From an uncultured Chitinophagaceae bacterium (GTDB lineage Bacteria > Bacteroidota > Bacteroidia > Chitinophagales > Chitinophagaceae), in NCBI GenBank assembly GCA_963819925.1, contig CAWFYG010000005.1, forward strand, positions 381,849 through 445,848: a stretch of DNA of 64,000 nt. Direction: 5' to 3'. Positions 1-64,000 of the stretch are shown here, one piece after another. The first letter of the stretch is position 1. Each line of letters opens with the position of its first letter. The notes under the pieces are model-generated. The model saw nothing but the letters and a program-made list of their open reading frames with translations, was not told where the DNA came from and did not search any database. A program made the translations under genes and the position numbers.

Positions 1-83
1 TCTATTCTTCCTGTTTAATTGGTTATTGAATAAATGGCGGATATTCTTGAGTAAATGGAGAGGGCGTTATAATAAATGGATTA

Positions 84-586
84 TTAGCTAAAATATAATT
101 CCATTAAATAATCATTCATAAAGAAACTCCCGCCAATATCAATATCCTGTTCACCGGTAACGACAAAACCTTGTTTTTCATAAAAATAACGGGCCTTGTT
201 AAACCTGTTTACATTTAGTTCAAGAGAGGTTGCGCCCATTTCTTTTACTGAATTGATTACGTATTCTAAAGGTATTTTACCGGTACCCTTTCCCTGCTGC
301 TCCGGCAAAACATAAATTTTATGCAAGCGGAAAACTGAGCTGTTTTTTTCTTTAGGGGAATAAGAAGCAAAACCTACCGGGATATCATTATCTGAAACAA
401 TAATAAAATGATGTTGTAAAGTAATATACTGGTTTTGAAGAGAACCTATGGGAATAAATTTTCTCAAGCATATAAATTAATTGTTCAGAAGATAAAATAG
501 TCACCATAAGCATACGGCCATATTGCATGCGCAAGATCATGAATTGTTCCAAGGTCCTCTAAGCCCGCTGCTTTAATTGATGTCAT
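84..586 (-). CDS. GNAT family N-acetyltransferase (reading frame broken by about 2 single-base indels near 450 and 498)
   Basis: The ORF 84..467 has the acetyl-CoA motif (LHKIYVLPEQQGKGTG; LNVNRFNKARYFYEKQGF). The true N-terminus MTSIKAAGLEDLGTIHDLAHAIWPYAYGD starts at ATG 586, overlapping the upstream stop (TAATG), in another frame. Confidence 0.8.
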
Positions 587-1080
587 TACTGTATCATTAT
601 CTTCAAATTGGGAGCGAAGAATTTCCTGTTTTTGCTATCAGTAACAACTATATCAAAGAAATATAATTCTTCATCTTTTTGAAAGCCATCTTTTAAATTA
701 TCGATCCACACTTTTGGAAGTGGTGTAGTTTTGAAAAAATCTGCTAAATTGGTAAATGAGACACTTTTTCTTCCGGTCTCTTCATCTTGTATTACGCCTT
801 TTCTTTTATAAAGGAAGTGATACGAGTCAATTGAATAAATATTTTTTTTATCATCAGTTATTGTTAATGGCAATGCAATTAATTCAGAAGCTTCATCAAC
901 TGTTACGGAAGCTCCATTAGTATTGATACCCAGGTAAGATTTTACAACGGGTGGTTTAAATTTAGCTACTTTGGTAATTACATCTTTAGGCCTGGTAATA
1001 GAATCATTCTGTGCAAACGATGTTAAGCCGGAGTTTACAAGCAGAGCGATAAAAAAGGCAAGCTTCATTAATAATTTCAT
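586..1080 (-). CDS. Hypothetical exported protein
   Basis: 164-aa ORF with signal-peptide-like N-terminus (MKLLMKLAFFIALLVNSGLTSFAQ), co-oriented downstream of valS. Confidence 0.7.
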   Translation of the reverse strand: MKLLMKLAFFIALLVNSGLTSFAQNDSITRPKDVITKVAKFKPPVVKSYLGINTNGASVTVDEASELIALPLTITDDKKNIYSIDSYHFLYKRKGVIQDEETGRKSVSFTNLADFFKTTPLPKVWIDNLKDGFQKDEELYFFDIVVTDSKNRKFFAPNLKIMIQ

Positions 1081-1098
1081 AATTATATTTTAGTAACC

Positions 1099-3785
1099 TT
1101 ATTTATTGAAAGAAGAAAGTGTTTGCTCAATGGCAGAAATTTTAGCCTCGGCGTCCGATTTCTTTTTCCTTTCCAGTTCAATTACTTCAGGTTTTGCATT
1201 TTGCACAAATCTATCATTACTTAATTTTTTCTCAATACTATTTAGGAAACCTTTAAGATAATTTAGGTCTTTTAGACAGTTTTTCTTTTTGAACGCTTGT
1301 ATCTACCTCTATATCAGCTTCAATATAAATCTTTTCTTTTCCGGCAACTAGTGTAATGAACGAATTTTCAGGTTGAGGTGAAAAATCAATGCTTTCTGCA
1401 TTCACCTGTTTTGACAAGAATACCTTCAATAGCGTCATATTGTTTTTTGTCAACTGGTTTCGATAATGCAATTTTATGGTTTCCTTTTGCTTTAGGTTAT
1501 GTTTATTTCTTGCATCCCGTATAGCGGTTATTATTTCTTTAAGTTTGTTTCCCTGTTTAAAATTGTCTGCATCGGTTTTTCCGGCAGGTGCAAATTGTTT
1601 AACAACCAGATCATCATTTCTTTCTTTTAACAAATGATAAATTTCTTCAGTAATAAACGGCATAAAAGGATGAATAACTGTAGCAGTTCTTCAAAAAAAG
1701 AAACTGTTTTTTCATAAACAGTATGTTCAGCAATTGGTTCTTCAAATCCCGGTTTTATCCATTCCAGATACCAACTGCAGAAATCATCCCAAATTAAGGA
1801 ATAAATAGTTTTTAACGCTTCGCTTAACCTGAATTGATTCATTAAAATTTCCACTTCTACTTCTTACTTCATTCAAACGGTTTTCAAACCAGTTAATTGC
1901 AAAACTGTTACTATCAATTTCAGTAACTGCCGATTCACCTCTTGCTGTGCGACTTCCTTCCCACATCTTCAACAGTTTCAATGCATTCCAGAATTTATTA
2001 TTAAAAAACTTTCCCTGCTCCAAGGCTACTTTCATCAAATAACAGATCATTGCCGGCAGGAGAGGAAATCATAATTCCAAAGCGAACCGCATCTGCTCCA
2101 TATTCATGAATCAGGTGTAAAAGGTCAGGACTGTTGCCAAGACTTTTACTCATTTTTCTTCCCTGCTTATCCCGAACCATTCCGGTAAAATAAACATCGC
2201 TGAAAGGCTTTTCATGCATGTATTCCATGCCCGCCATGATCATTCTTGCTACCCAAAAGAAAATAATATCCTGTCCGGTAACCAAGCACAGAAGTTGGAT
2301 AATAATATTTGATGTCTTTATTGCCCGGATTTGTAATTCCATTAAAAACTTCGATCGGCCAAAGCCAGGATGAGAACCAGGTATCCAGCACATCTTCATC
2401 CTGTACCGGTTATTGAGCCTTGTTTTACCTGTGGCTCGATTGTTGCTTTCTGATTGCTTCTTCTTCCGTTTCTGCAACATACACATTTCCTTCTTCATCA
2501 TACCATGCAGGTATTTGTTGTCCCCACCAAAGTTGGCGGCTGATGCACCAGTCTTTTACATTCTCCAGCCAATATTTATAAGTAGCATTAAATTTTTCAC
2601 CGGGATGAATATTTATATTTCCCTGAAGTAACTGCTTCCAAAGCAGGCTGTGCCAGCTCTTTCATTTTTACAAACCATTGAGTGGATATTTTTGGCTCTG
2701 CTACTGCGTTGGTTCGTTGGCTGTAACCCAAGCCGGGTAGTGTATTCTTCTTCTTTTACCAGTAAGCCCTTTTTCTCTAAGTTCTTACAGTTTTTTTCCG
2801 TGCTACAAAACGATCTTCACCAATAAAAATCTGTGCGGCTTCACTTAAAGTTCCGTCTTCATTTAAAGTATCTACTACCGGAAGATTGTATTTTAATCCG
2901 AGATTAAAATCATTGATATCATGTGCAGGAGTAATTTTTAAAATTCCGGTTCCAAAATCTTTGTCAACATATTCATCAAAAATTACCGGCACTTCTTTAT
3001 TGATCAATGGAACAATAACTTTCTTGCCCTTTAAGTGCGTATAACGTTCATCGTTTGGATTGGCACAAACTGCCGTATCTCCCATAATGGTTTCAGGCCG
3101 TTGCGTTGCAATTACAATATATTGCTGTCACTGTCGTCTCGTCTGCATATTTCATATTTTATATAATACAATTTTCCCGTTACATCTTTATATTCTACTT
3201 CTTCATCACTCAATGCCGTTTTTGCGGCAGGATCCCAGTTGATCATTCTTGCGCCACGATAGATCAAGCCCTTTATTATACAGATCAACAAAAACCTTTA
3301 TTACAGCTTTGTAATAATGATCGTCCATGGTAAAATGTAACCCTGTCCCAATCCACACTACAGCCCAATCTTTCAATTTGGTTGTAAATAATGCCGCCAT
3401 ATTTTTCTTTCCATTCAAAAGCATATTTTAAAAATTCTTCTCTTGATAAATCATTTTTATCAATGTTTTTTTCCCTTTTCAGCATGTCTACCACTTTTGC
3501 TTCGGTAGCAATAGAAGCATGGTCGCTGCCGGGAACCCAACAGGCATTAAAACCACTCATTCTTGCCTTGCGAACCAAAATATCCTGTACGGTTTCATTC
3601 AACGTGTGCCCCATATGCAATACACCTGTTACATTTGGTGGGGGAATCACCACTGTAAACGGGGCCCTGCCATCAGGGATGCCTGCCTGTCCGGTAGGTA
3701 GGCTTTTAAAATAATTTTTTGAAAGCCAATGCTTATACCACTTTTCTTCAACTGCCGCAGGTATATAATTTTTACTTAAATCCAT
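1099..3785 (-). CDS. valS: Valine--tRNA ligase (fragmented by many frameshifts, probably sequencing error)
   Basis: HIGH motif ([13 protein letters not shown]), [43 protein letters not shown], anticodon-binding [10 protein letters not shown] and C-terminal coiled coil ([16 protein letters not shown]) spread over successive frames; start ATG 3785, stop TAA 1099-1101. Confidence 0.95.
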
Positions 3786-3811
3786 AATTTTATAAAAAAA
3801 TTTATAGCCTG

Positions 3812-3819
3812 CAAATGTA
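3812..3819 (-). promoter_or_regulatory. Bacteroidota sigma-70 -7 box (TACATTTG) upstream of valS
   Basis: Exact TAnnTTTG match about 27 nt upstream of the valS ATG. Confidence 0.6.
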
Positions 3820-3880
3820 ATAAAAACAACAGGCACATTATTACTAAGGAAGTTAGTAAGTTTACATTTTAAAAGATATT

Positions 3881-5257
3881 TTGTTATACGCAATTGTAGA
3901 TATTGAAACAACCGGCGGGTATGCTGCTGCAAACGGCATTACCGAGATTGCGGTATTCATCACGGACGGCGAAAAAATAGTAGAACGTTTTCACACCTTA
4001 CTTAACCCGGTATATACCATTCCGAAATACGTGGTTGCTCTCACGGGTATCACCAATGAAATGGTGGAATATGAAAGGCCTTTTAGCAGTGTTGCTTATG
4101 AATTATTTGAGCTCCTGAATGATAAAGTATTTGTTGCCCATAATGTAAATTTTGATTATTCGTTTGTAAAATATCACCTGGCACAATCGGGCTACGATCT
4201 TAATTGTAAAAAGCTTTGTACCGTAAGGCTGGGCAGAAAAATAATAAAGGAAAGCCCGGGCTACGGGCTTGGAAAAATATGCAAGCATCTTGGTATCAAA
4301 ATCGAAGACCGGCACAGGGCAACCGGCGATGCATTGGCCACCGTACAATTGTTTCATCATCTTTTGAAATGCGATACTAACGCCCACGTGCAGACGATGC
4401 TTAAGGCTAAAAGTAAAGAACAGTTTTTACCTCCTAATATTTCAGACCAGGTAATTAAAGAACTGCCGCGGCAACCGGGTGTATATTATTTTCACGATAA
4501 AAAAGGGAAAGTTATTTATGTGGGCAAGGCAAAAAGCCTGGCAAAAAGAATAAACAGTCATTTTTCCAACAATAAGCCAAACAGGCAAAAGCAGGAATTT
4601 TTGAAGAAAATTTATAACATCAGTTATAAAACAACGGCAACAGAGCTGATGGCTTTTATTTTGGAAAGCATTGAAATAAAAAAATTGTGGCCTGAGCAAA
4701 ATCGCAGCCAGAAAAGGTTTGAACAGGCGTACGGTTTATATTCTTTTGAAGATAGGAAAGGGTATATGAGATTGTGCATTGAAAAAAAGAAAAAAAATAT
4801 AAAACCGCTATACACTTTTAACCTGCTTGCCGAAGGTCATAATTTACTGCGGAAATTAATGCATCAATTTGAGCTTTGCCCGAAGCTTTGCTTTTTGCAA
4901 TCAGAAAACGTGCCCTGCCAGTTGCTTGCCGAAAAGAAATGTAAAGGAGCCTGTGAACAAAAAGAAAGTGCCCGAAAATATAACAAAAGAGTCCAGGCGT
5001 GTATCAATCATTTGGATAATGAATTACCCAGTTTTGCTTTAATAGATTTTGGATTGCAACAACAAGAGCAAAGCTGCATTTTAATGGAGAAAGGAAGATT
5101 TTATGGAATGGGTTACTTGCCCGCTGATGTAACAATAAGTACTGTCGATGAATTAAAATTACGTCTTACGCCCTACTCTGAAAATGATTATATACGGGGC
5201 CTTGTTTACCAGCATGCAGCAAGATATCCGGGAAAAAAAATTTCTTTAAGTAACTAA
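3881..5257 (+). CDS. DEDDh 3'-5' exonuclease (DnaQ-like) fused to UvrC/Cho-like GIY-YIG nuclease
   Basis: [15 protein letters not shown] and HRATGDA exonuclease motifs; PGVYYF...[14 protein letters not shown]; Cys cluster CPKLC...C...CKGAC. Confidence 0.88.
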
Positions 5258-5896
5258 TTTCCCCAGCAGATCTGTAAATTTTTTTCTGCGTATAAATTCT
5301 GCGCCGAGACTTTCCAGGTGCGGAGTATACACCTGGCAATCAATTAGCTCAACTCCCTTTTTTTTCAACACTCCAACATATTTAATGAATGCAAACTTGC
5401 TTGCATTACTTCTATTTGCAAACATACTTTCGCCAAAAAAAACATTGCCTAACTGAACACCGTACAATCCTCCGACTAATTCATTATTATACCATGCTTC
5501 TGCACTATGGGCATAACCTTTTTCGAAAAGGGCATTGTATGCATTTTCAATTTCATCAGTGATCCATGTTCCCGGGCCAATTTTTCTTTTAGCCATTCGA
5601 CAGCCTTTTATGACCCCGGCAAAATCCTTATCCACGGAAAATGTAAATTCATTTTTCCTGATAATTGTTTTCATGCTCGTACTTATTTTAAGCTTGCCGG
5701 GAAACAAAACAAAACGTGGATCCGGGCTGTACCAGCAAATAGGTTCATCTTCATTATACCATGGAAAAATGCCTTTCTTGTAGGCTGTTAGTAAAGTATT
5801 CAATTCAAGGTTTCCGCCAAATGCAAGCAGTCCCTCTTCATTGGCCGATGCTACATCCGGGAAAACAGGAGCGCTACGTGATAAAAAAGCCGTCAT
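5246..5896 (-). CDS. aat: Leucyl/phenylalanyl-tRNA--protein transferase
   Basis: GLLAFGG, AYKKGIFPW, WYSPDPR, TWIT, LVGGLYG, FFGESMF, DCQVYTPHLESLGA. Confidence 0.95.
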   Translation of the reverse strand: MTAFLSRSAPVFPDVASANEEGLLAFGGNLELNTLLTAYKKGIFPWYNEDEPICWYSPDPRFVLFPGKLKISTSMKTIIRKNEFTFSVDKDFAGVIKGCRMAKRKIGPGTWITDEIENAYNALFEKGYAHSAEAWYNNELVGGLYGVQLGNVFFGESMFANRSNASKFAFIKYVGVLKKKGVELIDCQVYTPHLESLGAEFIRRKKFTDLLGKLVT

Positions 5897-5969
5897 TAAA
5901 AAATTGATTGTTACTGGCGAAGAATATAGTAAACCGGGTCGTGAAGTAATTAATTACCAACAAAACATT

Positions 5970-6269
5970 TTATCGTTCCGAAAGTTCCTCTACCGTTGCG
6001 CCAATTCCCCGTTCGGTAATAGAATCGCACATGGGTTTCAGGAATTCGTAAGAGCCATCTTTTACTCCATATTTTCCTTTGGTATGAATTATCATAGCAC
6101 ATTGCTCGGCCTGCTCAACTGAATGGCCACATACTTCTACCAGGGTAGTAATTACCCAATCAAAGCTATTCACCTCATCGTTCCAAACCACAAGCTGGCA
6201 GCCTCCATCATTGTCAACTAACAGATCGGTATCAAAGTCTTCAGATATGTATGTTTTTGTCTGGTTCAT
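5970..6269 (-). CDS. clpS: ATP-dependent Clp protease adaptor ClpS
   Basis: LVVWNDEVNSFDWV...LVEVC...AEQCAMIIHTKG motif; adjacent to aat. Confidence 0.9.
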   Translation of the reverse strand: MNQTKTYISEDFDTDLLVDNDGGCQLVVWNDEVNSFDWVITTLVEVCGHSVEQAEQCAMIIHTKGKYGVKDGSYEFLKPMCDSITERGIGATVEELSER

Positions 6270-6444
6270 GGAAGAAAAACTGGTTACAAAACTACAATTT
6301 TAAACTCTTAAATCCTTGCGCTTAGCCTTTGCATAAATCATAAAATTTTAAATCAGGCATTGAATTTGGAGGTAAATAAAAGTATTTCATGGGGGTTAAT
6401 GATCAGTGTAAATAATCAATTTTATTTTAAGAACACCTCAGAAA

Positions 6445-6471
6445 AAAGCCGCACCAGTAATGGGCGGCTTT
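6445..6471 (-). terminator. Intrinsic terminator after the SulP gene
   Basis: AAAGCCGC/GCGGCTTT inverted repeat with an A-tract on the + strand (T-tract on the - strand). Confidence 0.65.
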
Positions 6472-6480
6472 ATTATTTTT

Positions 6481-8163
6481 TTATTGTGTTTTAATTTTTG
6501 AACGACCTATATCATCTAAAATTTCATAACATCGCTTTAAAGCTTCATCAAACGTATCAGTGATGTTAGCCTTGCCAATTGTGAAAACAAGTCTTGATTT
6601 TTTTAATTGCTCGATTACCTGTTCACTTGTTATGCCGGATAAGATGATTTTTGTGCCCGCTTTGTTTGTCTCTTTAAAAACTTCCTTTAATACCTGTATT
6701 CCGGTGGCATCTATGATAGGTACATGGCGCATTCGGATTATCAGCACTTTTGGAGTTCGCTCAATAAACTTAATGGAATCTTTAAACTTATATGCAGCGC
6801 CGAAAAACAACGGCCCCGTTATTTCAAATACTTCAACATCTTTCGGTATTTGGTAATTGCTGACGGCGCCTTTATCCGGTTCGTCGCCGTGGTCCTCAAT
6901 CTGGCTGGTTAAAATATTTACATTGCTGAATTGAATCATTTTGCGCATGAAAAGAAAGGCAGCCAGAACCATCCCTATTTCTATAGCAACCGTAAGATCG
7001 ATAATCACCGTAAGAAAAAATGTCGTAAGTAATACTGCTACATCACTTTTCGGTCCTTTTAATACAGATAAAAAATGTCTCCATTCGCTCATGTTATAAG
7101 CAATTACGACCAATATGGCGGCTAATGTAGCCATTGGGATTAAGGAAGCCCATTTTCCGAAAAATAAAAGGATCAGTAACAAAGTAACGGCGTGGATCAT
7201 TCCTGCAACAGGTGTCCGTCCCCCGTTTTTTACATTGGTCGCCGTGCGGGCTATTGCACCCGTAGCAGGAATGCCGCCGAAGATGGATGAAAATATATTA
7301 GCGGTTCCCTGTGCAATTAGTTCCATGTTAGACCTGTGATTACCCCCGATCATTCCATCTGCTACTACCGCAGATAGCAATGATTCAATTCCCCCGAGAA
7401 GTGCAATAGTAAATGCCGGCCTTATAAGATTTTTAATTACCGAAAAATCCAAATGAGGAATTACAGGTGATGGCAGTGATGAGGGAATAGCCCCAAACCT
7501 GCTGCCAATGGACTCCACGGGCAAATGAAAGATTTGCACGGCAGCAGTAGTAGCCAGTATCGCTATTAACGAACCGGGTATTTTATGAGTAACCTTCGGC
7601 CACAATAAAATAATAATAACTGCCGTAACCGCTATTATAACGGTATATATATTTAGTGAGGGAAAGTTTACAAAATAGCTTTTCCATTTATCTAAAAAAT
7701 TAGCGGGTACAGCTCCCATATTTAGTCCAAAAAAATCTTTTATTTCAGAAGAAAATATAATAAGTGCAATGCCGCTGGTGAAGCCAATAATTAAAGGATG
7801 TGGAATAAATTTGATAACTGCACCAAGCCTTGCAAACCCCATTATGATAAGCATTACACCGGCAATGAAAGTGGCGATGATTAAACCATTAATTCCGTAT
7901 TGCTGAACGATGCCATAAACAATTACAATGAAAGCACCCGTCGGGCCACCGATCTGGACCTTGCTGCCACCTAAGGCCGAAATGATAAACCCTCCTATGA
8001 TAGCCGTGTACAATCCTTTTTCAGGAGAAACGCCCGATGCAATAGCAAATGCAATAGCGAGTGGTATGGCAACAATTCCTACAATTAAGCCGGACATGGC
8101 GTCTTTACCAAACTGCTGCCGGTTGTAGGTTTTTAAAGTGTCAAATAGTTTTGGCCTGAGCAT
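6481..8163 (-). CDS. SulP/SLC26 family anion permease with STAS domain
   Basis: [59 protein letters not shown]; C-terminal STAS ([16 protein letters not shown]). Confidence 0.93.
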
Positions 8164-8345
8164 ACTTTTTTAATTATAATCAACATTTCAATATGAGCCG
8201 AAAATACATTGGGGCGGAGTTTGCCATGTTGTTGAAATCAATTGTGCTGCAAATTATTCTTATACTTTAATATTTAAAGGAAATATTTGTTACCTGTCAC
8301 CCGAGATAAGGATGATTTAAATTTTTTTGAATACTATACGTCTCT

Positions 8346-8353
8346 TATATTTG
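8346..8353 (+). promoter_or_regulatory. Bacteroidota -7 box (TATATTTG) of the tRNA promoter
   Basis: Exact TAnnTTTG match 16 nt before the tRNA, with TTTG at 8326-8329 upstream. Confidence 0.6.
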
Positions 8354-8369
8354 CACTCCCAAAAATAAA

Positions 8370-8444
8370 GGGAGCATAGCTCAGTTGGTTTAGAGCATCT
8401 GCCTTACAAGCAGAGGGTCCGCGGTTCGAACCCGTGTGCTCCCA
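8370..8444 (+). tRNA. tRNA-Val (anticodon TAC)
   Basis: GGGAGCA/TGCTCCC acceptor stem, D arm GCTCAGTTGGTTTAGAGC, anticodon arm TCTGC-CTTACAA-GCAGA, T arm GCGGTTCGAACCCGT; CCA not fully encoded. Confidence 0.97.
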
Positions 8445-8453
8445 CAGAAGAGT

Positions 8454-8492
8454 AAAGGGTTTCAGACGATTAAAGTTTGAATCCCTTTTTTA
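8454..8492 (+). terminator. Terminator hairpin downstream of tRNA-Val
   Basis: AAAGGG-T-TTCAGAC / GTTTGAA-T-CCCTTT followed by a T-run. Confidence 0.6.
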
Positions 8493-9013
8493 TTTCCGAA
8501 ATATCTCAAAACGTTTTAATTAAAATCTGGTAAAAGTTCATATTGTTTTTTTTATAGAAAGACAAGCTGTATGATACCATTGGAATAACCTCATTTCCTC
8601 TAAATAAAATGTTCTGCGTTTCCGAATAGAAGCTCGAAGATATAAAGGCATATTGACGCTTTTTTATTTCCCTTTACAGCAAGATGCAATGCATTTGTCT
8701 AATTTTCATTCTTCATGTTTTAACATTTTCTTCATCCTTAGTTCATTGCTTTTGCAAATCTTTAAGAATTCACCGCTTAATTTCATCAAACTATTCGAAT
8801 CAAACTCTACATGTATTACAATATTGATTCAGGCACTTCGCCGAATGTAAGCCTGGAGCTTGCTGCTTAAGAGAGTTATCGTTTCATCGAACAAAAAAAA
8901 GAGTACAAGTAATAGCGCAAATGTTTGGGAGCGTGTACCCATTGTTGTAACTGTTGATGAATTCAGGTGACGGACTTGAGATCTTTTAATGTAAAAAATT
9001 AACTGGAAAACTA

Positions 9014-9970
9014 ATGCAAATGAATACCGCTCCCACGTTTTGGCAACGAATAGGCGTGCAGAATTGGTTTCTTAAAAAGGAAGTTGAATACGCTGAAACC
9101 GCAACCATCTCACCCGATATTGTTCACAAATATATCATCGAAAAATTCCAGGAATCTATCGCAGAACTTTCTTTTGCCGGAAGGATAATATTCTATCATG
9201 AATACATCATTTGTTTTAGCCCTCCCGACTACAACAAATTCATGGATAACAATAAAGGCATATTTGGATTCATCGTCCAGGAATCTGTAAAGTCGTTTTA
9301 CAGCATATTGCAAAAGCGCAAACAAAAGGGAGAAAAGATAACTGCTTCATCCAACAAATGGGTTTTTCGTTTTGTATCTCATCCGGATTATCAAAAAGGC
9401 GACAAAAGTTTCATTGGAAAACTCCTGCCAGGCAATTCAACAAAGAATCAAAAAGACGACAATCTTAGGGTCACTTTTATTCCAAGACAAACAGGTATAG
9501 CGCAGACCTTTGATATTGCGGATGAACTATTAAAAGATTTTACATTTTACAGTGACGGGTATTATGAAATTCCTTACCACCAAAACCTTGTTTTAGACGA
9601 CTCCTTATTTGGAACTGCTGCGCCATATTTTGCCAGGTTGGAAACAACACTTCCCGATAAGAAGTATGCTGGTAAAAAACTTGAGTATTTTATGAAAGAT
9701 GAGCAAATCACAGTTTCGGGAAGTGAAGCAACTTCTGAGCAGGCAGGCATTTTTGGAATTCCCTCCGAATGGGTGTCAACTCCTCATCTTTTAATCCGCT
9801 ACGAAAAAAGCACAGGCAATTTCTTTTTAAGTTCTTTCGGTGAGAAAACCATTATCAACGAAGTCGAAATAAAAAACAGCGATCGAAAGGAGCCCGTATG
9901 GACGGCACTTCCGCTAAATTCCAGGATTGTGTTGAACGGCATTGTAACTATAAACATATTCAAAACATGA
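9014..9970 (+). CDS. FhaA-like protein: DUF3662-like N-terminus plus degenerate C-terminal FHA domain
   Basis: AGRIIFYHEYIICFSPPDY resembles the DUF3662 GR...Y.V.LSP.DY pattern. The C-terminal beta-sandwich has WVSTPH, FFLSSFG...TIINEVEI and LPLNSRIVLNG. Confidence 0.6.
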   Translation: MQMNTAPTFWQRIGVQNWFLKKEVEYAETATISPDIVHKYIIEKFQESIAELSFAGRIIFYHEYIICFSPPDYNKFMDNNKGIFGFIVQESVKSFYSILQKRKQKGEKITASSNKWVFRFVSHPDYQKGDKSFIGKLLPGNSTKNQKDDNLRVTFIPRQTGIAQTFDIADELLKDFTFYSDGYYEIPYHQNLVLDDSLFGTAAPYFARLETTLPDKKYAGKKLEYFMKDEQITVSGSEATSEQAGIFGIPSEWVSTPHLLIRYEKSTGNFFLSSFGEKTIINEVEIKNSDRKEPVWTALPLNSRIVLNGIVTINIFKT

Positions 9971-10062
9971 TATGGACAAATTATTGGCAATAGCGTTATT
10001 AATAATCAGCATTATAATATTAATTGCGCACTTCTCAGAAATAAAACAAACCCACAACAGCA

Positions 10063-11451
10063 ATGGATGATTATTTCTTTGGGATAACGGACACGGGCAA
10101 ACGAAGGGAAAAAAACGAAGATACTTTTATTTCCTGCGAAGTTGTTAAAAATGAGCTCGCGGTTGCCTGTGTGATAGATGGAGTTGGCGGCTACAGTGGC
10201 GGAGATGTTGCTGCTGCAATCGCCAGGACCGTAATCCTTGAGCAACTGGATAATTTGACGGTGGATATATCAGCAACACTACAGACCGCTTTAGTCGCCG
10301 CCAATGCTAAAATACTGGAAGAAAAAAAGAAAGACCCTGTAAATGAGCAGATGGCCTGCGTGGTAACATGTGTAGTAACCGATGTAAAGAACAATAAACT
10401 CTACTATGCACATGTTGGAGACACAAGGCTTTATCTGCAAAGAGACCACTCCCTGGTAAAACTATCTAAAGATCATTCTGCAGTAGGATTTCTTGAAGAG
10501 TCAGGCCGCTTGTCGGAAGCAGATGCCATGCGTCATCCGCGGCGCAACGAGATTACCAAGGCCCTGGGCTTTGAGGAAAATATTAATGATATCGATGGCT
10601 TTATTGAAACAGGCGAATCCCCTTTCCTTCCGGGAGATGTTATCCTGGTGTGCAGCGATGGGCTGTCAGATATGGTTGATTCCAAAACTATGCTTGGTAT
10701 CCTTCTTAATAAAAACAGCCTTGGCAAAAAAGCCGAAGAACTGGTAGTTGCTGCCAATGACGCGGGGGGAAATGATAACATTACCGCGGTATTAGTACAA
10801 AATAATAATCAACCTATGCCGAAGGTCGTCTTAAAACCACCAGAAAAAAAACACGGTGTCGGAAAGAATCAACCTGATAAAAAATCCTCACCCGGAGAAT
10901 ACCGGGAGTTACCGGTTAGGCGTAAACGAGGATTGCTTGTATTGTTAACTCTCGTGCCTATTGGCCTTTTGGCGATGGTATTGTTTCAAAAAGCTACTCC
11001 AAAGAAAAATAATATTATTTTGAACCCGGTGACGGCAAAGCCAAAAAATGAAAAACAGGATCTTTTTATCCGTAGTGCCAAAGATTCCACAAAGACATAC
11101 CAATTTGCCCCGGCAGAAGCATTAGTACGTCTTTCCGAGCCGGTTCTGATCACTAAGGATAGTTTTTATATTAAAGGGAATGGCGCTACTATTACCTGCG
11201 ACTCGAATTACAGGGGTCCCGCCGTAATTATAAATAAAACGCCAAAAGCCATAGTATTGGACAGCATTGTATTTAAAAATTTTGATGTGGCCGTTGTTGT
11301 TCAAAAGAACAATGTGGTCTTTAAAAATGTGAGGTTTATAAATTGCCGTGTGCCGGTGCAGTACCTGTTATCATTTCCGGATACTGCTATATCGGGGCGC
11401 ATAAAAGATTCCATCTTCATCCATTTTAAACCTTTAAAAAGCCACAAATGA
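10063..11451 (+). CDS. PP2C/PPM family Ser/Thr phosphatase with TM helix and extracytoplasmic domain
   Basis: TDTGKRREKNED, VIDGVGG, HVGDTRLY, DHS, LVCSDGL, GGNDNITAV; TM GLLVLLTLVPIGLLAMVLF; beta-rich C-terminus. Confidence 0.93.
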   Translation: MDDYFFGITDTGKRREKNEDTFISCEVVKNELAVACVIDGVGGYSGGDVAAAIARTVILEQLDNLTVDISATLQTALVAANAKILEEKKKDPVNEQMACVVTCVVTDVKNNKLYYAHVGDTRLYLQRDHSLVKLSKDHSAVGFLEESGRLSEADAMRHPRRNEITKALGFEENINDIDGFIETGESPFLPGDVILVCSDGLSDMVDSKTMLGILLNKNSLGKKAEELVVAANDAGGNDNITAVLVQNNNQPMPKVVLKPPEKKHGVGKNQPDKKSSPGEYRELPVRRKRGLLVLLTLVPIGLLAMVLFQKATPKKNNIILNPVTAKPKNEKQDLFIRSAKDSTKTYQFAPAEALVRLSEPVLITKDSFYIKGNGATITCDSNYRGPAVIINKTPKAIVLDSIVFKNFDVAVVVQKNNVVFKNVRFINCRVPVQYLLSFPDTAISGRIKDSIFIHFKPLKSHK

Positions 11452-14400
11452 CATCTGAAAAAACATTGTTCAACTGCAGGAAATTGGAGCGCCTTGCATT
11501 GGTCCTTATCTCCGTAGTTATGGCTTTGCTTTTTCTAAAAATGTTTTCTGTATTGCAGCGGGACTTCGCCGAAGTAAATACCAGGATGGAGCATGGCACC
11601 ATGGTCAACCTCAATAATATTAATGATTCGGCTGGTATAAAAAGGCTTTTAACCAAGGGATTATATTTTGAAGATCAGAAAGATGTTGATTTTATTGCAT
11701 TAACCATTAAGGCTGCCAAAGATCCTACGAGAACTATCGATAATGTAGGGGAACTTAATAAGCAACGCTATTTTGTAAATGCAGATGAAGCATTTGCCAA
11801 AGGCGGCAAATCATTTAAAAGCCGCGTAGCCTTATCTAGAAGTCTGCTGGGCTTTTTCGGGCCGGACTCCATATCGTTTGAGAAGGAAAGGTTGCATCCG
11901 TTGCAGGTAACTTCGCAGACCAACGTCGGTCTTGGCGTATACAATATTTCAGGTGCTATCACCAATCACCAGGATCAGCCCATTGCACGAGCCCTTGTAA
12001 GACTAAGGTCGTTGGCTTCGCCTGATAGCAATATGACCGCTGACCAGGGGGGAGATTCAAAAGAAATCATTCAATTTAATAACGGCGTAAGAAAAATATT
12101 CATTTTAGATTCGGCTAAACAAAGGCAACTGGTTTCGTTTTATGCCTATGCGCGCACAGACGCATCAGGAAAGTTTATTTTTTCAGGACTGCCCGAACAT
12201 AGGGCTTATGAACTGCTTCCATTGCAACCGGGTTACGAGTTCGGTCCGGTAAAGGGTACGCAAAATCTGAAGAGTAATACCAGCTTTAGTTTTGTTCAGT
12301 CACCACATACACTGAGGCTTTTTTCTTCAAAGGACTTCAGCACGCTAAAAAAAGAAAAGGCATTCATCGTAAGAATGCCGGAAGAAGTGAGCAGTTGGTA
12401 TTGGACGATCGTGGGTGTGTTTTTCTTTTCTTTCCTATTGCTCCATATCATTTTTACTATTCGTTCCCCTGGTGCAGATCAGTTGCTGTTACCCATCATC
12501 ATGATCCTCACCGGGCTTTCATTCCTCACTTTGTTTAGCTTGCAGGATCCGTTACGCGATCGCTTCCTGGCGAAAAGTTCCTTCATTTATTTTTCTATAG
12601 GAATTGCAGGTATCATAATTCTACAGTTTATCAATCTTAAAAAGTTTACGGCAGATTCCGGTTTATTTCGGATGTTCATTTTTAAGAACAACCGGAGCGC
12701 TGCTAACGGTTGGCCATGGGCGCTAGGAGCATTAGGACTGTTATTATTGACCATTTTTTTCGGTAGCGGCCCACAGGGAAGCGGCGTTAAAGTAAATCTT
12801 TTCGGTTTTCAGCCGAGTGAATTGGTAAAATACCTTTTGATCATATTCCTTGCTGCATTCTTCTCCAGGAATGAAAATTTTATTTCCCAATATCTATCCT
12901 GGAATAAAAGGCTGCGTTTTTTCATAATGGCGCTAGGTGCCATTGTTGCAGCAATATTACTATTCTTCGTGCTCGGTGATCTTGGTCCTGGCATAGTTTG
13001 TTGTTTCACGTTCATAGTACTTTTTTCTTTTTCACGAGGAGATTTTATGCAGGTGGTTGCAGCTATGGTATTGTATGCAGTAAGTATTTGGCTACTTAAA
13101 AACGTTTGGCTTGCCACGGGTATAACGGTAGGGCTACTCGCACTTTACATGTTATTTGCCAAAAGAAAATTGAGCGAATCTACTGTGATGGCGCTTGTAG
13201 TTGTAAGCGGATTTTTATTGCTTGACCAGGTTCATGTGCTAGCGAAAATTATTCCCGGCCCAATGCAACGTCTTGTTGAAAGAAAAGCAATCTGGTCAGA
13301 TCCATGGAACAACCAGGTATTTGGCGGAGATCAGATAGCCAACGGTATCTGGGCCATTTCTACCGGTGGCATCACTGGCCAGGGTGCTGGCGAAGGATTT
13401 GCAAAAACGATTCCCGAAGCGCATACCGACATGATCCTTCCTGCAATAGGTGAAGAATTTGGCTGGGCAGGAATCACCTGTATTTTTATTTTGTTCCTCA
13501 TTTACCTGCACCGTTCAGTTATCATTGGCAGGCAAACAGGCACACCATTTTTATTTTATTTATGTGCAGGTATTGGCATCGGGACGTTCGTGCAGTTCTT
13601 GCTGATCGCAGGCGGGTCCACCGGGGCGCTCCCCCTTTCGGGCGTAGCGTTGCCCTTCACCAGCTATGGGGGCACCTCCTTATTGTGCAGCATGATCGCG
13701 GCAGGCGTGCTTTTATCTGCATCACGACTCAATGGCTCCAAAGTTCAGATGAAATACATGATGCAGCGACAGGATAAAAATTTAATGCCGGCTTTACTTT
13801 CGGCTTGCATGGCCATTGTACTGCTGGTGATCAATGTATCTTCTTATTCCTTTCATAATAAAAAATGGATCGTAGAACCTGCCCTGGTGGCTGATCGTAG
13901 CGGGGGAAGGCTGTTCAGCTATAATCCAAGAATAAATATTTTGATGAACAGGCTGCAGGCGGGAAATATATTTGACCGGAACGGAAACATATTGGCAACC
14001 AGTGACCCAAAACTAGTGCAAAAAGAAAAAGATTCTCTCTCATCATACGGAATACCCGTTGCCGATATCGCCTCATTATCTTATAAAAGAGCAGACCGTT
14101 ATTATCCTTTTGGCGAACAGATGTTCTTCTGGACCGGTGATGCAAACACACATATTTTCGATGGCGGCAACAATGGTTATTTTGCTGAGTACGCTCATGC
14201 ATCGGAACTCCGCGGCTTTCCTGCCCCGCTGGTAAAATACCAGGTGGGCGCAAGTTCTTACCGACCCGAAAAATTTTTGCCGGCAACGGAAACTCAAATG
14301 ACCATATCGAAAAGAGATTATAGTGCGCTTGCTAATCTGCTCCTCGCAGGTATCAATAGTAATGAAGTGGAGCAATTCAAAAAACGCAATCGTGATGTCA

Positions 14401-15596
14401 CGCTCACCATGGATGTAGCCCTTCAAACTAAAATTCAACTTTCGTTGCAGCATGATGACAGCGTAAGAAGAAAACGAGTATCCGTCGTAGTTATGGAAGA
14501 TAATACTGGTGAAGTAATTGCATCTGCTATGTGGCCCTTGCCTCCGGTTAATGATTGGGATCGGATGAATTTAAGTGACGCCGAATTAAACGATTTACCC
14601 GGATGGAATGTAAACAGTGATATTGGTTTTACGCACGCAACGCAGCCAGGTTCAACGGCAAAGTTGATTACAGCGCTGGCAGCATTTAATAAACTTGGAA
14701 ATGCTGCTGCCAAAAAAATAATCCGTGTATATCCTCAGGATCTTATTCGTACTAACGGTCCCGAACCTGATGAAGCCGGCCTTATCAATATTGAGCGGGC
14801 TATTGTAAAATCCAATAACTCTTTTTTTATCCGGCTGGCAAACGAAGCTCATTTGCAGGAGGAGATGGCTACTTTATATATGCAGTCCGGAATGTTTCTC
14901 CGTGGTGTGGGTGGATATTATTTTGAGAACGAAAATAGCAATACTGACCAGCAGGAAAAATGGCGCGAGCTGTGGCGAAACACTGAATTCAAAAGCATTC
15001 TCCGATATGACCCCAACAACATCAGGCGAACCCGGGCCCTTGGAATTTCCGGCATGGCATGGGGACAGGGAGAATTAGTATCAACACCCGCATCTGTAGC
15101 AAGAATTGCATCGGCAATTGCCAACAATGGCATAATGGTTCCTAACCAGTACGTGCTTAATATAAACGGGAAACCGGCAAAAAGTAAACCAGGCTTTTCT
15201 ATTGTGAATGATTCTCTCTATGCGCAGCTACTTGAACGCTACATGAAGGAACAGAGCGCTACCAAAAAGGACAGGCTCGGCATTTATGTCGCTGGTAAAA
15301 CGGGCACTCCTGAAAGAATTTATAAAGGAGAAAGCATCAACGATGGCTGGTATGTATTTTTCGCACCAAAAGCTGAAGGCGAAGGACACATTGTAGTTTG
15401 TATAAGAATTGAAGGAACGAGGGGATCTAGCGACGCGGTGCAACTGGCAGGGAGAACCATTATTCCATTGCTATTGGAGCGTAATTATATAAAAAGCTTT
15501 GAGGCGCGGCCTCCGCTAAAGTCAATTCATGATAACAATCAGCCTGTCCAGAAGGTTGCGGACGAACTGGCAAAGAAAATTGATCGTGATCATTGA
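11448..15596 (+). CDS. Fused SEDS (RodA/FtsW) glycosyltransferase + class B penicillin-binding transpeptidase
   Basis: SEDS motifs FQPSE, GDLG, IPEAHTD (Asp661), GEEFG, LPFTSYGG; then a TM anchor, GNIFDRNG, LTMDVALQ; PBP motifs STAK (Ser1069), SNN (1122), KTG (1284); one uninterrupted ORF; ATGA overlap with the phosphatase stop. Confidence 0.93.
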   Translation: MTSEKTLFNCRKLERLALVLISVVMALLFLKMFSVLQRDFAEVNTRMEHGTMVNLNNINDSAGIKRLLTKGLYFEDQKDVDFIALTIKAAKDPTRTIDNVGELNKQRYFVNADEAFAKGGKSFKSRVALSRSLLGFFGPDSISFEKERLHPLQVTSQTNVGLGVYNISGAITNHQDQPIARALVRLRSLASPDSNMTADQGGDSKEIIQFNNGVRKIFILDSAKQRQLVSFYAYARTDASGKFIFSGLPEHRAYELLPLQPGYEFGPVKGTQNLKSNTSFSFVQSPHTLRLFSSKDFSTLKKEKAFIVRMPEEVSSWYWTIVGVFFFSFLLLHIIFTIRSPGADQLLLPIIMILTGLSFLTLFSLQDPLRDRFLAKSSFIYFSIGIAGIIILQFINLKKFTADSGLFRMFIFKNNRSAANGWPWALGALGLLLLTIFFGSGPQGSGVKVNLFGFQPSELVKYLLIIFLAAFFSRNENFISQYLSWNKRLRFFIMALGAIVAAILLFFVLGDLGPGIVCCFTFIVLFSFSRGDFMQVVAAMVLYAVSIWLLKNVWLATGITVGLLALYMLFAKRKLSESTVMALVVVSGFLLLDQVHVLAKIIPGPMQRLVERKAIWSDPWNNQVFGGDQIANGIWAISTGGITGQGAGEGFAKTIPEAHTDMILPAIGEEFGWAGITCIFILFLIYLHRSVIIGRQTGTPFLFYLCAGIGIGTFVQFLLIAGGSTGALPLSGVALPFTSYGGTSLLCSMIAAGVLLSASRLNGSKVQMKYMMQRQDKNLMPALLSACMAIVLLVINVSSYSFHNKKWIVEPALVADRSGGRLFSYNPRINILMNRLQAGNIFDRNGNILATSDPKLVQKEKDSLSSYGIPVADIASLSYKRADRYYPFGEQMFFWTGDANTHIFDGGNNGYFAEYAHASELRGFPAPLVKYQVGASSYRPEKFLPATETQMTISKRDYSALANLLLAGINSNEVEQFKKRNRDVTLTMDVALQTKIQLSLQHDDSVRRKRVSVVVMEDNTGEVIASAMWPLPPVNDWDRMNLSDAELNDLPGWNVNSDIGFTHATQPGSTAKLITALAAFNKLGNAAAKKIIRVYPQDLIRTNGPEPDEAGLINIERAIVKSNNSFFIRLANEAHLQEEMATLYMQSGMFLRGVGGYYFENENSNTDQQEKWRELWRNTEFKSILRYDPNNIRRTRALGISGMAWGQGELVSTPASVARIASAIANNGIMVPNQYVLNINGKPAKSKPGFSIVNDSLYAQLLERYMKEQSATKKDRLGIYVAGKTGTPERIYKGESINDGWYVFFAPKAEGEGHIVVCIRIEGTRGSSDAVQLAGRTIIPLLLERNYIKSFEARPPLKSIHDNNQPVQKVADELAKKIDRDH

Positions 15597-15669
15597 GAGA
15601 ACATAGCAGCAGGCAAAAGAGTATGAGTGCGTGAAATAAACAAAACAGATTATAAAAATAAATAAGCCA

Positions 15670-16446
15670 ATGTTCAAACTATTTAAAGATCCCGGAGTAG
15701 ACGTAAAAAAGATCCGTCACACATTGTTGCAATTCATCAAAGAGAAATTACAGAAAGCTGAAGGAGGCGAAGGCGCTGATATAAATGGCATACATCTTTA
15801 TATCAATTGCGATAGCCCCGAACGGTATTTATATGAGTCTGCGGTGTATGCTTCAAGCCCCGGAAAATTTAGAGACGAAATTCAAAAAGTTGCCGATGAT
15901 TATGCGATACTTCTAAGATCGTCGTGGCAATGCGAAGTAGCTTTCACTAATATCTTTCCGGAACACTCTTACCTGGCACCCGAGGTAAATACAGCTCTCT
16001 TTATTTCAACAGGAAAAGCAAGTACGGCTGTTAAAAGATCGCCGGCTTTTATCCGCATATTAAGCGGCACTGCCGAGAAGGAATTGTATGTACTTAACCC
16101 ATCGAAAGAAAAAATAAATATTGGCCGTGAAGCTCAGGCGCAACTGAGCGGTGGCTTTGTGCGGAAGAATGTGATTGCATTTACTGCAGTAGGGTCAATG
16201 GATATTAACCGTTCCGTAAGTAGACAACATGCTCACATTGAATGGGAGCCATCGAGTGGAGCATTTTTAGTCTTTGCAGATGAAGGCGGCATACCGCCAC
16301 ACAATAAAATGAAAATACGTACCGCAGAAGGAAGTTCAATAAAAATGCACGCGATTGAGGTAGGCCATCGCTTGCAGGAAGGTGACCAGGTGATACTGGG
16401 CGACAATGCGGTGCTTGAATTTACTTATTCAGGATTGGACAATTAG
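15670..16446 (+). CDS. FHA domain protein
   Basis: INIGRE, SVSRQHAHI, HRLQEGDQVILG: canonical FHA GR and SxxH motifs after a roughly 120-aa N-terminal domain. Confidence 0.85.
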   Translation: MFKLFKDPGVDVKKIRHTLLQFIKEKLQKAEGGEGADINGIHLYINCDSPERYLYESAVYASSPGKFRDEIQKVADDYAILLRSSWQCEVAFTNIFPEHSYLAPEVNTALFISTGKASTAVKRSPAFIRILSGTAEKELYVLNPSKEKINIGREAQAQLSGGFVRKNVIAFTAVGSMDINRSVSRQHAHIEWEPSSGAFLVFADEGGIPPHNKMKIRTAEGSSIKMHAIEVGHRLQEGDQVILGDNAVLEFTYSGLDN

Positions 16447-16447
16447 T

Positions 16448-18076
16448 ATGGCAAAAGTATTTACGATAACGGAAGGATTAGAAAACCTGGGTGCATTAAA
16501 ATCCGGCGGCCAGGGATCAGTATATAAAGCACGGCGACATGGTGAAATCATTACCGCCATCAAAATATTGCCAACGCCAATTTACAGTGAAACGGATGAG
16601 GATAAAAATTTTTCTTCTTTTCAAAACGAGGTACAAAAATTAAAAAAGGTAAACGAAACATCGAACCCGAATGTCGTCAGCATCGTTGCTTCCGGTATTA
16701 CCACCTCTGGTAATTTTCCATACATTGAAATGGAATATATTGAAGGCACGGACCTCGGTGAATTGCTGAAATCTCCCTGCGACCCGGTTTTTACTATTAA
16801 GGAAACAATTAAGTTGGCTGACCATTTATCCAATGCATTGGCCCATTGCCACCGGGCAGATATAAAGCATGGCGATATTAAAAGCAATAATGTAAAATTC
16901 AATAAGCGTACGGGTAATTATATGCTGCTCGACTTTGGATTATCCATTATGTCGGACGAGCAACGCCGAACCAGTATACGCCATGCCGGCGCGATAGAAT
17001 TTATGGCGCCGGAGCAAAACATGGGTGTAATGTATTTTGAAACAGACATCTATAGTTTTGGAATCATACTCTTTGAGTTGTTGGCAGGTATCGTACCCTT
17101 TCCATTAAATAACCAGGGAGAGATGGGGCGTAATTCGGTGATGCTCGCCCATATGGAATCCAGCCCACCCGACCTGCTATCACTTCGCAGGCAGGCAATT
17201 CCTTCACATTGGAGCCATGAAAAGAAAGAACATGAAATGCAGGTGCCTTCCTGGCTCATCAAAATGGTTTACCGGTGCCTGGAGAAGGAACCTGAGAAGC
17301 GGTTTAGAAATGGAACGGAACTACAGGAGTTTATTCATTCGGGACTTATTGCTGAGGAAACAAAGGCTGCTAATAACTCAACTGAGCAACTAACAGTCGT
17401 CCGCACACAGGAGTTACAGCTAAAGAAATATATCCAAAAATTGGAATTGCTGGCAGCAGAAAAGGACAGCCTGATAGAAGACCTACGAATGCAGGTTGAA
17501 TCGAAAGACAAGGCTCTCGAACAATACCAGTATTCGGATTACTATGCACTGACACCCAAAAAAACGGGGATTTCAAAAAGCCTGTTTATTATGGTGCTGT
17601 TAATTGCCCTTGGCCTCGGTGGGTTTACTACTTATGATTCATTTCTCCGGCCGGTTAATAATAATCTTTCAGATTCTTCGCTCGCAAAGGTGCAACCGCC
17701 GGTTAATCACGTAGATTCTTCTTCGACCGCTAACCATCAACCGCAGAAAAAACCCAGGTACAGATCCACCAAAAACACTGCCTTGCCTGCAAGCAGCACA
17801 GACAAAAAAGAGCCGGAGCAATCGAATAGTGATTTTGAAAACACTTCCTATAAAAGTCCTTCGGCCCGGCAACAGTATAAGGTGATTAACAATGCCTATT
17901 TTTATGTAACTCCCGACATTAAGACCAGGCGCAATGTTTACATTATTCCCGGCGAAGAACCTGTAACATCGCTCAATGAGAAGAACGGGTTTGTTTTTGT
18001 TTCATTTATCGACGCAGAGGGAAAAACCACGAAAGGTTGGATCTTAAAAAAAGATCTCAGAGCGGTGGATGACTAA
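16448..18076 (+). CDS. Membrane Hanks-type Ser/Thr protein kinase with C-terminal SH3b-like domain
   Basis: SGGQGSVY, AIK, HGDIKSNN, DFG, MAPE, DIYSFG; coiled coil; TM LFIMVLLIALGLGGF; C-terminal YKVINNAYFY...GFVFVSF...KGWILKKDL. ATG 16448 lies 1 nt after the FHA stop. Confidence 0.93.
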   Translation: MAKVFTITEGLENLGALKSGGQGSVYKARRHGEIITAIKILPTPIYSETDEDKNFSSFQNEVQKLKKVNETSNPNVVSIVASGITTSGNFPYIEMEYIEGTDLGELLKSPCDPVFTIKETIKLADHLSNALAHCHRADIKHGDIKSNNVKFNKRTGNYMLLDFGLSIMSDEQRRTSIRHAGAIEFMAPEQNMGVMYFETDIYSFGIILFELLAGIVPFPLNNQGEMGRNSVMLAHMESSPPDLLSLRRQAIPSHWSHEKKEHEMQVPSWLIKMVYRCLEKEPEKRFRNGTELQEFIHSGLIAEETKAANNSTEQLTVVRTQELQLKKYIQKLELLAAEKDSLIEDLRMQVESKDKALEQYQYSDYYALTPKKTGISKSLFIMVLLIALGLGGFTTYDSFLRPVNNNLSDSSLAKVQPPVNHVDSSSTANHQPQKKPRYRSTKNTALPASSTDKKEPEQSNSDFENTSYKSPSARQQYKVINNAYFYVTPDIKTRRNVYIIPGEEPVTSLNEKNGFVFVSFIDAEGKTTKGWILKKDLRAVDD

Positions 18077-18232
18077 ATACCGCATTGATGCTGTGACCCC
18101 GATCGGTGATCAGGTTAAATAAAGGAAGCAAAAATTTTATTTCACACCTGGGACAAAGAGTTTCGGCCAGAATTTAATGGGTATAAAATCCCATTGTTTC
18201 GAGGAATTCGGAAAAACGGGCAAAAGAATAAG

Positions 18233-18625
18233 TTACCTATGCATCCTTTTGTAAAGAGACCCAATGATAAAAACCTGTATCAGCACCATTATTAATGCAC
18301 TGGTGAGTATATAAGAAATTTCCGCAGGAATGGCGATGCTGAAATGAGGGATCTTAATACTATTTGCAATCTTGTTTAAGTAAGGAATCTTTGTTGCCTG
18401 TAATTGATAACCACTTGCAAAGGTAAACAGGATAATAAAGCACAGGAACGAAATTACTCCAACTAAAATACGTTTTGGTATCAAAGGTTTGTACACACTA
18501 GCTTTACGACTTGTTTCCATAATGGCACCCATCACATTTTCTGTAAAATCATTTGGAGGAGTATCCAGTCCTTCTTCACAAACTATGTTTTTTATAAGGT
18601 CATCTATTTTGTGCTTGTGTTCCAT
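18233..18625 (-). CDS. Putative membrane anti-sigma factor
   Basis: Directly downstream of the ECF sigma; PPNDFTENVM motif then two hydrophobic helices. Confidence 0.65.
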   Translation of the reverse strand: MEHKHKIDDLIKNIVCEEGLDTPPNDFTENVMGAIMETSRKASVYKPLIPKRILVGVISFLCFIILFTFASGYQLQATKIPYLNKIANSIKIPHFSIAIPAEISYILTSALIMVLIQVFIIGSLYKRMHR

Positions 18626-18628
18626 ACT

Positions 18629-19204
18629 TTACAAATTTAAGATAGAAATTATTTCATTTTTCGATTGTAACATTTCCATCAACTTTGAACGGATGCGATA
18701 CAGTTTTATCTTAACATTATTCTCTTTAATTCCCATTATTTCGGCAATGTCCCTCAGCGGAAGTTCCTCATAATAATACAGCGCAACGATCACCTGGTCG
18801 TCCGGCGAAAGCCGGTGAATTGTATCTTTCATCAATACCCTGATCTCTTTAAGATCAATCTTTTCATCAAGAGAATGGGTTTCTGTTTCACTTTGTTCGG
18901 TATCGCCTTCAGTGATTTCCTTATACCATTTGCCTTTATTCTTTTTTACAGTATCCACGGCGTGATTGTAGGCAATTCTGTATAACCACGTGGCAAATGC
19001 GGCCTGGTTATTATAGCTTCTCAAAGATCGGTAGCACTTGAGAAAAATCTCCTGGGCTGCATCTTCGGCTTCCTCTCTATTGCCGGTTATTTTTAGCGCA
19101 AGGGTATACACCATGTTCTGATACTTTTCTACCAGGAACTTAAAAGCCCCCGTATCGCCGTCCAATATGCGATTGATGTAGATAGTATCGGTATTATTTT
19201 TCAA
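18629..19204 (-). CDS. ECF RNA polymerase sigma factor
   Basis: Region 2 (AEDAAQEIFLK, FATWLYRIAYN) and region 4 (LYYYEELPLRDIAEIMGIKENNVKIKLYR); TTG start. Confidence 0.93.
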   Translation of the reverse strand: MKNNTDTIYINRILDGDTGAFKFLVEKYQNMVYTLALKITGNREEAEDAAQEIFLKCYRSLRSYNNQAAFATWLYRIAYNHAVDTVKKNKGKWYKEITEGDTEQSETETHSLDEKIDLKEIRVLMKDTIHRLSPDDQVIVALYYYEELPLRDIAEIMGIKENNVKIKLYRIRSKLMEMLQSKNEIISILNL

Positions 19205-19212
19205 GCTCCTTA

Positions 19213-19294
19213 TTTGACTGTTAAACGGCCTTTTTGGTTACAACATTTTCAACTTTAAAAAAGATGTAACCAACACTGCAAAGTTTTCGTCAAA
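19213..19294. promoter_or_regulatory. Back-to-back ECF-type promoters TGTAACC-N16-(C/A)GTCAAA
   Basis: Minus strand: TGTAACC 19242-19236 and AGTCAAA 19219-19213. Plus strand: TGTAACC 19265-19271 and CGTCAAA 19288-19294. Both spacers are 16 nt. Confidence 0.75.
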
Positions 19295-19332
19295 GTATAC
19301 AGTATATCAAATTACAATTTAAAAATCATTTT

Positions 19333-19680
19333 ATGGACACAGTTATCTTTAATGTTTTAATAGTTTTTGGAACCCTTTTCGGAATTATTTATGTTGCTAT
19401 TTCTTCAAGAACAAGAGTAAGGCTGGCACTCATTGAAAAGGGGGCCGAAGCTTCCATCTTTAATTCCAAATCTGCCTCAAAATCGAACGTATTCTCCATT
19501 ATATTGGTTAATATTTCGCTGTTGCTTGTATCCATCGGTATCGGAATTTTTCTTGCGGCCATATTGCATCAATCGTTTAATGTAGAAGAGTCGGTGGCTT
19601 ACCCGGGAACGATCTTCACTGTGGCAGGAATAGGTCTTTTCGTCGGATATTTAGTGTCATCAAAAATTGGAAACGAATAG
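19333..19680 (+). CDS. DUF6249-like small membrane protein
   Basis: TM, then RxRLALIEKGAEASIF, then SIGIGIFLA and a further TM; divergent from the ECF sigma, a common Bacteroidota layout. Confidence 0.7.
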   Translation: MDTVIFNVLIVFGTLFGIIYVAISSRTRVRLALIEKGAEASIFNSKSASKSNVFSIILVNISLLLVSIGIGIFLAAILHQSFNVEESVAYPGTIFTVAGIGLFVGYLVSSKIGNE

Positions 19681-19744
19681 CCGGTACACCAGATTTGCAT
19701 GTAGGGTTTTTTGTTATGTTCAAAATCAATCTTATTATTTCCAG

Positions 19745-19777
19745 GATAAGCCAGCCGCAGACCAGGGCTGGCTTATC
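19745..19777. terminator. 12-bp stem-loop
   Basis: GATAAGCCAGCC / GGCTGGCTTATC perfect inverted repeat with 9-nt loop; no clear U-tract. Confidence 0.45.
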
Positions 19778-19982
19778 TGCTCTAAATTAGTATGCTTCAT
19801 TGAAGACAATCTTTCAGTTTTTCCCGTCAAGTTCATACGTAGGAGAGGTGTGGAACCTGCTTTGACGAGGCTTTCATTAAAAATAGGTAAATTTAATCCG
19901 GGTATTCACTGTGGCATTGATGTGAATCGCCTACGGCTTGTCTTTGTTCGTTGAGTACGCCAACCCTATTATAGTACATTTT

Positions 19983-21812
19983 ATGAGCAAAACATCTTCA
20001 CGACCCGGAATGGGCGCAATACCTTATTCGGACAATAATGATAACGGAATCACCTTCAGAGTATGGGCTCATTTGGCCACGCAGGTTTGTGTTAGCGGAA
20101 CGTTTAATGCGTGGTCATCGGACAAGCACCCGTTATATCCGGAAGGAAATGGGTATTGGTCGGCAGATGTGCCGGGGGCTAAAATAAACGACCGTTACCG
20201 GTATGTAATACACAGCGATTTTTTACAAAGCCCGCAATGGCGCACCGATCCTTATTGTAAAAGCGTACAGAATAATGATACGAGTGATGGCGGTATTGTT
20301 GTGGATAATTTTAACTGGGTCGATGACAACTTTACTTTCCCTCCATGGAATGAATTGGTTATTTATGAATTGCATGTATCTTCTTTTAACAGGAACGCTA
20401 CTACACCCGGTGACTTTAGTTCTATCATTGAGAAATTAGGTTATCTCCAATCTCTCGGAATAAATGCAATAGAAATAATGCCCATTTTTGGCTTCCCCGG
20501 AGATTATTCGTTGGGCTATAACCCGGCCTTCCCATTTGATATTGAAAGCAACTATGGCACTCCATCCGGATTTAAACATTTTATTAAAGCGGCGCATAGA
20601 AACGGAATAGCGGTTATACTCGATATTGTTATAAATCATTTTGGACCTGATGATCTCGATTCATCCTTGCGGAGATTAGACGGCTGGTATGAAAATGATA
20701 AAAGCGGCATGTATTTTTATAATGATTGGCGCTCCGAGACTACGTTTGGTGACAGACCGGATTTTGGCCGCGGCGAGGTTCGCCAGTATTTACGTGATAA
20801 TGTGCTGATGTGGCTGGAAGAATACAGGGTGGATGGTTTGCGGTTTGATTCAACAGTGAACATCCGGAATGTGAAAGGAAAGAATGATGATCCTTCCAAT
20901 GATTTGCGCGAAGGATGGAGCCTGATGCAATGGATAAATAACGAAGTTGATACCAAAACGGGCTGGAAGTTAACCATAGCAGAGGATTTGCAGGACAACG
21001 AATGGATCACCAGGGAGACTGCTTCGGGTGGCGCTGGTTTCGGCTCGCAGTGGGATGCTTACTATTATTGGAAAATCTTTAATGCAATAGTAACACCAAA
21101 CGATGTCGACCGAAATATGTTGGATGTAAGAGATGCACTTGAGCATCGTTTTGAAACAGACATTTGTAAAAGGATTGTATTCATCAACAATCATGATCAA
21201 TGTGCTGCCATAAATAATAACTTCCGGTTGCCCGACCGCATTTGGATGGGGCACGCAGATAGTTGGCTTACTCGAAAACGTTACACGCTGGCTGCTTCGA
21301 TTGTATTTACAACACCCGGCATACCCATGCTATTCCAGGGGGATGAATTTTTAGAATGGGGAAACTGGGATCCTGCCGGTACGCTTGATTGGAATAAAAG
21401 AAATCAATTTTCGGGAATTTGGAGTTTGTATCAGTCCTTAATTCATCTCCGGAGGAACTGGTTTAATAATTCAGCCGGGTTAAGAGGCCAGCATATAAAT
21501 GTGTTCCATATTAACAATAAGGATAAAGTGATTGCATATCACCGGTGGCAAAATGGCGGCCCGGGTGATGATGTAGTTGTTGTTGCAAATTTCGCTAATA
21601 CATCTTACAATAGTTACACAGTAGGATTTCCTAAAGAAGGTGCGTGGTATGTTCGTTTTAACAGTGACTGGGATGGATACTCGGATGACTTCGGCAATCA
21701 GCCCGGGTACGATGCTACTGCAGAACCCGCTGCAGGCGGAGCTATTGATGGATTGCCCTTTACGGGAAATATAGGAGTAGGGCCTTACTCCGCAATTATT
21801 TTATCACAATAA
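19983..21812 (+). CDS. GH13 glycoside hydrolase with CBM48 (branching-enzyme / trehalohydrolase-like)
   Basis: FRVWA (CBM48), IYELHV, NAIEIMP, LGYNP, DIVINH, GLRFD, TIAED, NNHD, PMLFQG; start placed at ATG 19983. Confidence 0.9.
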   Translation: MSKTSSRPGMGAIPYSDNNDNGITFRVWAHLATQVCVSGTFNAWSSDKHPLYPEGNGYWSADVPGAKINDRYRYVIHSDFLQSPQWRTDPYCKSVQNNDTSDGGIVVDNFNWVDDNFTFPPWNELVIYELHVSSFNRNATTPGDFSSIIEKLGYLQSLGINAIEIMPIFGFPGDYSLGYNPAFPFDIESNYGTPSGFKHFIKAAHRNGIAVILDIVINHFGPDDLDSSLRRLDGWYENDKSGMYFYNDWRSETTFGDRPDFGRGEVRQYLRDNVLMWLEEYRVDGLRFDSTVNIRNVKGKNDDPSNDLREGWSLMQWINNEVDTKTGWKLTIAEDLQDNEWITRETASGGAGFGSQWDAYYYWKIFNAIVTPNDVDRNMLDVRDALEHRFETDICKRIVFINNHDQCAAINNNFRLPDRIWMGHADSWLTRKRYTLAASIVFTTPGIPMLFQGDEFLEWGNWDPAGTLDWNKRNQFSGIWSLYQSLIHLRRNWFNNSAGLRGQHINVFHINNKDKVIAYHRWQNGGPGDDVVVVANFANTSYNSYTVGFPKEGAWYVRFNSDWDGYSDDFGNQPGYDATAEPAAGGAIDGLPFTGNIGVGPYSAIILSQ

Positions 21813-22045
21813 GTAAAACAGTGGAATGCAATTGACGGGTTTTATTCTTTAATTGCTCTACTATTAAAATATGGCTGATAGGACTTTTCGTTTATGCGTT
21901 TTGAGTTAACCCGTCGCTGAAATTGTAATTCTTTCTTTCAAATTCTTACTGTTTGCCTTCTTGAAGATGCAACACTTCTATTTAGATTGATTGTAGTATG
22001 AGTAGTGCAGCAGAAAAGAAAGGCAAGTTTTAAATGAATATCATA

Positions 22046-22240
22046 TCAGTTGTGTACTAATAAAGCATAATATGCTTTCTCTGCTTTTTCATATTCTCTT
22101 CTAGCCTGCGCCAATTTGGTTGCGTGTATATTTCCGGAGATTCTTGATAACTCCGCGAGCTCAATTTCGCAATCAAGATAACGGGCATACTTTTCAAGCA
22201 CTCTGTTTTTTAGCTCCGTAATTTGTTCCATGCTAATCAT
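22046..22240 (-). CDS. Small hypothetical helical protein
   Basis: 64-aa ORF with amphipathic, coiled-coil-like composition in an otherwise empty 880-nt gap. Confidence 0.4.
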   Translation of the reverse strand: MISMEQITELKNRVLEKYARYLDCEIELAELSRISGNIHATKLAQARREYEKAEKAYYALLVHN

Positions 22241-22696
22241 CAGTTCAAGAATATAATTAATGTAAATGCATTTTTTATGCCAGTTAATTTAAAGTCGGTA
22301 TTTTATGCTGTCGCGATTGTGTTTTGAGCGTGATGAAACTTATAAATATTTTATTAATTACTATTATTACTAATATATTCCAAAGAAAAGAATGCTCTAA
22401 AACAGGTTAGCTTGTTGAATAACTTTCAGACGGATTAATGCTTGCCAGAAAGGTTTATGATAAAACACTTAACGGTAAGATTTTTTATATCTTTTGTTTA
22501 AAACTAAGAATGGAATTTGGCTTATCAGGGAAAACGAAACATGCACATCGATAATTACAGTTCGATCCACCCTAACAGACAGTATTTGAATTTAATTTTA
22601 ATTGTGAACCTCGTATCTATTGTAATAAGGTTGCTTTTAAAAAAACCTTTAGTTAAATTAGGGGAACGATATGCAGTAATCCCCTAAATTTTTTTT

Positions 22697-25060
22697 ATGA
22701 AGCAGTTCTTATCTGGTTTACTGAGATCCACTTCCCAGTTATCAAAAACAATCTGGCTTTTTTTCCCGGGAATCATTTTTTTAATTTTTTCCATTTTCGT
22801 TTTCTGGACACTCGGGCAGGGCAAGGACATCATTGTTGCTTTTACCGAAAACACATCCAAAACAATTTTTTCATTAAACTATACCCGTATTATATTTTTT
22901 GTTGCTATAGGTTTTTGGGCGTATGTGAGCTGGTATTCTTCAAGAATTATTTCTTATATAAAAAAGACGAGACAGAAAGATGACGTACAGGCGATTTCCG
23001 GAGTTGATAGCGAAACTGCCGAACAAGAATATACAGATCGATATAAATTTTTTGAAGTTGGCAAAAATTTTCTTGACCAGTTTCCACGTCTTATTGGCAA
23101 TTGCTGTTTACTGGTGCTGGAACTGGCGGTACTTCAATCACCGGTTTTGTTGCATATGATTAGTTCCACGACGGCATGGATTTCTTTCCTTATTTCATTG
23201 ATCGCTATTCGCTACCTGGATAAATGGTTCAACGATAAACTTGCAATGAAACCGTTTTTCAGAAAATTATTCAATGTACTGTTGATTATATTAATTGCTC
23301 TTATAATCGTTACCAGCCTGTTTCCTAAAATTTCTATACTGACCCTGTTTGGATTGCTGTTGATATTTCATGTCGTTTTTATTTTATACACCAATCTTCG
23401 CAGGGTGCGAATGGAAAAAAAAGCGCAAAAGTTATTGCTTGCCCAAAAACAGGAAGAGAAAAAACCAAGCATGCTGGAAAAGTTGATGGATTATTTCTGT
23501 ATTCCAAGAAAGGAGATTGGATATTTTAAATGGTTTTTGATTATCGGCACAAGCGGAATTGTTTTGTATGTCGCTTCCATCATGTGGCTTTCATTTGCAA
23601 GAAACATAGGCCCTTTTCCTTTTATTATTCTTGCGTTTGGCGTGTTGCTCGCTTTCGGAAATATAGTTGCGGCTTTCTCAGTAAAGTATAAAGTAAATTT
23701 TCATTTTATTCTTTTCATATTAGCGTTTATTCTGGGCTTTGGTGAAACGCATTATGTCAGGACTATCGCTCTGCCAACAAACAATTATCAATCCAGGCCT
23801 GATTTAAAAACCTACCTAACGGCATGGGTACACGACAGAAATATCGCGGCGCTTTCTGACTCAGCGAAGTATGATGTGTATTTTGTAATGTCTAACGGTG
23901 GCGCATCACGCTCCGGTTACTGGACGTCAGGCGTTTTGGGAAGAATGGAAGATGCCTCTTTAATGCATGATAAAAACAACCGGTTCTCTGATCATGTTTT
24001 TTGCGTTTCAGGAACTTCAGGCGGTGGAGTAGGAGTGGCAACTTTTTTTTCTTTACTTAGAGATAAGGAATTACATACTGACCCGCTGTATGCAAAATCT
24101 GCAAAAGCATTTTTAAAACAGGATTATTTCACTTATACGTTTGCAAGAATGCTTGGCCCTGATTTCTTCAATTATATATTTCATGTAAGCGCTGCGAAAG
24201 ACAGAGCTGCAGCTTTGGAGATGTCTTTCGAAGAATCTTCACGTAATACGGAAGATAGTGCCTACCAGGTTCCCTTTTATGATATGCTATCACAATTTCC
24301 TGCTATGAAAGATGGCAAAATTTATTTGCCCATACTGTTTGTAAACACCACCCGGATGCAGGATGGTAATCCCGGAATAGTAACCAACCTTAAACCCGAT
24401 TCAGGGATTTATAATGAAAGAATTGATGTGCTGAACCTGCTAAAGGGTAATAAGGATATCAGCCTGACATCTGGTGCAATTCTCGGCGCAAGATTTCCTT
24501 ATTTAAGCCCTGCGGGAAGAATAGCTAATAGCTATTTTGTAGATGGTGGCTATTTTGATAACTCCGGTGCCGGCGTTATCCAGGAAACCATACGGGGTAT
24601 TTTGAATATTGAAAAAGAAGATAGTATGGCTAACGGTTCACTGTACCCGCAAATTAAAAAGCTCAGGTTTATGGTGCTGCATATTGTAAATAGTCCCGTT
24701 GAGGAAGATTCCAGCAGCATAGTAAAAGTTCCTCCTATTAAAAATGATTTACTGAGCCCTATTCTTACTATAGAAGGAGCTTATGATATGCAAACTACAG
24801 TGAATGACTTCAGACTTATTAGTTATATTAGTGATATTGATAAATTCGGAGGCCACGAGGCGAAATATAACAGGATCTCTTTGTATGAAGACTCAGCCGA
24901 ATGGAGCCACGATCCATTGCGTTTAAGGTTCGATGAAGAGCCATCGTATGCAATGAACTGGTTTATCTCGGATACTTTATTGCGACGAATTGATAATCGC
25001 TTAATTCAAAATCCACAATTAAATAATCTTATCGATTCTTTTGAAAAGAGGAGCCCATGA
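22697..25060 (+). CDS. Multi-TM membrane protein with patatin/cPLA2-like phospholipase domain
   Basis: About 8 hydrophobic segments, then SNGGASRSG (oxyanion), GTSGG (nucleophile Ser), ARFPYLSP, VDGGYFDNSG. Confidence 0.8.
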   Translation: MKQFLSGLLRSTSQLSKTIWLFFPGIIFLIFSIFVFWTLGQGKDIIVAFTENTSKTIFSLNYTRIIFFVAIGFWAYVSWYSSRIISYIKKTRQKDDVQAISGVDSETAEQEYTDRYKFFEVGKNFLDQFPRLIGNCCLLVLELAVLQSPVLLHMISSTTAWISFLISLIAIRYLDKWFNDKLAMKPFFRKLFNVLLIILIALIIVTSLFPKISILTLFGLLLIFHVVFILYTNLRRVRMEKKAQKLLLAQKQEEKKPSMLEKLMDYFCIPRKEIGYFKWFLIIGTSGIVLYVASIMWLSFARNIGPFPFIILAFGVLLAFGNIVAAFSVKYKVNFHFILFILAFILGFGETHYVRTIALPTNNYQSRPDLKTYLTAWVHDRNIAALSDSAKYDVYFVMSNGGASRSGYWTSGVLGRMEDASLMHDKNNRFSDHVFCVSGTSGGGVGVATFFSLLRDKELHTDPLYAKSAKAFLKQDYFTYTFARMLGPDFFNYIFHVSAAKDRAAALEMSFEESSRNTEDSAYQVPFYDMLSQFPAMKDGKIYLPILFVNTTRMQDGNPGIVTNLKPDSGIYNERIDVLNLLKGNKDISLTSGAILGARFPYLSPAGRIANSYFVDGGYFDNSGAGVIQETIRGILNIEKEDSMANGSLYPQIKKLRFMVLHIVNSPVEEDSSSIVKVPPIKNDLLSPILTIEGAYDMQTTVNDFRLISYISDIDKFGGHEAKYNRISLYEDSAEWSHDPLRLRFDEEPSYAMNWFISDTLLRRIDNRLIQNPQLNNLIDSFEKRSP

Positions 25061-25074
25061 GTCAATAGGCTTAA

Positions 25075-25882
25075 TTAACAGGAATTGCTTTTTTTACAAT
25101 TCAATTGTTGAATGAGAGCCGCAATTTTATTATTATAGTTAAATAGTTGCTCTCCCTTTTGACCAAGTATCCGAAAGATTAATCCGTTAACAGGAAGCGA
25201 AGAAATTCCAAATGTGATGTTATCAACTCCTGATAATAATCGTTTACCTTCTTCAGCAATTTTTTCCATATTCAATTGAATCATCGATAAATAAAAGTGT
25301 TGACTGGTGTGTGTATCCTTCTAACTGGCCGATGGCATGAATATTTCTTTTTGCGGGTTCAAGCAAAACATTTTCTCTCACAACGAGTTTTTTATTAAGA
25401 TAAACATTGGTAATATTTTGAAAACTGGTAAACTTAAATTCCTCGCCGCTTAATTTTCTTCCGCAGGTTATTATCTCGCTCCAGGTGAGATGATGGTTGG
25501 TGCTTAAATAAATATTATTGAGAGATGAAAAGCCTGATGCTGCGTGCGGTACATTCGGATGCGGCAAAAAGATCAATGAGCCATTATTTCCAATACGTAC
25601 ATTCATTGACTGGCTTGCTGTATCAGTCATGGTGAAGAGCCGTTGATAACCTTGCGTAGTCAAATGGACCTGCGCATTTTCTTCAACGTTAATTTCAATT
25701 TTATAATGATCATTGTTTAAAATTCCGGGAGAAGAGCTGGTGATCATAAGCCGTAACAGTCCGTCAGACTTGTTCTCCGTAATGTTGGCCAGTTTGAAGG
25801 GTTGTTTGTAAAAACATTCTTTCAAAAAAGTTCCTTCATTTTTGTAACCTGCTACTATATGTAAATGTTTGTTCAACGACAT
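25075..25882 (-). CDS. ureD: Urease accessory protein UreD (one frameshift near 25270)
   Basis: [34 protein letters not shown]; the C-terminal part (GLIFRILG...EQL) continues in another frame; last gene of the ure cluster. Confidence 0.88.
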
Positions 25883-26511
25883 AGCAGAGGTTCTTCAATT
25901 TCTTCAATCAACGCAAATTTTTTTATCCACCCAATTACTCTATCCAATCCTTCACCTTCCATAAGATTTGTGAAAACAAACGGATTACCTTTGCGCATTT
26001 TTCTTGCGTCAAGTTCCATTACAGCAAGATCCGCGTGTACATAAGGAGCAAGGTCAATTTTGTTGATTACTAATAAATCACTTCTTGTAATTCCCGGTCC
26101 GCCCTTGCGTGGAATCTTATCGCCTTCGGCAACATCAATAACAAATATCGTGACATCAGCAAGATCAGGGCTAAAAGTTGCTGAGAGATTATCGCCGCCA
26201 CTTTCAATAAAAATTATTTGAACCCCAGGAATGCGTTTTGCCATTTCATCCACTGCTTCTAAATTCATACTGGCATCTTCACGGATCGCTGTGTGTGGAC
26301 AGCCGCCGGTTTCTACTCCAATAATTCGTTCTGCCGAAAGCAAACTGTTTTTCGTAAGAAACTCTGCATCTTCTTTTGTGTAAATATCATTCGTGATAAC
26401 AGCAATGCTGTAATCATTATGCATAGTTCTTGTCAATTTTTCTATTAACGCAGTTTTGCCGGAGCCAACGGGACCAGCGATGCCAATTTTTATATAATTT
26501 CTTTCTCCCAT
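25873..26511 (-). CDS. ureG: Urease accessory GTPase UreG
   Basis: [33 protein letters not shown]; start ATG 26511. Confidence 0.97.
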
Positions 26512-26512
26512 T

Positions 26513-27202
26513 TTAAGACATATATAACCGTGAATACAATTCTTCATGCTGCATGCAACGTATATCAAATCCTGCGCAGCAAAAGCCTATCATTTCTTCA
26601 TCGGGTGATAAACTTTGTTGCACCAGTTCATTGATTAAAGGAAACAAAGACATCAATATTTCCTGTCCATCCTGCTGGCCTAAGGGAATGAGCTTTACTG
26701 CATTGGTAACAAAACCCGTTGCCGCGTTATAATAAAATGCAGTGAGCGCTTCCTTTTTGTCAATATTCATTGCGTGCGATAATAAACCAAATACGATACA
26801 ATAATGACCAAATGCTTGTTCGCCAAGAATATATTCTTTATACTTTTTAAGCAAAATAAATGCGTCATTCTGTTCAAATATTTTTAAAAGACGACTGCCT
26901 AATTTATTACTGGCGAGCCTCATTTCTTTCGGCAGTTTAACAGCAGAACAAATATTATCTAATGCTACAATTGCTTTCACGTCGTTGTTGCAGGCTGCGT
27001 CGTAAGTAAGTGAAAGCAATGCTGCATCTGTATAGCAAATGTTTTGTGACAGTTGCTCTATTACAAATTCTTTTGCCGATTTTTTATCATTAACTATTCC
27101 TTCTTGCACATAAGTCTCCAGCCCCGCCGAATGGGAAAATCCACCAATAGGCAAAGCCGGATCACACAAGTGTAATAAATGCAAGATGTTTGTTGAGTAC
27201 AT
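26513..27202 (-). CDS. ureF: Urease accessory protein UreF
   Basis: [36 protein letters not shown]. Confidence 0.96.
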
Positions 27203-27706
27203 TCATGAAATGGTTGTAAGCTGATTAATTTTATTTATACCGGTTACGTCTACCTGTAAATGAGGTAAGATAGTTGTGTGAAATTGCCCGTTCAGTTTTC
27301 TTTTTTCAACTTTTACCGTATGGCCTAGTGACTGCAACAAGTTGTATAATGGAACATCGTAAGGAACCAACAATTCATCACCTTCATAAAATAGCGGCAA
27401 ATGCCTGTTGCCAATTTCATAAGATATAGCCGATGCGTTAATCATATCTCCCGGTTCAATCACTATACATTTGCAAGGGTTTATTTCGACAACAACTATG
27501 TTTGTTTCATCCTGCCACAGGATGTCGCCTTCTTTTAAATCAGGATTTTCATTTAAGAATTTTATCGCGATAGTTTTGCCCTGTCTCGTTTGTTTATGCA
27601 AAATCCGCTTTCTTGTTTCGTGCCATTCAATGGACAGGATATCAATATTACGATTAAGGCTAGACGCGGAATGTATATTGCCCAGTTTTTCTTTTAAGAT
27701 GATCAT
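27203..27706 (-). CDS. ureE: Urease accessory protein UreE
   Basis: WHETRKRI, LKEGDIL, YEIGNRHLP, VPYD; position between ureC and ureF. Confidence 0.92.
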   Translation of the reverse strand: MIILKEKLGNIHSASSLNRNIDILSIEWHETRKRILHKQTRQGKTIAIKFLNENPDLKEGDILWQDETNIVVVEINPCKCIVIEPGDMINASAISYEIGNRHLPLFYEGDELLVPYDVPLYNLLQSLGHTVKVEKRKLNGQFHTTILPHLQVDVTGINKINQLTTIS

Positions 27707-27719
27707 TTTGCAAAAATGT

Positions 27720-29441
27720 TTAAAACAAAAAATACCGTTGTGCTAAAGAAACTTCACTCAAAGGTTCACAGGTAATGTGTACTCCATCTACTTTTACTTC
27801 GTAGGTTTCAGGATTTACATCTATCTGTGGTGTTTTGTTATTATGGATCAGATCTTTTTTTCCGATGTTCCTGCAATTCTTCACAGGTAATATTTCCTTT
27901 TGTAATTTATAAGCCAGCACGTTTCCATTGTCTATAGAAATTTGCGATACAAAAGTTAAACAGGTATTATGCAATGCTTTACCGTAGGCGCCAAACATGT
28001 GGCGATAAATTACAGGCTGCGGTGTAGGTATAGATGCGTTAGGATCACCCATCCTGCTTGCTATAATCATTCCGCCTTTAATGATCATTTCCGGCTTAGC
28101 CCCGAATAGTGATGGTTTCCAGAGAACAAGGTCAGCAAGTTTGCCAACTTCTACGGATCCTACATAGTCGGATATTCCATGGGTAATTGCGGGATTGATG
28201 GTATATTTTGTAACATATCTCTTCACCCTGAAATTATCGTTTTGATTTTTTTCATCCTCCGGTAAGAAGCCTCTTTGCTTTTTCATTTTGTCGGCAGTTT
28301 GCCAAGTGCGTGTTATTACTTCCGCAACACGTCCCATTGCCTGGCTGTCAGAACTCATCATACTAAAAACACCCATATCATGCAAAATATCTTCCGCAGC
28401 GATTGTTTCGGGACGAATACGGCTATCAGCAAAAGCAACGTCTTCCGGAACCGATTTATCCAAATGATGGCAGACCATGAGCATATCCAAATGTTCATCA
28501 ATTGTATTGACTGTGTAAGGCCTCGTTGGATTGGTTGACGACGGCAGAATGTTTGGATACATAGCTGCCTTTATTATATCCGGGGCATGACCACCGCCTG
28601 CACCTTCGGTATGATAGGTATGGATCGTTCTTCCTTTAATAGCATTGATGGTGTCTTCCAAAAATCCTGCTTCATTTAAAGTATCTGTATGAATGGCCAC
28701 CTGTACATCCAACGCATCCGCAACCTGCAGGGAAGCATCAATAACGGCGGGTGTTGAACCCCAGTCTTCATGTATTTTCAATCCTATTGCCCCGGCTTCA
28801 ACCTGTTCGACAAGTGGCCCGGTTGTTCCGCAATTTCCTTTACCCAGGAAACCAAGGTTCATCGGAAATGCATCTGCACTTTCCAGCATTTTTTGAATAT
28901 TCCACGCACCGGGAGTTACTGTTGTAGCATTGGTCCCATCGGCGGGACCTGTGCCGCCACCTAACATAGTAGTAATTCCACTAAACAAAGCATGATCAAT
29001 TAATTGAGGGCATATAAAATGAATATGTGAATCTATGCCACCGGCAGTAACTATCAGGCCCGCGCCACCATGCACTTCCGTAGAGGCACCAATAATCATA
29101 TTTGCGTCTACACCATCCGTTATGTCTGGATTGCCCGCTTTACCAATACCAATTATTTTTCCGTCTTTAATGCCGATGTCAGCTTTTACAATTCCCCAAT
29201 GATCTATTATTAAGGCGCTGGTGATTAAAAAATCGAGTACACCTTCACTTCTTTTTTTTCTCGATGACTGTGCCATGCCGTCACGTATGGTTTTGCCACC
29301 GCCGAATTTGTTTTCTTCACCATAAATTGTATGATCCTTTTCCACTTCAATGATAAGATCTGTGTCGCCCAGTCTTACCTTATCACCAACAGTAGGTCCA
29401 TACATATTCGCATATTTTGTCCTGTTGACATGAAGGCTCAT
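27720..29441 (-). CDS. ureC: Urease subunit alpha
   Basis: [51 protein letters not shown]. Confidence 0.99.
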
Positions 29442-29812
29442 GCTTTTTTATTTTTAAAATTTAAAGAGGATAATTTACTCAGCGCTTTTTCCTTAACTGC
29501 TTCATCCGTTATATTTCCATCAACAAGATTATTGATGCTGAATATTTTTTTGTTGCCACCGATTGCTACCAGTTCCACTTCTTTTTCTTCACCCGGCTCA
29601 AAGCGAACAGCAGTTCCTGCTGCAATATTTAACCGCATGCCAAATGCTTTCTCCCGGTCAAATTCCAGTTGCCTGTTTATTTCAAAAAAATGAAAGTGCG
29701 AACCGATTTGCACGGGCCGGTCGCCAGTGTTAACCACAGCAACAGTAACAGTGTCGCGTCCGACATTGCATTCAATATCTTTTGTTCCAACAAAATATTC
29801 TCCTGGTATCAT
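29438..29812 (-). CDS. ureB: Urease subunit beta
   Basis: [32 protein letters not shown]. Confidence 0.98.
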
Positions 29813-29835
29813 TATTCTTGATTTTTAATTACCAA

Positions 29836-30138
29836 TTACCTTATCGGGTCATGCACGGTAACCAGTTTCGTGCCATCGGGAAAAGTTGCTTCAATCTGTA
29901 CTTCATGAATCATTTCCGGTATTCCTTCCATCACGTCATCACGGGTTAAAATGGTGGCGCCATATTGCATTAAATCGGCAACAGTTCTTCCGTCACGTGC
30001 CGCTTCCTGCAGGCGGCTGCTGATAAGTGCTATAGATTCAGGATAATTTAATTTTAAACCGCGTGCCTTGCGTTTTTCCGCCAGTTCTCCGGCAAGAAAT
30101 AATAATAATTTTTCGGTTTCTCTTGGTGTTAAATGCAT
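29836..30138 (-). CDS. ureA: Urease subunit gamma
   Basis: [35 protein letters not shown]. Confidence 0.99.
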
Positions 30139-30259
30139 GAATTAAAATTCTGATTTTATTCACACCAGCAATCGCAGGTGTTAAATGTAAGAATATTTAA
30201 GAATATAAAAGCAAGGATACATAATTTTGGAATTATATACTTTATAGAAATTATTAACA

Positions 30260-30949
30260 ATGAAAACCGTAATTGTAACCGGTGCCACGGGTAATATGGG
30301 CAACGCCGTAATAAAAAAATTTATCTATGAAGGAAATTTTGTTGTTGGTACTGTAATTCCCAACGATAATACCCCGCTTAATTTCCCCGCTGATAAATTT
30401 GAAAAAGTAGTTGTTGACCTCGGAGATGAAGAGGCATCGGGAAAATTTGTTGAGGCTGTGATTTCAAAATATAAAAATATCGATGTGGCAATACTAACAG
30501 TGGGAGGCTTTGCAATGGGTTCAATTGCTGATACAAAAACAAGCGATGTTCTGAAACAATACAAATTGAATTTTGAAACCGCCTATAATGTTGCCCGACC
30601 GCTGTTTGTACAAATGATGAAACAGAACAATGGAAGAATTTTTATAATCGGATCTAAACCCGGCCTCGATGCAAGGAATGGTAAAGGCATGGTTGCCTAT
30701 GGTTTGGCAAAATCGTTGATTTTCCGTTTGGCCGAATTAATGAACCAGGAAGCGAAAGGCAAAAATGTTGTTACGAGTGTAGTTGTGCCAAGTACTATTG
30801 ATACACTTCCTAACCGCAAAGCAATGCCTGATGCTAATTTCGATAATTGGGTAAAACCCGAAGCCATCGCCGATGTTATTTACTGGCATTGCGCTGATGA
30901 AGCCAGTGTTCTTCGGGAACCGGTTTTGAAAGTTTATAATAAAGCATAA
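30260..30949 (+). CDS. SDR family oxidoreductase
   Basis: TGATGNMG Rossmann motif; YGLAK (YxxxK); PSTIDT. Confidence 0.9.
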   Translation: MKTVIVTGATGNMGNAVIKKFIYEGNFVVGTVIPNDNTPLNFPADKFEKVVVDLGDEEASGKFVEAVISKYKNIDVAILTVGGFAMGSIADTKTSDVLKQYKLNFETAYNVARPLFVQMMKQNNGRIFIIGSKPGLDARNGKGMVAYGLAKSLIFRLAELMNQEAKGKNVVTSVVVPSTIDTLPNRKAMPDANFDNWVKPEAIADVIYWHCADEASVLREPVLKVYNKA

Positions 30950-30990
30950 ATTTTCTTAAACAACCCAGGATTTAAATAATCGTTTAATTA

Positions 30991-32793
30991 TCATTTTATG
31001 CTTGCCGCCCATGCATCCATTTTACTTTCCAATATATCTAATGGCATTACCCCATCTTTCAATAATTCGTCATGAAAATCTGAAAGCTTAAACTTGTTCC
31101 CTAATTGCTTTTCATATTTTTCCCTAAGCTCTCTTATTTTTATTGCTCCAATTTTATAACTCAATGCCTGTCCCGGTATTACCATATAGCGCTCTATTTC
31201 AGCGGTAGCGCCCTGTTCGCTCATGGCTTCATTGTCCATCATATATTTAATCGCTTCTTCTCTCGTCATTCCCTTCAAATGCATTCCTACATCAACTACA
31301 AGCCTGATGCCCCGGAGAATATCATCGCCCAATGCGCCCATATATTGATATGGATCTGTGTATAACCCCAGTTCTTTCCCCAACGATTCGCAATACAATG
31401 CCCAACCTTCACCCATGGCGCCATACCATGCAAATCGTCTGAACTTTGGAAGGCTGGTATCTTCCTGTTGCAATGATATCTGGTAGTGATGGCCCGGGAT
31501 TGCTTCATGCAAAAAAAGTGATTCCATACCTGAAGTTGTGTTGAATTTTGTCGCATCCAAAATAGGTACATAAAAAATTCCGGGCCTGCTTCCATCTGGG
31601 GAACCCTGGTTATATTCAGCACTGGCGCTGGCTGCACGAAATGCTTCTGTTTGCCTTATTTCGAAAGGTGTTTTTGGCGTGCGTCCAAACATTTTTTTAA
31701 GGTTGGGATCAATGCGTTTTTGAATTTCTCTAAAGGCGTTCAATACGTCTTCAGGCGTTTTGTAAGGCATGAACTTTTTATCGGTTTTCATGTATTCGAA
31801 AAATGATTTCAAGTCGCCTTTAAAACCTGTCTCACCTTTTACTCTTTCCATTTCAGCCCGTATTCTTTTTACTTCAGAAAGGCCGGTGTTATAAATTTCA
31901 TCCGGTGTTTTGTTGGTGGTAGTCCAGTACCTGGTTAAATAGTCGTAAATTTTTTCCCCTTTGGGTAAGGCGCTATATCCCGTCGAAGTTCTGGCAGCGG
32001 GCAAGTATTCATTTTTTAAAAACGATCCTAGTTTTTTATATGATGGAATGAGGTAAGTATTAATCGCGTATGCATATTTTTGGAACATCTCTTTTTTTAA
32101 TGAATCGCTGAATGATACAGGAAACATTTTAACCGGGCCATAGAAAATATTTTTTGATGTATCGGTAACCGTCATCGCTTTCATCTGCGGAATCATTTTT
32201 AATACAATTGCTTTTGGTAAAACATAATTTGCTTTGATTCCTTTTTTAAAACCAACAATTGCGGAATCGCTCCATGCGGAAAATTGCTTCATCCTGCTTA
32301 GCCAGTTGTTATAATCATTTTCTGTTTTAAACGGCTGAACACCTTCACCGGATCCTAACTGGCCCATCGTGATGGGTAATCCCCAAAATTGTTGGAACGG
32401 AATATATAAGCAGGCCATTTCTGAGGGATATAGTATATTTAGATCCAATGCTTCCAATTGCATTTTCATTTCACGATGAAAAATTTTATAACTGATCAAA
32501 TCATTTTCATCAAGTGTTGATGTATCGTATTTTTCAACTTCATTTAAATACTTAGTATAGAAATTGCGCAGCGCATCTTTATAAGATTCAGTTATATAAA
32601 TTGGTAACTGATCGTTATACCGGTTATCACCATTTTGTGTTGCCTCTAGCGGATACAACTTCATGCGGTCTTCATAGTAATCATCAAACATTTTATTGAG
32701 AGCAGCATTATTCCTATTTGTCGAAGTTGAAGCTGGCTGATTGCAGCCTGTTATACTAAGTAAAACCAGAGCGATAAAAACTAATTTATTCAT
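30991..32793 (-). CDS. DUF885 family lipoprotein
   Basis: Lipobox SITGC; LFLHEAIPGHHYQ, EGWALYCE, RLVVDVGMH, PGQALSYKIG. Confidence 0.92.
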   Translation of the reverse strand: MNKLVFIALVLLSITGCNQPASTSTNRNNAALNKMFDDYYEDRMKLYPLEATQNGDNRYNDQLPIYITESYKDALRNFYTKYLNEVEKYDTSTLDENDLISYKIFHREMKMQLEALDLNILYPSEMACLYIPFQQFWGLPITMGQLGSGEGVQPFKTENDYNNWLSRMKQFSAWSDSAIVGFKKGIKANYVLPKAIVLKMIPQMKAMTVTDTSKNIFYGPVKMFPVSFSDSLKKEMFQKYAYAINTYLIPSYKKLGSFLKNEYLPAARTSTGYSALPKGEKIYDYLTRYWTTTNKTPDEIYNTGLSEVKRIRAEMERVKGETGFKGDLKSFFEYMKTDKKFMPYKTPEDVLNAFREIQKRIDPNLKKMFGRTPKTPFEIRQTEAFRAASASAEYNQGSPDGSRPGIFYVPILDATKFNTTSGMESLFLHEAIPGHHYQISLQQEDTSLPKFRRFAWYGAMGEGWALYCESLGKELGLYTDPYQYMGALGDDILRGIRLVVDVGMHLKGMTREEAIKYMMDNEAMSEQGATAEIERYMVIPGQALSYKIGAIKIRELREKYEKQLGNKFKLSDFHDELLKDGVMPLDILESKMDAWAASIK

Positions 32794-32918
32794 AGTTGAT
32801 TTTTGTGGTGGCTAAACTAATAATTAATTAAGAACAAAAATATTTTAGATGATGAATGGCTCAACCCAAAAGACCTATGTAGTTACCATCTGCCAATTAA
32901 ATATTTGGTACTATTATT

Positions 32919-32926
32919 TAGCTTTG
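32919..32926 (+). promoter_or_regulatory. -7 box (TAGCTTTG)
   Basis: Exact TAnnTTTG 19 nt upstream of the TfoX-family ATG. Confidence 0.55.
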
Positions 32927-32945
32927 AATTAAATAATCAACAACC

Positions 32946-33293
32946 ATGGCTTACAACGAAAAACTCGCAGTCAAAGTAAGGACCGCACTTGCACATTTAT
33001 CGAACGTGGAAGAAAAGAAAATGTTTCGGGGTATTACATTTATGGTAGATGGGAAAATGTGTATTAGTGTTGGTGACAATGAAATAATGTGTCGTATCGA
33101 TCGTGAATTGCATGAATTATCTGTTAAGAAAAACGGTTGTCGTTCAGTCATTATGAAAGGACGTGAATATAAAGGTTATGTTTACGTGAATGAAGAAGGG
33201 ATGAAAATAAAAAAGGATTTTGACTATTGGATTGGCCTTGCTCTTGAGTTTAATAAAAAAGCCAAAGCATCGAAGAAAAAAGTAAAAAAATGA
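32946..33293 (+). CDS. TfoX/Sxy N-terminal domain protein
   Basis: EEKKMFRGITFMVDGKMC, MKGREYKGYVYV, WIGLALEFN. Confidence 0.85.
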   Translation: MAYNEKLAVKVRTALAHLSNVEEKKMFRGITFMVDGKMCISVGDNEIMCRIDRELHELSVKKNGCRSVIMKGREYKGYVYVNEEGMKIKKDFDYWIGLALEFNKKAKASKKKVKK

Positions 33294-33354
33294 TGCTCTG
33301 CAACAATGCCATCCAAAAACCTGTCATTTTCATGAGCTACAGGAATGGTAAATG

Positions 33355-33828
33355 TTATGTAGTAGTGTATATTTTGTGCAACGATAAACACGAAAAAATT
33401 ACTCCTGTAAAAACTATTAAACTTCGTAACCAGTTCATGGTGCTCCATCCTTTCCATGCCTTTTGGAGAGCGTCGATATTTGTAAGTTGAGCTGTCTTGA
33501 ACATGATATCATTTCTGGGGTAGAAATAGGAAAACGTAAATACATCAGCTAAAATATAAAGTATAAGGGCAGTGAGTAAATACCACCTTGCACCTGGATT
33601 TGATTTCCAAAAAACAATGAGAACTACGACTGCTAACACCTGGTTGACGGGAGAAAAAACTCTGAAAAAATTTCCCGGATTTACGGATTGATAATATTGC
33701 CTTGTTATCTCAATGGATTGAGGAATGTTACTTCCCCATGATCTTGCATCAATTAAAGAATTGTAAATATTAGTAAGTAATAATCCGCTTGCTATAATTA
33801 TTGATGTGAATAATAATCCGTTTTTCAT
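33355..33828 (-). CDS. DUF1772 / anthrone-oxygenase-like membrane protein
   Basis: Four hydrophobic helices, YFYPRNDIM, WSTMNWLRS; start placed at ATG 33828. Confidence 0.7.
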   Translation of the reverse strand: MKNGLLFTSIIIASGLLLTNIYNSLIDARSWGSNIPQSIEITRQYYQSVNPGNFFRVFSPVNQVLAVVVLIVFWKSNPGARWYLLTALILYILADVFTFSYFYPRNDIMFKTAQLTNIDALQKAWKGWSTMNWLRSLIVFTGVIFSCLSLHKIYTTT

Positions 33829-33877
33829 TTCTCTTTTTAGGCCAAAGTTGGCTATCAGCAGGAATAGAAAATTGTAT

Positions 33878-34678
33878 TTAACGGACATTTTCATAAAAAT
33901 GACCGGGTACATTGCTTTTAAGTTTTTTGTATGCTCCGGGAGTAATTGCTGCAAAAGACTTAAAGGTTTTTATGAAGTGAGATTGATCTGCAAATTGACA
34001 TTGATAGGCAATTTGCGTTAGTGAAAGTTTTGTGTGATGGATAAGGTTAATCGATTGAAGATATTTTTTATAGAGTAGTGTTGTTTCTAAATTCATCCCG
34101 GTTAGAGAATGAATTTTCCTGGAAAGATGTCTTGGCGAGTAACATAACAAATTGGATAGCTCTGCTACTGACGGAATTTCATTATGAGAATCATTCAAAA
34201 AATGATTAAATAACTGATCGCGATAGCTTATATCGAAGTATTGCCTTTTAACCCAGGTTGAAATAAGAGCAACTCTTTTATAAAATGATTTTTGCTCCGC
34301 AAGTCGATGCCATAGTGAATTATAGCTTTTGTCAAGTAATGTAAGGTCAATAGCCTGGTTGGCGAACTCACTTGCCGGAACGCGAAAAATATTTTTAACA
34401 GAAGACGGATGAAAACGTACGCCAAAAAAAGTGTGCCTTTCGGGAAGTTGCAATTGAATGGTGCAGGTATTAAAGCCATTAATCAGGCACCTGGCAATTT
34501 CATGTTCCTTTTCACCAACTTTTGTCTGGATGCTTTCAGAAAAATTGAAAATGATCTCAAAAACGCCTTTGGGTATAATGATCTCTTTTTTAAATTCTGT
34601 ATATCGGTCAACCTGCCAAAAAGATCGGATTATTTCCTTTAAATAAATTTCCTTTGGAATGTAGAAATTATTTTCCAT
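33878..34678 (-). CDS. AraC family transcriptional regulator (DUF6597-like N-terminus)
   Basis: FGVRFHP; C-terminal HTH LTQIAYQCQFADQSHFIKTFKSFAAITPGAY. Confidence 0.92.
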   Translation of the reverse strand: MENNFYIPKEIYLKEIIRSFWQVDRYTEFKKEIIIPKGVFEIIFNFSESIQTKVGEKEHEIARCLINGFNTCTIQLQLPERHTFFGVRFHPSSVKNIFRVPASEFANQAIDLTLLDKSYNSLWHRLAEQKSFYKRVALISTWVKRQYFDISYRDQLFNHFLNDSHNEIPSVAELSNLLCYSPRHLSRKIHSLTGMNLETTLLYKKYLQSINLIHHTKLSLTQIAYQCQFADQSHFIKTFKSFAAITPGAYKKLKSNVPGHFYENVR

Positions 34679-34818
34679 GGGGACACCAAATTATTTACTA
34701 TACATTCAAATTTAGAAGAATGGTTTGTTTCAGTTTTATTAAAAATTAAATTTTATTATCGTCTATGAAATATATAATATTTGCATGATTAAATTTATCA
34801 TGGCACTGTAAAATATTT

Positions 34819-35982
34819 CTACCGCAAAAGCTCTGCAATTAAAATTCCAAGGTAAGTGCCGATCGCATTTCCAATTGATCCAGCCAATATACCCGGTAGC
34901 TGAAGTTCAGAACGACCGAGACTCACAGCACATACCGGCGCTGTGGTCGCTCCTGCGATATTTGCATTACTTGCAATTGATACAATATCCCAATCCTGTT
35001 TTAATATGCCGCCGATAGAAAAAATTATGATGCCATGTATTAATACGAGAATAGCATCCCATAATAATAAAGTGCCTGCAACTTCACCATTTTGAATTAA
35101 GGCATGGATATCACAAAATGCACCGATAACCCCGAGAAAGATCATAATCATCAACAAGCCTAAAATTTTGGAACCTTTTAATTTTTGAACGAAAGGGATT
35201 TGGGCAAATATTAATGCAAGAGTAGTTAATACAAGTATGGATGGTATTTGAGGTACATACCGGGTTACGATTAAACCTATAAACATACTGCCAAATCCCA
35301 GCGCCAGCAGCAAGGCAATATCTGTGACTGTTATCTCTGGTTTTGCATGGCTGATAAAACTGTCAATATCAACATCTGAAATTCCTTTTAATTCGGGAGG
35401 AATTATTTTTTTTCTTGGAAAGTGCTTTTGCAAAATTGGCGGGAAAAAGATGGTGATAAATATCCAGGCGGCTGTGATGATATTATCAACAGCATTTACG
35501 GCTGCAAAGAGATTCCCGTTTTTATTTACACCATATTGTAAAGCCACGGCGCTAAGATTTGCCCCGCCACCAATATAGGTTCCTGTGAACATTCCTGCAA
35601 CTGCATAGGCCTGGCTTACATGATGACGTTGCGGAGACACAATCCGGTAACTGATAACAACAGCCGCGACAGATGCGGCCGCACCAACAAGAAACATCAG
35701 CATCATGGGAAGTCCCGCCAGTTTCAGATCTTTAATTCTAATATCGATCAATAAAAAGAATATCCCTAACGGCGCCAGGTATTCGAATATCTTGCCGTAC
35801 AATGGAGGTGCGTTGTCGGATGATGGGATAATCTTTAGATTGGATAATATCGCGGCTCCAATTATGATGATTAATACCGATCCAATATGTTTAAAAAATT
35901 TCTTTTGCGCAAGCCATTCGGAGAATACGATCAATAACAAAAAAACGCAAATAAGGTAAGCAGGCTGTTGAATAAATGACAT
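34819..35982 (-). CDS. DUF819 family membrane protein
   Basis: Polytopic; GTYIGGGANL, ASNANIAGATTA, GNAIGTYLG. Confidence 0.85.
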   Translation of the reverse strand: MSFIQQPAYLICVFLLLIVFSEWLAQKKFFKHIGSVLIIIIGAAILSNLKIIPSSDNAPPLYGKIFEYLAPLGIFFLLIDIRIKDLKLAGLPMMLMFLVGAAASVAAVVISYRIVSPQRHHVSQAYAVAGMFTGTYIGGGANLSAVALQYGVNKNGNLFAAVNAVDNIITAAWIFITIFFPPILQKHFPRKKIIPPELKGISDVDIDSFISHAKPEITVTDIALLLALGFGSMFIGLIVTRYVPQIPSILVLTTLALIFAQIPFVQKLKGSKILGLLMIMIFLGVIGAFCDIHALIQNGEVAGTLLLWDAILVLIHGIIIFSIGGILKQDWDIVSIASNANIAGATTAPVCAVSLGRSELQLPGILAGSIGNAIGTYLGILIAELLR

Positions 35983-36271
35983 AGTTAGTATAACTAATAT
36001 TATTCAATGTAAGAATTTTTTGCTGTAAATAAACTTTGGAATTACTACCTGGAGTGAAAAAATATAGAAATGTTACTGGTAGAATTAAATAAAAAACTCC
36101 CCGTTACCAGGGAGATTTGGTTAGTAAAATCTATTTTGTGATTTCAGATATATAACGGTTGTGTCACCGATTTATTTTAAGATGCCCTGTTTATTTTGCT
36201 GCTCAATAATTGAGATATTATTTCTTATAAATAACTAACTTGCTCCTTCGTTTTTAATTAAACCATATAAC

Positions 36272-37162
36272 ATGAAAAAGATTGCTTTTCTCTTCGTTAG
36301 TTGTGTTTGTATCATTGCTTTAATAAAATGCAACTCTTCAACTTCAAACAACAACTCAACAACTGATTCAACTACCGCAGGCACGACCGAGACAAGTGAT
36401 ATAACAGCCAATTGGAAGCTCGGCGTTCAAATGTGGACCTTTAAGGAGTTCACTTTTGCAGATGCGCTTGACAAAGTAGATAGTGCAGGCGTAAAATATA
36501 TTGAAGCATTTTGGGGCCAGCCTCTTGGTGCCGGAATGAAGGATAGTTTTGGAATAAGAATGAGTGATGAAAGCAAAGGCAAACTAAAACAATTGCTTCA
36601 GCAAAAAGGTATAAGTATCGTTGCAATGGGAGTTATTGTTCCTAAAACACGTGACGAATGGAAACAGGCTTTTGATCTTGCAAAAGAATTTGGATTGAGC
36701 TATGTTACTGCTGAGCCACTCAAAAATCAATGGGATATGGTTGATAGTATGGCGGGTGCTTATGGCATTAAGGTAGCCATTCATGATCATCCGAAACCGA
36801 ATGTTTATTGGAGTCCGGATTCAGTTCTTGCGGCAACTGTCGGTCACCCAAATATTGGTTCTTGTGCTGATGTCGGCCATTGGGCACGCAATGGCATTAA
36901 CCCGGTTGACGCCCTGAAAAAACTGGAAGGCCTTGTATTTGGTGTACATCTAAAAGACATTAAAAAATTTGATGATACAAAAGCCGAAGACACTATTGTA
37001 GGTAAGGGCGTGATTGATTTCCCTCCAATATTCCAGGAATTGAAGCGCCAGCATTTCAGCGGCATGCTTTCGATAGAACATGAATCTAACTGGTATCATA
37101 GTGTGCCGGACATTATAGAAACAGTAAAATTTTATAACGACCAGGTTGCAAAGCTGAAATAG
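36272..37162 (+). CDS. Sugar phosphate isomerase/epimerase (xylose isomerase-like TIM barrel) lipoprotein
   Basis: Lipobox-like Cys; VAIHDH, CADVGHW, VHLKD, LSIEHE metal ligands. Confidence 0.85.
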   Translation: MKKIAFLFVSCVCIIALIKCNSSTSNNNSTTDSTTAGTTETSDITANWKLGVQMWTFKEFTFADALDKVDSAGVKYIEAFWGQPLGAGMKDSFGIRMSDESKGKLKQLLQQKGISIVAMGVIVPKTRDEWKQAFDLAKEFGLSYVTAEPLKNQWDMVDSMAGAYGIKVAIHDHPKPNVYWSPDSVLAATVGHPNIGSCADVGHWARNGINPVDALKKLEGLVFGVHLKDIKKFDDTKAEDTIVGKGVIDFPPIFQELKRQHFSGMLSIEHESNWYHSVPDIIETVKFYNDQVAKLK

Positions 37163-37194
37163 TTTTGAGATACGGTTATCACACATTCTTGTCA

Positions 37195-38601
37195 ATGAAA
37201 TATAAAGTGAAATATTTTATTGCGATTCTTCTTGTAACAGGGATTACAAACGTATATGCACAGACGAAGAATGGGATTGATGTTTGGCTAACGAATTCTG
37301 ATAAATCAGCTTTATTCCAACACCAGGACAAGCAATTACCATTTGATGCTCCACGAGGTAACAACGCCGTAATTACTGTGAATGATAAACAAACCTATCA
37401 ATCAATGGTGGGTTTTGGTTTTGCTTTAACCGGGGGAAGCGCCATTGCAATTATACATATGGATGCTGAAAGCCGCTCCAAATTATTACACCAAATATTT
37501 TCAACACGTGACGATGATATAGGAGTAAGCTATCTTCGGTTAAGCATCGGTTCCTCCGATTTAAATGATCATCCATTTTCTTATGATGATGTGCCTGATG
37601 GTGAAACCGATGTTAATATGGATAAGTTTGATCTTGGTCCCGATAAAAAGGATGTGATACCGGTTATGAAAGAAATACTGGCGATCAATCCTTCCATAAA
37701 AATATTAGGTTCTCCGTGGTCACCGCCTAAATGGATGAAAACAAATGATGATACGAGGGGTGGCAGATTGAAGCCGGAATACTATGCGGCTTATGCAAAG
37801 TATTTTGTGAAATACATTCAACAAATGAAAGCTGAGGGTATTACTATTGATGCGATTACAGTACAAAATGAACCATTACATCCGGGAAATAATCCGAGTC
37901 TTTTGCTAACCGCTCCTGAAGAAAAAGATTTTGTGAAATATAATTTGGGCCCAGCCTTCAAAGCAGCCGGTATAAGAACAAAAATTCTTATTTACGATCA
38001 TAATGCGGACCGGCCGGATTATCCCATTACCATCCTCGACGATCCCGAAGCGGCTAAATATATAGATGGCTCTGCCTTTCATTTATATGGCGGAGAAGTA
38101 AATGCATTTACAGAAGTACACAACGCACATCCCGACAAGAATATTTATTTCACGGAACAGATGGTGGTTCAGTTTCATGATACTGCAAGAATGATAATAG
38201 CTGAACCGGTAAGTCGTGTTATTATCGGTGCTACCCGTAACTGGTGTCGCAATGTGCTCGAATGGAATCTCGCTGCCGGACCTGATTTTAAGCCTTATAC
38301 TGACAGAGGCGGTTGTTCGATGTGCCAGGGTGCGGTTACGATTAGCGGTAACGATTACACGAGAAATATTGCTTATTATTCGATGGCTCATATTTCAAAG
38401 TTTGTGAGGCCAGGCTCTGTGCGCATTTCATCAAATAATATTGAAACATTGCCCAATGTAGCATTTACAACACCCGGCAATAAGAAAGTGTTGATTGTTG
38501 CGAATGACAATAATAGTCCGCAAACTTTCACCATAAGTTATAACGGGAAAAATGCTTCGGCAACATTAGAAGGAAAGGCCGTAGCAACATACGTTTGGTA
38601 A
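37195..38601 (+). CDS. GH30 glycoside hydrolase (glucosylceramidase / beta-1,6-glucanase-like)
   Basis: GFGFALT, LRLSIGSSD, SPWSPP, TVQNEP (acid/base), YFTEQ (nucleophile), EWNLA. Confidence 0.92.
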   Translation: MKYKVKYFIAILLVTGITNVYAQTKNGIDVWLTNSDKSALFQHQDKQLPFDAPRGNNAVITVNDKQTYQSMVGFGFALTGGSAIAIIHMDAESRSKLLHQIFSTRDDDIGVSYLRLSIGSSDLNDHPFSYDDVPDGETDVNMDKFDLGPDKKDVIPVMKEILAINPSIKILGSPWSPPKWMKTNDDTRGGRLKPEYYAAYAKYFVKYIQQMKAEGITIDAITVQNEPLHPGNNPSLLLTAPEEKDFVKYNLGPAFKAAGIRTKILIYDHNADRPDYPITILDDPEAAKYIDGSAFHLYGGEVNAFTEVHNAHPDKNIYFTEQMVVQFHDTARMIIAEPVSRVIIGATRNWCRNVLEWNLAAGPDFKPYTDRGGCSMCQGAVTISGNDYTRNIAYYSMAHISKFVRPGSVRISSNNIETLPNVAFTTPGNKKVLIVANDNNSPQTFTISYNGKNASATLEGKAVATYVW

Positions 38602-38637
38602 ATGGTTTCATCACTTTGGCCGGGTAAAATATTTACT

Positions 38638-40404
38638 ATGTACAAAAAATTATTTTCGGGGAAAATCTTTCAGTATACTGTTTTATTTTTTTTGCCACTG
38701 ATAATTTTAAATGAATTGTCGGCTCAGGGTTTTTTAAAAGCTGATGGGAAAAAAATTGTAAATGCAAAAGGACAAAATGTTCTGTTAAGAGGAGAGGGCC
38801 TTGGCGGATGGATGTTGCAGGAGGGTTATATGCTGGGAATTCATAAAGATGCACAGCAAAATAAGATCAGGTCGAAGATTGAAGACTTGATGGGACCGAA
38901 AGAAACAGAAGAATTCTATGATGCATGGCTACATAATTTCATCCAAAAAACAGATATTGATTCTATGCACATGTGGGGCTTTAATTCCGTTCGATTACCC
39001 ATGCACTATAACCTTTACACGTTACCGGTAGATAAAGAACCTGTGGCCGGACAGAATACCTGGCTTGATAAAGGGTTTGCATTAACCGATAGTTTATTGA
39101 GATGGTGCAAAGCAAACCACATGTATCTTATTTTGGATTTACATGCTGCGCCTGGTGGCCAGGGTAATGATATAAATATTTCTGATCGTGACCCCGATAA
39201 ACCTTCATTGTGGCAGAGTGAAGCGAATCAACAAAAGACAATAGCACTTTGGAAAAAATTGGCCGAACGTTATAAAAATGAGCAATGGATTGGTGGCTAC
39301 GATATTTTAAATGAACCTAATTGGGGCTTTACGGATAGTGTAAACGATCGTAACGGAACTAAGGAAAAAAATAATGAACCGATAAGAGGATTATTTCAGC
39401 AAATAACAAGTGCTATTCGATCTGTTGACAAAAATCATCTCATAATTATTGAAGGCAATGGGTGGGGAAACAATTACAGTGGGATTTTGCCTACATGGGA
39501 TAAAAACATGGTGTTGAGTTTTCATAAATACTGGAACTATAATAAACCAGAAAATATTGAACGAATCATCGATGCCCGCAATAAATATAATGTTCCTGTG
39601 TGGTTAGGTGAAACCGGTGAAAATTCTAATGTGTGGTATACCGAGGAAATACGTTTGCTTGAAACGAATAATATTGGTTGGTCTATGTGGCCATTAAAGA
39701 AAATGGGGGTTAACAATCCATTGGAAATACAATCAAACCTGAATTATAATGCGGTAAAAAATTATTTGAACGGAGATGGGAAAAAACCAAAAGAGAGTGA
39801 TGTGTACAGCGGATTGCTTGAACTTGCCGTGTATGCAAAAGAAGAAAATAATATTTTTCATAAAGACGTAATTGATGCAATGTTTCGACAGCCATTTTCA
39901 GCGGAGGCAATTCCGTTTCACTCTTATAATTTAAAAGACAGTTTGTTGATTAATGCGGTTGACTATGATTTAGGCAGGAATGGAATTGCTTATTATGATT
40001 TGGACACAGCTAACTACAGTGATCCGGGCAATAGAAATGTTGGCAACAGGGGTCACGTGTATCGCAACGATGGAGTTGATATTTATAAAGATTCATCAAA
40101 ATATAATACTTATTACGTTGGGAGCATTGAAGATGGAGAATGGTTGCAATACACGATTAATGTATCCAAAAGCGGGAATTATAATTTTAGTTTTACAATT
40201 GCTTCCGTCAATGAAAGCGGAAAACTGTCTATCAGTTCTAATGGAAAATTAATAGCGAAAGAAGTTAATGTTCCAACTACGGGAAACATGGAGACGTGGC
40301 AAACTGTTACTGTAAAAAATATTCATTTACCGAAAGGGCAAAACAGAATAAGAATACAAGCGATTAAAGGTGGCTATAATTTAGAAACTATTGAGATCAA
40401 TTGA
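38638..40404 (+). CDS. GH5 glycoside hydrolase with C-terminal CBM6-like module
   Basis: FNSVRLPMHY, LDLHAAPGGQ, ILNEP, FHKY, WLGETGEN; C-terminal GEWLQYTINV...GYNL. Confidence 0.9.
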   Translation: MYKKLFSGKIFQYTVLFFLPLIILNELSAQGFLKADGKKIVNAKGQNVLLRGEGLGGWMLQEGYMLGIHKDAQQNKIRSKIEDLMGPKETEEFYDAWLHNFIQKTDIDSMHMWGFNSVRLPMHYNLYTLPVDKEPVAGQNTWLDKGFALTDSLLRWCKANHMYLILDLHAAPGGQGNDINISDRDPDKPSLWQSEANQQKTIALWKKLAERYKNEQWIGGYDILNEPNWGFTDSVNDRNGTKEKNNEPIRGLFQQITSAIRSVDKNHLIIIEGNGWGNNYSGILPTWDKNMVLSFHKYWNYNKPENIERIIDARNKYNVPVWLGETGENSNVWYTEEIRLLETNNIGWSMWPLKKMGVNNPLEIQSNLNYNAVKNYLNGDGKKPKESDVYSGLLELAVYAKEENNIFHKDVIDAMFRQPFSAEAIPFHSYNLKDSLLINAVDYDLGRNGIAYYDLDTANYSDPGNRNVGNRGHVYRNDGVDIYKDSSKYNTYYVGSIEDGEWLQYTINVSKSGNYNFSFTIASVNESGKLSISSNGKLIAKEVNVPTTGNMETWQTVTVKNIHLPKGQNRIRIQAIKGGYNLETIEIN

Positions 40405-41647
40405 ATCTGCCAGGATTAAATGCTTTAATATCCATACTTATTGGTTCTTCATTTATGATTTCACTTACTAACTTTCCGGTTGCGGCGCCAAGACTTAATC
40501 CTAGCATTGCGTGGCCGGTTGCAATTACCAGGTTTTTATAATTATTTACTTTGCCAATATAGGGCAATCCGTCTGCGGAGCATGGCCTGAATCCAAACCA
40601 TATTTTATCCCGGGCAGGAAACGGAATATCTGCATCGGGGAAATATTTTTTTACCGATTCGAGTATCCCTTTCACCCTGTTCATTCTTGGAGGCGTGTCA
40701 AGAGAAGTAATTTCCATAGTACCTCCAAACCGTATTTTATTTTCCGCCATCGGTGTTAAGGCAACTCTTCCTTCGCTTAATATTATCGGCCTGCTTATTT
40801 TGAATGGAAGATTTTCATAAGTAAACGAATAACCTCTTCCGCCAACGACAGGAATGTTAAGGTTTAATTTTGACGCAACCGCGCCACTCCAGGCACCGGT
40901 GGCCAATACAACGTACTCACCAAAATATTCTGATGAGTTGGTTTGAACGCCTTTAATATTATTTCCTTCAATAATAAAATCTTTTACTTCTTCATTTGCC
41001 CGGAATTGTACGTCGTTCTTTTTAAGAAAAGCAATCATATCCTTCATCAGTTTGTTCGGATACATGTGGGCATCACATTCAAAATAAACAGCGCCTTTTA
41101 TGTCCATATTCAGGCCTGGTTCCATTTGCTCTACTTCCTGTTTGGTTAAAACTTCTGCATCAAGCCCCAATTTTTTTGAAGCTGCAACCATTTCTTCAGC
41201 GTGATGGGCATTTTCATCTGTCCTGAAAAAATCGAGCATTCCTTTTCTTGAGTAATAGAAATCAAATCCCGGAACATCGCATAAATCTTCATAGAGTTTC
41301 CTGCTTAATAAATTAATATCACGGAGAGGGATAGCCGAAGCGTCAACATTGGCTTTCGTTGCCGACCTGATAAACTTCATTCCCCAGTTAACGAGGCTTT
41401 TGCTTAATCTCGGCTGCACATAGAAAGGACTTTTTGAATCAACCATCCATTTAAAACCCTGCCTGACAATGCCGGGAGATGCTAAAGGAACAAAATGACT
41501 GGGGCTTACATAGCCTGCATTGCCGTAAGAGCAGCCATCGAGCATGTTAGTTTTATCAATGATCGTGATTTGGTGCCCCTGTTGGAGCAGGTAGTAGGCG
41601 CTGCTCAGGCCGATTATGCCACCACCAATTACAATTATTTTAGCCAT
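40397..41647 (-). CDS. FAD-dependent D-amino acid dehydrogenase (putative D-hydroxyproline dehydrogenase)
   Basis: IGGGIIG, SYGNAG, GFRPCSADGLPYIG, ATGHAMLGLSLG; downstream of hydroxyproline epimerase. Confidence 0.85.
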   Translation of the reverse strand: MAKIIVIGGGIIGLSSAYYLLQQGHQITIIDKTNMLDGCSYGNAGYVSPSHFVPLASPGIVRQGFKWMVDSKSPFYVQPRLSKSLVNWGMKFIRSATKANVDASAIPLRDINLLSRKLYEDLCDVPGFDFYYSRKGMLDFFRTDENAHHAEEMVAASKKLGLDAEVLTKQEVEQMEPGLNMDIKGAVYFECDAHMYPNKLMKDMIAFLKKNDVQFRANEEVKDFIIEGNNIKGVQTNSSEYFGEYVVLATGAWSGAVASKLNLNIPVVGGRGYSFTYENLPFKISRPIILSEGRVALTPMAENKIRFGGTMEITSLDTPPRMNRVKGILESVKKYFPDADIPFPARDKIWFGFRPCSADGLPYIGKVNNYKNLVIATGHAMLGLSLGAATGKLVSEIINEEPISMDIKAFNPGRFN

Positions 41648-41713
41648 CTTTTTTTTGTGAAATTTCAATATTCAAACTTATCAATTCAACAATTGAACAA
41701 TTTATCATCATAT

Positions 41714-42715
41714 TTACACCACCTGGAACCCTAATGCATAAGGATCATCTTCTTCGTCTATAGTTATAACGTTATGCCCGTATATTTTTGCCCAGCCTTC
41801 AATGCCGGGAACAATTGCGGGTTTGCCTCCCACCTCTGTAATGCTTTCAATAGCACCAATAAATTTAGAACCGATAATACTTTCGTGAATAAAAATATCG
41901 CCTTGCTTTAATTTTCCTTTCGCAAACCATTGTGCCATTCTTGCTGAAGTGCCGGTACCGCAGGGTGAGCGGTCAATAGCCTTGTCACCATAAAACACGG
42001 CATTTCTTGCGGAAGAATTTTTATCCAAAGTTTTTCCGGTCCATAAAATATGCGAACATCCATTAATCGTTGCATTCTCAGGATGAATAAACGTATGTTC
42101 TTCGTTTATCTTCCTTCTTAATATTCTGCTCCAGCTTATTAATTGATCAGCAGAATAATTTTCAAGACCTTTAAAATTTTCCTGCACGTCTACAATGGCA
42201 TAAAAATTTCCGCCGTAAGAAACATCAACCTTAAGTTTGCCCAAGTCAGGGCAATCAACTGCAATATTTTCTGCCTCCAGAAATGATGGTACGTTAGTAA
42301 GTTTTACCGATGCTACTTTATCACCTTTCATTTTGTATTCAATCATCACTAAGCCGGCAGGAGCTTCCATGCGAACAATGCCCGGAACTTTTGGAACCAG
42401 CAAGCCTTCTTCTATTGCAATAGTGATTGTGCCAATAGTTCCATGACCGCACATCGGCAGGCATCCGCTTGTTTCAATAAATAAAACTGCCACGTCATTT
42501 GCCGGATCGTGAGGCGGGTATAAAATGCTTCCGCTCATCATATCATGACCTCTTGGTTCAAACATTAATCCCTTTCTTATCCAGTCAAACTCTTTTAAAA
42601 AATGTTGCCTTTTTTCACTCATGTTACTTCCATGCAATGCAGGCCCACCTTCTGCTATCAACCGTACGGGGTTACCGCAGGTATGTGCATCTATGCAATG
42701 AAAAGTATATTTCAT
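41714..42715 (-). CDS. 4-hydroxyproline 2-epimerase (proline racemase family)
   Basis: IDAHTCGNP, EPRGHDMMSG, MCGHGTIG and DRSPCGTG with both catalytic Cys. Confidence 0.93.
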   Translation of the reverse strand: MKYTFHCIDAHTCGNPVRLIAEGGPALHGSNMSEKRQHFLKEFDWIRKGLMFEPRGHDMMSGSILYPPHDPANDVAVLFIETSGCLPMCGHGTIGTITIAIEEGLLVPKVPGIVRMEAPAGLVMIEYKMKGDKVASVKLTNVPSFLEAENIAVDCPDLGKLKVDVSYGGNFYAIVDVQENFKGLENYSADQLISWSRILRRKINEEHTFIHPENATINGCSHILWTGKTLDKNSSARNAVFYGDKAIDRSPCGTGTSARMAQWFAKGKLKQGDIFIHESIIGSKFIGAIESITEVGGKPAIVPGIEGWAKIYGHNVITIDEEDDPYALGFQVV

Positions 42716-42755
42716 TAGTTTTTTATGATGATATAATTATGGAAGGCTGATGTTT

Positions 42756-44255
42756 TTATTCAACATTGCCGTTAGTAAACTGGTTATTAACAAGTCTCCA
42801 GATTTTTTTTGGATTTGTATTTTTTAATTCGGAAGGTAAAAGATATTCGGGACAATTTTGGAAACAAACAGGCCGCACCCAGCGCTTTACACCATTAATA
42901 CCAACTGCCGTAAAGCGGCTGTCTGTTGTTGCAGGAAATGGACCGCCATGAACCATGCTGGGACAAACTTCCACGCCGGTTGGAGGATTATTAAAATTTA
43001 TTCTACCTGCAATAGTCGGAGCAATTGCTATTAGTTCTTTATTATCATTAAAATCTTTGTCAGTTCCCATTAAAGAAGTAGATAGCTGCCCGGCTACAGA
43101 TTGCCACACTTCTTTCAGTTCGTTAATATCTCTGCATTTTACCATTAATGAATAAGGGCCAAACACCTCTTCATGTAATGTGGGATTGCTTAAGAATGTT
43201 TCACCACTAACTGCAGCTATTGCAGGAAGCGTTTTTATTCCATTAGATTGATACGTTGATTTCTTTATTAACGTCACACCTTTTTGTGAAAGCGCTTTCT
43301 CCTGCTTTTCTATATAGGCCTTTTGAATTCCTTCATGTAACATTTTTGAAGGAACAAATTTTGAAACCTCTTCACTTAAATTTTCTAAGAAATTATTTAA
43401 AGCTTTGCTTTCAACCGCTATCATTAAACCCGGATTGGTACAAAATTGTCCCATGCCGAGCGTTATAGAACCGGTATACATTTTCACTAATGCGTCAGCA
43501 TTTTTTTCTAAAGCATCCCCGAAAAAAATTACCGGGTTAATGCTTCCCATTTCAGAAAAAACAGGAATAGGATTTTTCCTTTCAGCTGCATAATCGTACA
43601 ACGCTTTCCCGCCGCTGAAAGAACCCGTAAAGCCAACGGCAGCGGTGACCGGGTGCTGTACCAATGTTTTTCCCGTTGAAAATCCTTCATCCTGCACGTG
43701 CTGAAAAACATTATCGGGCATATTGCATTTTTCAATCGCTGTCTTAATCGCTTCGTATACCATCGTTGAAGTTTTGGCGTGAGCAGGGTGGGCTTTCACA
43801 ACAACGCTGCAACCGGCGGCTAATGCTGAAGCAGTATCACCACCTGCAGTAGAATAAGCAAAAGGAAAATTGCTGGCTCCAAAAACTATTACAGGCCCAA
43901 GAGGGATAAACATTTTTCTTAGATCCGGTTTTGGTACCGGTGAACGATCGGGTATAGCGGTATCTATGGAAGCTTCTACCCAGCTTCCTTCTTTTACCAT
44001 TGCAGCAAACATTCGCAATTGCATTGTAGTTCTTGCCCGTTCTCCTGTTAGTCTTCCTGCGGGTAAATTGGTTTCTTCACTTGCCTGGTTTATTAAAGAA
44101 TCGCCTAAGGCTTCAATTTCTTCAGCTACAGTTTCTAAAAAGGTTGCTTTTCGTTCAGGCGAAATCTTTTTATAAATATCAAATGCCTGTAATGCATCGA
44201 GCATTATTTCATCGATGGATGATGAAATAATTCCGGTTTTTTTCGTAGCTAACAT
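42756..44255 (-). CDS. NADP-dependent aldehyde dehydrogenase (alpha-ketoglutaric semialdehyde dehydrogenase type)
   Basis: FGASNFPFAYSTAGGDTASALAAG, FTGS, EMGSINP, GQFCTNPG, EEVFGP, HGGPFPATTD. Confidence 0.9.
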   Translation of the reverse strand: MLATKKTGIISSSIDEIMLDALQAFDIYKKISPERKATFLETVAEEIEALGDSLINQASEETNLPAGRLTGERARTTMQLRMFAAMVKEGSWVEASIDTAIPDRSPVPKPDLRKMFIPLGPVIVFGASNFPFAYSTAGGDTASALAAGCSVVVKAHPAHAKTSTMVYEAIKTAIEKCNMPDNVFQHVQDEGFSTGKTLVQHPVTAAVGFTGSFSGGKALYDYAAERKNPIPVFSEMGSINPVIFFGDALEKNADALVKMYTGSITLGMGQFCTNPGLMIAVESKALNNFLENLSEEVSKFVPSKMLHEGIQKAYIEKQEKALSQKGVTLIKKSTYQSNGIKTLPAIAAVSGETFLSNPTLHEEVFGPYSLMVKCRDINELKEVWQSVAGQLSTSLMGTDKDFNDNKELIAIAPTIAGRINFNNPPTGVEVCPSMVHGGPFPATTDSRFTAVGINGVKRWVRPVCFQNCPEYLLPSELKNTNPKKIWRLVNNQFTNGNVE

Positions 44256-44266
44256 CTTTCAAAATT

Positions 44267-45220
44267 TTACAATGATATACTTTTTGCAGACGGGCGCAAT
44301 ACTTGCTCCGATGGCAGGTATTTATCAAGATTTGGCCTCGTTGCAATACCATCATTTATGATTTTTAATATTCTCTCTCTTTCTTCCCCCGCCAAAGCAA
44401 GACGTGGTTCTCTTACGTTTTCTGATCCAATACCCACCTGTGCTTCGGCCAGTTTAATATACTGTACCAATTTGGGATGAATATCTAGTTCAAGCAGTGG
44501 CATAAACCAACGGTATATGTAAGTGGCTTCCTTTATCCGCCCTGCTTTTACAAGGTTGTAAACCGCCATAGTTTCTGCGGGGAAAGCACATACCAATCCT
44601 GCAACCCATCCATGAGCGCCCATCAGCATTTCTTCCATGGCCAAAGTATCCACGCCGCATAAAATTTTATACCTGCCACCAAATCGTGTAAGCGTTCTCG
44701 TTACATTAGTCACATCACGTGTTGATTCTTTTATAGCCTGTATATTTTTACATTCCACCAGTTCGGCAAACATTTCAAGTGTTACTTCTATTTTGTAATC
44801 AGCCGGGTTGTTGTAAATCATTATGGGTAAATCGGTTGAGTTTGCAATTGCTTTAAAATAAGCGACTGTTTCCCGGTGATCGCTTTTATAACGCATGGGG
44901 GGTAAAAGCATCAATCCTTCGCAACCCCATTTTGCAGCAAGTTCAACTTGCCTGATTGCTTCCCGGGTTGCACCTTCAGCAATATTCAAGATCACAGGAA
45001 TTTTGCCGTCTATAGTTTCAATAGCAAATTGAACCAATTCGGATTTTTCTTCTGTTGTTAATACACTTGCTTCGCCCAATGTTCCGCCCAGAATAATACC
45101 ATGGACGCCTGCTTGCAACTGTGCATCAAGGTTTTTCTTAAACATGGGAAGATCTAACTGATCATCGCTGCTAAATTGTGTCGTGAGAGCAGGAAAAACT
45201 CCATTCCAGTTTATTGACAT
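44267..45220 (-). CDS. DapA-like family protein (putative pyrroline-4-hydroxy-2-carboxylate deaminase)
   Basis: GVFPALTT, GGTLGE, IMIYNNP, AIKES, WVAGLVCAFP; first gene of the Hyp operon. Confidence 0.85.
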   Translation of the reverse strand: MSINWNGVFPALTTQFSSDDQLDLPMFKKNLDAQLQAGVHGIILGGTLGEASVLTTEEKSELVQFAIETIDGKIPVILNIAEGATREAIRQVELAAKWGCEGLMLLPPMRYKSDHRETVAYFKAIANSTDLPIMIYNNPADYKIEVTLEMFAELVECKNIQAIKESTRDVTNVTRTLTRFGGRYKILCGVDTLAMEEMLMGAHGWVAGLVCAFPAETMAVYNLVKAGRIKEATYIYRWFMPLLELDIHPKLVQYIKLAEAQVGIGSENVREPRLALAGEERERILKIINDGIATRPNLDKYLPSEQVLRPSAKSISL

Positions 45221-45350
45221 AAAATAAATTTTAGTAAAGGTATTTTTTTTAAATAGAAAAAGCTACAAATACGCTTATAACACACTGCATTGATTAAACA
45301 AGCGACCTTTATGCAACTTAACTTTAATTGGAGGAGATATAAGCGTTAAA

Positions 45351-45380
45351 CAAAAGACAGGCCAGCTTACCTGTCTTTTG
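45351..45380 (-). terminator. Intrinsic terminator
   Basis: CAAAAGACAGG / CCTGTCTTTTG inverted repeat. Confidence 0.7.
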
Positions 45381-45402
45381 TCATTTTATCGAAAGGAATG
45401 AT

Positions 45403-47562
45403 TTAATTAATTACAACTTTTTCGGTATGTGTTTCCCTGCCATCAAATATGGTTGCAAAATAAATACCACTCGCCAAAAGCGGCGAACTTACCATTTGTG
45501 AATTAATATTTAGCAGTGATTGTTTAATTATAGTTTGGCCTGCAGTATTTCTTACAATTATAGTTGCTTCACTAAAATCAATATTATCATTTTTAATAAC
45601 GCCAAAATATTTTTTGCCGGGATAAGAAATTATTTTGAAATGGTTGCCTGTAATGCTTAAATCCACAGAAATGATATTGCTTAAAGTGAATTTCCCGTCG
45701 ACATCCATTTCCTTTAGGCGATAATAATTTTTACCAGCAACAGGTGAGTGATCAATAAATGAATAAGAAGTTTTTGATTGTGAATTTCCTTTTGCCGTTA
45801 TGCTACCAATAGGCGAAAAGTTAGTTCCATCCGTGCTTTTTTGAATTTCAAAAGATTGGCTATTTATTTCCTGTTGAGTTTCCCAATCTATTTCAGCATT
45901 GTTGTTATTGAGCTTGGTGACTTTAAGATAATTTATATTAACAGGTAAGGCACCTGAGATTGCAACGCTTGATTCAGGATTATCGCCGAGAAGATATAAT
46001 GCATTGTTACCAGTGACCGAATTTTTATTGTACTCGACAACCCGAAAAAAATAGGTTTTACCACTTGTGAGTCCTGTTACTGTTACACTGCTACCCGTCC
46101 CGTTATAAACAACATAATTATTCGCACCTACCGCACTGCCTGACCCGAAAACAGCATTACCGGAATAATCGGCGCCATCCGACGGAAAAGCATCTATTTC
46201 AGCATCCGGGCTTGCAAGCAATAGCCTGTTGTCCCCATTTCCATTGGTCCAGTTAATTGTTACAGAATTGGAAGTGACATTACTAAACATAATACCACTC
46301 GCATTTGCTGTTGGAGATTCCATAAGGTCCCATGTAGGCCACGTTGTGGTAGCAGCAATACAATTCCACCCGAGGTTATCGAGGTCGGTCCAAAAATTAG
46401 CATTAGTAATGTTGCGTTTATTACAAATAATTATCCATGTAAAACCATTGCTCGCTCTCACCTGCTCACTAGCTGTTCCATCTAGTGCACCGGTATGCCA
46501 CCAGTTATCATATGGATTCACAGACCATCCTTTTGCATAATATTGATTGTTTGCTGAAGGTGCTGTCATAACTGCAATAGTAGCGGGTGTTAAAATATCC
46601 GGTTTGGTAGAAAAGCCATCAACCGCAACTAATAATTTGAGCATGTCCCTGCTGCTGGCAATCCATCCGCCATGGGCATCCATCGCCTCCACGCTGAATC
46701 CGCCATATTCCCAGGGAACATAAGTACCATCGCCATAGCAGGATAACGTCGTGTAGCCGTTACCGACATATTCACCTTCCCGTTCCTGCTTATCAGCAAG
46801 GAGATTTTTCCCTAAACGCATATCAAAAATTCCAAGTGGTGCAAGTATGCTGTCTCTTACATAATCACCATAAGACATGCCGGTTATCTTTTCAATAATA
46901 TCTCCTAATACAAGGTAGCCAATATTGGAATAGTTGTATGCAGTACCGGGATCAAAATCCAATCCTTTCTCCAATAAAAATTTTACCAGGTCATCTTTGT
47001 GTACGGGGTTTGTTGTTCCCTCGAGCATGGTTACACGAAGAGGGAAAGAAATCGGATCACAACCGGAAAGGAAATATGGATAAGGCAAAGTGGGATTTGG
47101 ATTACAATCCAGGTCCCTATTCCATCCGGCCTCATGTTCAAGCAAGTTCTGAACTGTTATATTATAAATACGATTGTCAGTGATATTGGCCGTGGAAAAC
47201 ACAGGATGGTTTTCTAAAATACCACCAGTTCCAAATACCTTATCTGCCATAGCCACTCTTCCCTGTTGCATTAACTTCATTACGGTAATGGATGTTATTT
47301 GTTTTGATAAGCTTGCAATTCTGAATAAATTATAAGGTTGTGTGGGTACAGTTTGACTAACATCCGAGTAACCAAATGCCCTCATGTAAACAATTTTGCC
47401 ATCTTTTGCAATTGCAACTGTGGCACCGGGTATGCCATAGGCTGCCAGGAAATTGCTTATCAGGTTATCGGATTGTGTCATTTCAGGAACAGGAATTCCG
47501 GTTTGCGCATTGGTACAACTAATAACCAGCAAAAACGCAATTGGCAGTAAAATAAATTTCAT
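45403..47562 (-). CDS. Secreted serine hydrolase (beta-lactamase/PBP-like family) with FN3-like module and T9SS C-terminal domain
   Basis: FRIASLSK (SxxK), YSN, WWHTG; FN3-like VTGLTSGKTYFFRVVEYN; LPVN...YYRLKEMDVDG; CTD-like LASGIYFATI...EKVVIN; start placed at ATG 47562. Confidence 0.88.
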   Translation of the reverse strand: MKFILLPIAFLLVISCTNAQTGIPVPEMTQSDNLISNFLAAYGIPGATVAIAKDGKIVYMRAFGYSDVSQTVPTQPYNLFRIASLSKQITSITVMKLMQQGRVAMADKVFGTGGILENHPVFSTANITDNRIYNITVQNLLEHEAGWNRDLDCNPNPTLPYPYFLSGCDPISFPLRVTMLEGTTNPVHKDDLVKFLLEKGLDFDPGTAYNYSNIGYLVLGDIIEKITGMSYGDYVRDSILAPLGIFDMRLGKNLLADKQEREGEYVGNGYTTLSCYGDGTYVPWEYGGFSVEAMDAHGGWIASSRDMLKLLVAVDGFSTKPDILTPATIAVMTAPSANNQYYAKGWSVNPYDNWWHTGALDGTASEQVRASNGFTWIIICNKRNITNANFWTDLDNLGWNCIAATTTWPTWDLMESPTANASGIMFSNVTSNSVTINWTNGNGDNRLLLASPDAEIDAFPSDGADYSGNAVFGSGSAVGANNYVVYNGTGSSVTVTGLTSGKTYFFRVVEYNKNSVTGNNALYLLGDNPESSVAISGALPVNINYLKVTKLNNNNAEIDWETQQEINSQSFEIQKSTDGTNFSPIGSITAKGNSQSKTSYSFIDHSPVAGKNYYRLKEMDVDGKFTLSNIISVDLSITGNHFKIISYPGKKYFGVIKNDNIDFSEATIIVRNTAGQTIIKQSLLNINSQMVSSPLLASGIYFATIFDGRETHTEKVVIN

Positions 47563-47795
47563 GATCGATAATTTTATTTTTGATTTTGGAAAATAAAATG
47601 AAGGTAACGGGAATGGATTCCGGGAGAATATTGAAAAAGACGAGAATAAATTTAGAAAATACCAGCATTTTCTCCAACGCACTACTACAAATTAAGTATC
47701 GGAAAACGCCCTGTATCAAAAACGTTTTACATATTAATGACTGTTTCGTTTGTTGAAGGAAATTTTTTTGTATGATTACAAAAAACTTCTGAAAT

Positions 47796-47830
47796 AAAAT
47801 AAAAGCCAGGCGTTAGCCCGGCTTTATTTT
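47796..47830 (-). terminator. Intrinsic terminator
   Basis: AAAATAAAAGCC..GG / CC..GGCTTTATTTT imperfect hairpin. Confidence 0.55.
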
Positions 47831-47849
47831 AAAATAGTTTAAACGGCGA

Positions 47850-49919
47850 TCACCATCCCCACTGATTCATAATAAATTCAAAAATAAAATCCCAGTTGTC
47901 AATAGATTGCTCAGTGCTTTGGCCGGAGCCATGCCCGCTATTATAATCCATATGTAATATAACCGGATTGATTTGTCCCGGGTTATTTTGTAAAGCAGCC
48001 ACAAATTTTTTTGCGTTCATCGGATCAACACGGCTGTCATTGGCGCCTGCGGTTACCAGCATTGCAGGAAGATTAACTCCCATCCGGATATTTTGATAAG
48101 GTGAATAACGAAGTAACCAGCGAAAATCTGCATCGTTATCTGAAGTGCCATACTCCGGTATCCAGTAGCGTGCAATTAAAAACTTTTGGTAGCGTAGCAT
48201 ATCCAATAACGGAACGGCACACACGATTGCTTTGTATAAATCCGGTCGCTGTGTCGCAACTGCTCCCATTAATAAACCTCCGTTACTGCCGCCGATGGCA
48301 ACTAACTTGGAAGGGCTTGTATATTTTTCTTTAATAAGCCATTCAGCACAACTATTAAAATCATCGAAGCAATTTTGTTTATTAGCGAGCATTCCCTGCC
48401 GGTGCCATCTTTCGCCATATTCGTCGCCACCTCTTATTCCCGCCTCTACTACCATACCTCCGCGGTTGAGGAAGGGAGCATAGAAGCCATAATAGTGTGG
48501 TTCAATTCCAATATTGAAACCGCCGTATGCAGTAAGCAAAACGGCATTAGAGCTGTCAAGTTTCATATCTTTCCTGTGAATTACAAAAGCAGGAACCTTA
48601 GAACTGTCTTTAGAAATATAAAATTTTATTTCACCTGTTATATTACTCATATCTATGGGAAGCTGCCTTTCATAATACAAACGCCATTTAAAATTGGAAG
48701 GTGAGGCAACAAAAATTTTAGGCATGGAAGTAAAGGTGTTCAAGGTCAGGTACACGGAATCTTCTTCGCGGTCGTAACTTATACCCCCGACATTTCCAAC
48801 TTCGGGTAAGTCAATTTGTTTTATTTTGTTTCCATCAAGATCGTATAAAAACAAGCGGCTTTGGATATCCTTTTTATCCTGTATGATGATATTATGTTTA
48901 GTAACTACATAACTCTGCATTACGGTTTCACTTTCGGGGATGAGTACTTTCCAGTTTTTATAGCCGGGATTATTTTTTTCGGCTACCATTAACCGGTAGT
49001 TTGGCGCATTATCATTCGTGAATATGTACAATTTATCTCCAATAGCTTCGGGGTATGCGGCGGATTTTTTGCTTTCATAAATTAATGTTCCTTTATCATT
49101 GGAACCGGTTTTTCGCATATAACATTTATTGGAATAAAAATCTCCTTCACCATAAAAACTTACATCGCTATAACGGTTATCATAAACGAAATAGCTGTTC
49201 TTGGCGTCTTCAGTTGTTCCCATGAATTCAGCAGTGTTAGCCGGAGAACCTACTTTCCATTCATATGTTTTTAGAGGAAGTTGCTTGTTTACGTCTTCCT
49301 GGCTTCGTATTGTGAAATAAGCATGTTGTTGATCTTTGGTCCAGGCGTAGCCAAAAGTGTTTTCAAGCGGGGGATATAAAATTTTTCCTGTTCTTGTATC
49401 TATTATATAAGTTGTTGAAATTTCTGCGCCACTTTTTTGAACGCTGATAGCTGCCCTTTCACCATCATAAGTATAGCTAACACCTGAAGTTGAGGTTTTA
49501 CCGGAAGTATCTAATTTAACGGGATCCCATATCAATGTTTTTTTGCCTTCCAGGATAGTGTATAATTTATATTGTTTATCGCCTTTTCTTTTTACGTTTT
49601 GGAAAACACGCTTACCATGTTTGCCTAAAGGTCCTTCATAATCTATATCAATGTAGGCGGCAATTTCTTTTCGAACCCCGGGATGTGATTTTTGAGTCTC
49701 CTTTAAATATTCAACTCCATAATCGTGTTGGGCTTTTGTCCACTCAATAACTTTAGGATCTTCTTTATCCTCTAGCCAGCGGTAATAGTCGGTAAGTGTC
49801 ACCCCATGCAAGGTGTCCGTTACCGGAATAGAGGGAGTTTTAGGAGGAAAAAATTTAACCTGTGCAGATGCTGTTGTGATTGTCACCTGGACAGCAATTA
49901 CCAAAAATAAATTTCTCAT
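47850..49919 (-). CDS. Prolyl oligopeptidase (S9A)
   Basis: DYYRWLED, YGGFN, RGGDEYG, GGSNGG (Ser), DSRVDP (Asp), SGHG (His); signal peptide. Confidence 0.95.
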   Translation of the reverse strand: MRNLFLVIAVQVTITTASAQVKFFPPKTPSIPVTDTLHGVTLTDYYRWLEDKEDPKVIEWTKAQHDYGVEYLKETQKSHPGVRKEIAAYIDIDYEGPLGKHGKRVFQNVKRKGDKQYKLYTILEGKKTLIWDPVKLDTSGKTSTSGVSYTYDGERAAISVQKSGAEISTTYIIDTRTGKILYPPLENTFGYAWTKDQQHAYFTIRSQEDVNKQLPLKTYEWKVGSPANTAEFMGTTEDAKNSYFVYDNRYSDVSFYGEGDFYSNKCYMRKTGSNDKGTLIYESKKSAAYPEAIGDKLYIFTNDNAPNYRLMVAEKNNPGYKNWKVLIPESETVMQSYVVTKHNIIIQDKKDIQSRLFLYDLDGNKIKQIDLPEVGNVGGISYDREEDSVYLTLNTFTSMPKIFVASPSNFKWRLYYERQLPIDMSNITGEIKFYISKDSSKVPAFVIHRKDMKLDSSNAVLLTAYGGFNIGIEPHYYGFYAPFLNRGGMVVEAGIRGGDEYGERWHRQGMLANKQNCFDDFNSCAEWLIKEKYTSPSKLVAIGGSNGGLLMGAVATQRPDLYKAIVCAVPLLDMLRYQKFLIARYWIPEYGTSDNDADFRWLLRYSPYQNIRMGVNLPAMLVTAGANDSRVDPMNAKKFVAALQNNPGQINPVILHMDYNSGHGSGQSTEQSIDNWDFIFEFIMNQWGW

Positions 49920-50000
49920 AACGTAGTCGTTGATTGCGCACCAAGTTAATTATTTTTTCAGTATGGATTTGCCGCTTTGTTACGCCGGTAGAAATTAAAA

Positions 50001-50035
50001 AAGGCTTATCGTTTCATTTCGCAACGATAAGCCTT
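50001..50035 (-). terminator. Intrinsic terminator
   Basis: AAGGCTTATCGTT / AACGATAAGCCTT 13-bp stem. Confidence 0.7.
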
Positions 50036-50070
50036 ATATGTAAATAGTTTCCTGCAGTGCAATTGGTGAC

Positions 50071-50394
50071 CTAGGAAAGTAATTGAAGATGCATGAAAGA
50101 ATATGGATCTATTGAAAATTCTTTTTCCATTTCCTCCGGTATATCACCCAGTTCGAGCTCAATAAAAGATTTGCCATGTTTTATCTGCCACAGAAATAGT
50201 TTTCTGCTTTCTTCAGAATGTAAATATACTTCCGGAAGCATTTCAGGTAATAATCCATTCCAGCATGCGTCTTCAAGCTGTTCCTTTTCTGTAAGGTTAT
50301 TTTTATTGCCGGAAACTTTTTCACTCCATTCTCTTTTGGAAAAAGTCGTGCCGGTTAATAGCAAAATTTCCTGTTGTGTCGAATTTGTTTTCAT
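50071..50394 (-). CDS. Hypothetical protein
   Basis: Acidic ORF of about 107 aa (LEDACWNGLLPEMLPE), followed by a terminator. Confidence 0.65.
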   Translation of the reverse strand: MKTNSTQQEILLLTGTTFSKREWSEKVSGNKNNLTEKEQLEDACWNGLLPEMLPEVYLHSEESRKLFLWQIKHGKSFIELELGDIPEEMEKEFSIDPYSFMHLQLLS

Positions 50395-50577
50395 GTCATT
50401 TAAATTAAATTGTTCCATTAAACTCATATCAATTAGACGTTAAACAAATTATTAAGCAAACATTCATGGATAAAAATTTGTGTTAAATACTATTGTTATT
50501 TAAAACTGTTTTTATGCCAAATTATTTTGTAGAAAAAGCACTATTTTGTTTTAGAATTATAATAACCCTAAAGTCAA

Positions 50578-51087
50578 TTGATTATGAAAGCGCAAAAAAG
50601 TGATTCTCATAAATTAAGGGAGTTAATTAAAAACCTTATTTACCTGGTTGAGGAAGGAAATGCACACATTCCCCTTGATGATGCGTTGAAAAATATGCCC
50701 TTCTCTTTATTAGGAGAAAAGCCAGGAAACCTGCCCTATAGTATATGGCAAATTGTTGAACACATTCGTATAGCACAATGGGATATTCTTGAATTTTCAA
50801 GAAATGAAAAACATATTTCTCCAAAGTGGCCTGATGGATATTGGCCAAAGGAAGTAGCTCCCGAATCAGAAAAAGCGTGGCAGAAATGTTTACAACAAAT
50901 ACGTTCTGATCGTGAATCATTTGTTGAATTGATAGAAAATACCGGTGACGATTTATATAAACCTTTTGAGTATGGTAAGGGCCAAAGTCTTCTAAAAGAA
51001 GCATTGGTGCTCGCTGATCATAATAGCTATCATACCGGGGAGATAATTGTTATCAGAAGATTATTAAATGTGTGGGGAAATAAATAG
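50578..51087 (+). CDS. DinB family protein
   Basis: YSIWQIVEHIRIAQWDI, WPDGYWP, ADHNSYHTGEI. Confidence 0.9.
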   Translation: MIMKAQKSDSHKLRELIKNLIYLVEEGNAHIPLDDALKNMPFSLLGEKPGNLPYSIWQIVEHIRIAQWDILEFSRNEKHISPKWPDGYWPKEVAPESEKAWQKCLQQIRSDRESFVELIENTGDDLYKPFEYGKGQSLLKEALVLADHNSYHTGEIIVIRRLLNVWGNK

Positions 51088-51232
51088 GCGAAACTTATTG
51101 TCATCAATAACAATATCTAACGGTGTAACATACACGCATTCTCGGGGGATATTTTGTTTTAGCACCGGGGTAGAGTTAATCTTTTCGGTTTTTGATTATA
51201 CTACCTTTGGAAACCAGACAGTCAATTTTTAT

Positions 51233-52078
51233 ATGATAAAACCAGGTGAATATAATGTGCTGAAGGTAATTAAAGAAAAGTCCATAGGTGTATTTCTTGA
51301 TGATGGAGATAAGGGCATTTTGTTACCGAAACGTTTCATGCCGGCAGGGACAAAAATCGGGGATGAGTTGAAAGTCTTTTTATATCATGATGGAGAAGAT
51401 AGAATTATTGCAACAACCCAGCAGCCCTTTGGTACATTGGGCGATATTGTAAAATTAAAAGCGGTAAATACCACGCCGCAGGGTGCTTTTCTTGATTGGG
51501 GTTTGATGAAAGATTTATTTATGCCACGAAGCAAACAAGTAAGTTTTGTGCGCACAAACGGAGAGTACCTTGTAAAAATAATGCTTGATCAGCAAACCGG
51601 AAGATTGTATGCAAACGAAAAACTGGAGCCATTTCTTTCCAATAAGGAGATTACGGTAAAAGAACTGGAATTGGTGGATCTAATGGTATATCGTAAGAGC
51701 GATTTGGGTTATGTTGTAATTATTAATAACCGGCATACAGGGTTACTATATTTTAACGAAGTATACCGACCCGTTGCGATTGGCAACCGTTTTGAGGGAT
51801 TTATAAAAAAAATATATCCTGAAAATGAAGAAGGCGATTTTATGATTGATGTTGCTGTGGGTAAGCCCGGCTACGATCGGGTAGAAGATGAAAGTGCCAA
51901 AGTGTTACGCTTATTGCAGGAAAGCGGAGGCTATCTTCCTTACCATGATAAATCTTTGCCGGAAGATATTTATTCGTTCTTCAGCATGAGCAAAAAAACT
52001 TTTAAAATGACTATTGGAAAATTATACAAAGAAAGGAAAATTGAATTTACACAAACAGGTATAAAACTAGTTGAATAA
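51233..52078 (+). CDS. cvfB: CvfB-like S1 RNA-binding domain protein
   Basis: ILLPKRF, VFLYHD, GAFLDWGLMKDLF, HTGLLY, SKKTFKMTIGKLYK; -7 box TACCTTTG at 51202-51209; start placed at ATG 51233. Confidence 0.88.
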   Translation: MIKPGEYNVLKVIKEKSIGVFLDDGDKGILLPKRFMPAGTKIGDELKVFLYHDGEDRIIATTQQPFGTLGDIVKLKAVNTTPQGAFLDWGLMKDLFMPRSKQVSFVRTNGEYLVKIMLDQQTGRLYANEKLEPFLSNKEITVKELELVDLMVYRKSDLGYVVIINNRHTGLLYFNEVYRPVAIGNRFEGFIKKIYPENEEGDFMIDVAVGKPGYDRVEDESAKVLRLLQESGGYLPYHDKSLPEDIYSFFSMSKKTFKMTIGKLYKERKIEFTQTGIKLVE

Positions 52079-52101
52079 ATTTTTAAGAAGAATCGTGTTG
52101 T

Positions 52102-52134
52102 AAGCAAAACCCGGTTGCACACCGGGTTTTGCTT
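52102..52134. terminator. Bidirectional intrinsic terminator
   Basis: AAGCAAAACCCGGT / ACCGGGTTTTGCTT 14-bp stem between convergent genes. Confidence 0.8.
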
Positions 52135-52143
52135 TAATATTTT

Positions 52144-53013
52144 CTACCTGGTAGCTGTTCCATTCGGGAAAGAAAGATTTGCTGAAAGGTCATATGTTGT
52201 ATGATCCATTGCAGAAGCCGGAATATCCCCAACCAGTGGTTTCAGACTTCCAAATGGTTCAGGACTATTGTCTGGTGAAGGTTCAATGGTGACAACAGCT
52301 TTACCTCCTGAGAGATCAAGGGGAAACGTCATTCCTGAGGGAGCATTTAAAAGAAAATCTTCACCAGGAAATGGCGGACCTGCCATTCCTGCGCTAAATG
52401 GAGCCGATTCATCTGGCATGGCCGGATCACTAAATTTACCCGTGGTAAGAGGAACCCCTCCTGTAACGGCCCAACCTTCGTATTTCCATCCTGCAGGCAA
52501 TGCAGGTAAGGTTAATCCTGCTGCAGGGCTGCCGCCTGACAGGTCGATAAACCAAAGACCACTGTTTTCATCAGTACTAACATCATCAGTTGGAGTAGCC
52601 AATACATATTTTCCTGCAGCGGCACTAAAATCATCGCCTAATGCCTTACTATCTGCGATAGAAATGTTTGCGGTAGATCCGGAAAATGAACCGGCAAGAA
52701 TATGGGTTGAAGAAGGAGCGGGGTCACTATCCGGAGAAGGTTCTATGGTCAGCACAAAATCAGTGGCATTAGCAAGATTGGTTCTGTCAACAGTAAAAGA
52801 TGATGCCGATAAATTGCCCGATGCGTCCACACTAAACGTTCCTGTAGAAATCGGGTTGCCATTTACAATTATCCATCCTTCATACTTAAATCCTGAACCA
52901 AGATCGGTAAGACCTGTTATATTCAGATTGAGCATCTTAGTAGAAGGTAAATGATTCTTTTTGCAGGAAACAAAAAGAAATAATAATAAAACAAAAGGAA
53001 TTAATTTTTTCAT
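52144..53013 (-). CDS. Lipoprotein with duplicated RskA-C-like (anti-sigma-K) domains
   Basis: Lipobox LFVSC; two copies of YEGW...STG.FS...TIEPSPD. Confidence 0.7.
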   Translation of the reverse strand: MKKLIPFVLLLFLFVSCKKNHLPSTKMLNLNITGLTDLGSGFKYEGWIIVNGNPISTGTFSVDASGNLSASSFTVDRTNLANATDFVLTIEPSPDSDPAPSSTHILAGSFSGSTANISIADSKALGDDFSAAAGKYVLATPTDDVSTDENSGLWFIDLSGGSPAAGLTLPALPAGWKYEGWAVTGGVPLTTGKFSDPAMPDESAPFSAGMAGPPFPGEDFLLNAPSGMTFPLDLSGGKAVVTIEPSPDNSPEPFGSLKPLVGDIPASAMDHTTYDLSANLSFPNGTATR

Positions 53014-53388
53014 GTTATATTGTTTTAGATTAATAAATTAAGACTTCTCAATCGCTTCTATTTTCTTCCTAAGTGACAGTATCCGGCCCTATCCGATTTT
53101 TGCAACGAATTGATGGGTTTATATTTTTCCTGTTAGCCAAATGCCCATAAAATATATACGGATACCGGAGTAAATGGTTGCATGTATTTCAATTTTGTTT
53201 TAATGCTTTAGGAAGTGTATGATCGTCATTTCCCGGCTAACGTTCAATACAATTAGTTGCGTGTTATTTTGTCTTCATAGTGGACCTGCAAAAGATAAAG
53301 GCAGTTTACATCCAAATGGTGTGGATCAAAAACACAATAATTTTCTTTTGAATTTTTCGTAATCCAATAGCCTTTTGTAAATTTATTT

Positions 53389-53955
53389 ATGAATACAATT
53401 CGTTTGGCAAGGCCTGAAGATGCTGCTTTGGTTCTCGCTATTTATACACCTTATATTGTCAATTCTGCTTTTACTTTTGAGACAGAGGTTCCGTCAACAG
53501 AAAATTTTGCACATAGAATAATTGCCTACCAGGAAAACTGGCCCTGGTTAGTTTGCGAAACAAATGGAATTATTTCGGGCTACGCCTATGCTACCAAACA
53601 TCGTGAAAGAGCCGCCTACCAATGGTGCGTTGAAAGTTCAGTTTATATTAATAATGATTACCACCACAGAGGCATTGGCAAAGCATTATATACAACCTTG
53701 TTTAAAATATTACAATTCCAGGGCTGCCGTAATGTGTATGCGGGTATAACTCTACCTAACGAAAAAAGTGTTGCGTTCCACAAAAGTTTTGGCTTTAAGT
53801 GGCTGGCTGATTATAAAAACATTGGTTATAAACTTGATAAATGGAATACCGTTAGTTGGTGGGAGTTGCAGTTGAATGATCATTCCGATGATCCTGCAGC
53901 ACCTATAAAATTTCCTGACGTGGATATTGCTTTCCTCAATACAATTTTAGGATAA
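53389..53955 (+). CDS. GNAT N-acetyltransferase, Pat/ArsN1 (phosphinothricin acetyltransferase-like)
   Basis: IYTPYI, TFETEVP, YAYATKHRERAAYQW, GITLPNEKSVAFH, IGYK. Confidence 0.9.
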   Translation: MNTIRLARPEDAALVLAIYTPYIVNSAFTFETEVPSTENFAHRIIAYQENWPWLVCETNGIISGYAYATKHRERAAYQWCVESSVYINNDYHHRGIGKALYTTLFKILQFQGCRNVYAGITLPNEKSVAFHKSFGFKWLADYKNIGYKLDKWNTVSWWELQLNDHSDDPAAPIKFPDVDIAFLNTILG

Positions 53956-54188
53956 CGGTGTGTTTTAAACTTGTTGAAGTTAATTATTATGATTAATTTC
54001 CATGATTGGATTTCATTAATATTTTCCCTTTTCGTTTCCCTTACGATTTGCTGCTAGCTTAATTTTTTTGTGTTATTAATCCCGCACTATTTAGCTTCCC
54101 GTGAAATTATTTCATTGAGAAGATACGGTTGCAAACTTGTGCTGGCATCTATACTATTATTTAACCTTCATCACTAAAACTTTAAAAA

Positions 54189-54980
54189 ATGAAAAAGAGA
54201 ATTTATTTCAAAAGATTACCAATTATGTTTTTTATTATGGCCATCATGCTGGGTTCATTCAATTCCATTAAGGCGCAGGATATCACTACTTATCAATACC
54301 GGCATGTGGCTCCCGACAAAGTAGCTGAATTTATAAAAAGGGAAACTACCTACTGGAGCAAAGTAGCACGGAAAGCGATCGATGACGGAAAAATGAGTTT
54401 TTGGGCGCTTTTGGAAAAAGTAGGTGGTACAGATATGGGAACTGCATCAAACTATATGTTTGTAAATTCTTTTCCTGATATCAATGCAGATCTTAGTAAG
54501 GTTTTTGATCCCACAAAACTATTCCCCGGAATACCCATTTCCAAAATAGAAACTAACTCAATCAGCACAACAACCGGCGAAGTATTTATAATGAATAATG
54601 CATGGGTGCAGGCCGCAAATGCTGTACCTGACAAAGATTTTAATTATGTACTGTTTAACTACCATAACTCATCAGACCCTGGTCAATTTAACGCGATAGA
54701 AAAAAACAACTGGGGACCATTTATTAAGACTACGATGGATAATAACCAGGTAGATCAGAAAGCATGGGGCAATTCCATTGTATTGTCGCCTACCGGAGGC
54801 AACATGAAATTTAATTGTTTATCGGTTGACCTTTATTCAAATTTAAAATCGGCGCTAAATCCAACATGGAGTTCCAATGTTACATTTCCTACTACGGCGC
54901 TTGATTCACTTCAAAAAATATCCCTGGATCCGCCCGCAAGGATTTTATATAGGATTGTAAAAGTGGAAGCCAAAAAATAA
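54189..54980 (+). CDS. Exported hypothetical protein with two NIPSNAP-like halves
   Basis: Signal peptide ending IKAQ; two similar beta-alpha-beta units. Confidence 0.7.
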   Translation: MKKRIYFKRLPIMFFIMAIMLGSFNSIKAQDITTYQYRHVAPDKVAEFIKRETTYWSKVARKAIDDGKMSFWALLEKVGGTDMGTASNYMFVNSFPDINADLSKVFDPTKLFPGIPISKIETNSISTTTGEVFIMNNAWVQAANAVPDKDFNYVLFNYHNSSDPGQFNAIEKNNWGPFIKTTMDNNQVDQKAWGNSIVLSPTGGNMKFNCLSVDLYSNLKSALNPTWSSNVTFPTTALDSLQKISLDPPARILYRIVKVEAKK

Positions 54981-54993
54981 GGTCGTATAAAAT

Positions 54994-55026
54994 AAAAAAC
55001 CTGGTTATGGAATAACCAGGTTTTTT
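54994..55026. terminator. Bidirectional intrinsic terminator
   Basis: AAAAAACCTGGTTAT / ATAACCAGGTTTTTT perfect 15-bp stem between convergent genes. Confidence 0.82.
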
Positions 55027-55084
55027 CTACATGCTTACTTTAAAATGTAGCATCATAATACTGCAATTGTTTTTATTTGAATGT

Positions 55085-55528
55085 TTACGATAAGCCAGCA
55101 ATAATATTATTAGAACTCTTTAATTTTTGAGAGTTGGAATTGATTGTGTATGATATCACTTCCCTCTTTTTATTTTTTTTGTTATAAAAAACATAAGATA
55201 TGGCTAATACTGCAAAAGCAATTAGCGGTACAATAACGAGAGATCCAAAGCCATCCACAACCCAGTGAGAAATAGCTGCACAGAGAAAATCAATTCCAAA
55301 ACCTGCATAAGCCCATTCTTTGTACCTGCCCTTTATAAAAGGTAAAATCAATGCCAAAGCTCCAACTACTTTAAAAAATGTAAGCATTACTCTAAAATAA
55401 TCGGGATACTGTAAATGACTGATACCTTGTCTTGCCAATTCAGTATTGGATGTTAATGCAGGAATGAGACCATCAAATAAAACAATAAGGATGGTTGTTG
55501 TCCAGTAAATAATTTTTGTAGTTTTCAT
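55085..55528 (-). CDS. DoxX family membrane protein
   Basis: IIYWTTT, HLQYPDYF, KEWAYAGF. Confidence 0.9.
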   Translation of the reverse strand: MKTTKIIYWTTTILIVLFDGLIPALTSNTELARQGISHLQYPDYFRVMLTFFKVVGALALILPFIKGRYKEWAYAGFGIDFLCAAISHWVVDGFGSLVIVPLIAFAVLAISYVFYNKKNKKREVISYTINSNSQKLKSSNNIIAGLS

Positions 55529-55934
55529 TGCTAATTTTTTTAATGGTTTATAACTTACTTTACTGGTGTAAAATTATATCGCTCATCCTTTTTCAATGAT
55601 GTGCAAAAGCGACATTGTAAGGGATAAAAGCGACAAGGATTTTATCAGGCAATATTTTAAATGTTGTTTACTTATGTGTTGAATAAATTTCTCATGTTAC
55701 GATATATTGAAAGAACGTACTAAGAAAATCGCTATTTTTTTTTTGGCAATCGTGTTTTGAATAATTGTCGCTACGGCATAGAAAAATTCACAAATAAATA
55801 ATCCGATAACACTGCCATAATAATGGGCTGGCATGTAAATTGTGATACCAGTATTGTTTCAATTAAAATCAACATATACAGGAGAGGATACAATTCTTTC
55901 CCGCAAATTTTTAAGGGTCTTAAAACAAGTGTAT

Positions 55935-55961
55935 AAATCCCAAACGTAACGTTTGGGATTT
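55935..55961 (-). terminator. Intrinsic terminator
   Basis: AAATCCCAAACG / CGTTTGGGATTT 12-bp stem. Confidence 0.65.
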
Positions 55962-56020
55962 TTGCATGTCCGTATCGTGGTCAGTAAAACAAACCTTTAT
56001 GCATCAAATAGAACTGAAAG

Positions 56021-58024
56021 CTAATCCCTCTCCTTTACAAAAATCAAGCGGCTTAATAAAAAATTATTGGATGTGGCACTGGTCTTAAACTGAACGGTGA
56101 TGGATTGGTTAAACTCATCAATGATGATGTCTCCTGTATATAACATTGGCATACGTTCTTCCTGGCCTTGTTTGCCTGTATTAATCCATTCAGAAATTTT
56201 TGATTGACCTTGCCATAAAGAAAATTCACATCCTTTTGCATCCCCGGTAATATCAACATATAATTTATACCTGCCATCCGGAATTTCATCAAGGTTAATT
56301 TTTAATCTTGATTCGTCTGTCGCAGTAAAAGTAAAACTCTCTCCCCCGGTATTATACATCCATGATGCTTTACACGCAATGTTATCCCAAACAGAAAAAT
56401 TCATCAACTGCGGATACATGATCATTGTGTCAGGAATATACACTGAACTTAATTCATTGGAAGGCTTAAGAAAATATTGCGGCGGAATATCACAATAATA
56501 AAATGCCAGAGAAGTATAATCAACAGGTATATTATTATCTACAGGACCATGTTCAATGCTTTCATAAATATTTTTTTCAAATGAAATTTTGTCTCCCATA
56601 TAAAAACGATATCCGCCGGTTCTGCAAAATGGAAGGGAATAATCAAGTGAACCATGTAGTGGCAGGCTCATTTTTTTACTCCACCTGTCAGGAAATGCAT
56701 ACCATCCTCCGTTAAAATAATCTTCAGATCCGGTCCCGTGTATGCGAAACGTATTATCAGTTGCAGTAGAATCATCGCCTTCAAAAAAGTAAGTCATGCC
56801 GGGCTGCATTCCCTGCGCCAACAATAGGGAACCTATATAGTGGCCTTTACCTTTTATGTTTAGAAAAATATGTGCTGGTGCGTTTGCCAATAATTTGTTA
56901 CTATTCCAGGATGTATAGAATTTTCCTTCTTTCTTAATATCTCTTTTTTCATTTGAATAAATTACAGTTGCATTTATTTGTAATGGTTTATTAACCGACG
57001 AAAGATTTTTTCTGTAAATCAGTTCTATTCTTGCACTTTTATCAAATGGCATCGGAAGCCAGCAATAATTTTTGTCGTCCCTTGTTCCGAGCAATAAACT
57101 TCGCATGGAAACCTTACCGAATGCATATCCAAAAAAATCCGCCGCGGGGCAATATGCAGCAGGGGTTGGCTCGCCGTCCCACGTAATTCTAATATCGACC
57201 TGTTTTTGCAAATTCTCAAAAATGACTGGGTTATCAAACATTATTTTTATTATTCTGCCACCTTCCTGGGTGCTGAATATTGTTTTGGTTTCGCCGGGCA
57301 GCAACATTATAGTTTTGGAATCAGTTATAAATTTTTTTTCATTCGAATAAAAATCTTTAACTGTATGCTCTTTTTCACGCCATAAATCCACGATTTTTTT
57401 CAATGATGTTTTCTCTTCTTCATTTAGGTTGGTTGAAAATTTTTCAACTGTAGTTCCCTGTGGATAAAGCCTGTATTGTATTTGATGAAACTGAGTTTGT
57501 TTCGCCCTGCAAATAATTTTGCAATGAGTTTGAAAAGGGATTGGCAAATAACAGTAAAAGCCGCCCAATTCGTTACCACATAGTGGGTGTATAAATGGAA
57601 AGATCTTGTCGGAAAAGAGGTCAATGTATTTTATAGAGAAAGAGGGACTTAATGAATCATCGATATAAAAATCAAGTGTATCATCCGTTGGAGTTGGTGT
57701 CCAAATACGGTTAATTACACCGGGACCGTTTATATCAAAAATAACCAGGTTACTGTCTTTATCCTTTCTTATAAAAGAATAAGTACCGTTAAATCCGTCG
57801 TTATTGCCTCCTGTGGTATCATAGGTTGAAGTTTGTGCAACAATTGTATTGTTAAGATATTGAGGCAGAAGCGAAATATCGTAATACGAACGCAATTGTT
57901 GTTCTAAAGAAACAACCCGCTGTTTACTGCTGATCTCGAAATTTTTTTGTGAATGGGATGCTTTAGCGAAAATAAAAACAAACAGAATTAATGATAAAAA
58001 TCGAGTCGCAGTCCGGAATTGCAT
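56021..58024 (-). CDS. DUF2961 / GH172 family protein
   Basis: STYDTTGGNNDG, GPGVINRIW, ITWDGE, FFEGDD, GTGSEDYFNGGW, SIEHG. Confidence 0.88.
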   Translation of the reverse strand: MQFRTATRFLSLILFVFIFAKASHSQKNFEISSKQRVVSLEQQLRSYYDISLLPQYLNNTIVAQTSTYDTTGGNNDGFNGTYSFIRKDKDSNLVIFDINGPGVINRIWTPTPTDDTLDFYIDDSLSPSFSIKYIDLFSDKIFPFIHPLCGNELGGFYCYLPIPFQTHCKIICRAKQTQFHQIQYRLYPQGTTVEKFSTNLNEEEKTSLKKIVDLWREKEHTVKDFYSNEKKFITDSKTIMLLPGETKTIFSTQEGGRIIKIMFDNPVIFENLQKQVDIRITWDGEPTPAAYCPAADFFGYAFGKVSMRSLLLGTRDDKNYCWLPMPFDKSARIELIYRKNLSSVNKPLQINATVIYSNEKRDIKKEGKFYTSWNSNKLLANAPAHIFLNIKGKGHYIGSLLLAQGMQPGMTYFFEGDDSTATDNTFRIHGTGSEDYFNGGWYAFPDRWSKKMSLPLHGSLDYSLPFCRTGGYRFYMGDKISFEKNIYESIEHGPVDNNIPVDYTSLAFYYCDIPPQYFLKPSNELSSVYIPDTMIMYPQLMNFSVWDNIACKASWMYNTGGESFTFTATDESRLKINLDEIPDGRYKLYVDITGDAKGCEFSLWQGQSKISEWINTGKQGQEERMPMLYTGDIIIDEFNQSITVQFKTSATSNNFLLSRLIFVKERD

Positions 58025-58416
58025 AATGGTCGTTTGTTATTTTAAATTACGCCGTATTCCCGCCAGAACCAAATCGTTATTACTAAATCTGCAATGTCCT
58101 ATCAACTATAATATGGAAACGAATAATCCGGTTCTTTCGTCTATTCAAAAGGCTACAAGTATAGAAAATTTTTGATTAAAAGAATGAAATGGTTAATCCA
58201 AAATACTTTTAAACGAAATTATTGCGTTGTTTAAGAGGGTCAATCAAAAATATAAAACCCAGTCGCGACCGTTTGATCTCATTTTTTGATTTTTCCCAGG
58301 TTTTTCCCATTTCAGGCAGGCTTTTATATTGTTGATATTGAATACGGAAGGGTAGAGAAATTCCTACTTGCTTATAAAGATTATATTATATATTTTAGAA
58401 TTGTAAAAATCCAATT

Positions 58417-58518
58417 TTGTCAATAATAAAAAAAATCCAGGAATACCCCGATGTGGTTTTAATTGTGCTGGCAGTTATAACCATCTTCACTATAATTTAC
58501 ATGTTGCATAATTTGTAA
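58417..58518 (+). CDS. Candidate 33-aa single-TM small protein
   Basis: TTG-start ORF MSIIKKIQEYPDVVLIVLAVITIFTIIYMLHNL, translated by hand; below the ORF-track cutoff. Confidence 0.3.
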   Translation: MSIIKKIQEYPDVVLIVLAVITIFTIIYMLHNL

Positions 58519-58587
58519 AATTCACTATCCAACGCAATCATTTCTTTTTATATAATTACCCGTTCTTATGTTGCCTACAGGAGTGTG

Positions 58588-60969
58588 TCAGTTGTGGCTT
58601 ATTTCTTTTACTAATTTTACCGCTTTGCTTTCTTTTATTCCATCAATTTTATTATACAATATTGAAACACGAAGCGCCTTAAGTCCCGTCATTCCCTGCA
58701 GATCTTTGATTGTCAACGATTCAATTTCAGGGCCAATGTAATTGATGAATTGCAGATATTGAAGATAGTTCATGTATTCTTTTGCTTCCCCTTCGTTGGA
58801 ATAAATTATAGCGATTTTCCCGGCTTGGGTAAGCCTTTCACCAGATTCCTTTATAGAGGCTTTATCAATTCTTTTCTTTACAATTTCATAACGGGCATTG
58901 TAGGCTCCGTCAACATCAAATTTCTTTTCCTCCATTCTGAACCGGATACTTAGCGGCTGGCTATGAACCAAAATGAGGGAGCACACATCTAACTGGGTTT
59001 TGAGCTGGGGCTTTAACCGATTAATTTCATTTTCTACTTCACAAATTATCATCAATTGCCACAGGCGAAGGTTTTGAAGATAAAGCTGGTTAAACTTTTT
59101 GTTATTAACCATTGACTGACCAATGTATAAATTATGTTCCACCCCATCAGATTTATATTTCTCGAAATAATGCGGAAACATATTTTGTGCGGCCTGCTGG
59201 GTTTTATCAAGGTATGCTGAAATATTGTCATTAATAAGCTTTACGCTTTCGTCGTAATTTTTGCGCTTTTTGTATAGCAAGCCCAATAACGGGTCCAGTT
59301 GATTTTCATAATGCTGCAATGCTTCATGTATTTCAGTATTTTGGCTGTGCAGGTAATTAAATACGGGATATATTTCTTTTTTAAGAAACTCCAAAACAAC
59401 GTTTTCGTCACCGGCGGATAATTCCTGCCCCAATTGTTTTATATATTTATCGACACGATAGCGGAGATCTTTGTAAACAGGAAGCCCCAATTTTTTAACG
59501 GAAAGATTTAAAATATTTTTCGCAAGAGATAGTTGCTCAATTAAATCTGCCTGTATAGAGAGATTACGTGCAACGGAAGAACCCTGGATATCAGTTTGGC
59601 CGTACAAGGGATATACGTTTGGAAAAACAATATCTTCCATGTTATCGTCATTGCCAGACTTTGACTCCAGAAAGCTTTCTGCTGCTTCAATAAATCGCCA
59701 CGCTACTGTTGAATGAATAGCAGTACATTTTTGGCGGATGATTGCATCGATCTGGTTTTTCATTTCATCCTGCGACCGTTTCATTGCTATGGTAAATAGG
59801 GATATAACTTCCTCCATTTTGTAAACGGTTATGGTATTCAGCGCATTGGTTTCCCGGGAAGCAGTTTCAAGTATCCCTATTAATTCATTGTTATAAAACA
59901 ATGGCATAGCCAGGTAACTTTTAAGTCCCAGCTTTGCAATTTTTTTTACTAATATATTTTCACGATTCCTTTTTTCATCTATGTCTTGAAAAACAAGATG
60001 TTGATTTTTTTCGAACATAAACTGGTTCGACTTATTGCAAAATGCTTCATCAATTTTTATATTCTTCTTGTCTGCCAGCACAATGCTATTTCCGAAACCA
60101 ATTGGTTGTAACACCTCTCTCTCTTTATTGTAAGAAATGAACCCGATTTTCAGATCGGGAATATTTAGCATGGCGCTGAGGTTATCCTGTATTTGTGTAA
60201 TAATATCGGGATTAGTTAAAGAGTCTTTCTTTATTAAGTCAAATTTCAATTCAGAAATCGATTCATCACGGGTTACATCAAAGAGTGTTAATATTGTAAA
60301 ACCTTCAAAACGAAAACTGTTTGGAGGAATTTTTTTCTTCCATAATTCAGTATTCCCAAAGTTATTGGTGAGCTCATATATTTCTTTATCAGAAAGTGGC
60401 TGAACATTAGGCCCGGGAATTATTTCATTAAAATCAGCATTTACAAAAGCCCTGTAGCGGCGAAGGATTTCAGTTTGCTTGTCGCGGATATTAAAAAATA
60501 AATTTGGCGAAAGGCTCACCTTTGCTTTATAGTAAGCATTCAGTATAGTTATACAACTAAAAACGTAAATTAAATCAGAATTGGCTTCCGGGATAAGTAC
60601 ATCGCCTTGGGCTCCATTAAGTATGTTGTCAAAACGTTTTGTCAGATTAAACACAACGGGCCTGAATGGCACTCCTGCCGCCTTAATTTCATTAGTTGTG
60701 GTAAGTGAAGGAAAAAATGGAGATAACAATAAACGAATTTCCTCCTGGTGTTTTTCAATCAGTTCGAAATCATCAAATGCTTTAAAAAGTACCGGGCTCT
60801 TTTCAATTCGTTTTAAAACTTCTTTTGCCCTGTTTGATTCAAAAGGATCAGGAAGTGCTGCCTGTTTTTTCCACCAATCAATTAGCTTTTTAAAATTGAT
60901 TTGCGGTTGAAAAGGCAAATCATAATCATCGGGGAAAAAATTATTTTTATAATATTGAAGATAAGACAT
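58588..60969 (-). CDS. GAF domain-containing protein (large, no recognisable output domain)
   Basis: GAF signature LKSYLAMPLFYNNELIGILE; C-terminal YPLYGQTDI, HYFEKYKSDGVEHNLYIG, FDVDGAYNARYE. Confidence 0.8.
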   Translation of the reverse strand: MSYLQYYKNNFFPDDYDLPFQPQINFKKLIDWWKKQAALPDPFESNRAKEVLKRIEKSPVLFKAFDDFELIEKHQEEIRLLLSPFFPSLTTTNEIKAAGVPFRPVVFNLTKRFDNILNGAQGDVLIPEANSDLIYVFSCITILNAYYKAKVSLSPNLFFNIRDKQTEILRRYRAFVNADFNEIIPGPNVQPLSDKEIYELTNNFGNTELWKKKIPPNSFRFEGFTILTLFDVTRDESISELKFDLIKKDSLTNPDIITQIQDNLSAMLNIPDLKIGFISYNKEREVLQPIGFGNSIVLADKKNIKIDEAFCNKSNQFMFEKNQHLVFQDIDEKRNRENILVKKIAKLGLKSYLAMPLFYNNELIGILETASRETNALNTITVYKMEEVISLFTIAMKRSQDEMKNQIDAIIRQKCTAIHSTVAWRFIEAAESFLESKSGNDDNMEDIVFPNVYPLYGQTDIQGSSVARNLSIQADLIEQLSLAKNILNLSVKKLGLPVYKDLRYRVDKYIKQLGQELSAGDENVVLEFLKKEIYPVFNYLHSQNTEIHEALQHYENQLDPLLGLLYKKRKNYDESVKLINDNISAYLDKTQQAAQNMFPHYFEKYKSDGVEHNLYIGQSMVNNKKFNQLYLQNLRLWQLMIICEVENEINRLKPQLKTQLDVCSLILVHSQPLSIRFRMEEKKFDVDGAYNARYEIVKKRIDKASIKESGERLTQAGKIAIIYSNEGEAKEYMNYLQYLQFINYIGPEIESLTIKDLQGMTGLKALRVSILYNKIDGIKESKAVKLVKEISHN

Positions 60970-61103
60970 AGCGAAAATTTAATAGTTGTTTTACGAATGA
61001 TCAGCATCTACAAGTCAGGGACTAGAATGCAAAATTAAATAAAAGGTGAAAATTGATGCTGCCACCTGTAATATTATGTGGCTATTTATGAAGGGTTGGT
61101 TAA

Positions 61104-62486
61104 TTATCTCATTCCTCTTACATCAATCATCCCCTTAAATGAAAATTTATCCAATGTTTTATTAGCTAATATAACCGAAGGATCTTCTTTATAAATTTCC
61201 TGTACCTGTGGAATAAAACTGCCGGTGGTTATATATTTAATTGCTTTTGCAAGACACGATTCTGACGTGTCGCCCCAATCTTTATCGAGTCCATCTGCTA
61301 CAATTGCATCAGGAGTAAATCCATTGAAATACCCTCCGTAATTGGAGGCGTTGGTTGACCGGAAAGAGACAGGAAATACATACCAATCGCCTGCAGAGAT
61401 AGGAAAAAACCCAACCGGCTTACCATCTGTGTTGTTCGGGCCGATAAGTTTGACTGTCATGTATGGCTTTAAGTTATTGATCAGTAATTCGCTGGCGGAG
61501 GCCGTGCTTTGGGTTACGATAAAAAATACATGGTCAGGATTTAGTGAGCCGGTTTTACTAAAATACAATGCAGTATTATAATTCGGGTGTTTATCATTAT
61601 AAGTTTCTTTCATCATTAAACTTCCGTTTGCCGAAGACGGCGCAAGGTAATCAGCAAGTTTTTGCTGAAGTGATACATAACCTCCGCCATTATAACGCAA
61701 ATCAATAACAATATCGCTTACGCTTTTTGTGGCAAAATTGCTCATTACTCTTTGCAGGGCGCTGTTAATTTGTGATGTGTCACCAAGGAAAGAATTCATC
61801 ACCATGTAACCGATTTTTTTTACGCCAACAGTATAAACTGAATCAAGATAAACAGTTTGTTGGGGATAGGTAGTGGCATTTAATGTAATGTCAACTGAAC
61901 TACCATCTGGCTTCGTGAACGTAAAGGTGGAACTTGCGCTGTAAAAAACAGCATTTACAATAAAGTCTGAATTGGAAGTTTTAATGTTTGTACTTCCATT
62001 AATTTTTGTAATTCTCCAGCCTCGTTGAATCCCTGCAAGACCTGCAGGAGATAACCTTTCCACTAATTTTACCCTAAGGTCGCCTTCAACCCTAAAAAAA
62101 ACGCTCAAACCGAAATCTCCTGATGATGCAATATTATTGGCAGATCCTATTCCCCCGCTTAGCTGGTTCCAATCTGTCTTAAGTACTCCGAAACTCCACC
62201 TGTCAACCGGGCTATTATAACCGGGCTCATTGCTATAGGCCCGGATGGCAACCATTACTTCATTTGGGTCATTATAACTTTGAGGGTCAAAGTTTGAAGG
62301 AATATTATTATACCATAAATAAAAATCGTTTGATGCGATCAACGCTGAATCTTTAGCCTTTGCGGCCAATGTGGTTGAATCGGTTGGCGGTGTGTTGGTC
62401 GGCGTATCCTTTGTTTTTTTACAGGAACTCGTTATTCCTACAAAAAAAATAACAGTTACAAGATGGAAAAGCGGTTTATTTTTCAT
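61104..62486 (-). CDS. S41 family peptidase lipoprotein with PDZ domain
   Basis: Lipobox ITSSC; PDZ SPAGLAGIQRG; IDLRYNGGG, TASASE, TDGKPVG. Confidence 0.92.
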   Translation of the reverse strand: MKNKPLFHLVTVIFFVGITSSCKKTKDTPTNTPPTDSTTLAAKAKDSALIASNDFYLWYNNIPSNFDPQSYNDPNEVMVAIRAYSNEPGYNSPVDRWSFGVLKTDWNQLSGGIGSANNIASSGDFGLSVFFRVEGDLRVKLVERLSPAGLAGIQRGWRITKINGSTNIKTSNSDFIVNAVFYSASSTFTFTKPDGSSVDITLNATTYPQQTVYLDSVYTVGVKKIGYMVMNSFLGDTSQINSALQRVMSNFATKSVSDIVIDLRYNGGGYVSLQQKLADYLAPSSANGSLMMKETYNDKHPNYNTALYFSKTGSLNPDHVFFIVTQSTASASELLINNLKPYMTVKLIGPNNTDGKPVGFFPISAGDWYVFPVSFRSTNASNYGGYFNGFTPDAIVADGLDKDWGDTSESCLAKAIKYITTGSFIPQVQEIYKEDPSVILANKTLDKFSFKGMIDVRGMR

Positions 62487-62649
62487 AACTTAAAATGGAT
62501 AGTAAATTAAACAAAATATTTATGAAAATATTATTGCAAAATTCTTATTGTAAAGTATTTAACAGGGGTTAAATTTTTTTTTGACACATTTGTGTCTCTA
62601 AAATAAATTGAGGTTGGATAATTGTAGATGTTTTCAAAATCTTTTATCA

Positions 62650-63114
62650 ATGACCAAAAAACAAAGTGCAGGTTTAGTAATATACAGGAAAGACAAAAAT
62701 TTGCTGGAAGTATTCCTGGTGCATCCCGGCGGTCCGTTCTGGAAAAATAAAGACGAGGGAGCATGGTCAATTCCGAAAGGAGAATTTGAAGAAACCGAAC
62801 AACCCTTACAGGCCGCCATCAGGGAATGCGCTGAGGAAACCGGGAAAGCTGTTTCAGGAAGATTCATGAAATTAAGCCCGGTAATTCAAAAGTCTGGTAA
62901 AACGGTATTTGCCTGGGCGGTTCAACAAAACATCGATACTTCTCACATTACATCTAACAAATTTAAAATAGAATGGCCGCCACGTTCCGGCAAATTTCAA
63001 AACTTTCCTGAGGTTGATAAAGTTGCCTGGTTTGTAATTAACGAGGCGAAGAAAAAGATTAATGTGGCACAGATTTCCTTGCTGACGGAGTTGGAGGAAA
63101 AATCAACGGCCTAG
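62650..63114 (+). CDS. NUDIX hydrolase
   Basis: LVHPGGPFW; Nudix box GEFEETEQPLQAAIRECAEETG; FPEVD; start ATG 62650. Confidence 0.92.
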   Translation: MTKKQSAGLVIYRKDKNLLEVFLVHPGGPFWKNKDEGAWSIPKGEFEETEQPLQAAIRECAEETGKAVSGRFMKLSPVIQKSGKTVFAWAVQQNIDTSHITSNKFKIEWPPRSGKFQNFPEVDKVAWFVINEAKKKINVAQISLLTELEEKSTA

Positions 63115-63401
63115 TTCAATTCCAGCTTAGGCAAGCGAAAATTTTGACTGTCGTAAACGAATAATTCGTCGATCTCGTAGGTCCAGAATTGATATAAAGT
63201 TGATTTGGCAAGAATTTTTTCAACTTCCTCTTTTGTCTCGGCATTAATAATAATCCAGGAACGGTGGGTTTCCATGCTCACTGCATAGCTCTCGATTACG
63301 TTGGTATTAATCAGCATGTTAACGTAAGTGCGATGCTCGGGAACATAGTCCATGAAATCTTTAGTGAAATTGAACTTAATATTTACTAAAAAAGTTTTCA
63401 T
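63111..63401 (-). CDS. Muconolactone isomerase / YciI-like protein
   Basis: VPEHRTYVNML, ESYAVS, WIII; ATGA overlap with the mtaB stop. Confidence 0.65.
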   Translation of the reverse strand: MKTFLVNIKFNFTKDFMDYVPEHRTYVNMLINTNVIESYAVSMETHRSWIIINAETKEEVEKILAKSTLYQFWTYEIDELFVYDSQNFRLPKLELN

Positions 63402-64000
63402 TGTAGTTTCCAGTCGATAATGTGGTTGGTCCATTCGGCTCTAAAAGGTACAGAAATTTTAATATAGTTATCTGTATATCCTTCCATCATCTCGTTTTTA
63501 TTCTGACTTTCGAAGAGAACTTTCCTTTTTTCACCTCTGTGTTGCTCAGTAAAATCCTGTAATTTTTTGAATGATAATTTACGCAAAATTTTGGTTCTCC
63601 TGTGGCGGATATTCACGGGAACCACGGGGTGTAGATCCAGTGCATGCGTATTTGCTCTTTCGGAATAAGTAAATACGTGCAGGTACGATACATCTATATC
63701 TTTGAGAAAATCTACGGTTTCATTAAAATCTTCGTCAGTCTCTCCCGGGAAACCCGTTATTACATCAACTCCTATGCAACAATGAGGAATAAGTTTCTTT
63801 ATAAGAGAAATTTTTTCAGCATATAATTCTTTTTTATAACGCCTTCGCATAGACGCCAGAATTTTATTACTTCCGCTTTGCAGGGGAATGTGAAAATGAG
63901 GCATTATCTTTTTACTTCCGGCAACGAGTTTTATAATGCTATCCGATAGGAGATTGGGTTCAATAGACGAAATGCGGTATCGTTCAACGCCGTCAGTATT
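63398..64000 (-). CDS. mtaB: tRNA t6A37 methylthiotransferase MtaB (3' part; 5' end outside the window)
   Basis: RISSIEPNLL, PHFHIPLQSGS, DVITGFPGET, HVFTYSER, GYTDNY. Confidence 0.93.
   Translation of the reverse strand, partial: NTDGVERYRISSIEPNLLSDSIIKLVAGSKKIMPHFHIPLQSGSNKILASMRRRYKKELYAEKISLIKKLIPHCCIGVDVITGFPGETDEDFNETVDFLKDIDVSYLHVFTYSERANTHALDLHPVVPVNIRHRRTKILRKLSFKKLQDFTEQHRGEKRKVLFESQNKNEMMEGYTDNYIKISVPFRAEWTNHIIDWKLQ

Follow-up and report, generated by a model that had tools for sequence, protein, structure and literature searches.

A putative phosphorylation-controlled SEDS-PBP fusion module in Bacteroidota and its resemblance to the actinobacterial cell-wall operon

Control of peptidoglycan synthesis by phosphorylation and FHA proteins has a precedent in Mycobacteriales (PMC11898655, PMC6554272). 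The actinobacterial operon fhaA-fhaB-pstP-rodA-pbpA-pknA-pknB (Rv0020c-Rv0014c in M. tuberculosis) brings together, in one orientation, the genes for Hanks kinase(s) and a membrane PP2C, for FHA protein(s), and for a SEDS protein and a class-B PBP. The PASTA kinase/PP2C pairs of Firmicutes (PrkC-PrpC, StkP-PhpP, and Stk1-Stp1) likewise rely on a bitopic kinase and are connected with the cell wall. In the canonical synthases RodA-PBP2, FtsW-FtsI, and SpoVE-SpoVD, the SEDS protein and the class-B PBP form a 1:1 complex, in which a pedestal normally couples the PBP to its SEDS partner. Within Bacteroidota, a 2025 survey described one Pedobacter SEDS-TPase chimera that has kinase and phosphatase genes as neighbors; the paper presents it as one "rare" case having "two GTase domains in tandem" and makes no mention of FHA genes or a mini-ORF (PMC12516126). 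Pedobacter ginsengisoli keeps both FtsI/FtsW and MrdA/RodA beside this chimera (PMC12516126).

In this study, a locus of this kind was analyzed at positions 9014-18076 of a 64,000-nucleotide stretch of DNA, hereafter the window. The host is a member of the Chitinophagaceae from soil metagenomes, a relative of Ferruginibacter/Ginsengibacter. All five co-oriented genes reported in a first-pass annotation of this DNA were found on the + strand (Table 1), together with a conserved sixth gene, a mini-ORF, which that annotation had overlooked. Its parts list of writer, eraser, reader(s), and peptidoglycan-synthase effector agrees with the domain and family searches, and the catalytic motifs of the phosphatase, the SEDS and transpeptidase fusion, and the kinase are intact. 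The two junctions that it pointed out were also confirmed: the phosphatase stop overlaps the fusion start in an ATGA at 11448-11451, and 1 nt separates the gene 4 stop at 16446 from the kinase ATG at 16448. An upstream kinase start at ATG 16406 was rejected; it is not kept in locus L001, and conservation begins at MAK(I/V)FTITEG. Neighboring genes overlap or are tightly spaced throughout the module, and terminator-like sites occur across it only at chance frequency, with none within any + strand gap; thus, nothing tested speaks against a single transcript. The six genes probably constitute an operon-like, self-contained module.

Table 1. Genes and predicted features of the module (positions within the window)
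Feature	Residues	Positions	Strand	Remarks
Gene 1		9014..9970	+	318 aa, cytoplasmic, two domains
Gene 1, N-terminal part				alpha/beta domain, assigned to no known family
Gene 1, linker				low-confidence in the model; carries T154 and T160
Gene 1, C-terminal part				divergent FHA-type domain
Mini-ORF		9972..10070	+	32 aa, MDKLLAIALLIISIIILIAHFSEIKQTHNSNG; one TM helix and a short polar tail
Membrane PP2C Ser/Thr phosphatase		10063..11451	+	462 aa
Phosphatase, catalytic domain	about 1-250	10063-10812
Phosphatase, TM	290-308	10930-10986		hydropathy
Phosphatase, outside C-terminal domain	309-462	10987-11448
SEDS + class-B PBP fusion		11448..15596	+	1382 aa
Fusion, cytoplasmic N-tail	1-17
Fusion, first TM	18-36			hydropathy
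Fusion, periplasmic N-domain	37-315	11556-12392		contains CarboxypepD_reg/NOMO-type beta-sandwich
Fusion, extra TM	320-338
Fusion, single SEDS glycosyltransferase domain	344-760	12477-13727
Fusion, TM anchor	779-797
Fusion, pedestal-less spacer	800-1010
Fusion, transpeptidase	1012-1320	14481-15407
Gene 4, FHA protein		15670..16446	+	258 aa, cytoplasmic
Gene 4, N-terminal alpha/beta domain	about 12-114			assigned to no known family
Gene 4, FHA domain	about 126-252	16045-16425
Bitopic Hanks-type Ser/Thr kinase, non-RD		16448..18076	+	542 aa
Kinase, catalytic domain	about 1-300	16448-17347
Kinase, coiled juxtamembrane segment				between catalytic domain and TM
Kinase, TM	375-393	17570-17626		hydropathy
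Kinase, outside C-terminal region	394-542	17627-18073		no PASTA

The synthase unites Pfam FTSW_RODA_SPOVE (5e-45) and Transpeptidase (2.5e-22) matches in one protein. TIGR02210 covers residues 344-759 as one continuous alignment. Among 40 diverse fusions, D661, S1069xxK1072, S1122xN1124, and K1284-x-G1286 are invariant, and E458 and K461 are nearly so (90% or more); the fusion thus shares its SEDS catalytic residues with the canonical pairs, and likewise the SxxK, SxN, and KTG motifs of the transpeptidase. The order of SEDS domain, TM anchor, and periplasmic transpeptidase fits the 1:1 complex of those pairs. In contrast to them, the fusion is covalent and has an extra N-terminal periplasmic domain, whose profile matched NOMO2 in the PDB (4e-5), and the pedestal is not detectable, with Pfam PBP_dimer reaching only E 0.033 across 18 aa. 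It also scores under all equivalog cut-offs: the SEDS domain obtained 155 and 140 bits against the FtsW and RodA models, whose cut-offs are about 337. Two tiny metatranscriptome contigs, 100% identical, map to the fusion at 13360-13510 and 15192-15397. The Pedobacter chimera, of about 1340 aa, shares the SEDS and TPase domains, the missing pedestal, and the kinase and phosphatase neighbors (PMC12516126), and very probably belongs to the same family. Unlike in that report, the SEDS domain here is single, the family is large, and six genes are defined.

The phosphatase matched PP2C_2 (2e-16) and PP2C (1e-13) in Pfam and the NCBIfam Stp1/IreP model over positions 2-232 of 232 (9e-59, 198.7 bits); the kinase matched Pkinase (5.8e-34) and contains the AIK, HGDIKSNN, DFG, and APE motifs. 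The closest solved relatives of their catalytic domains are tPphA (1e-31), Stp1 (1e-25), and PstP (5e-25) for the phosphatase and S. aureus Stk1 (4EQM, 7e-22) for the kinase, a likeness to the PASTA kinase/PP2C pairs of Firmicutes. However, PASTA domains are missing from the module, the phosphatase is anchored in the membrane and has an outside domain of its own, and the genes of both enzymes lie together with those of a dedicated synthase and of FHA proteins. NF033483 aligns to the kinase part alone (model positions 15-357 of 563), and neither C-terminal domain has a significant Pfam match, PASTA included for the kinase. Extracytoplasmic domains had been proposed for both enzymes; this holds in the window, where hydropathy predicts one TM helix and a C-terminal outside domain of about 150 aa in each, but not for the type A Cytophagales phosphatases, which have 257-286 aa and no TM. 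Some type A kinases also lack the catalytic-loop Lys; since the window kinase is non-RD as well, the kinase output may be atypical.

Gene 4 is, by family and predicted fold, a canonical FHA protein. Alone it scores below the Pfam FHA cut-off (E 0.0044), and 23 of 26 family members match this domain; G152-R153, S184-R185-x-H187, and G238-D239 are conserved. Its AlphaFold model has a pLDDT of 80, and a Foldseek search returned 41 PDB matches at E<=1e-3, all FHA, including FhaA of M. tuberculosis (3POA). The FHA character of gene 1, in comparison, emerges only through profile and fold. Its single sequence found no database match, and its 1710 homologs are all annotated as "hypothetical", none with a Pfam domain. 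In a diverse family alignment, 16 of 25 members matched Pfam FHA (best 2.5e-5), the profile retrieved FHA domains exclusively from the PDB, and hhalign aligned the gene 1 and gene 4 families with 93.5% probability (E 2e-7). The AlphaFold model of gene 1 is of low confidence (pLDDT 48); the fold search still returned mainly FHA folds. Gene 1 is thus, as far as profiles and models indicate, a distant gene 4 paralog with an FHA-type C-terminus. The window gene 1 reads "VSGSE" where type B has "IARKE", and the phosphate-binding Arg is missing, so the second of the "two readers" claimed earlier is doubtful in the window. The linker positions T154 and T160 are S/T in 100% of the family.

A single nucleotide separates the stop of gene 1 from the mini-ORF, which shares 8 nt with the beginning of the phosphatase gene. 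The mini-ORF occupies the equivalent position in 60 of the 64 loci having gene 1 and PP2C, with peptide lengths of 22-34 aa; the type B consensus has 27 aa and ends in R-H-F-K/Q-x-L-P-R. A comparison of 25 loci gave a pS of 0.78 and a pN of 0.33, and M1, H21, F22, L25, and P26 are invariant. By this sequence comparison, the mini-ORF is under purifying selection.

The fusion family comprises 364 representatives at E<=1e-30, and one narrow pattern gave 266 species-level loci. The module was found in roughly 52 Cytophagales, 24 Chitinophagales, and 2 Bacteroidales genomes. Its genes do not scatter: counting loci with full flanks, all four partners adjoin the fusion in 55 of 60 related Bacteroidota loci, with median gaps of 2-28 nt and two stable gene orders, and no further gene family recurs in the variable flanks. 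This bears out the earlier view of a self-contained module. Of all partners, gene 4 shows the closest linkage to the synthase; it lies directly 3' of the fusion in 78 locus pairs, at a median distance of 20.5 nt, and the two remain paired in L013 and L039, two loci that lack the kinase, phosphatase, and gene 1.

The "actinobacterial-style" label thus fits the parts, but not their construction. FhaA, gene 1, and gene 4 share a plan of globular N-domain, linker, and C-terminal FHA domain, and type B loci, too, have two kinases in tandem. However, the N-domains of gene 1 and gene 4 show no detectable similarity to that of FhaA, and their linkers are short compared with its ~300 aa. In the module, a single polypeptide unites the SEDS protein and PBP and bears in addition a periplasmic N-domain and two further TM helices, with no detectable pedestal; the kinase lacks PASTA repeats and is non-RD in the window; and a conserved mini-TM gene is present. 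The host is a diderm bacterium, and the module appears to be accessory and occurs twice in some MAGs. Judged on sequence, it is similar to the actinobacterial operon without belonging to it.

Could the fusion be the chief synthase of elongation or division in these lineages, in place of RodA/PBP2 or FtsW/FtsI, with signaling genes that tune normal growth as in Actinobacteria? The actinobacterial counterpart does belong to the core growth machinery (PMC11898655, PMC6554272), and the invariant catalytic motifs would suit such a role. Nevertheless, three MAGs contain two paralogous modules each (L002+L043, L003+L078, and L006+L075), the SEDS domain falls far short of the FtsW and RodA cut-offs, the pedestal is not detectable, and linkage to mreBCD or dcw genes was absent from all 81 loci. 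With P. ginsengisoli retaining both canonical pairs, a housekeeping function appears improbable, and the accessory role proposed in the first-pass annotation is favored. The physiological settings suggested there, namely envelope stress, beta-lactam bypass, polar growth, or dormancy, are speculative.

A synthase of special peptidoglycan for a change in cell morphology (for example filamentation, coiling, or a resting-cell form), analogous to SpoVE/SpoVD of endospore-forming bacteria and with the kinase as developmental trigger, would be compatible with an accessory, duplicated, and patchily distributed module. The module occurs in Spirosomataceae and Chitinophagaceae, families that include filamentous, coiled, or pleomorphic members. 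The analogy to SpoVE/SpoVD has also been drawn in the 2025 survey (PMC12516126). Developmental regulators were not found in the locus flanks, however, and this rather unlikely proposal would refine the accessory-synthase explanation instead of offering a distinct mechanism. It is very improbable that the signaling genes serve another process beside the synthase by chance, or that the kinase is an anti-phage defense kinase. Trios of FHA, PP2C, and kinase do run other machines, including type VI secretion systems, and the kinase domain matches PADLOC PD-T4-6 (3e-44), mad6 models, and NCBIfam MADS6. These PADLOC matches, however, reflect generic kinase and PP2C homology, with none for gene 1, the fusion, or gene 4; the adjacency persists across orders amid variable flanks, and no type VI secretion or defense genes recur nearby.

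The first-pass annotation knew of no functional description in this phylum; given the Pedobacter example, although reported without FHA genes or a functional test, the locus type is not new to it (PMC12516126). What is new here are the breadth of the locus type, the FHA pair, and the mini-protein. We consider it moderately likely that the module is self-contained and encodes an accessory peptidoglycan synthase that is controlled through reversible phosphorylation of Thr residues. The non-PASTA outside domain of the kinase would sense an envelope cue, and the kinase would phosphorylate cytoplasmic Thr residues, the best candidates being T154/T160 in the gene 1 linker and the juxtamembrane region of the kinase itself. 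The fusion's short cytoplasmic segments (N-tail and SEDS-PBP linker) have no universally conserved Ser/Thr, so direct phosphorylation of the fusion is not indicated, and it is the gene neighborhood that ties signaling to the synthase. Gene 4 would dock on phospho-Thr with its canonical FHA domain, and its N-domain may recruit, activate, or restrain the synthase. Gene 1, with its FHA pocket degenerate in the window, may be both substrate and scaffold, the mini-peptide may be an intramembrane subunit, and the membrane PP2C would reset the system. In these Bacteroidota, the module probably works beside the canonical Rod complex and divisome, replacing neither.

The five co-oriented ORFs that the first-pass annotation had reported at window positions 9014-18076 were all found, with coordinates exactly as claimed. 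They are not the full set, since a sixth gene, the 32-codon mini-ORF, had been overlooked. The two close junctions described earlier were also verified: an ATGA at 11448-11451 is common to the phosphatase stop and the fusion start, and a single nucleotide lies between the end of gene 4 (16446) and the conserved kinase start (MAKVFTITEG, ATG at 16448). An HMM scan of the proteins recognised PP2C, SEDS plus transpeptidase in one chain, and Pkinase.

Coordinates, strand and products of the genes of the module in the window
Gene	Position	Strand	Product
Gene 1	9014-9970	+	318 aa
Mini-ORF	9972-10070	+	32 codons, encodes MDKLLAIALLIISIIILIAHFSEIKQTHNSNG
PP2C phosphatase	10063-11451	+	462 aa
SEDS + class-B PBP fusion	11448-15596	+	1382 aa
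Gene 4	15670-16446	+	258 aa
Hanks kinase	from 16448	+	Pkinase domain

Homologue names place the organism in Chitinophagaceae (Ferruginibacter/Ginsengibacter). Its window sequence is contained in soil metagenomes, and the sole RNA matches are two short metatranscriptome contigs, 100% identical and both inside the fusion gene. Gene 1 is preceded by a tRNA-Val gene (8370-8445) and then a non-coding leader of about 570 nt (window 8370-9013); no Rfam match and no recognisable promoter consensus were detected in the leader. The promoter scan was at chance level, and a Bacteroidota -33/-7 pattern was not found upstream of gene 1. Terminator-like sites in the cluster were likewise at chance level, with none in any plus-strand gap, and Rfam gave no match over the cluster. 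Past the kinase gene (18233-19204, minus strand, and 19333-19680, plus strand) lie an ECF sigma factor and an adjacent 130-aa membrane protein, possibly an anti-sigma factor, both convergent with the kinase gene, with a DUF6249 protein beyond them; none of these neighbours is kept beside the module in other genomes. Farther away, Rfam 5_ureB_sRNA (RF02514) matched with 83.7 bits at 28991-29289 (plus strand), antisense within the urease alpha-subunit gene (27720-29441, minus strand); the model has probably picked up conserved urease coding sequence.

An exhaustive homologue search with fusion residues 331-1382, the SEDS-PBP part, returned 364 cluster representatives at E<=1e-30; the top 150 consist mostly of full-length fusions (1200-1770 aa). 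For the most divergent representatives the cluster names give Bacteroidota or no taxon. One narrow peptide pattern located 266 loci in species-representative genomes, the best 80 of which comprise, by record title, about 52 Cytophagales, 24 Chitinophagales, 2 Bacteroidales and 2 unclassified Bacteroidota. Cytophagales carriers include Spirosoma, Fibrella, Larkinella, Fibrisoma and Emticicia, and Chitinophagales carriers include Niastella, Niabella and Paraflavitalea, among others. Homologues of gene 4 also occur in Sphingobacteriaceae and Daejeonella.

The genes do stay together across genomes. When family HMMs were run on all ORFs of 60 loci with sufficient flank, all four partners were present on the same strand as the fusion in 55; the kinase was found beside it in 58, and gene 1, PP2C and gene 4 in 57 each. 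Two gene orders occur. Type A, as in the window, reads gene 1, mini-ORF, PP2C, fusion, gene 4, kinase; in type B, one or two kinases stand between PP2C and the fusion, and gene 4 is last. Median intergenic gaps are 2-28 nt, except that gene 1 and PP2C are 121 nt apart, the interval that holds the mini-ORF. The flanks differ even among close relatives, and, apart from synteny within genera, no further gene family is repeatedly found next to the module (at most 10 of 81 loci), indicating that the module is discrete and self-contained. No linkage to mreBCD or dcw was seen in any locus. The tightest pair is the fusion and gene 4: in two clear exceptions to the full module (L013 and L039) these two are kept, with no kinase, phosphatase or gene 1 inside 10 kb. 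TonB-receptor-like and other genes separate the two in L039. Three MAGs carry one type A and one type B module each (L002 with L043, L003 with L078, and L006 with L075), indicating that the system was duplicated and diverged within genomes, one copy having an RD kinase and the other a non-RD kinase.

At one further locus (L008, 9050-14917), PP2C, the SEDS-PBP fusion and the FHA protein of gene 4 are read as one ORF of 1955 aa. The junction with PP2C would fit the cytoplasmic N-terminus of the fusion, but no transmembrane segment (TM) lies between the periplasmic transpeptidase and the FHA domain, and the sister MAG (L005) is frameshifted. This ORF was therefore not accepted as a natural 'Rosetta-stone' fusion and is probably a long-read indel artefact.

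The mini-ORF begins 1 nt past the gene 1 stop, and its end shares 8 nt with the start of the phosphatase gene. Of 64 related loci, 60 have an equivalent in this position, consisting of a TM helix and a short tail; it starts 1-8 nt from the gene 1 stop, a spacing compatible with translational coupling. The commoner subtype has a fixed length of 27 codons and ends in R-H-F-K/Q-x-L-P-R. Across 25 loci from many genera, pS is 0.78, near saturation, and pN is 0.33, falling to 0.19 in the tail; M1, H21, F22, L25 and P26 are invariant. Judged by this substitution pattern, the mini-ORF is a real conserved micro-protein gene under purifying selection, and it is likely that gene callers miss it too.

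The fusion matches Pfam FTSW_RODA_SPOVE (PF01098, 5e-45) and Transpeptidase (PF00905, 2.5e-22) in a single 1382-aa chain. Pfam splits the SEDS domain into two stretches, whereas model positions 1-353 of TIGR02210 align to residues 344-759 in one; because this alignment is unbroken, the protein has a single SEDS domain. The domain scores below every FtsW, RodA and SpoVE equivalog cut-off, and by this measure is not an equivalog of any of the three. Hydropathy indicates TM segments at 18-36 and 320-338 ahead of SEDS, flanking a domain of about 280 aa, and one TM anchor at 779-797 ahead of the transpeptidase. SEDS proteins begin in the cytoplasm, as established from RodA structures; the 280-aa N-domain must therefore be periplasmic and the 17-residue N-tail cytoplasmic. 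In profile searches the N-domain matched NOMO2 (E 4e-5), at the Ig-like/CarboxypepD_reg beta-sandwich, as well as a cell-wall anchor protein; the first 120 or so residues of the N-domain had no match. The pedestal, the N-terminal dimerisation domain of class-B PBPs, was not detected: in the region of about 210 residues where it is expected, PBP_dimer (PF03717) reached only E 0.033 over 18 residues, and Pfam found nothing significant in this pre-transpeptidase spacer. Catalytic residues are well kept among 40 diverse fusions whose identity to the window protein is only 26-59%. In the SEDS motifs (QPSE..K, HTD), D661 is invariant and E458 and K461 occur in at least 90%; the transpeptidase motifs S1069xxK1072, S1122xN1124 and K1284-x-G1286 are invariant, and position T1285 is Ser or Thr in 100% of 56 fusions. 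Both enzyme halves thus look functional. No universal phospho-acceptor was found in the cytoplasmic segments of the synthase (N-tail and SEDS-PBP linker).

The catalytic domain of the phosphatase is an ordinary bacterial PP2C (Pfam PP2C, 2e-16; NCBIfam Stp1/IreP, 198.7 bits over the full length), closest to tPphA, Stp1 and PstP. It is followed by a TM segment (290-308) and a 154-aa outside C-domain with no Pfam family match. The kinase (Pfam Pkinase, 5.8e-34) has S. aureus Stk1 as the nearest relative of its catalytic domain, and should be active, because AIK (the beta3 Lys), HGDIKSNN, DFG and APE are retained. It is a non-RD kinase, with Gly replacing Arg, as are all type A kinases; the type B kinases are RD in 87 of 87 cases (HRD). 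One TM segment (375-393) leads to an outside region of about 150 aa, in which Pfam found no PASTA or other known domain; NF033483 covers the kinase part only (model positions 15-357 of 563). By-eye readings of the outside domains and the fusion spacer as beta-helix or SH3b were dropped, as Pfam gave nothing significant. The outside domains claimed as sensors for both enzymes are predicted in the window, but the one on the phosphatase is not general: the PP2Cs of type A Cytophagales modules have 257-286 aa and no TM segment.

Kinases vary among the related loci. In the closest complete relative, from a Ferruginibacter MAG (L001, 15130-16810), the kinase appears as overlapping ORFs of 370 aa and 211 aa, which reflects either a frameshift or an assembly error. 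In Niabella-type modules (L077, 15047-16438 and 6269-7795, and L079), the downstream kinase is cytosolic and a second, TM-anchored kinase lies upstream of gene 1. The downstream kinase of L077 bears its own C-terminal FHA domain (Pfam, 5.5e-6), and the kinases of both modules are without the catalytic-loop Lys (HNDINPKN).

Of the two FHA readers originally proposed, gene 4 proved to be a canonical one. Its own Pfam FHA match is borderline (E 0.0044), and at the family level 23 of 26 diverse members match FHA. The phospho-Thr-binding residues G152, R153, S184 and R185 are invariant, and H187 occurs in at least 90%. The AlphaFold model (pLDDT 80) retrieved 41 PDB structures with Foldseek at E<=1e-3, all FHA, including M. 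tuberculosis FhaA; the query was the whole gene 4 model, and only FHA-domain matches were returned. The N-terminal domain (about residues 12-114), with the order alpha-beta-alpha-alpha-beta-beta-beta, matches nothing. Gene 1, by comparison, had no Pfam or NCBIfam match as a single sequence, and its 1710 homologues are all annotated 'hypothetical'. In a diverse alignment, Pfam FHA was detected in 16 of 25 members; the PDB profile matches were exclusively FHA domains, and the gene 1 and gene 4 family profiles matched each other with 93.5% probability (E 2e-7). Its AlphaFold model is poor (pLDDT 48, from a shallow alignment) and gives weak support only, yet it retrieves mostly FHA folds. These matches make gene 1 a distant gene 4 paralogue, likewise built of an N-domain plus FHA. 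It is FHA-type by profile, but the window copy of gene 1 does not have the complete GR, SxxH and N set seen in gene 4: in the window subtype the phosphate-binding Arg is replaced ('VSGSE' versus 'IARKE' in other subtypes), with Ser, His and Asn kept. Window gene 1 may therefore not read phospho-Thr. Its T154 and T160, in a low-confidence linker, are Ser or Thr in 25 of 25 diverse members, 21 of them Thr. No Pfam family besides FHA recurred in the gene 1 and gene 4 alignments (E<=1 to 10), and where M. tuberculosis FhaA (TB39.8) came up in the PDB profile searches, only the FHA region of the query was aligned.

Linkage of pstP, rodA, pbpA and a PASTA kinase is found throughout Actinobacteria and in part of Firmicutes (PMC11898655, PMC6554272). 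The closest known system is the fhaA-fhaB-pstP-rodA-pbpA-pknA-pknB operon of Mycobacteriales/Actinobacteria. As in that operon, the module has co-oriented FHA gene(s), PP2C, SEDS, class-B PBP and Hanks kinase(s). The description 'actinobacterial-style' holds for this parts list and not beyond it. The actinobacterial kinase has extracellular PASTA repeats (PMC6554272) that the module kinase lacks, and rodA and pbpA are separate genes, whereas the module has one fused ORF that is kept in hundreds of relatives and is without the pedestal. FhaA has a disordered linker of about 300 aa (PMC11898655); the linkers here are short (about 10 residues in gene 4 and a low-confidence region of about 80 residues in the gene 1 AlphaFold model), and no similarity to the FhaA N-domain was detected by Pfam, PDB profiles or Foldseek. 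A PstP-like membrane PP2C with an outside domain is present in the window and absent in type A Cytophagales copies. The extra periplasmic domain and the mini-ORF also set the module apart from the operon.

The locus type has been noted once before. In its account of Pedobacter ginsengisoli, a 2025 survey (PMC12516126) describes a 'rare' 1341-aa chimera with 'two GTase domains in tandem' and flanking phosphatase and kinase genes, terming it a novel phenomenon to be investigated. The chimera is described as 'lacking the pedestal', in agreement with the window fusion. Since the window protein has one SEDS domain that Pfam splits in the same way, the two domains drawn in Fig. 7C of that survey are plausibly a single SEDS domain with a split HMM match. 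New relative to this account are the large size of the family and its wide spread in the phylum, and the presence of two FHA-type genes and a micro-protein in the conserved unit. The first-pass statement that the phylum offers no functional description holds in so far as our literature search found no functional study of such a module in Bacteroidota. The module is less unprecedented than had been believed, as phospho/FHA-regulated SEDS-bPBP synthesis is already known; predicted from its genes, it would be a fused, pedestal-less, PASTA-less and micro-protein-containing form of such synthesis in diderm Bacteroidota.

Taken together, the module is a genetically locked set of a fused peptidoglycan synthase, predicted to be catalytically intact, with a kinase, a phosphatase, an FHA reader, an FHA-like paralogue and a membrane micro-protein. 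It probably encodes a self-contained accessory peptidoglycan synthase under reversible Thr phosphorylation control; we are much less sure of the detailed wiring. In the most economical model, the outside domain of the kinase would sense an envelope cue and the kinase would phosphorylate cytoplasmic Thr residues. The FHA domain of gene 4, as a reader bound to the synthase, would dock on phospho-Thr, its N-domain coupling the signal to the synthase, and PP2C would reset the system. Gene 1 would be kinase substrate and scaffold, a role suggested by the conserved T154/T160 and the lack of a universal phospho-acceptor in the synthase segments, and the mini-peptide would be an intramembrane subunit.

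Other roles were considered. Defence, or signalling unrelated to the synthase, was rejected as very improbable. PADLOC matches reflect generic kinase and PP2C homology only: gene 1, the fusion and gene 4 had no match, no system-specific component of PD-T4-6/MADS was found beyond the kinase and PP2C domains, and unrelated signalling does not fit so regular an association with the synthase. A differentiation-specific role, which would refine the accessory-synthase model rather than provide a separate mechanism, has some appeal in that the families carrying the module include filamentous or pleomorphic members; we regard it as unlikely. Less likely still is that the fusion is a housekeeping synthase. 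The module is duplicated in single MAGs, its SEDS domain falls far short of the equivalog cut-offs for FtsW and RodA, no locus shows mreBCD or dcw linkage, and Pedobacter ginsengisoli, as described in the survey, retains both canonical pairs beside the chimera (PMC12516126). These features favour an accessory over a housekeeping role. A more ambitious proposal, which we put forward tentatively, is that the module is a third dedicated peptidoglycan machine of Bacteroidota and the first Hanks-kinase/FHA-gated SEDS-bPBP in diderms. Two scaffolds, with their undescribed N-domain, would assemble in a phospho-Thr-dependent manner, together with a 27-32-aa membrane micro-protein, and thereby activate or position the pedestal-less fusion. 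Such a machine would serve a specialised task such as shape change, resting-cell wall or envelope repair instead of routine growth, and its origin would be independent of that of the actinobacterial operon.

What turns SEDS-bPBP synthases on and off is among the central open questions of cell-wall biology, and antibiotics target these enzymes. To our knowledge, phosphorylation control has been worked out solely in Gram-positive and actinobacterial systems with PASTA kinases. The module is not categorically new, but it is a solid, well-bounded and experimentally tractable lead with real new elements. It brings synthase, kinase, phosphatase, reader and micro-protein together in one compact, widely conserved cassette of Gram-negative Bacteroidota, with natural variants in gene order (type A or B), kinase number (one or two), RD or non-RD kinase, and presence or absence of the putative sensor domain on the phosphatase, as well as synthase and FHA alone; this makes the regulation directly testable by genetics and biochemistry. 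For structural studies the module supplies a pedestal-less SEDS-TPase in naturally fused form, and it adds a small, conserved membrane protein that is new. Should the transpeptidase bind beta-lactams with low affinity, the module could bear on intrinsic tolerance in environmental Bacteroidota.

Follow-up and report, generated by a model that had tools for sequence, protein, structure and literature searches.

A natural fusion of a SEDS protein and a class B penicillin-binding protein in a conserved gene cassette of an uncultured Chitinophagaceae bacterium

Introduction

[quoted passage not shown] The locus lies within a 64 000-nucleotide stretch of DNA (the window) from an uncultured Chitinophagaceae bacterium, in which a reading of the sequence without database searches had proposed one ORF containing both domains. 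The novelty implied by that reading was overstated, as a 2025 Microlife survey catalogued natural chimeric 'bifunctional class B' synthases, a Bacteroidota case among them (PMC12516126). Here we analyse the ORF, its relatives and its neighbours.

Domain organization of the synthase

One frame with an ATG start encodes 1382 aa and holds both domains, as the sequence-only reading had it. The synthase and its parts are as follows.

11448..15596, + strand, fused synthase ORF, 1382 aa, about 13 TM helices (ATG start, ORF listing)
11487..12461, + strand, extra N-terminal module, residues 14-338 (hydropathy, AF2, Foldseek, alignment)
12477..13727, + strand, SEDS (FtsW/RodA/SpoVE) core, residues 344-760, a single 10-TM domain (Pfam, TIGR02210, alignments)
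13728..13838, + strand, cytoplasmic basic linker (761-778) and bPBP membrane anchor (779-797) (hydropathy)
13839..14480, + strand, class B PBP N-terminal (pedestal) module, residues 798-1011 (family profile against the PDB)
14481..15407, + strand, penicillin-binding transpeptidase domain, residues 1012-1320 (Pfam, Foldseek, motifs)

Every motif named in that reading was located where it had been placed, including the catalytic residues D661 (codon at nt 13428-13430) and S1069 (nt 14652-14654). The domain order also held: the tenth SEDS TM helix is followed by a short cytoplasmic linker, the bPBP TM helix, the pedestal and the transpeptidase, which fits the topology of the two-protein complex.

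The SEDS core has ten TM helices by hydropathy, and D661, the equivalent of E. coli RodA D262, lies in a large loop on the extracytoplasmic side. The FTSW_RODA_SPOVE profile (PF01098) scores 154.5 bits against a cut-off of 26.4, in two stretches that are due to insertions and not to two domains; TIGR02210 aligns residues 344-759 to model positions 1-353 in one uninterrupted stretch. The motifs QPSE (455-458), DLG (511-513), EAHTD (657-661) and LPFTSYGG (735-742) are all present, and in alignments made against FtsW (8bh1/8p1u) and RodA (8tj3/6pl5) PEAHTD is matched by an identical motif in P. aeruginosa FtsW and by PERHTD in E. coli RodA/MrdB. D661 is found in 130/130 diverse homologues, and T660, Q455 and D511 each in 129. 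The scores with the RodA equivalog TIGR02210 (140.3, cut-off 336.7) and the FtsW equivalog TIGR02614 (155.4, cut-off 337.5) do not place the protein in either class.

The 18 residues at positions 761-778 (RLNGSKVQMKYMMQRQDKN) form a linker that is short and basic, as had been described, and lead into the bPBP anchor LMPALLSACMAIVLLVINV (residues 779-797, nt 13782-13838). Linker length is kept among homologues and its sequence is not; the spacing from SYGG to GNIFDRNG has a median of 98 and a range of 92-162 in the 130 homologues. The pedestal region noted earlier proved, at the profile level, to be homologous to class B PBP N-terminal modules: the family profile matches 4ovd (E 2.9e-8) and E. 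coli MrdA (8tj3_C, E 1.7e-6), with the three boxes G-x-I-x-DRNG (GNIFDRNG, 839-846), R-x-YP-x-G (884-889) and D-x-x-LT-x-D-x-x-LQ in order. R884 and Y886 are invariant among the 130 homologues, and D843 is present in 128. The protein thus has the membrane anchor and box-bearing pedestal of a class B PBP; AF2 models the pedestal poorly, and Pfam PBP_dimer reaches only 14.7 bits there (cut-off 24.4).

The transpeptidase domain carries STAK (1069-1072), SNN (1122-1124) and KTG (1284-1286), the SxxK, SxN and KTG motifs of a class B PBP transpeptidase, and matches Transpeptidase PF00905 with 79.9 bits against a cut-off of 22.1. Its AF2 pLDDT is mostly 80-93, and its best Foldseek matches are class B PBP3 structures (E 4e-12). 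The PBP2/MrdA equivalog TIGR03423 gives 72.7, below its cut-off of 455. Each of S1069, K1072, S1122, N1124, K1284 and G1286 is found in 130/130 homologues; residue 1285 is T in 117 homologues and S in the other 13. Both catalytic centres are thus intact, as had been claimed, and the invariance of D661, SxxK, SxN and K-x-G in all 130 homologues demonstrates, at the level of sequence comparison, that purifying selection acts on both active sites.

Hydropathy and the SEDS anchors TM1 (346-366) and TM3 (421-441) together require two extra TM helices upstream of the core. These are TM0 (14-34) and TM0' (317-338), the latter returning the chain to the cytoplasm, and between them lie a periplasmic helical subdomain (~43-149) and a transthyretin/CarboxypepD_reg-like beta-sandwich (~157-283). 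Foldseek matches the module to CnaB pilin and carboxypeptidase-D regulatory-type beta-sandwiches, and the Pfam CarboxypepD_reg match is below cut-off. The module has an invariant LTVRTP-type motif, with R309 in 130/130 homologues, and occurs only in this fused-synthase family. Structure prediction, which the sequence-only reading had proposed as a check, was informative in part: the N-terminal hairpin module is modelled confidently (mean pLDDT 85.9, pTM 0.72) and the transpeptidase well, while the model of residues 331-1382 is weak overall (mean pLDDT 59, pTM 0.44), too weak to define how the bPBP TM helix packs against SEDS TM8/9 or the geometry of the pedestal. We note that these ~340 N-terminal residues, with their two additional TM helices and periplasmic domain, had previously been overlooked.

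The fusion is shared by related genomes

Adjacent SEDS and bPBP genes could in principle have been joined by an indel or a lost stop during assembly or annotation, and leuS in the same window (~1250-3932) is indeed locally broken into at least six ORFs and has about 20 single bases that are absent from related contigs, so that indel problems or decay exist there. Evidence from relatives speaks strongly against such an origin for the synthase. The search for full-length homologues yielded more than 120 proteins with both domains (1347-1440 aa, 63-92% identity), far beyond chance, and hundreds are present across independent data sets; 364 clusters at 50% identity match with E<=1e-30, more than 100 of them carrying the fused architecture, and the top 150 cluster representatives, at 30-64% identity, are nearly all fused. 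Matches were obtained in 460 of 185,579 species genomes, a number that is a lower bound owing to the strictness of the family-specific patterns. In the best 80 of these 460 genomes, isolates included, both domains lie in one continuous match and in one frame, and the SEDS and bPBP matches adjoin directly in 80/80 loci. The isolates Ginsengibacter hankyongi, Segetibacter koreensis, Hanamia caeni and Mucilaginibacter conchicola all have the fused synthase.

Continuity across the junction (13700-13900), which had also been proposed as a check, is borne out by independent metagenome contigs from other runs, which span 13300-13876 and 13776-14031 and so cover 13300-14031 at >=99% identity with no indel; a metatranscriptome contig maps to 13360-13510. 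With linker length also kept across homologues, an artefact has essentially no likelihood, being ruled out by the 80/80 fused relatives and the junction-crossing contigs. The comparisons with relatives thus establish that ORF 11448-15596 is a genuine, and evidently ancient, single-chain fusion of a SEDS protein and a class B PBP.

Comparison with known synthases

With FtsW/RodA/SpoVE and bPBP transpeptidase domains in one protein, the window synthase is a new member of the already catalogued group of natural SEDS-bPBP fusions. Like the chimeras described in the survey it is one polypeptide with the glycosyltransferase (GTase) preceding the transpeptidase (TPase), and as in the Bacteroidota case kinase and phosphatase genes are neighbours (PMC12516126). 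Two examples given there are a 947-aa Rhodococcus jostii chimera (GTase-pedestal-TPase) and a 1341-aa chimera of Pedobacter ginsengisoli flanked by Ser/Thr kinase and phosphatase genes (PMC12516126); Pedobacter and Mucilaginibacter orthologues of the window synthase (L071, L075, L078) are ~64% identical to it. As described in the survey, the Pedobacter chimera has two tandem GTase domains and no pedestal (PMC12516126), whereas the window synthase has a single 10-TM SEDS domain, a genuine pedestal by profile match and a separate N-terminal TM-hairpin/periplasmic module. The portions of the survey drawn on here contain no description of FHA genes, the micropeptide, members from Acidobacteriota or the fusions to PP2C and kinase reported below (PMC12516126).

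The window synthase agrees with the canonical complexes in its domain families, its catalytic motifs and pedestal boxes, and its layout across the membrane; it differs in being covalently joined, with N-terminal additions. That a covalent SEDS-bPBP chain can function in vivo is known from engineered proteins. An E. coli RodA-(GGGS)3-PBP2 fusion has activity both in cells and in vitro, is insensitive to moenomycin and is inactivated by D262A (PMC6207328); a B. subtilis SpoVE-SpoVD fusion is cited in the same work. The order of SEDS C-terminus, cytoplasmic linker and bPBP N-terminus is the same in the artificial RodA-PBP2 protein as in the window synthase, although the latter is an ancient product of nature, with a native basic linker of 18 residues and the extra N-terminal module, and is not a RodA/PBP2 orthologue. 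The proposal that the protein is a bifunctional polymerase/crosslinker is reasonable because the engineered fusion polymerizes lipid II, resists moenomycin and loses its activity when the equivalent Asp is mutated (PMC6207328). By this analogy, and since SEDS proteins are established polymerases (PMC6207328), the SEDS part is expected to polymerize lipid II in a moenomycin-insensitive manner. The predicted net chemistry, glycan polymerization and D,D-transpeptidation, is that of the class A PBPs (GT51 plus transpeptidase), but the likeness would be one of function only: the polymerase here is a polytopic SEDS protein, the transpeptidase has a pedestal and belongs to class B, and profile searches found no GT51 domain in the synthase, only the TPase matching PBP_1a_fam weakly. 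It is not a class A member.

A different possibility is that the chain is a precursor cleaved in the linker to give an ordinary two-protein complex, the fusion merely ensuring co-translation and stoichiometry. Purified engineered RodA-PBP2 fusions are partly cut within the linker (PMC6207328), and the native linker is short, exposed and basic; against this, the linker, kept in length but not in sequence, shows neither a protease site nor any conserved motif for cleavage. Moreover, the fusion has been kept across two phyla and extended by further PP2C and kinase fusions, suggesting that the covalent linkage itself is tolerated or selected. We therefore consider cleavage improbable.

A conserved cassette of phospho-signalling genes

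The synthase is the fourth of six tightly packed genes. This phospho-signalling cassette, which the sequence-only reading had passed over, is the most informative clue to the biology of the system.

9014..9970, + strand, first cassette gene, 318 aa, cytoplasmic, no Pfam family (in 62 loci)
9972..10070, + strand, unannotated 32-aa micropeptide gene (MDKLLAIALLIISIIILIAHFSEIKQTHNSNG), one TM helix and a short polar tail (ORF comparison)
10063..11451, + strand, membrane PP2C Ser/Thr phosphatase, 462 aa (PP2C_2 60.5 bits, PP2C 51.6 bits)
15670..16446, + strand, FHA-domain protein, 258 aa, cytoplasmic, GR...SRxH pattern (in 74 loci)
16406..18076, + strand, Hanks-type Ser/Thr kinase, 556 aa by longest ORF (Pkinase 118 bits)

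The micropeptide gene starts 2 nt past the stop of the 318-aa gene and runs 8 nt into the PP2C gene, the PP2C stop overlaps the synthase start (ATGA), and the likely kinase start is the ATG at 16448, 2 nt beyond the FHA stop. Gene spacing by itself suggests that the cassette is an operon; promoter and terminator scans were uninformative. All cassette genes are found in every locus long enough to hold them, with flanks that are not conserved. As a unit the cassette occurs in Bacteroidota (Chitinophagales and Sphingobacteriales), and an Acidobacteriota version has the same parts with the kinase moved; the fused synthase is also present in Cytophagales. Rosetta-stone fusions also tie the parts together: in P0147, P0169, P0219 and P0250 the PP2C is fused to the synthase, and in P0403 (1718 aa) the kinase is.

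The 318-aa protein has no match in Pfam or the PDB and is not recognizable as FhaA. Its C-terminus is only weakly FHA-like (hhalign pairs it with just the FHA part of the FhaA-like protein from Acidobacteriota, at a probability of 36%), and its gene takes the position held in the acidobacterial cassette by an FhaA_N+FHA gene, the first gene of acidobacterial locus L081 encoding FhaA_N (weak) and FHA. An equivalent of the micropeptide is present in 62/62 Bacteroidota loci as a hydrophobic ORF of ~29-44 aa as called, or 31-33 aa measured from a conserved internal Met, with a tail position that is Thr in 51/62 and Ser in 10/62; Acidobacteriota have a 31-aa TM ORF at the same position. The PP2C comprises a cytoplasmic PP2C domain with the metal-site motifs NEDT, DGVGG, SDGL and DNIT, a TM helix (288-312) and an extracytoplasmic C-terminal domain of ~150 aa; its acidobacterial orthologue has a NosD/Beta_helix ectodomain. 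Although the 258-aa protein scores only 17.9 bits with Pfam FHA (cut-off 20.7), it matches the L081 downstream gene, itself a Pfam FHA match, with an hhalign probability of 98.3% (E 1.4e-14). The kinase has intact AIK, HGDIK, DFG and APE motifs, a TM helix (386-411) and an extracytoplasmic C-terminal domain of ~145 aa in which a Pfam scan found neither PASTA repeats nor any other domain.

Co-directional genes for FHA protein(s), a membrane PP2C, SEDS, bPBP and a membrane Hanks kinase also make up the actinobacterial locus fhaA-fhaB-pstP-rodA-pbpA-pknA-pknB (M. tuberculosis Rv0020c-Rv0014c; C. glutamicum cg0064-cg0057) (PMC6554272, PMC2784874), which shares with the acidobacterial cassette an FhaA_N+FHA first gene. 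The cassette appears functionally analogous, and is probably homologous, to this actinobacterial locus. Here, however, SEDS and bPBP are fused, with an extra periplasmic module on the SEDS part; a 32-aa TM micropeptide gene is present; and the hosts are diderm Bacteroidota and Acidobacteriota. There is also one kinase and it is not of the PknB type, having no PASTA repeats, and its sensing logic therefore differs from that of PknB.

Role of the synthase

The strict conservation of both active sites could be taken to indicate a housekeeping enzyme, a fused replacement of RodA-PBP2 or FtsW-FtsI, and the best equivalog-type matches are indeed ftsW, rodA and pbp2_mrdA, while the probably homologous actinobacterial locus holds the cell's RodA/PbpA. 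This is nevertheless unlikely. The scores are less than half of the FtsW, RodA and MrdA equivalog cut-offs (155 vs 337, 140 vs 337 and 73 vs 455), no dcw or mreBCD context exists within the window, the flanking genes vary between genomes, and the distribution is sporadic: at least 460 of the 185,579 species genomes have a match, so that the family is nowhere near universal in Bacteroidota. Furthermore, intact FtsI/FtsW and MrdA/RodA pairs co-exist with the 1341-aa chimera in Pedobacter ginsengisoli (PMC12516126). By these comparisons the synthase is most likely an accessory (third) SEDS-bPBP system, not part of the housekeeping elongasome or divisome.

The location of the gene within a signalling cassette, next to a kinase without a PASTA sensor of its own, also invites the view that the protein signals or scaffolds, the penicillin-binding domain sensing muropeptides or beta-lactams in the manner of BlaR1 (SxxK being kept by sensor PBPs too) or the SEDS part only binding or flipping lipid II as an input to the kinase pathway. 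We find this very improbable given the full bPBP layout of TM helix, pedestal boxes and TPase directly after SEDS, the catalytic Asp that all 130 homologues keep, the motifs QPSE, DLG and SYG of a family of established polymerases (PMC6207328), and the fact that most members have no attached output domain.

For an accessory synthase we propose that the SEDS part would polymerize lipid II and the tethered bPBP would crosslink the glycan as it is made, much as RodA-PBP2 or FtsW-FtsI do, with the covalent link fixing the SEDS:bPBP stoichiometry at 1:1 and the N-terminal TM hairpin displaying its helical and beta-sandwich module in the periplasm. The kinase, whose ectodomain possibly senses the triggering signal, would phosphorylate Thr or Ser residues that components of the system expose to the cytoplasm. 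The analysis found no phospho-acceptor site; T401 is invariant in close relatives (alignment A1) and not family-wide. The FHA protein would read phospho-Thr and the PP2C would reset the system, a phospho-cycle that may switch the activity or localization of the synthase. In our judgement the evidence as a whole is probably best explained by a single-chain, accessory peptidoglycan synthase that would be phospho-regulated through its conserved cassette.

Fused gene and its relatives

The ORF at 11448..15596 (+), which begins with an ATG, encodes the 1382-aa protein that we call the synthase. The sequence-only reading took it for a natural single-chain SEDS glycosyltransferase and class B PBP (bPBP) transpeptidase, and in placing both domains in a single frame it was correct as written: the ORF listing of the window gives one ORF, with Pfam matches to FTSW_RODA_SPOVE (154.5 bits) and Transpeptidase (79.9 bits) that are both well over cut-off. 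Every motif and coordinate that it named was re-located in this ORF, and its anatomy stands from the SEDS domain onward, while some 340 residues ahead of that domain had been overlooked.

Features of the synthase (residues; placed by motif unless a source is given)
344-760, +, SEDS core, single, 10 TM (TIGR02210, alignments)
455-458, +, QPSE
511-513, +, DLG
657-661, +, EAHTD, with Asp661 at nt 13428-13430
735-742, +, LPFTSYGG
761-778, +, basic linker of 18 residues between the SEDS core and the bPBP anchor
779-797, +, hydrophobic bPBP anchor, LMPALLSACMAIVLLVINV (motif placement, hydropathy)
after the anchor and before the transpeptidase, +, pedestal of ~210 residues (family profile)
839-846, +, GNIFDRNG
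1012-1320, +, transpeptidase domain (Pfam)
1069-1072, +, STAK
1122-1124, +, SNN
1284-1286, +, KTG

An assembly artefact joining two genes would be expected to show at the junction, and 13700-13900 had been singled out for examination. Logan contigs of independent soil metagenomes match the window over 13300-13876 and 13776-14031 (>=99% identity), differing by a single substitution without any indel, and thus span the junction with no support for a stop or frameshift; a metatranscriptome contig also maps to 13360-13510. At position 13800, within the codons of the bPBP membrane anchor, one independent metagenome contig (run X1) has G in place of T, which is ordinary strain variation.

The search for full-length homologues that the sequence-only reading proposed yielded over 120 proteins that span both domains and are 1347-1440 aa long, at 63-92% identity and from Ferruginibacter, Ginsengibacter and Segetibacter; an exact look-up of one Segetibacter protein (P0084) gave no match. 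When each species was represented by a single genome, 460 genomes had a relative. The best 80 of these each have one unbroken match across the SEDS and bPBP domains, the two matches adjoining in 80 of 80 loci by tblastn; among them are Ginsengibacter hankyongi, Segetibacter koreensis DSM 18137, Hanamia caeni and Mucilaginibacter conchicola, all of them cultured isolates. HMMER, run exhaustively over 1.84 billion cluster representatives, gave 364 clusters at E<=1e-30, and nearly all of the best 150 representatives are fused proteins (1100-1770 aa, 30-64% identity). The ORF is almost certainly a real fused gene and no artefact, and the family to which it belongs is both large and old.

Both active sites are conserved. 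The PEAHTD segment of the synthase matches PEAHTD of Pseudomonas aeruginosa FtsW and PERHTD of Escherichia coli RodA/MrdB residue by residue, and in an alignment of the synthase with 129 representatives, none shorter than 1050 aa (n=130), Asp661 is invariant (130/130), with T660, Q455 and D511 each present in 129/130. On the PBP side S1069, K1072, S1122, N1124, K1284 and G1286 are each found in all 130, as are R884 and Y886 of the pedestal. Such conservation of SEDS and PBP residues speaks strongly against decay, or a purely structural role, of either domain.

Pedestal and N-terminal module

The pedestal, the N-terminal non-penicillin-binding module of bPBPs, scores 14.7 bits in Pfam and is not called, and the AlphaFold2 (AF2) model is poor in the same region. 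A profile built from 13 diverse family members and run against the PDB matches the N-terminal modules of class B PBPs (4ovd, E 2.9e-8; E. coli MrdA 8tj3_C, E 1.7e-6), and three blocks, G-x-I-x-DRNG, R-x-YP-x-G and D-x-x-LT-x-D-x-x-LQ, are common to the synthase and bPBP pedestals in the same order; the pedestal of the synthase is therefore real. From SYGG to the first box of the pedestal the spacing is conserved as well (median 98, range 92-162). Among solved chains the best matches, 4ovd and 4mnr ('peptidoglycan glycosyltransferase'), are presumably soluble Coriobacteriia fragments and may stem from such fused proteins. In structure prediction, suggested in the sequence-only reading as a further check, Foldseek with the model of residues 331-1382 confirmed a class B PBP-like C-terminal half and nothing more, the model (38 close homologues, mean pLDDT 59) being too weak for the SEDS/bPBP-TM interface or the pedestal to be judged.

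Ahead of the SEDS core, hydropathy indicates a TM helix at residues 14-34, a non-hydrophobic stretch of ~280 residues, and then closely spaced TM helices at 317-338, 346-366 and 376-397 that precede a helix at 421-441. Since alignments with solved structures and TIGR02210 place 421-441 as SEDS TM3 and residue 344 at model position 1, helix 317-338 is extra. The two added helices, TM0 and TM0', bracket a periplasmic insert from which the chain re-enters the cytoplasm, so that the in-to-out orientation of SEDS TM1 is kept. The AF2 model of residues 1-345 is confident (79 sequences, mean pLDDT 85.9, pTM 0.72) and consists in order of TM0, a helical subdomain (~43-149), a beta-sandwich (~157-283), a short helix and TM0'. 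In the module it is the sandwich, not the helical subdomain, that draws the Foldseek matches, which are to CnaB pilin domains, carboxypeptidase-D regulatory domains and transthyretin-like folds, with which a sub-threshold CarboxypepD_reg Pfam match is consistent. Short family members have no sandwich and retain the helical part together with R309, which lies in an 'LTVRTP' motif just ahead of TM0' and is conserved in 130/130 homologues. For residues 43-149 a helix-hairpin-helix or ComEA-like assignment was dropped, as neither Pfam (no match), nor a family profile against the PDB (none significant; best E 0.67, a GH73 FlgJ segment), nor Foldseek supported it. A search for the N-terminal module outside the SEDS-bPBP family returned only fragments of the same family.

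Six-gene cassette

The synthase gene is the fourth of a compact, co-directional set.

Cassette genes in the window
9014-9970, +, 318-aa cytoplasmic protein
9972-10070, +, 32-aa single-TM micropeptide, missed by ordinary ORF listing
10063-11451, +, membrane PP2C phosphatase; the C-terminal domain beyond its TM is extracytoplasmic
11448-15596, +, synthase, its ATG overlapping the PP2C stop (ATGA)
15670-16446, +, FHA protein, Pfam score slightly under threshold
16406/16448-18076, +, Hanks-type Ser/Thr kinase, catalytic motifs intact, one TM

The 318-aa protein has no Pfam or PDB match and no paralogy signal to the FHA protein, and its C-terminus is weakly FHA-like. The FHA protein itself is orthologous to an acidobacterial gene that has a Pfam FHA match (hhalign probability 98%, E 1.4e-14). 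Neither the PP2C ectodomain (residues ~313-462) nor that of the kinase (~145 aa; 17560-18073, residues ~412-556) has a significant Pfam match, and the latter contains no PASTA repeats; by eye, its last ~65 residues resemble a small, beta-rich domain of SH3b-like type. The micropeptide ORF, which lacks a gene-caller annotation in a Ferruginibacter genome, lies between the 318-aa and PP2C genes in all 62 Bacteroidota loci with both neighbours. Its tail, [HNS]F-x-[DEN]-[IV]-[KR]-x-[T/S], is conserved and ends in Thr in 51 and Ser in 10 of the 62 loci, the residue in the window being T27 (nt 10050-10052). The micropeptide is a possible sixth cassette component and a candidate phospho-acceptor, and together with the N-terminal periplasmic module it is a candidate regulatory or targeting part. 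Within the synthase, T401/D403 in the TM2-TM3 cytoplasmic loop was also considered as a phospho-site and dropped, being invariant in close relatives and not family-wide.

Most of the 80 Bacteroidota loci that are long enough have all the cassette genes in the same order; in a few the best kinase match is displaced or upstream. The flanking genes vary between genomes, those in the window being a SulP permease, an ECF sigma factor and a GH13 enzyme. The sigma factor (18629-19204, -) lies directly downstream of the cassette and convergent to it, with a 130-aa membrane ORF (18233-18625, -), possibly an anti-sigma factor, in between; neither is kept beside the cassette in other genomes. A scan for sigma-70 promoters and terminators, whose models do not extend to Bacteroidota promoters, found no enrichment over shuffles.

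Two further loci in the window were noted. Several shorter co-directional ORFs follow the gene for the urease alpha subunit (27720-29441, -), and 25253-29441 (-) probably holds a urease operon with no relation to the synthase. The leucyl-tRNA synthetase gene (leuS, ~1250-3932, -) is split into at least six ORF pieces.

Pieces of leuS
3285-3932, -, catalytic N-part
2777-3085, -, editing domain
2001-2501, -, catalytic C-part
1627-1854, -, anticodon-binding
1253-1663, -, anticodon-binding

Contigs of the same soil metagenomes are ~90-95% identical to the window over leuS, as against >=99% over the synthase, and lack ~20 single bases that the window has there; the broken gene is either a decaying copy or the product of local insertion errors.

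Family spread and further fusions

The family reaches the Cytophagales (Emticicia, Fibrella), and a shorter synthase of ~1070-1140 aa occurs in Acidobacteriota (Bryobacteraceae, Acidobacteriaceae), where the gene order is FhaA_N+FHA, 31-aa TM peptide, PP2C, kinase, synthase, FHA. The 31-aa TM ORFs take the micropeptide position in two acidobacterial loci (L081, 4463-4558; L082, 6654-6749). The ectodomain of the PP2C orthologue at L081 4559-6139 matches NosD, Beta_helix and Pel9A-like families, which suggests a glycan-binding right-handed beta-helix. In four representative clusters (P0147, P0169, P0219 and P0250; 1389-1772 aa) a PP2C is joined to the synthase N-terminus, and in an acidobacterial protein of 1718 aa (P0403; L082 8001-13157) a kinase is so joined; both kinds of fusion physically tie signalling proteins to the synthase.

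Relation to known systems

A 2025 survey lists 117 InterPro proteins with both domains as putative 'bifunctional' class B synthases, and singles out for investigation a 1341-aa Pedobacter ginsengisoli protein with adjoining Ser/Thr kinase and phosphatase genes (PMC12516126). Pedobacter and Mucilaginibacter orthologues are among our species-scan matches, so the synthase belongs to this group of chimeras; in NCBI, relatives already carry the name 'FtsW/RodA/SpoVE family cell cycle protein'. This kind of fusion is already catalogued, and the synthase adds a member with a predicted activity. The survey reads the Bacteroidota chimera as two tandem GTase domains with no pedestal (PMC12516126), whereas we find a single SEDS domain that insertions split, together with a true pedestal and, as a separate part, a new N-terminal module; the published domain reading is corrected accordingly.

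By its logic the closest system is the actinobacterial fhaA-fhaB-pstP-rodA-pbpA-pknA-pknB locus, from which the cassette differs in the fusion, the N-terminal module, the micropeptide, the non-PASTA kinase and its diderm hosts. Class A PBPs resemble the synthase in predicted chemistry only, as it has no GT51 domain. We found no description in the literature of an FHA/PP2C/FtsW/PBP cluster in Bacteroidetes, and to our knowledge earlier work describes neither the N-terminal module with its topology nor the conserved micropeptide, the six-gene cassette shared between phyla or the PP2C- and kinase-synthase fusions.

Proposed function and significance

SEDS proteins polymerise lipid II via a conserved Asp, while class B PBPs crosslink via the SxxK serine and, by means of the pedestal, activate the SEDS protein with which they pair. 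Engineered SEDS-bPBP fusions work, both E. coli RodA-PBP2 and B. subtilis SpoVE-SpoVD as cited there, and the covalent RodA-PBP2 chain is active, moenomycin-insensitive and Asp-dependent (PMC6207328). On these grounds the synthase would be a single-chain polymerase and crosslinker, and we think it likely that the predicted bifunctional enzyme is active. Phospho-regulation by its cassette partners is also predicted, with somewhat less assurance but still as the probable case: the kinase as writer, the FHA protein as phospho-Thr reader and the PP2C as eraser would switch its activity or placement.

The system is likely to be accessory and not housekeeping, because the synthase scores less than half the equivalog cut-off for RodA, FtsW and MrdA alike, because there is no dcw or mre context within the window, and because cassette neighbourhoods differ by genome and the cassette is present in a minority of species. 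The survey also reports intact FtsI/FtsW and MrdA/RodA alongside the Pedobacter chimera (PMC12516126).

A more speculative proposal, which we offer only tentatively, is that the cassette is a self-contained, phospho-switchable peptidoglycan module of Bacteroidota and Acidobacteriota with a specialised task. The N-terminal TM hairpin domain would then be a built-in periplasmic activator or targeting module that replaces factors of the MreC/RodZ or FtsQLB/FtsN type, the dedicated kinase/PP2C/FHA trio would act directly at the synthase, and the tail Thr/Ser of the micropeptide might serve as the phospho-acceptor that the FHA protein reads. The task would be specialised wall building in diderm bacteria, such as repair, a shape transition or resting-cell formation. 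If true, the cassette would provide the first case outside Gram-positives of a SEDS-bPBP enzyme under hard-wired Ser/Thr phospho-control.

The natural fusion bears out the engineered constructs, in that a SEDS protein and a class B PBP work as a single enzyme with 1:1 stoichiometry, and it offers a whole SEDS-bPBP synthase in one polypeptide of ~155 kDa that is suited to biochemistry and cryo-EM. Ser/Thr phospho-control of SEDS-bPBP enzymes is a long-standing question that has been studied mostly in Actinobacteria and Firmicutes. Here the synthase gene lies beside its own kinase, phosphatase, FHA reader and micropeptide, and is fused to PP2C or kinase in some lineages, which makes such control directly testable, and the hosts are soil-dwelling Gram-negatives, some of them in culture (S. 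koreensis, G. hankyongi, H. caeni and M. conchicola). With its N-terminal module, micropeptide, cassette and extra fusions, the family is thus valuable as a model for the phospho-control of SEDS-bPBP enzymes.

Follow-up and report, generated by a model that had tools for sequence, protein, structure and literature searches.

Control of the cell wall by Ser/Thr kinases is, to our knowledge, understood almost exclusively in Gram-positive bacteria and actinobacteria, where the input comes through PASTA domains. The PASTA kinases PknB, StkP, and PrkC are bitopic Hanks-type enzymes with a cytoplasmic catalytic domain, one transmembrane (TM) segment, and an extracytoplasmic module with a cell-wall-associated fold. 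In actinobacteria, the fhaA-fhaB-pstP-rodA-pbpA-pknA-pknB cluster encodes the kinase together with FHA proteins, a PP2C phosphatase, a SEDS glycosyltransferase, and a class B PBP (bPBP).

Two further precedents come from other bacteria. The part order kinase, transmembrane segment, and bacterial SH3 (SH3b) domain was described in 2005 for the Synechocystis protein gi|1006577 (Krupa & Srinivasan, PMC1262709), which belongs to a different phylum from the kinase discussed here, has an SH3b domain recognizable by SMART/Pfam, and has no cell-wall-synthase cassette reported with it. Within the Bacteroidota, a chimeric SEDS-PBP, a giant GTase-TPase fusion, is flanked by Ser/Thr kinase (STK) and phosphatase (STP) genes in Pedobacter ginsengisoli (Microlife 2025, PMC12516126); the accessible sections of that paper mention neither a non-RD loop or an ectodomain of the kinase nor FHA partners. 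A 2025 preprint atlas of bacterial kinomes nowhere mentions Bacteroidota, SH3, or HGD. The kinase-TM-SH3b architecture and kinase-flanked SEDS-PBP chimeras in Bacteroidota were already known, and the gain reported here is incremental because every single ingredient had been described.

The window analyzed here, a 64,000-nucleotide stretch from an uncultured Chitinophagaceae bacterium, carries a cassette of the same kind as that of P. ginsengisoli, with five genes in the order FhaA-like, PP2C, SEDS::bPBP fusion, FHA, and kinase (Table 1). An initial annotation had described the last gene as encoding a non-RD membrane kinase with an SH3b-like sensor in place of PASTA repeats, and readings of the ORF, motifs, TM helix, linker, and C-terminal module confirm that observation as a whole. 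Its interpretation holds for the SH3b-like fold, the extracytoplasmic module, the non-RD loop, and the PASTA analogy, and is weak for the proposed activation logic. Probably, the protein is a bitopic Hanks-type kinase of a Bacteroidota-specific non-RD (HGD) clade and acts as writer in a phospho-signalling cassette of five genes, which controls an accessory, fused SEDS::class B PBP peptidoglycan synthase.

Unlike the PASTA kinases, this kinase has HGD rather than HRD and lacks PASTA repeats, none of which are detected by Pfam (E<=1) or NCBIfam, and because the host is diderm, its ectodomain would be periplasmic. The NCBIfam model NF033483 (PknB_PASTA_kin) reaches 140.3 bits against a cut-off of 450, with a match over the kinase and juxtamembrane region only. 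Unlike the actinobacterial cluster, the SEDS and bPBP portions are fused, the cassette of this organism has a single kinase, and the cassette is accessory. The analogy to PASTA kinases is fair, because the kinase occupies the place of PknB in an FHA/PP2C/RodA/PBP/kinase cluster, adjoining the SEDS::bPBP synthase.

Table 1. Genes of the cassette and features of the kinase, in positions of the window
Feature	Position	Strand	Basis
FhaA-like protein, first cassette gene	9014..9970	+	No Pfam or NCBIfam match; position conserved among cassettes
Membrane PP2C phosphatase with periplasmic C-terminal domain	10063..11451	+	Pfam PP2C_2, 2.2e-16; NCBIfam Stp1_PP2C_phos, 198.7 bits (cut-off 230)
SEDS (FtsW/RodA)::class B PBP transpeptidase fusion, 1382 aa	11448..15596	+	Pfam PF01098, 5e-45; PF00905, 2.5e-22
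FHA-like protein, stop 1 nt ahead of kinase start	15670..16446	+	Pfam FHA, E=0.0044, below cut-off; in every cassette
Ser/Thr kinase, 542 aa, final cassette gene	16448..18076	+	ORF and translation; homologues agree on start
Hanks-type catalytic domain, residues 17-286	16496..17305	+	Pfam PF00069 Pkinase, 118.2 bits (cut-off 31.7)
Catalytic loop HGDIKSNN, residues 141-148, non-RD	16868..16891	+	Direct sequence reading
Activation segment, DFG to APE, residues 162-189, conserved EQRRTS (T175, S176)	16931..17014	+	Sequence, alignment
Cytoplasmic juxtamembrane helix with heptad pattern, residues ~313-363, putative coiled coil	17384..17536	+	Heptad a/d scan, AF2
Single TM helix, residues ~376-396	17573..17635	+	Hydropathy scan; AF2 helix 377-399
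Periplasmic low-complexity linker, Ser/Asn/Pro/Lys-rich, residues 397-475	17636..17872	+	Composition
Divergent SH3b-like domain, residues ~476-539	17873..18064	+	AF2, Foldseek against PDB and BFVD, weak SH3_3, column conservation

Catalytic domain and non-RD loop

The kinase ORF begins with an ATG at 16448, and homologues in the alignment share the N-terminus MAKVFTITEG. The gathering threshold of PF00069 is exceeded across the whole catalytic domain, and the catalytic residues are all found: GGQGSV, K39 (in TAIK), E61, D143, N148, DFG (162-164), and APE (187-189). These residues are kept throughout the clade, as judged from the alignment and from the set of cassette kinases, in which DFG and APE are each present in 104 of 105 members. 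The product is thus predicted to be a genuine, catalytically competent membrane Ser/Thr kinase of the Hanks type.

As the initial annotation had noted, the catalytic loop is HGDIK, with the codons CAT GGC GAT ATT AAA at exactly 16868-16882. HGD occupies residues 141-143, so the Arg that would precede the catalytic Asp is absent, which defines a non-RD kinase. This is no chance or one-off substitution, because HG is invariant across 11 aligned homologues and the pattern HGD[ILV]K[ST]NN is found in 104/105 full-length cassette kinases (79 loci). The initial annotation had gone on to suggest an activation logic independent of activation-loop phosphorylation. That suggestion is weak, because it rests on a generalization (non-RD kinases may still rely on activation-loop phosphorylation, and the non-RD kinase EFR requires it; PMC8463890) and because the Thr-Ser pair of the loop is conserved here, with the motif E[EQ]RR[ST]S kept in 101 of the 105 cassette kinases.

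Juxtamembrane region and topology

Between the catalytic domain and the membrane lies a strongly conserved helix (residues ~313-363) that is devoid of Pro and Gly, is 36% charged, and has I-L-A-K-I-L-V-K-L-Y at its a/d positions. AF2 on the single sequence of residues 335-542 places a helix at 336-361; the C-terminal domain of that model was too poor to use (pLDDT 52), and only its two helices were considered. The cytoplasmic coiled coil that had been predicted here is therefore borne out as a heptad-patterned helix and stays putative as a coiled coil, and it is plausible from the heptad pattern that the kinase dimerizes through it.

The remaining layout is as originally read, with one TM helix, recovered by both hydropathy and AF2 and flanked on its N-side by Lys residues, followed by a linker with 14 Ser, 8 Asn, 7 Pro, and 7 Lys among the 74 residues from 397 to 470. 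The sequence of the linker is poorly conserved among homologues. Because a single TM helix separates the C-terminal module from the ATP-dependent kinase domain, the module must be extracytoplasmic, and the predicted topology places the C-terminus of the kinase in the periplasm. Most other carriers of the module are alike in this respect: 116/164 have an upstream TM helix, typically 70-130 residues ahead of the module, and their cytoplasmic partners include kinase and SAM-methylase domains.

An SH3b-like fold for the C-terminal module

The C-terminal module of about 65 residues ending in KGWILKKDL is conserved in homologues, which share the signature Y-x-V..A-[YF]-F-[YH]..P-D..[TS]-R-R ... E-x-N-G-F-x-Y-V-x-F-x-N..G-x-T-[ST]-K-G-W-L-x-K-x-D-L. 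Sequence searches place it at the edge of known families. The C-terminal 78-88 residues have no significant match in Pfam (E<=1), NCBIfam (E<=0.1), or PDB sequences, and the trimmed 72-residue domain matches SH3_3 weakly (E 0.17), with 12.6 bits against a gathering threshold of 27. SH3_3 (PF08239) is also the sole Pfam family matched repeatedly, by 12 of 55 module members with a best E of 5.1e-5. A profile search of PDB sequences put a Bacteroides SH3b region on top, a non-significant result (E 0.22) that we retained as a clue, since this region reappeared near the top of the later fold search.

Structure prediction was more informative. For the region that had been proposed to resemble bacterial SH3b (residues ~480-543), an AF2 model built on a 55-sequence alignment is all-beta, with a pLDDT of 86 and a pTM of 0.69, and its top Foldseek matches in the PDB are SH3 folds. 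Those of low rmsd include the SH3b domains of Bacteroides NlpC/P60 proteins 3npf and 4r0k (TM 0.69-0.70, rmsd 2.4-2.9), 2krs, the endolysin 4krt, and 9a7d (TM 0.76), with weak E-values (>=0.009), which is common for barrels of 70 residues. Against BFVD, E-values of 1.4e-4 to 5.7e-4 were obtained (TM 0.80-0.85, rmsd 1.5-2.0) for targets that include a phage SH3b protein, with a peptidoglycan endopeptidase and a PGRP protein matching slightly less well. The model matches no fold other than SH3, and the module is accordingly assigned a bacterial SH3 (SH3b) fold, a small beta-barrel. It resembles the SH3_3/SH3b domains of NlpC/P60 endopeptidases and phage endolysins in structure (TM 0.69-0.85, rmsd 1.5-2.9 over 3npf, 4r0k, 2krs, 4krt, and the phage SH3b protein), in its terminal G-W...L motif, and in the weak SH3_3 matches of several members, but it differs from them in its own signature, AYF[YH]..PD..TRR, in its sub-threshold SH3_3 score, and in being joined across a TM segment to a cytoplasmic kinase or methylase rather than to secreted hydrolases.

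The fold leaves two kinds of ligand to consider. Binding of peptidoglycan by the module is plausible, and the module is a candidate for that function. Alternatively, the module could act as eukaryotic SH3 domains do, in protein binding or self-association, by contacting a periplasmic protein or a Pro-rich linker or by dimerizing the receptor, and not bind peptidoglycan. Several of the top PDB fold matches are indeed eukaryotic peptide-binding SH3 domains, tandem copies of the module are common (18/164 proteins), the long Pro/Ser/Thr/Lys-rich linkers of carriers are potential ligands, and a recognized cell-wall hydrolase domain is joined to the module in none of the 149 sampled carriers. We nonetheless judge this alternative unlikely, for three reasons. 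Among the structural matches, those of lowest rmsd, and the only ones to reach significance, are SH3b domains found in endolysins and cell-wall hydrolases. Bacterial SH3_3 is the one sequence family that recurs. Finally, the two other periplasmic domains in the cassette, at the C-terminus of PP2C and the N-terminus of SEDS, are conserved with or without the module, so that no co-variation points to an obvious cassette partner.

A mobile module family

The family to which the module belongs is divergent and mobile, lacks a Pfam model, and comprises 533 clusters at 50% identity. Domains joined to it among 149 representative carriers are Pkinase (15), N6_Mtase (14), and Trypsin_2 (3). Over 184 domains, strongly conserved positions are T493 (70%), R494 (76%), R495 (73%), D490 (80%), K534 (86%), and D536 (90%). 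Many carriers share the layout of the SPOR proteins FtsN, DamX, and DedD, which are bitopic: the cytoplasmic part is short or disordered, a single TM segment follows, and a long low-complexity periplasmic linker leads to a C-terminal domain of about 70 residues. The folds differ, the module being an SH3 barrel and SPOR being RNP-like.

A bolder and rather doubtful idea is that this is a Bacteroidota-specific SH3b family that recognizes a particular periplasmic state of peptidoglycan (for example, nascent strands, strands lacking cross-links, or free stem peptides) and, via its long flexible tether, brings very different partners to the places where wall is being made, namely non-RD kinases and HsdM-like methylases as well as disordered bitopic proteins. 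If true, the SH3b module would be the diderm counterpart of both PASTA and SPOR, and within the cassette it would couple the local state of the wall to the accessory SEDS::bPBP synthase.

Another reading is that of an anti-phage defence kinase of the PD-T4-6 or MADS Mad6-like type, with the SH3 module sensing perturbation of the envelope on infection. In its favour, the one other SH3-module protein encoded in the genome of the kinase is an HsdM-like methylase that weakly matches mad2 in PADLOC. The kinase itself matches PADLOC models for PD-T4-6 (up to 149.6 bits) and mad6 (142 bits), and NCBIfam MADS6 with 110 bits. However, these matches are confined to the generic kinase domain, the MADS6 score falls far short of its cut-off of 460 bits, the gene sits within a peptidoglycan-synthase/FHA/PP2C cassette that is strictly conserved in two families, and flanking defence genes are absent; the methylase is an orphan, with neither HsdS nor HsdR nearby. 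The defence reading is highly improbable and was rejected on the grounds of the generic kinase matches and the peptidoglycan-synthase context.

The cassette and its distribution

FHA, PP2C, SEDS, bPBP, and Hanks-kinase genes are co-linear in the window, as in clusters of the actinobacterial type, the FHA assignments having weak (E 0.0044) or no Pfam support. Co-linearity also holds in most of the 79 loci, given a contig of sufficient length. These loci come from Ginsengibacter, Ferruginibacter, Hanamia, Segetibacter, Flavisolibacter, and Mucilaginibacter (Pedobacter lies outside this set), so that the cassette is conserved in the Chitinophagaceae and in Mucilaginibacter, members of two families. 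It is accessory: the kinase is present in only 7/19 genomes of the genus, and the SEDS::bPBP is the third SEDS protein of the genome, two further canonical SEDS genes being located elsewhere.

Exchange of the kinase ectodomain

Cassette kinases carry SH3-like or TPR/Sel1-like ectodomains, both, or none, while matches to the other four cassette proteins span almost their entire length irrespective of the ectodomain type. The cassette is therefore conserved as a unit, and the kinase ectodomain is its sole variable part. In one Ferruginibacter subclade a TPR/Sel1-like ectodomain replaces SH3, and a folded ectodomain is missing from each of the 24 cassette kinases of Mucilaginibacter in the tree. 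In two relatives within the genus, matches ending at residues ~295-309 looked like a further swap, which was rejected because the same C-terminal half is split over several reading frames, the result of assembly indels or decay.

Because orthologous kinases have a TPR/Sel1-like ectodomain or none, sensing through SH3 is not essential to the cassette, and because the ectodomain is the only variable part, the SH3 module seems to be an interchangeable unit for targeting or input rather than the signalling core. Taken further, these observations could mean that the ectodomain has no role in signalling, the kinase being constitutively active and controlled only by PP2C and gene expression, with SH3 as a passenger or stability element. 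The type of ectodomain has switched at least six times on well-supported branches, Mucilaginibacter orthologues retain only a short unstructured tail past the TM helix, and constitutive activity is expected of some non-RD kinases, the non-RD loop being fixed in this clade. Against this stands the Chitinophagaceae SH3 clade, in which the cases without an ectodomain are mostly truncated contigs or frameshifted assemblies. The clade keeps the module intact, and the surface-loop signature of the module is strongly conserved (184 domains), which speaks for purifying selection to maintain binding. We consider an ectodomain with no part in signalling improbable.

A model for control of the accessory synthase

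Returning to the favoured reading, a kinase that writes the phosphorylation signal for the SEDS::bPBP synthase, the SH3b module on its flexible linker of ~80 residues would act as a tether between the kinase and either the cell wall or a ligand associated with it, with the conserved P-D-x-x-T-R-R loop and the G-W face as the most likely points of contact. Such tethering may concentrate the kinase where the synthase of the cassette is working. Local crowding, together with the juxtamembrane coiled coil, could then promote dimerization and trans-autophosphorylation, possibly on T175/S176. The two FHA-type proteins would act as readers of the phospho-threonines and the membrane PP2C as their eraser, and the SEDS::bPBP would be tuned in this way. 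The ectodomain would serve as an exchangeable targeting or input module rather than as an obligatory ligand gate, comparable in function to PASTA in PknB/StkP and to SPOR in FtsN-like proteins.

Implications

The analysis flags a sizeable family of SH3-like domains that lacks a Pfam model, and cultured carriers exist in Ferruginibacter paludis CECT 8366, Hanamia caeni BO-59, and Ginsengibacter hankyongi BR5-29. The clade provides a diderm system in which the whole circuit is held in one operon, consisting of a writer, an eraser, two putative readers, and a fused synthase. Since the input module has been swapped in evolution among SH3b, TPR/Sel1-like, and none, the clade also offers a natural comparison of what an ectodomain contributes.

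The kinase and its cassette

The open frame of the kinase gene (P0001) extends from 16406 to 18076 in the window, and the length of 542 residues follows from the position of an ATG 1 base past the TAG that ends the upstream gene, and from the N-terminus MAKVFTITEG common to all aligned homologues. Pfam Pkinase matches residues 17-286 (118 bits), and the HGDIK catalytic loop reported at 16868-16882 in the initial annotation is exact, the codons there being CAT GGC GAT ATT AAA. The remaining catalytic residues (GGQGSV, K39, E61, D143, N148, DFG162-164 and APE187-189) are present, and by these motifs P0001 is shown to be an intact non-RD Hanks kinase. No PASTA domain is found in it by Pfam or NCBIfam, and PknB_PASTA_kin (NCBIfam) scores 140 bits, below its cut-off of 450. 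Defence-kinase models of NCBIfam and PADLOC match over the generic kinase domain only, far under the single curated cut-off available.

Genes of the cassette in the window
Gene	Position	Strand or orientation	Family match
Cassette gene 1	9014-9970	co-oriented with kinase	none
Membrane PP2C	10063-11451	co-oriented with kinase	yes
SEDS::class B PBP fusion	11448-15596	co-oriented with kinase	yes
FHA-like protein	15670-16446	co-oriented with kinase	weak FHA
Kinase P0001 (last gene)	16448-18076	+	Pkinase

Scanning a single genome from each species yielded 220 relatives, and the 79 loci kept come from Chitinophagaceae (Ginsengibacter, Ferruginibacter, Hanamia, Segetibacter, Flavisolibacter) and Sphingobacteriaceae (Mucilaginibacter). 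Among loci on long enough contigs, all but two hold the five genes in identical order, and the four other cassette proteins are covered at near full length. To judge from the two canonical SEDS genes that the source genome (G000) has beyond the cassette, from its sole other Hanks kinase domain (L093, G000:C9:281098-281787, within a 1699-aa open frame), and from the presence of the cassette kinase in 7 of 19 genomes of the genus, the cassette is an accessory wall-synthesis unit with phospho-regulation of its own. Besides its TM helix, the PP2C carries a C-terminal domain in the periplasm, for which the only match is faint and pectate-lyase-like (E 0.1); every cassette conserves this domain regardless of kinase ectodomain. 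Directly downstream of the kinase, two small ORFs (18233-19204, minus strand) resemble by eye a putative ECF sigma factor and membrane anti-sigma factor.

A divergent SH3 domain beyond the membrane

The layout proposed for the protein after its kinase domain, namely a putative coiled coil, one TM segment, a linker and a module of about 65 residues ending KGWILKKDL, is borne out. Residues ~313-363 are 36% charged, lack Pro and Gly, and place I-L-A-K-I-L-V-K-L-Y at heptad a/d positions across 32 residues; a single-sequence AF2 run gives helices at 336-361 and 377-399, the latter being the TM segment. The 74 residues past the membrane are poorly conserved and abundant in Ser, Asn, Pro and Lys, and the final ~65 are well conserved. 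The module must lie in the periplasm, since the kinase domain requires ATP and the protein has only one TM helix.

As a lone query, the window's module (residues ~476-539) has no significant match in Pfam, NCBIfam or PDB sequences, and an exhaustive phmmer search of 1.84 billion cluster representatives matches it to 533 proteins at E ≤ 0.001. Modelled by AF2 on a 55-sequence alignment, it is a confident all-beta small barrel (pLDDT 86, pTM 0.69) whose best PDB structural matches are SH3 domains, those of low rmsd being bacterial SH3b domains: 3npf and 4r0k from Bacteroides NlpC/P60 proteins (TM 0.69-0.70, rmsd 2.4-2.9), the YrvJ model 9a7d (TM 0.76), the endolysin 4krt, and 2krs. Three predicted viral structures match significantly (E 1.4e-4 to 5.7e-4, TM 0.80-0.85, rmsd 1.5-2.0), one a phage SH3b protein and two unnamed, and a peptidoglycan endopeptidase and a PGRP protein are among the weaker viral matches that follow (E 0.001-0.004). 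SH3_3 is the sole Pfam family matched by more than one alignment member (12 of 55, best E 5e-5), with the window's copy at E 0.17 and 12.6 bits, under the cut-off of 27. Among the conserved signature elements are a P-D-x-x-[TS]-R-R loop and, at the terminus, K-G-W-L-x-K-x-D-L. We conclude from the predicted fold that this is a divergent bacterial SH3 domain outside the reach of current Pfam models; the barrel, the SH3b structural matches and the weak SH3_3 hits support the SH3b-like domain first proposed.

The module generally lies at the end of its carriers: 157 of 184 copies (in 164 proteins) finish within 12 residues of the C-terminus, 18 of the 164 carriers have two or three copies in tandem, and 116 have a TM helix ahead of the module, typically 70-130 residues upstream. 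Partner domains in a sample of 149 carriers are Pkinase (15), N6_Mtase (14), Trypsin_2 (3) and SH3_3 (2), and the majority of carriers show no Pfam domain whatsoever. N6_Mtase-TM-SH3 is about as common among these representatives as kinase-TM-SH3, and the source genome encodes one such protein (L094, G000:C8, 8470-10416, minus strand; also L002), a 648-aa HsdM-like protein with one TM helix and the same module at its end. Its gene is an orphan, with neither HsdS nor HsdR nearby, and the protein would join a membrane-anchored DNA-methylase-like domain to a periplasmic SH3 domain. P0081, P0075, P0073, P0063 and many more are bitopic carriers, disordered at the cytoplasmic N-terminus and crossing the membrane by one TM helix, with a low-complexity linker of 70-130 aa in the periplasm ahead of the C-terminal SH3-like domain; SPOR proteins, FtsN and DamX among them, have the same layout. 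Two pseudokinase-like relatives, P0015 and P0161, keep the SH3-like ectodomain, with HGN instead of HGD and no DFG.

A constant catalytic loop and a variable ectodomain

Across 105 full-length catalytic domains of cassette kinases, HGD[ILV]K[ST]NN is found in 104, as are DFG and APE, which makes the non-RD state fixed across the clade; the activation-loop motif E[EQ]RR[ST]S is present in 101. The ectodomain is SH3-like in 52, TPR/Sel1-like (a helical repeat with a weak TPR_27 match) in 12, both in 5 and absent in 36. In a maximum-likelihood tree built from the catalytic domains, none of the 24 rows in the Mucilaginibacter clade has a folded ectodomain, and the large Chitinophagaceae clade holding the window kinase's closest relatives is SH3-type apart from a few members, most of them truncated or frameshifted. 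To fit the well-supported branches, the SH3 label must have changed at least six times. The C-terminal half, at first sight lost in two genus relatives (L011 in G007, L012 in G014), is split over several frames, which may reflect assembly indel errors or gene decay.

In Mucilaginibacter (L076, L079, L081-L091), two paralogous HGD kinases flank the cassette, one on each side and both without a folded ectodomain, and in L079 and L082, whose downstream copies were inspected, these copies terminate with a cationic tail, ...KKRKKFLGIF. Segetibacter and relatives (L051, L053, L058, L060) have 2-3 tandem kinase paralogues after the cassette, differing in ectodomain: SH3-like, TPR/Sel1-like, or both in one protein.

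Activation and proposed function

The activation loop of P0001 holds a Thr-Ser pair at about the distance from APE at which the phospho-threonines of PknB lie. This pair is conserved, and phosphorylation of the loop is needed in at least one non-RD receptor kinase that has been studied well (PMC8463890), so that the different activation logic suggested in the initial annotation is not supported.

The kinase-TM-SH3b architecture of P0001 is shared with a Synechocystis protein listed in 2005 (PMC1262709), and a Pedobacter SEDS-PBP chimera with kinase and phosphatase genes alongside was shown in a 2025 study (PMC12516126). A 2025 preprint of a bacterial kinome atlas makes no mention of Bacteroidota, SH3 or HGD. 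What is new here is the clade-wide non-RD loop, an SH3b family without a Pfam model, and natural ectodomain swaps inside one conserved cassette.

The analysis shows an SH3b-fold module that is periplasmic and flexibly tethered, an ectodomain that is modular, and a fixed membership in a PG-synthase/FHA/PP2C cassette. Analogy with PASTA is reasonable, and both the module's nearest relatives in structure and the genes around the kinase make peptidoglycan the most likely putative ligand; counting against it, none of the 149 sampled carriers joins the module to a recognised hydrolase. The module would tether the kinase to the wall or a wall-associated ligand, concentrating it locally at the sites of action of the cassette synthase; the putative coiled coil could aid dimerisation and trans-phosphorylation, and the resulting phospho-threonines would be read by FHA-type proteins and erased by the PP2C. 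Since orthologous cassettes do without any folded ectodomain, we prefer to regard the module as a probable targeting or input module rather than an obligatory ligand gate.
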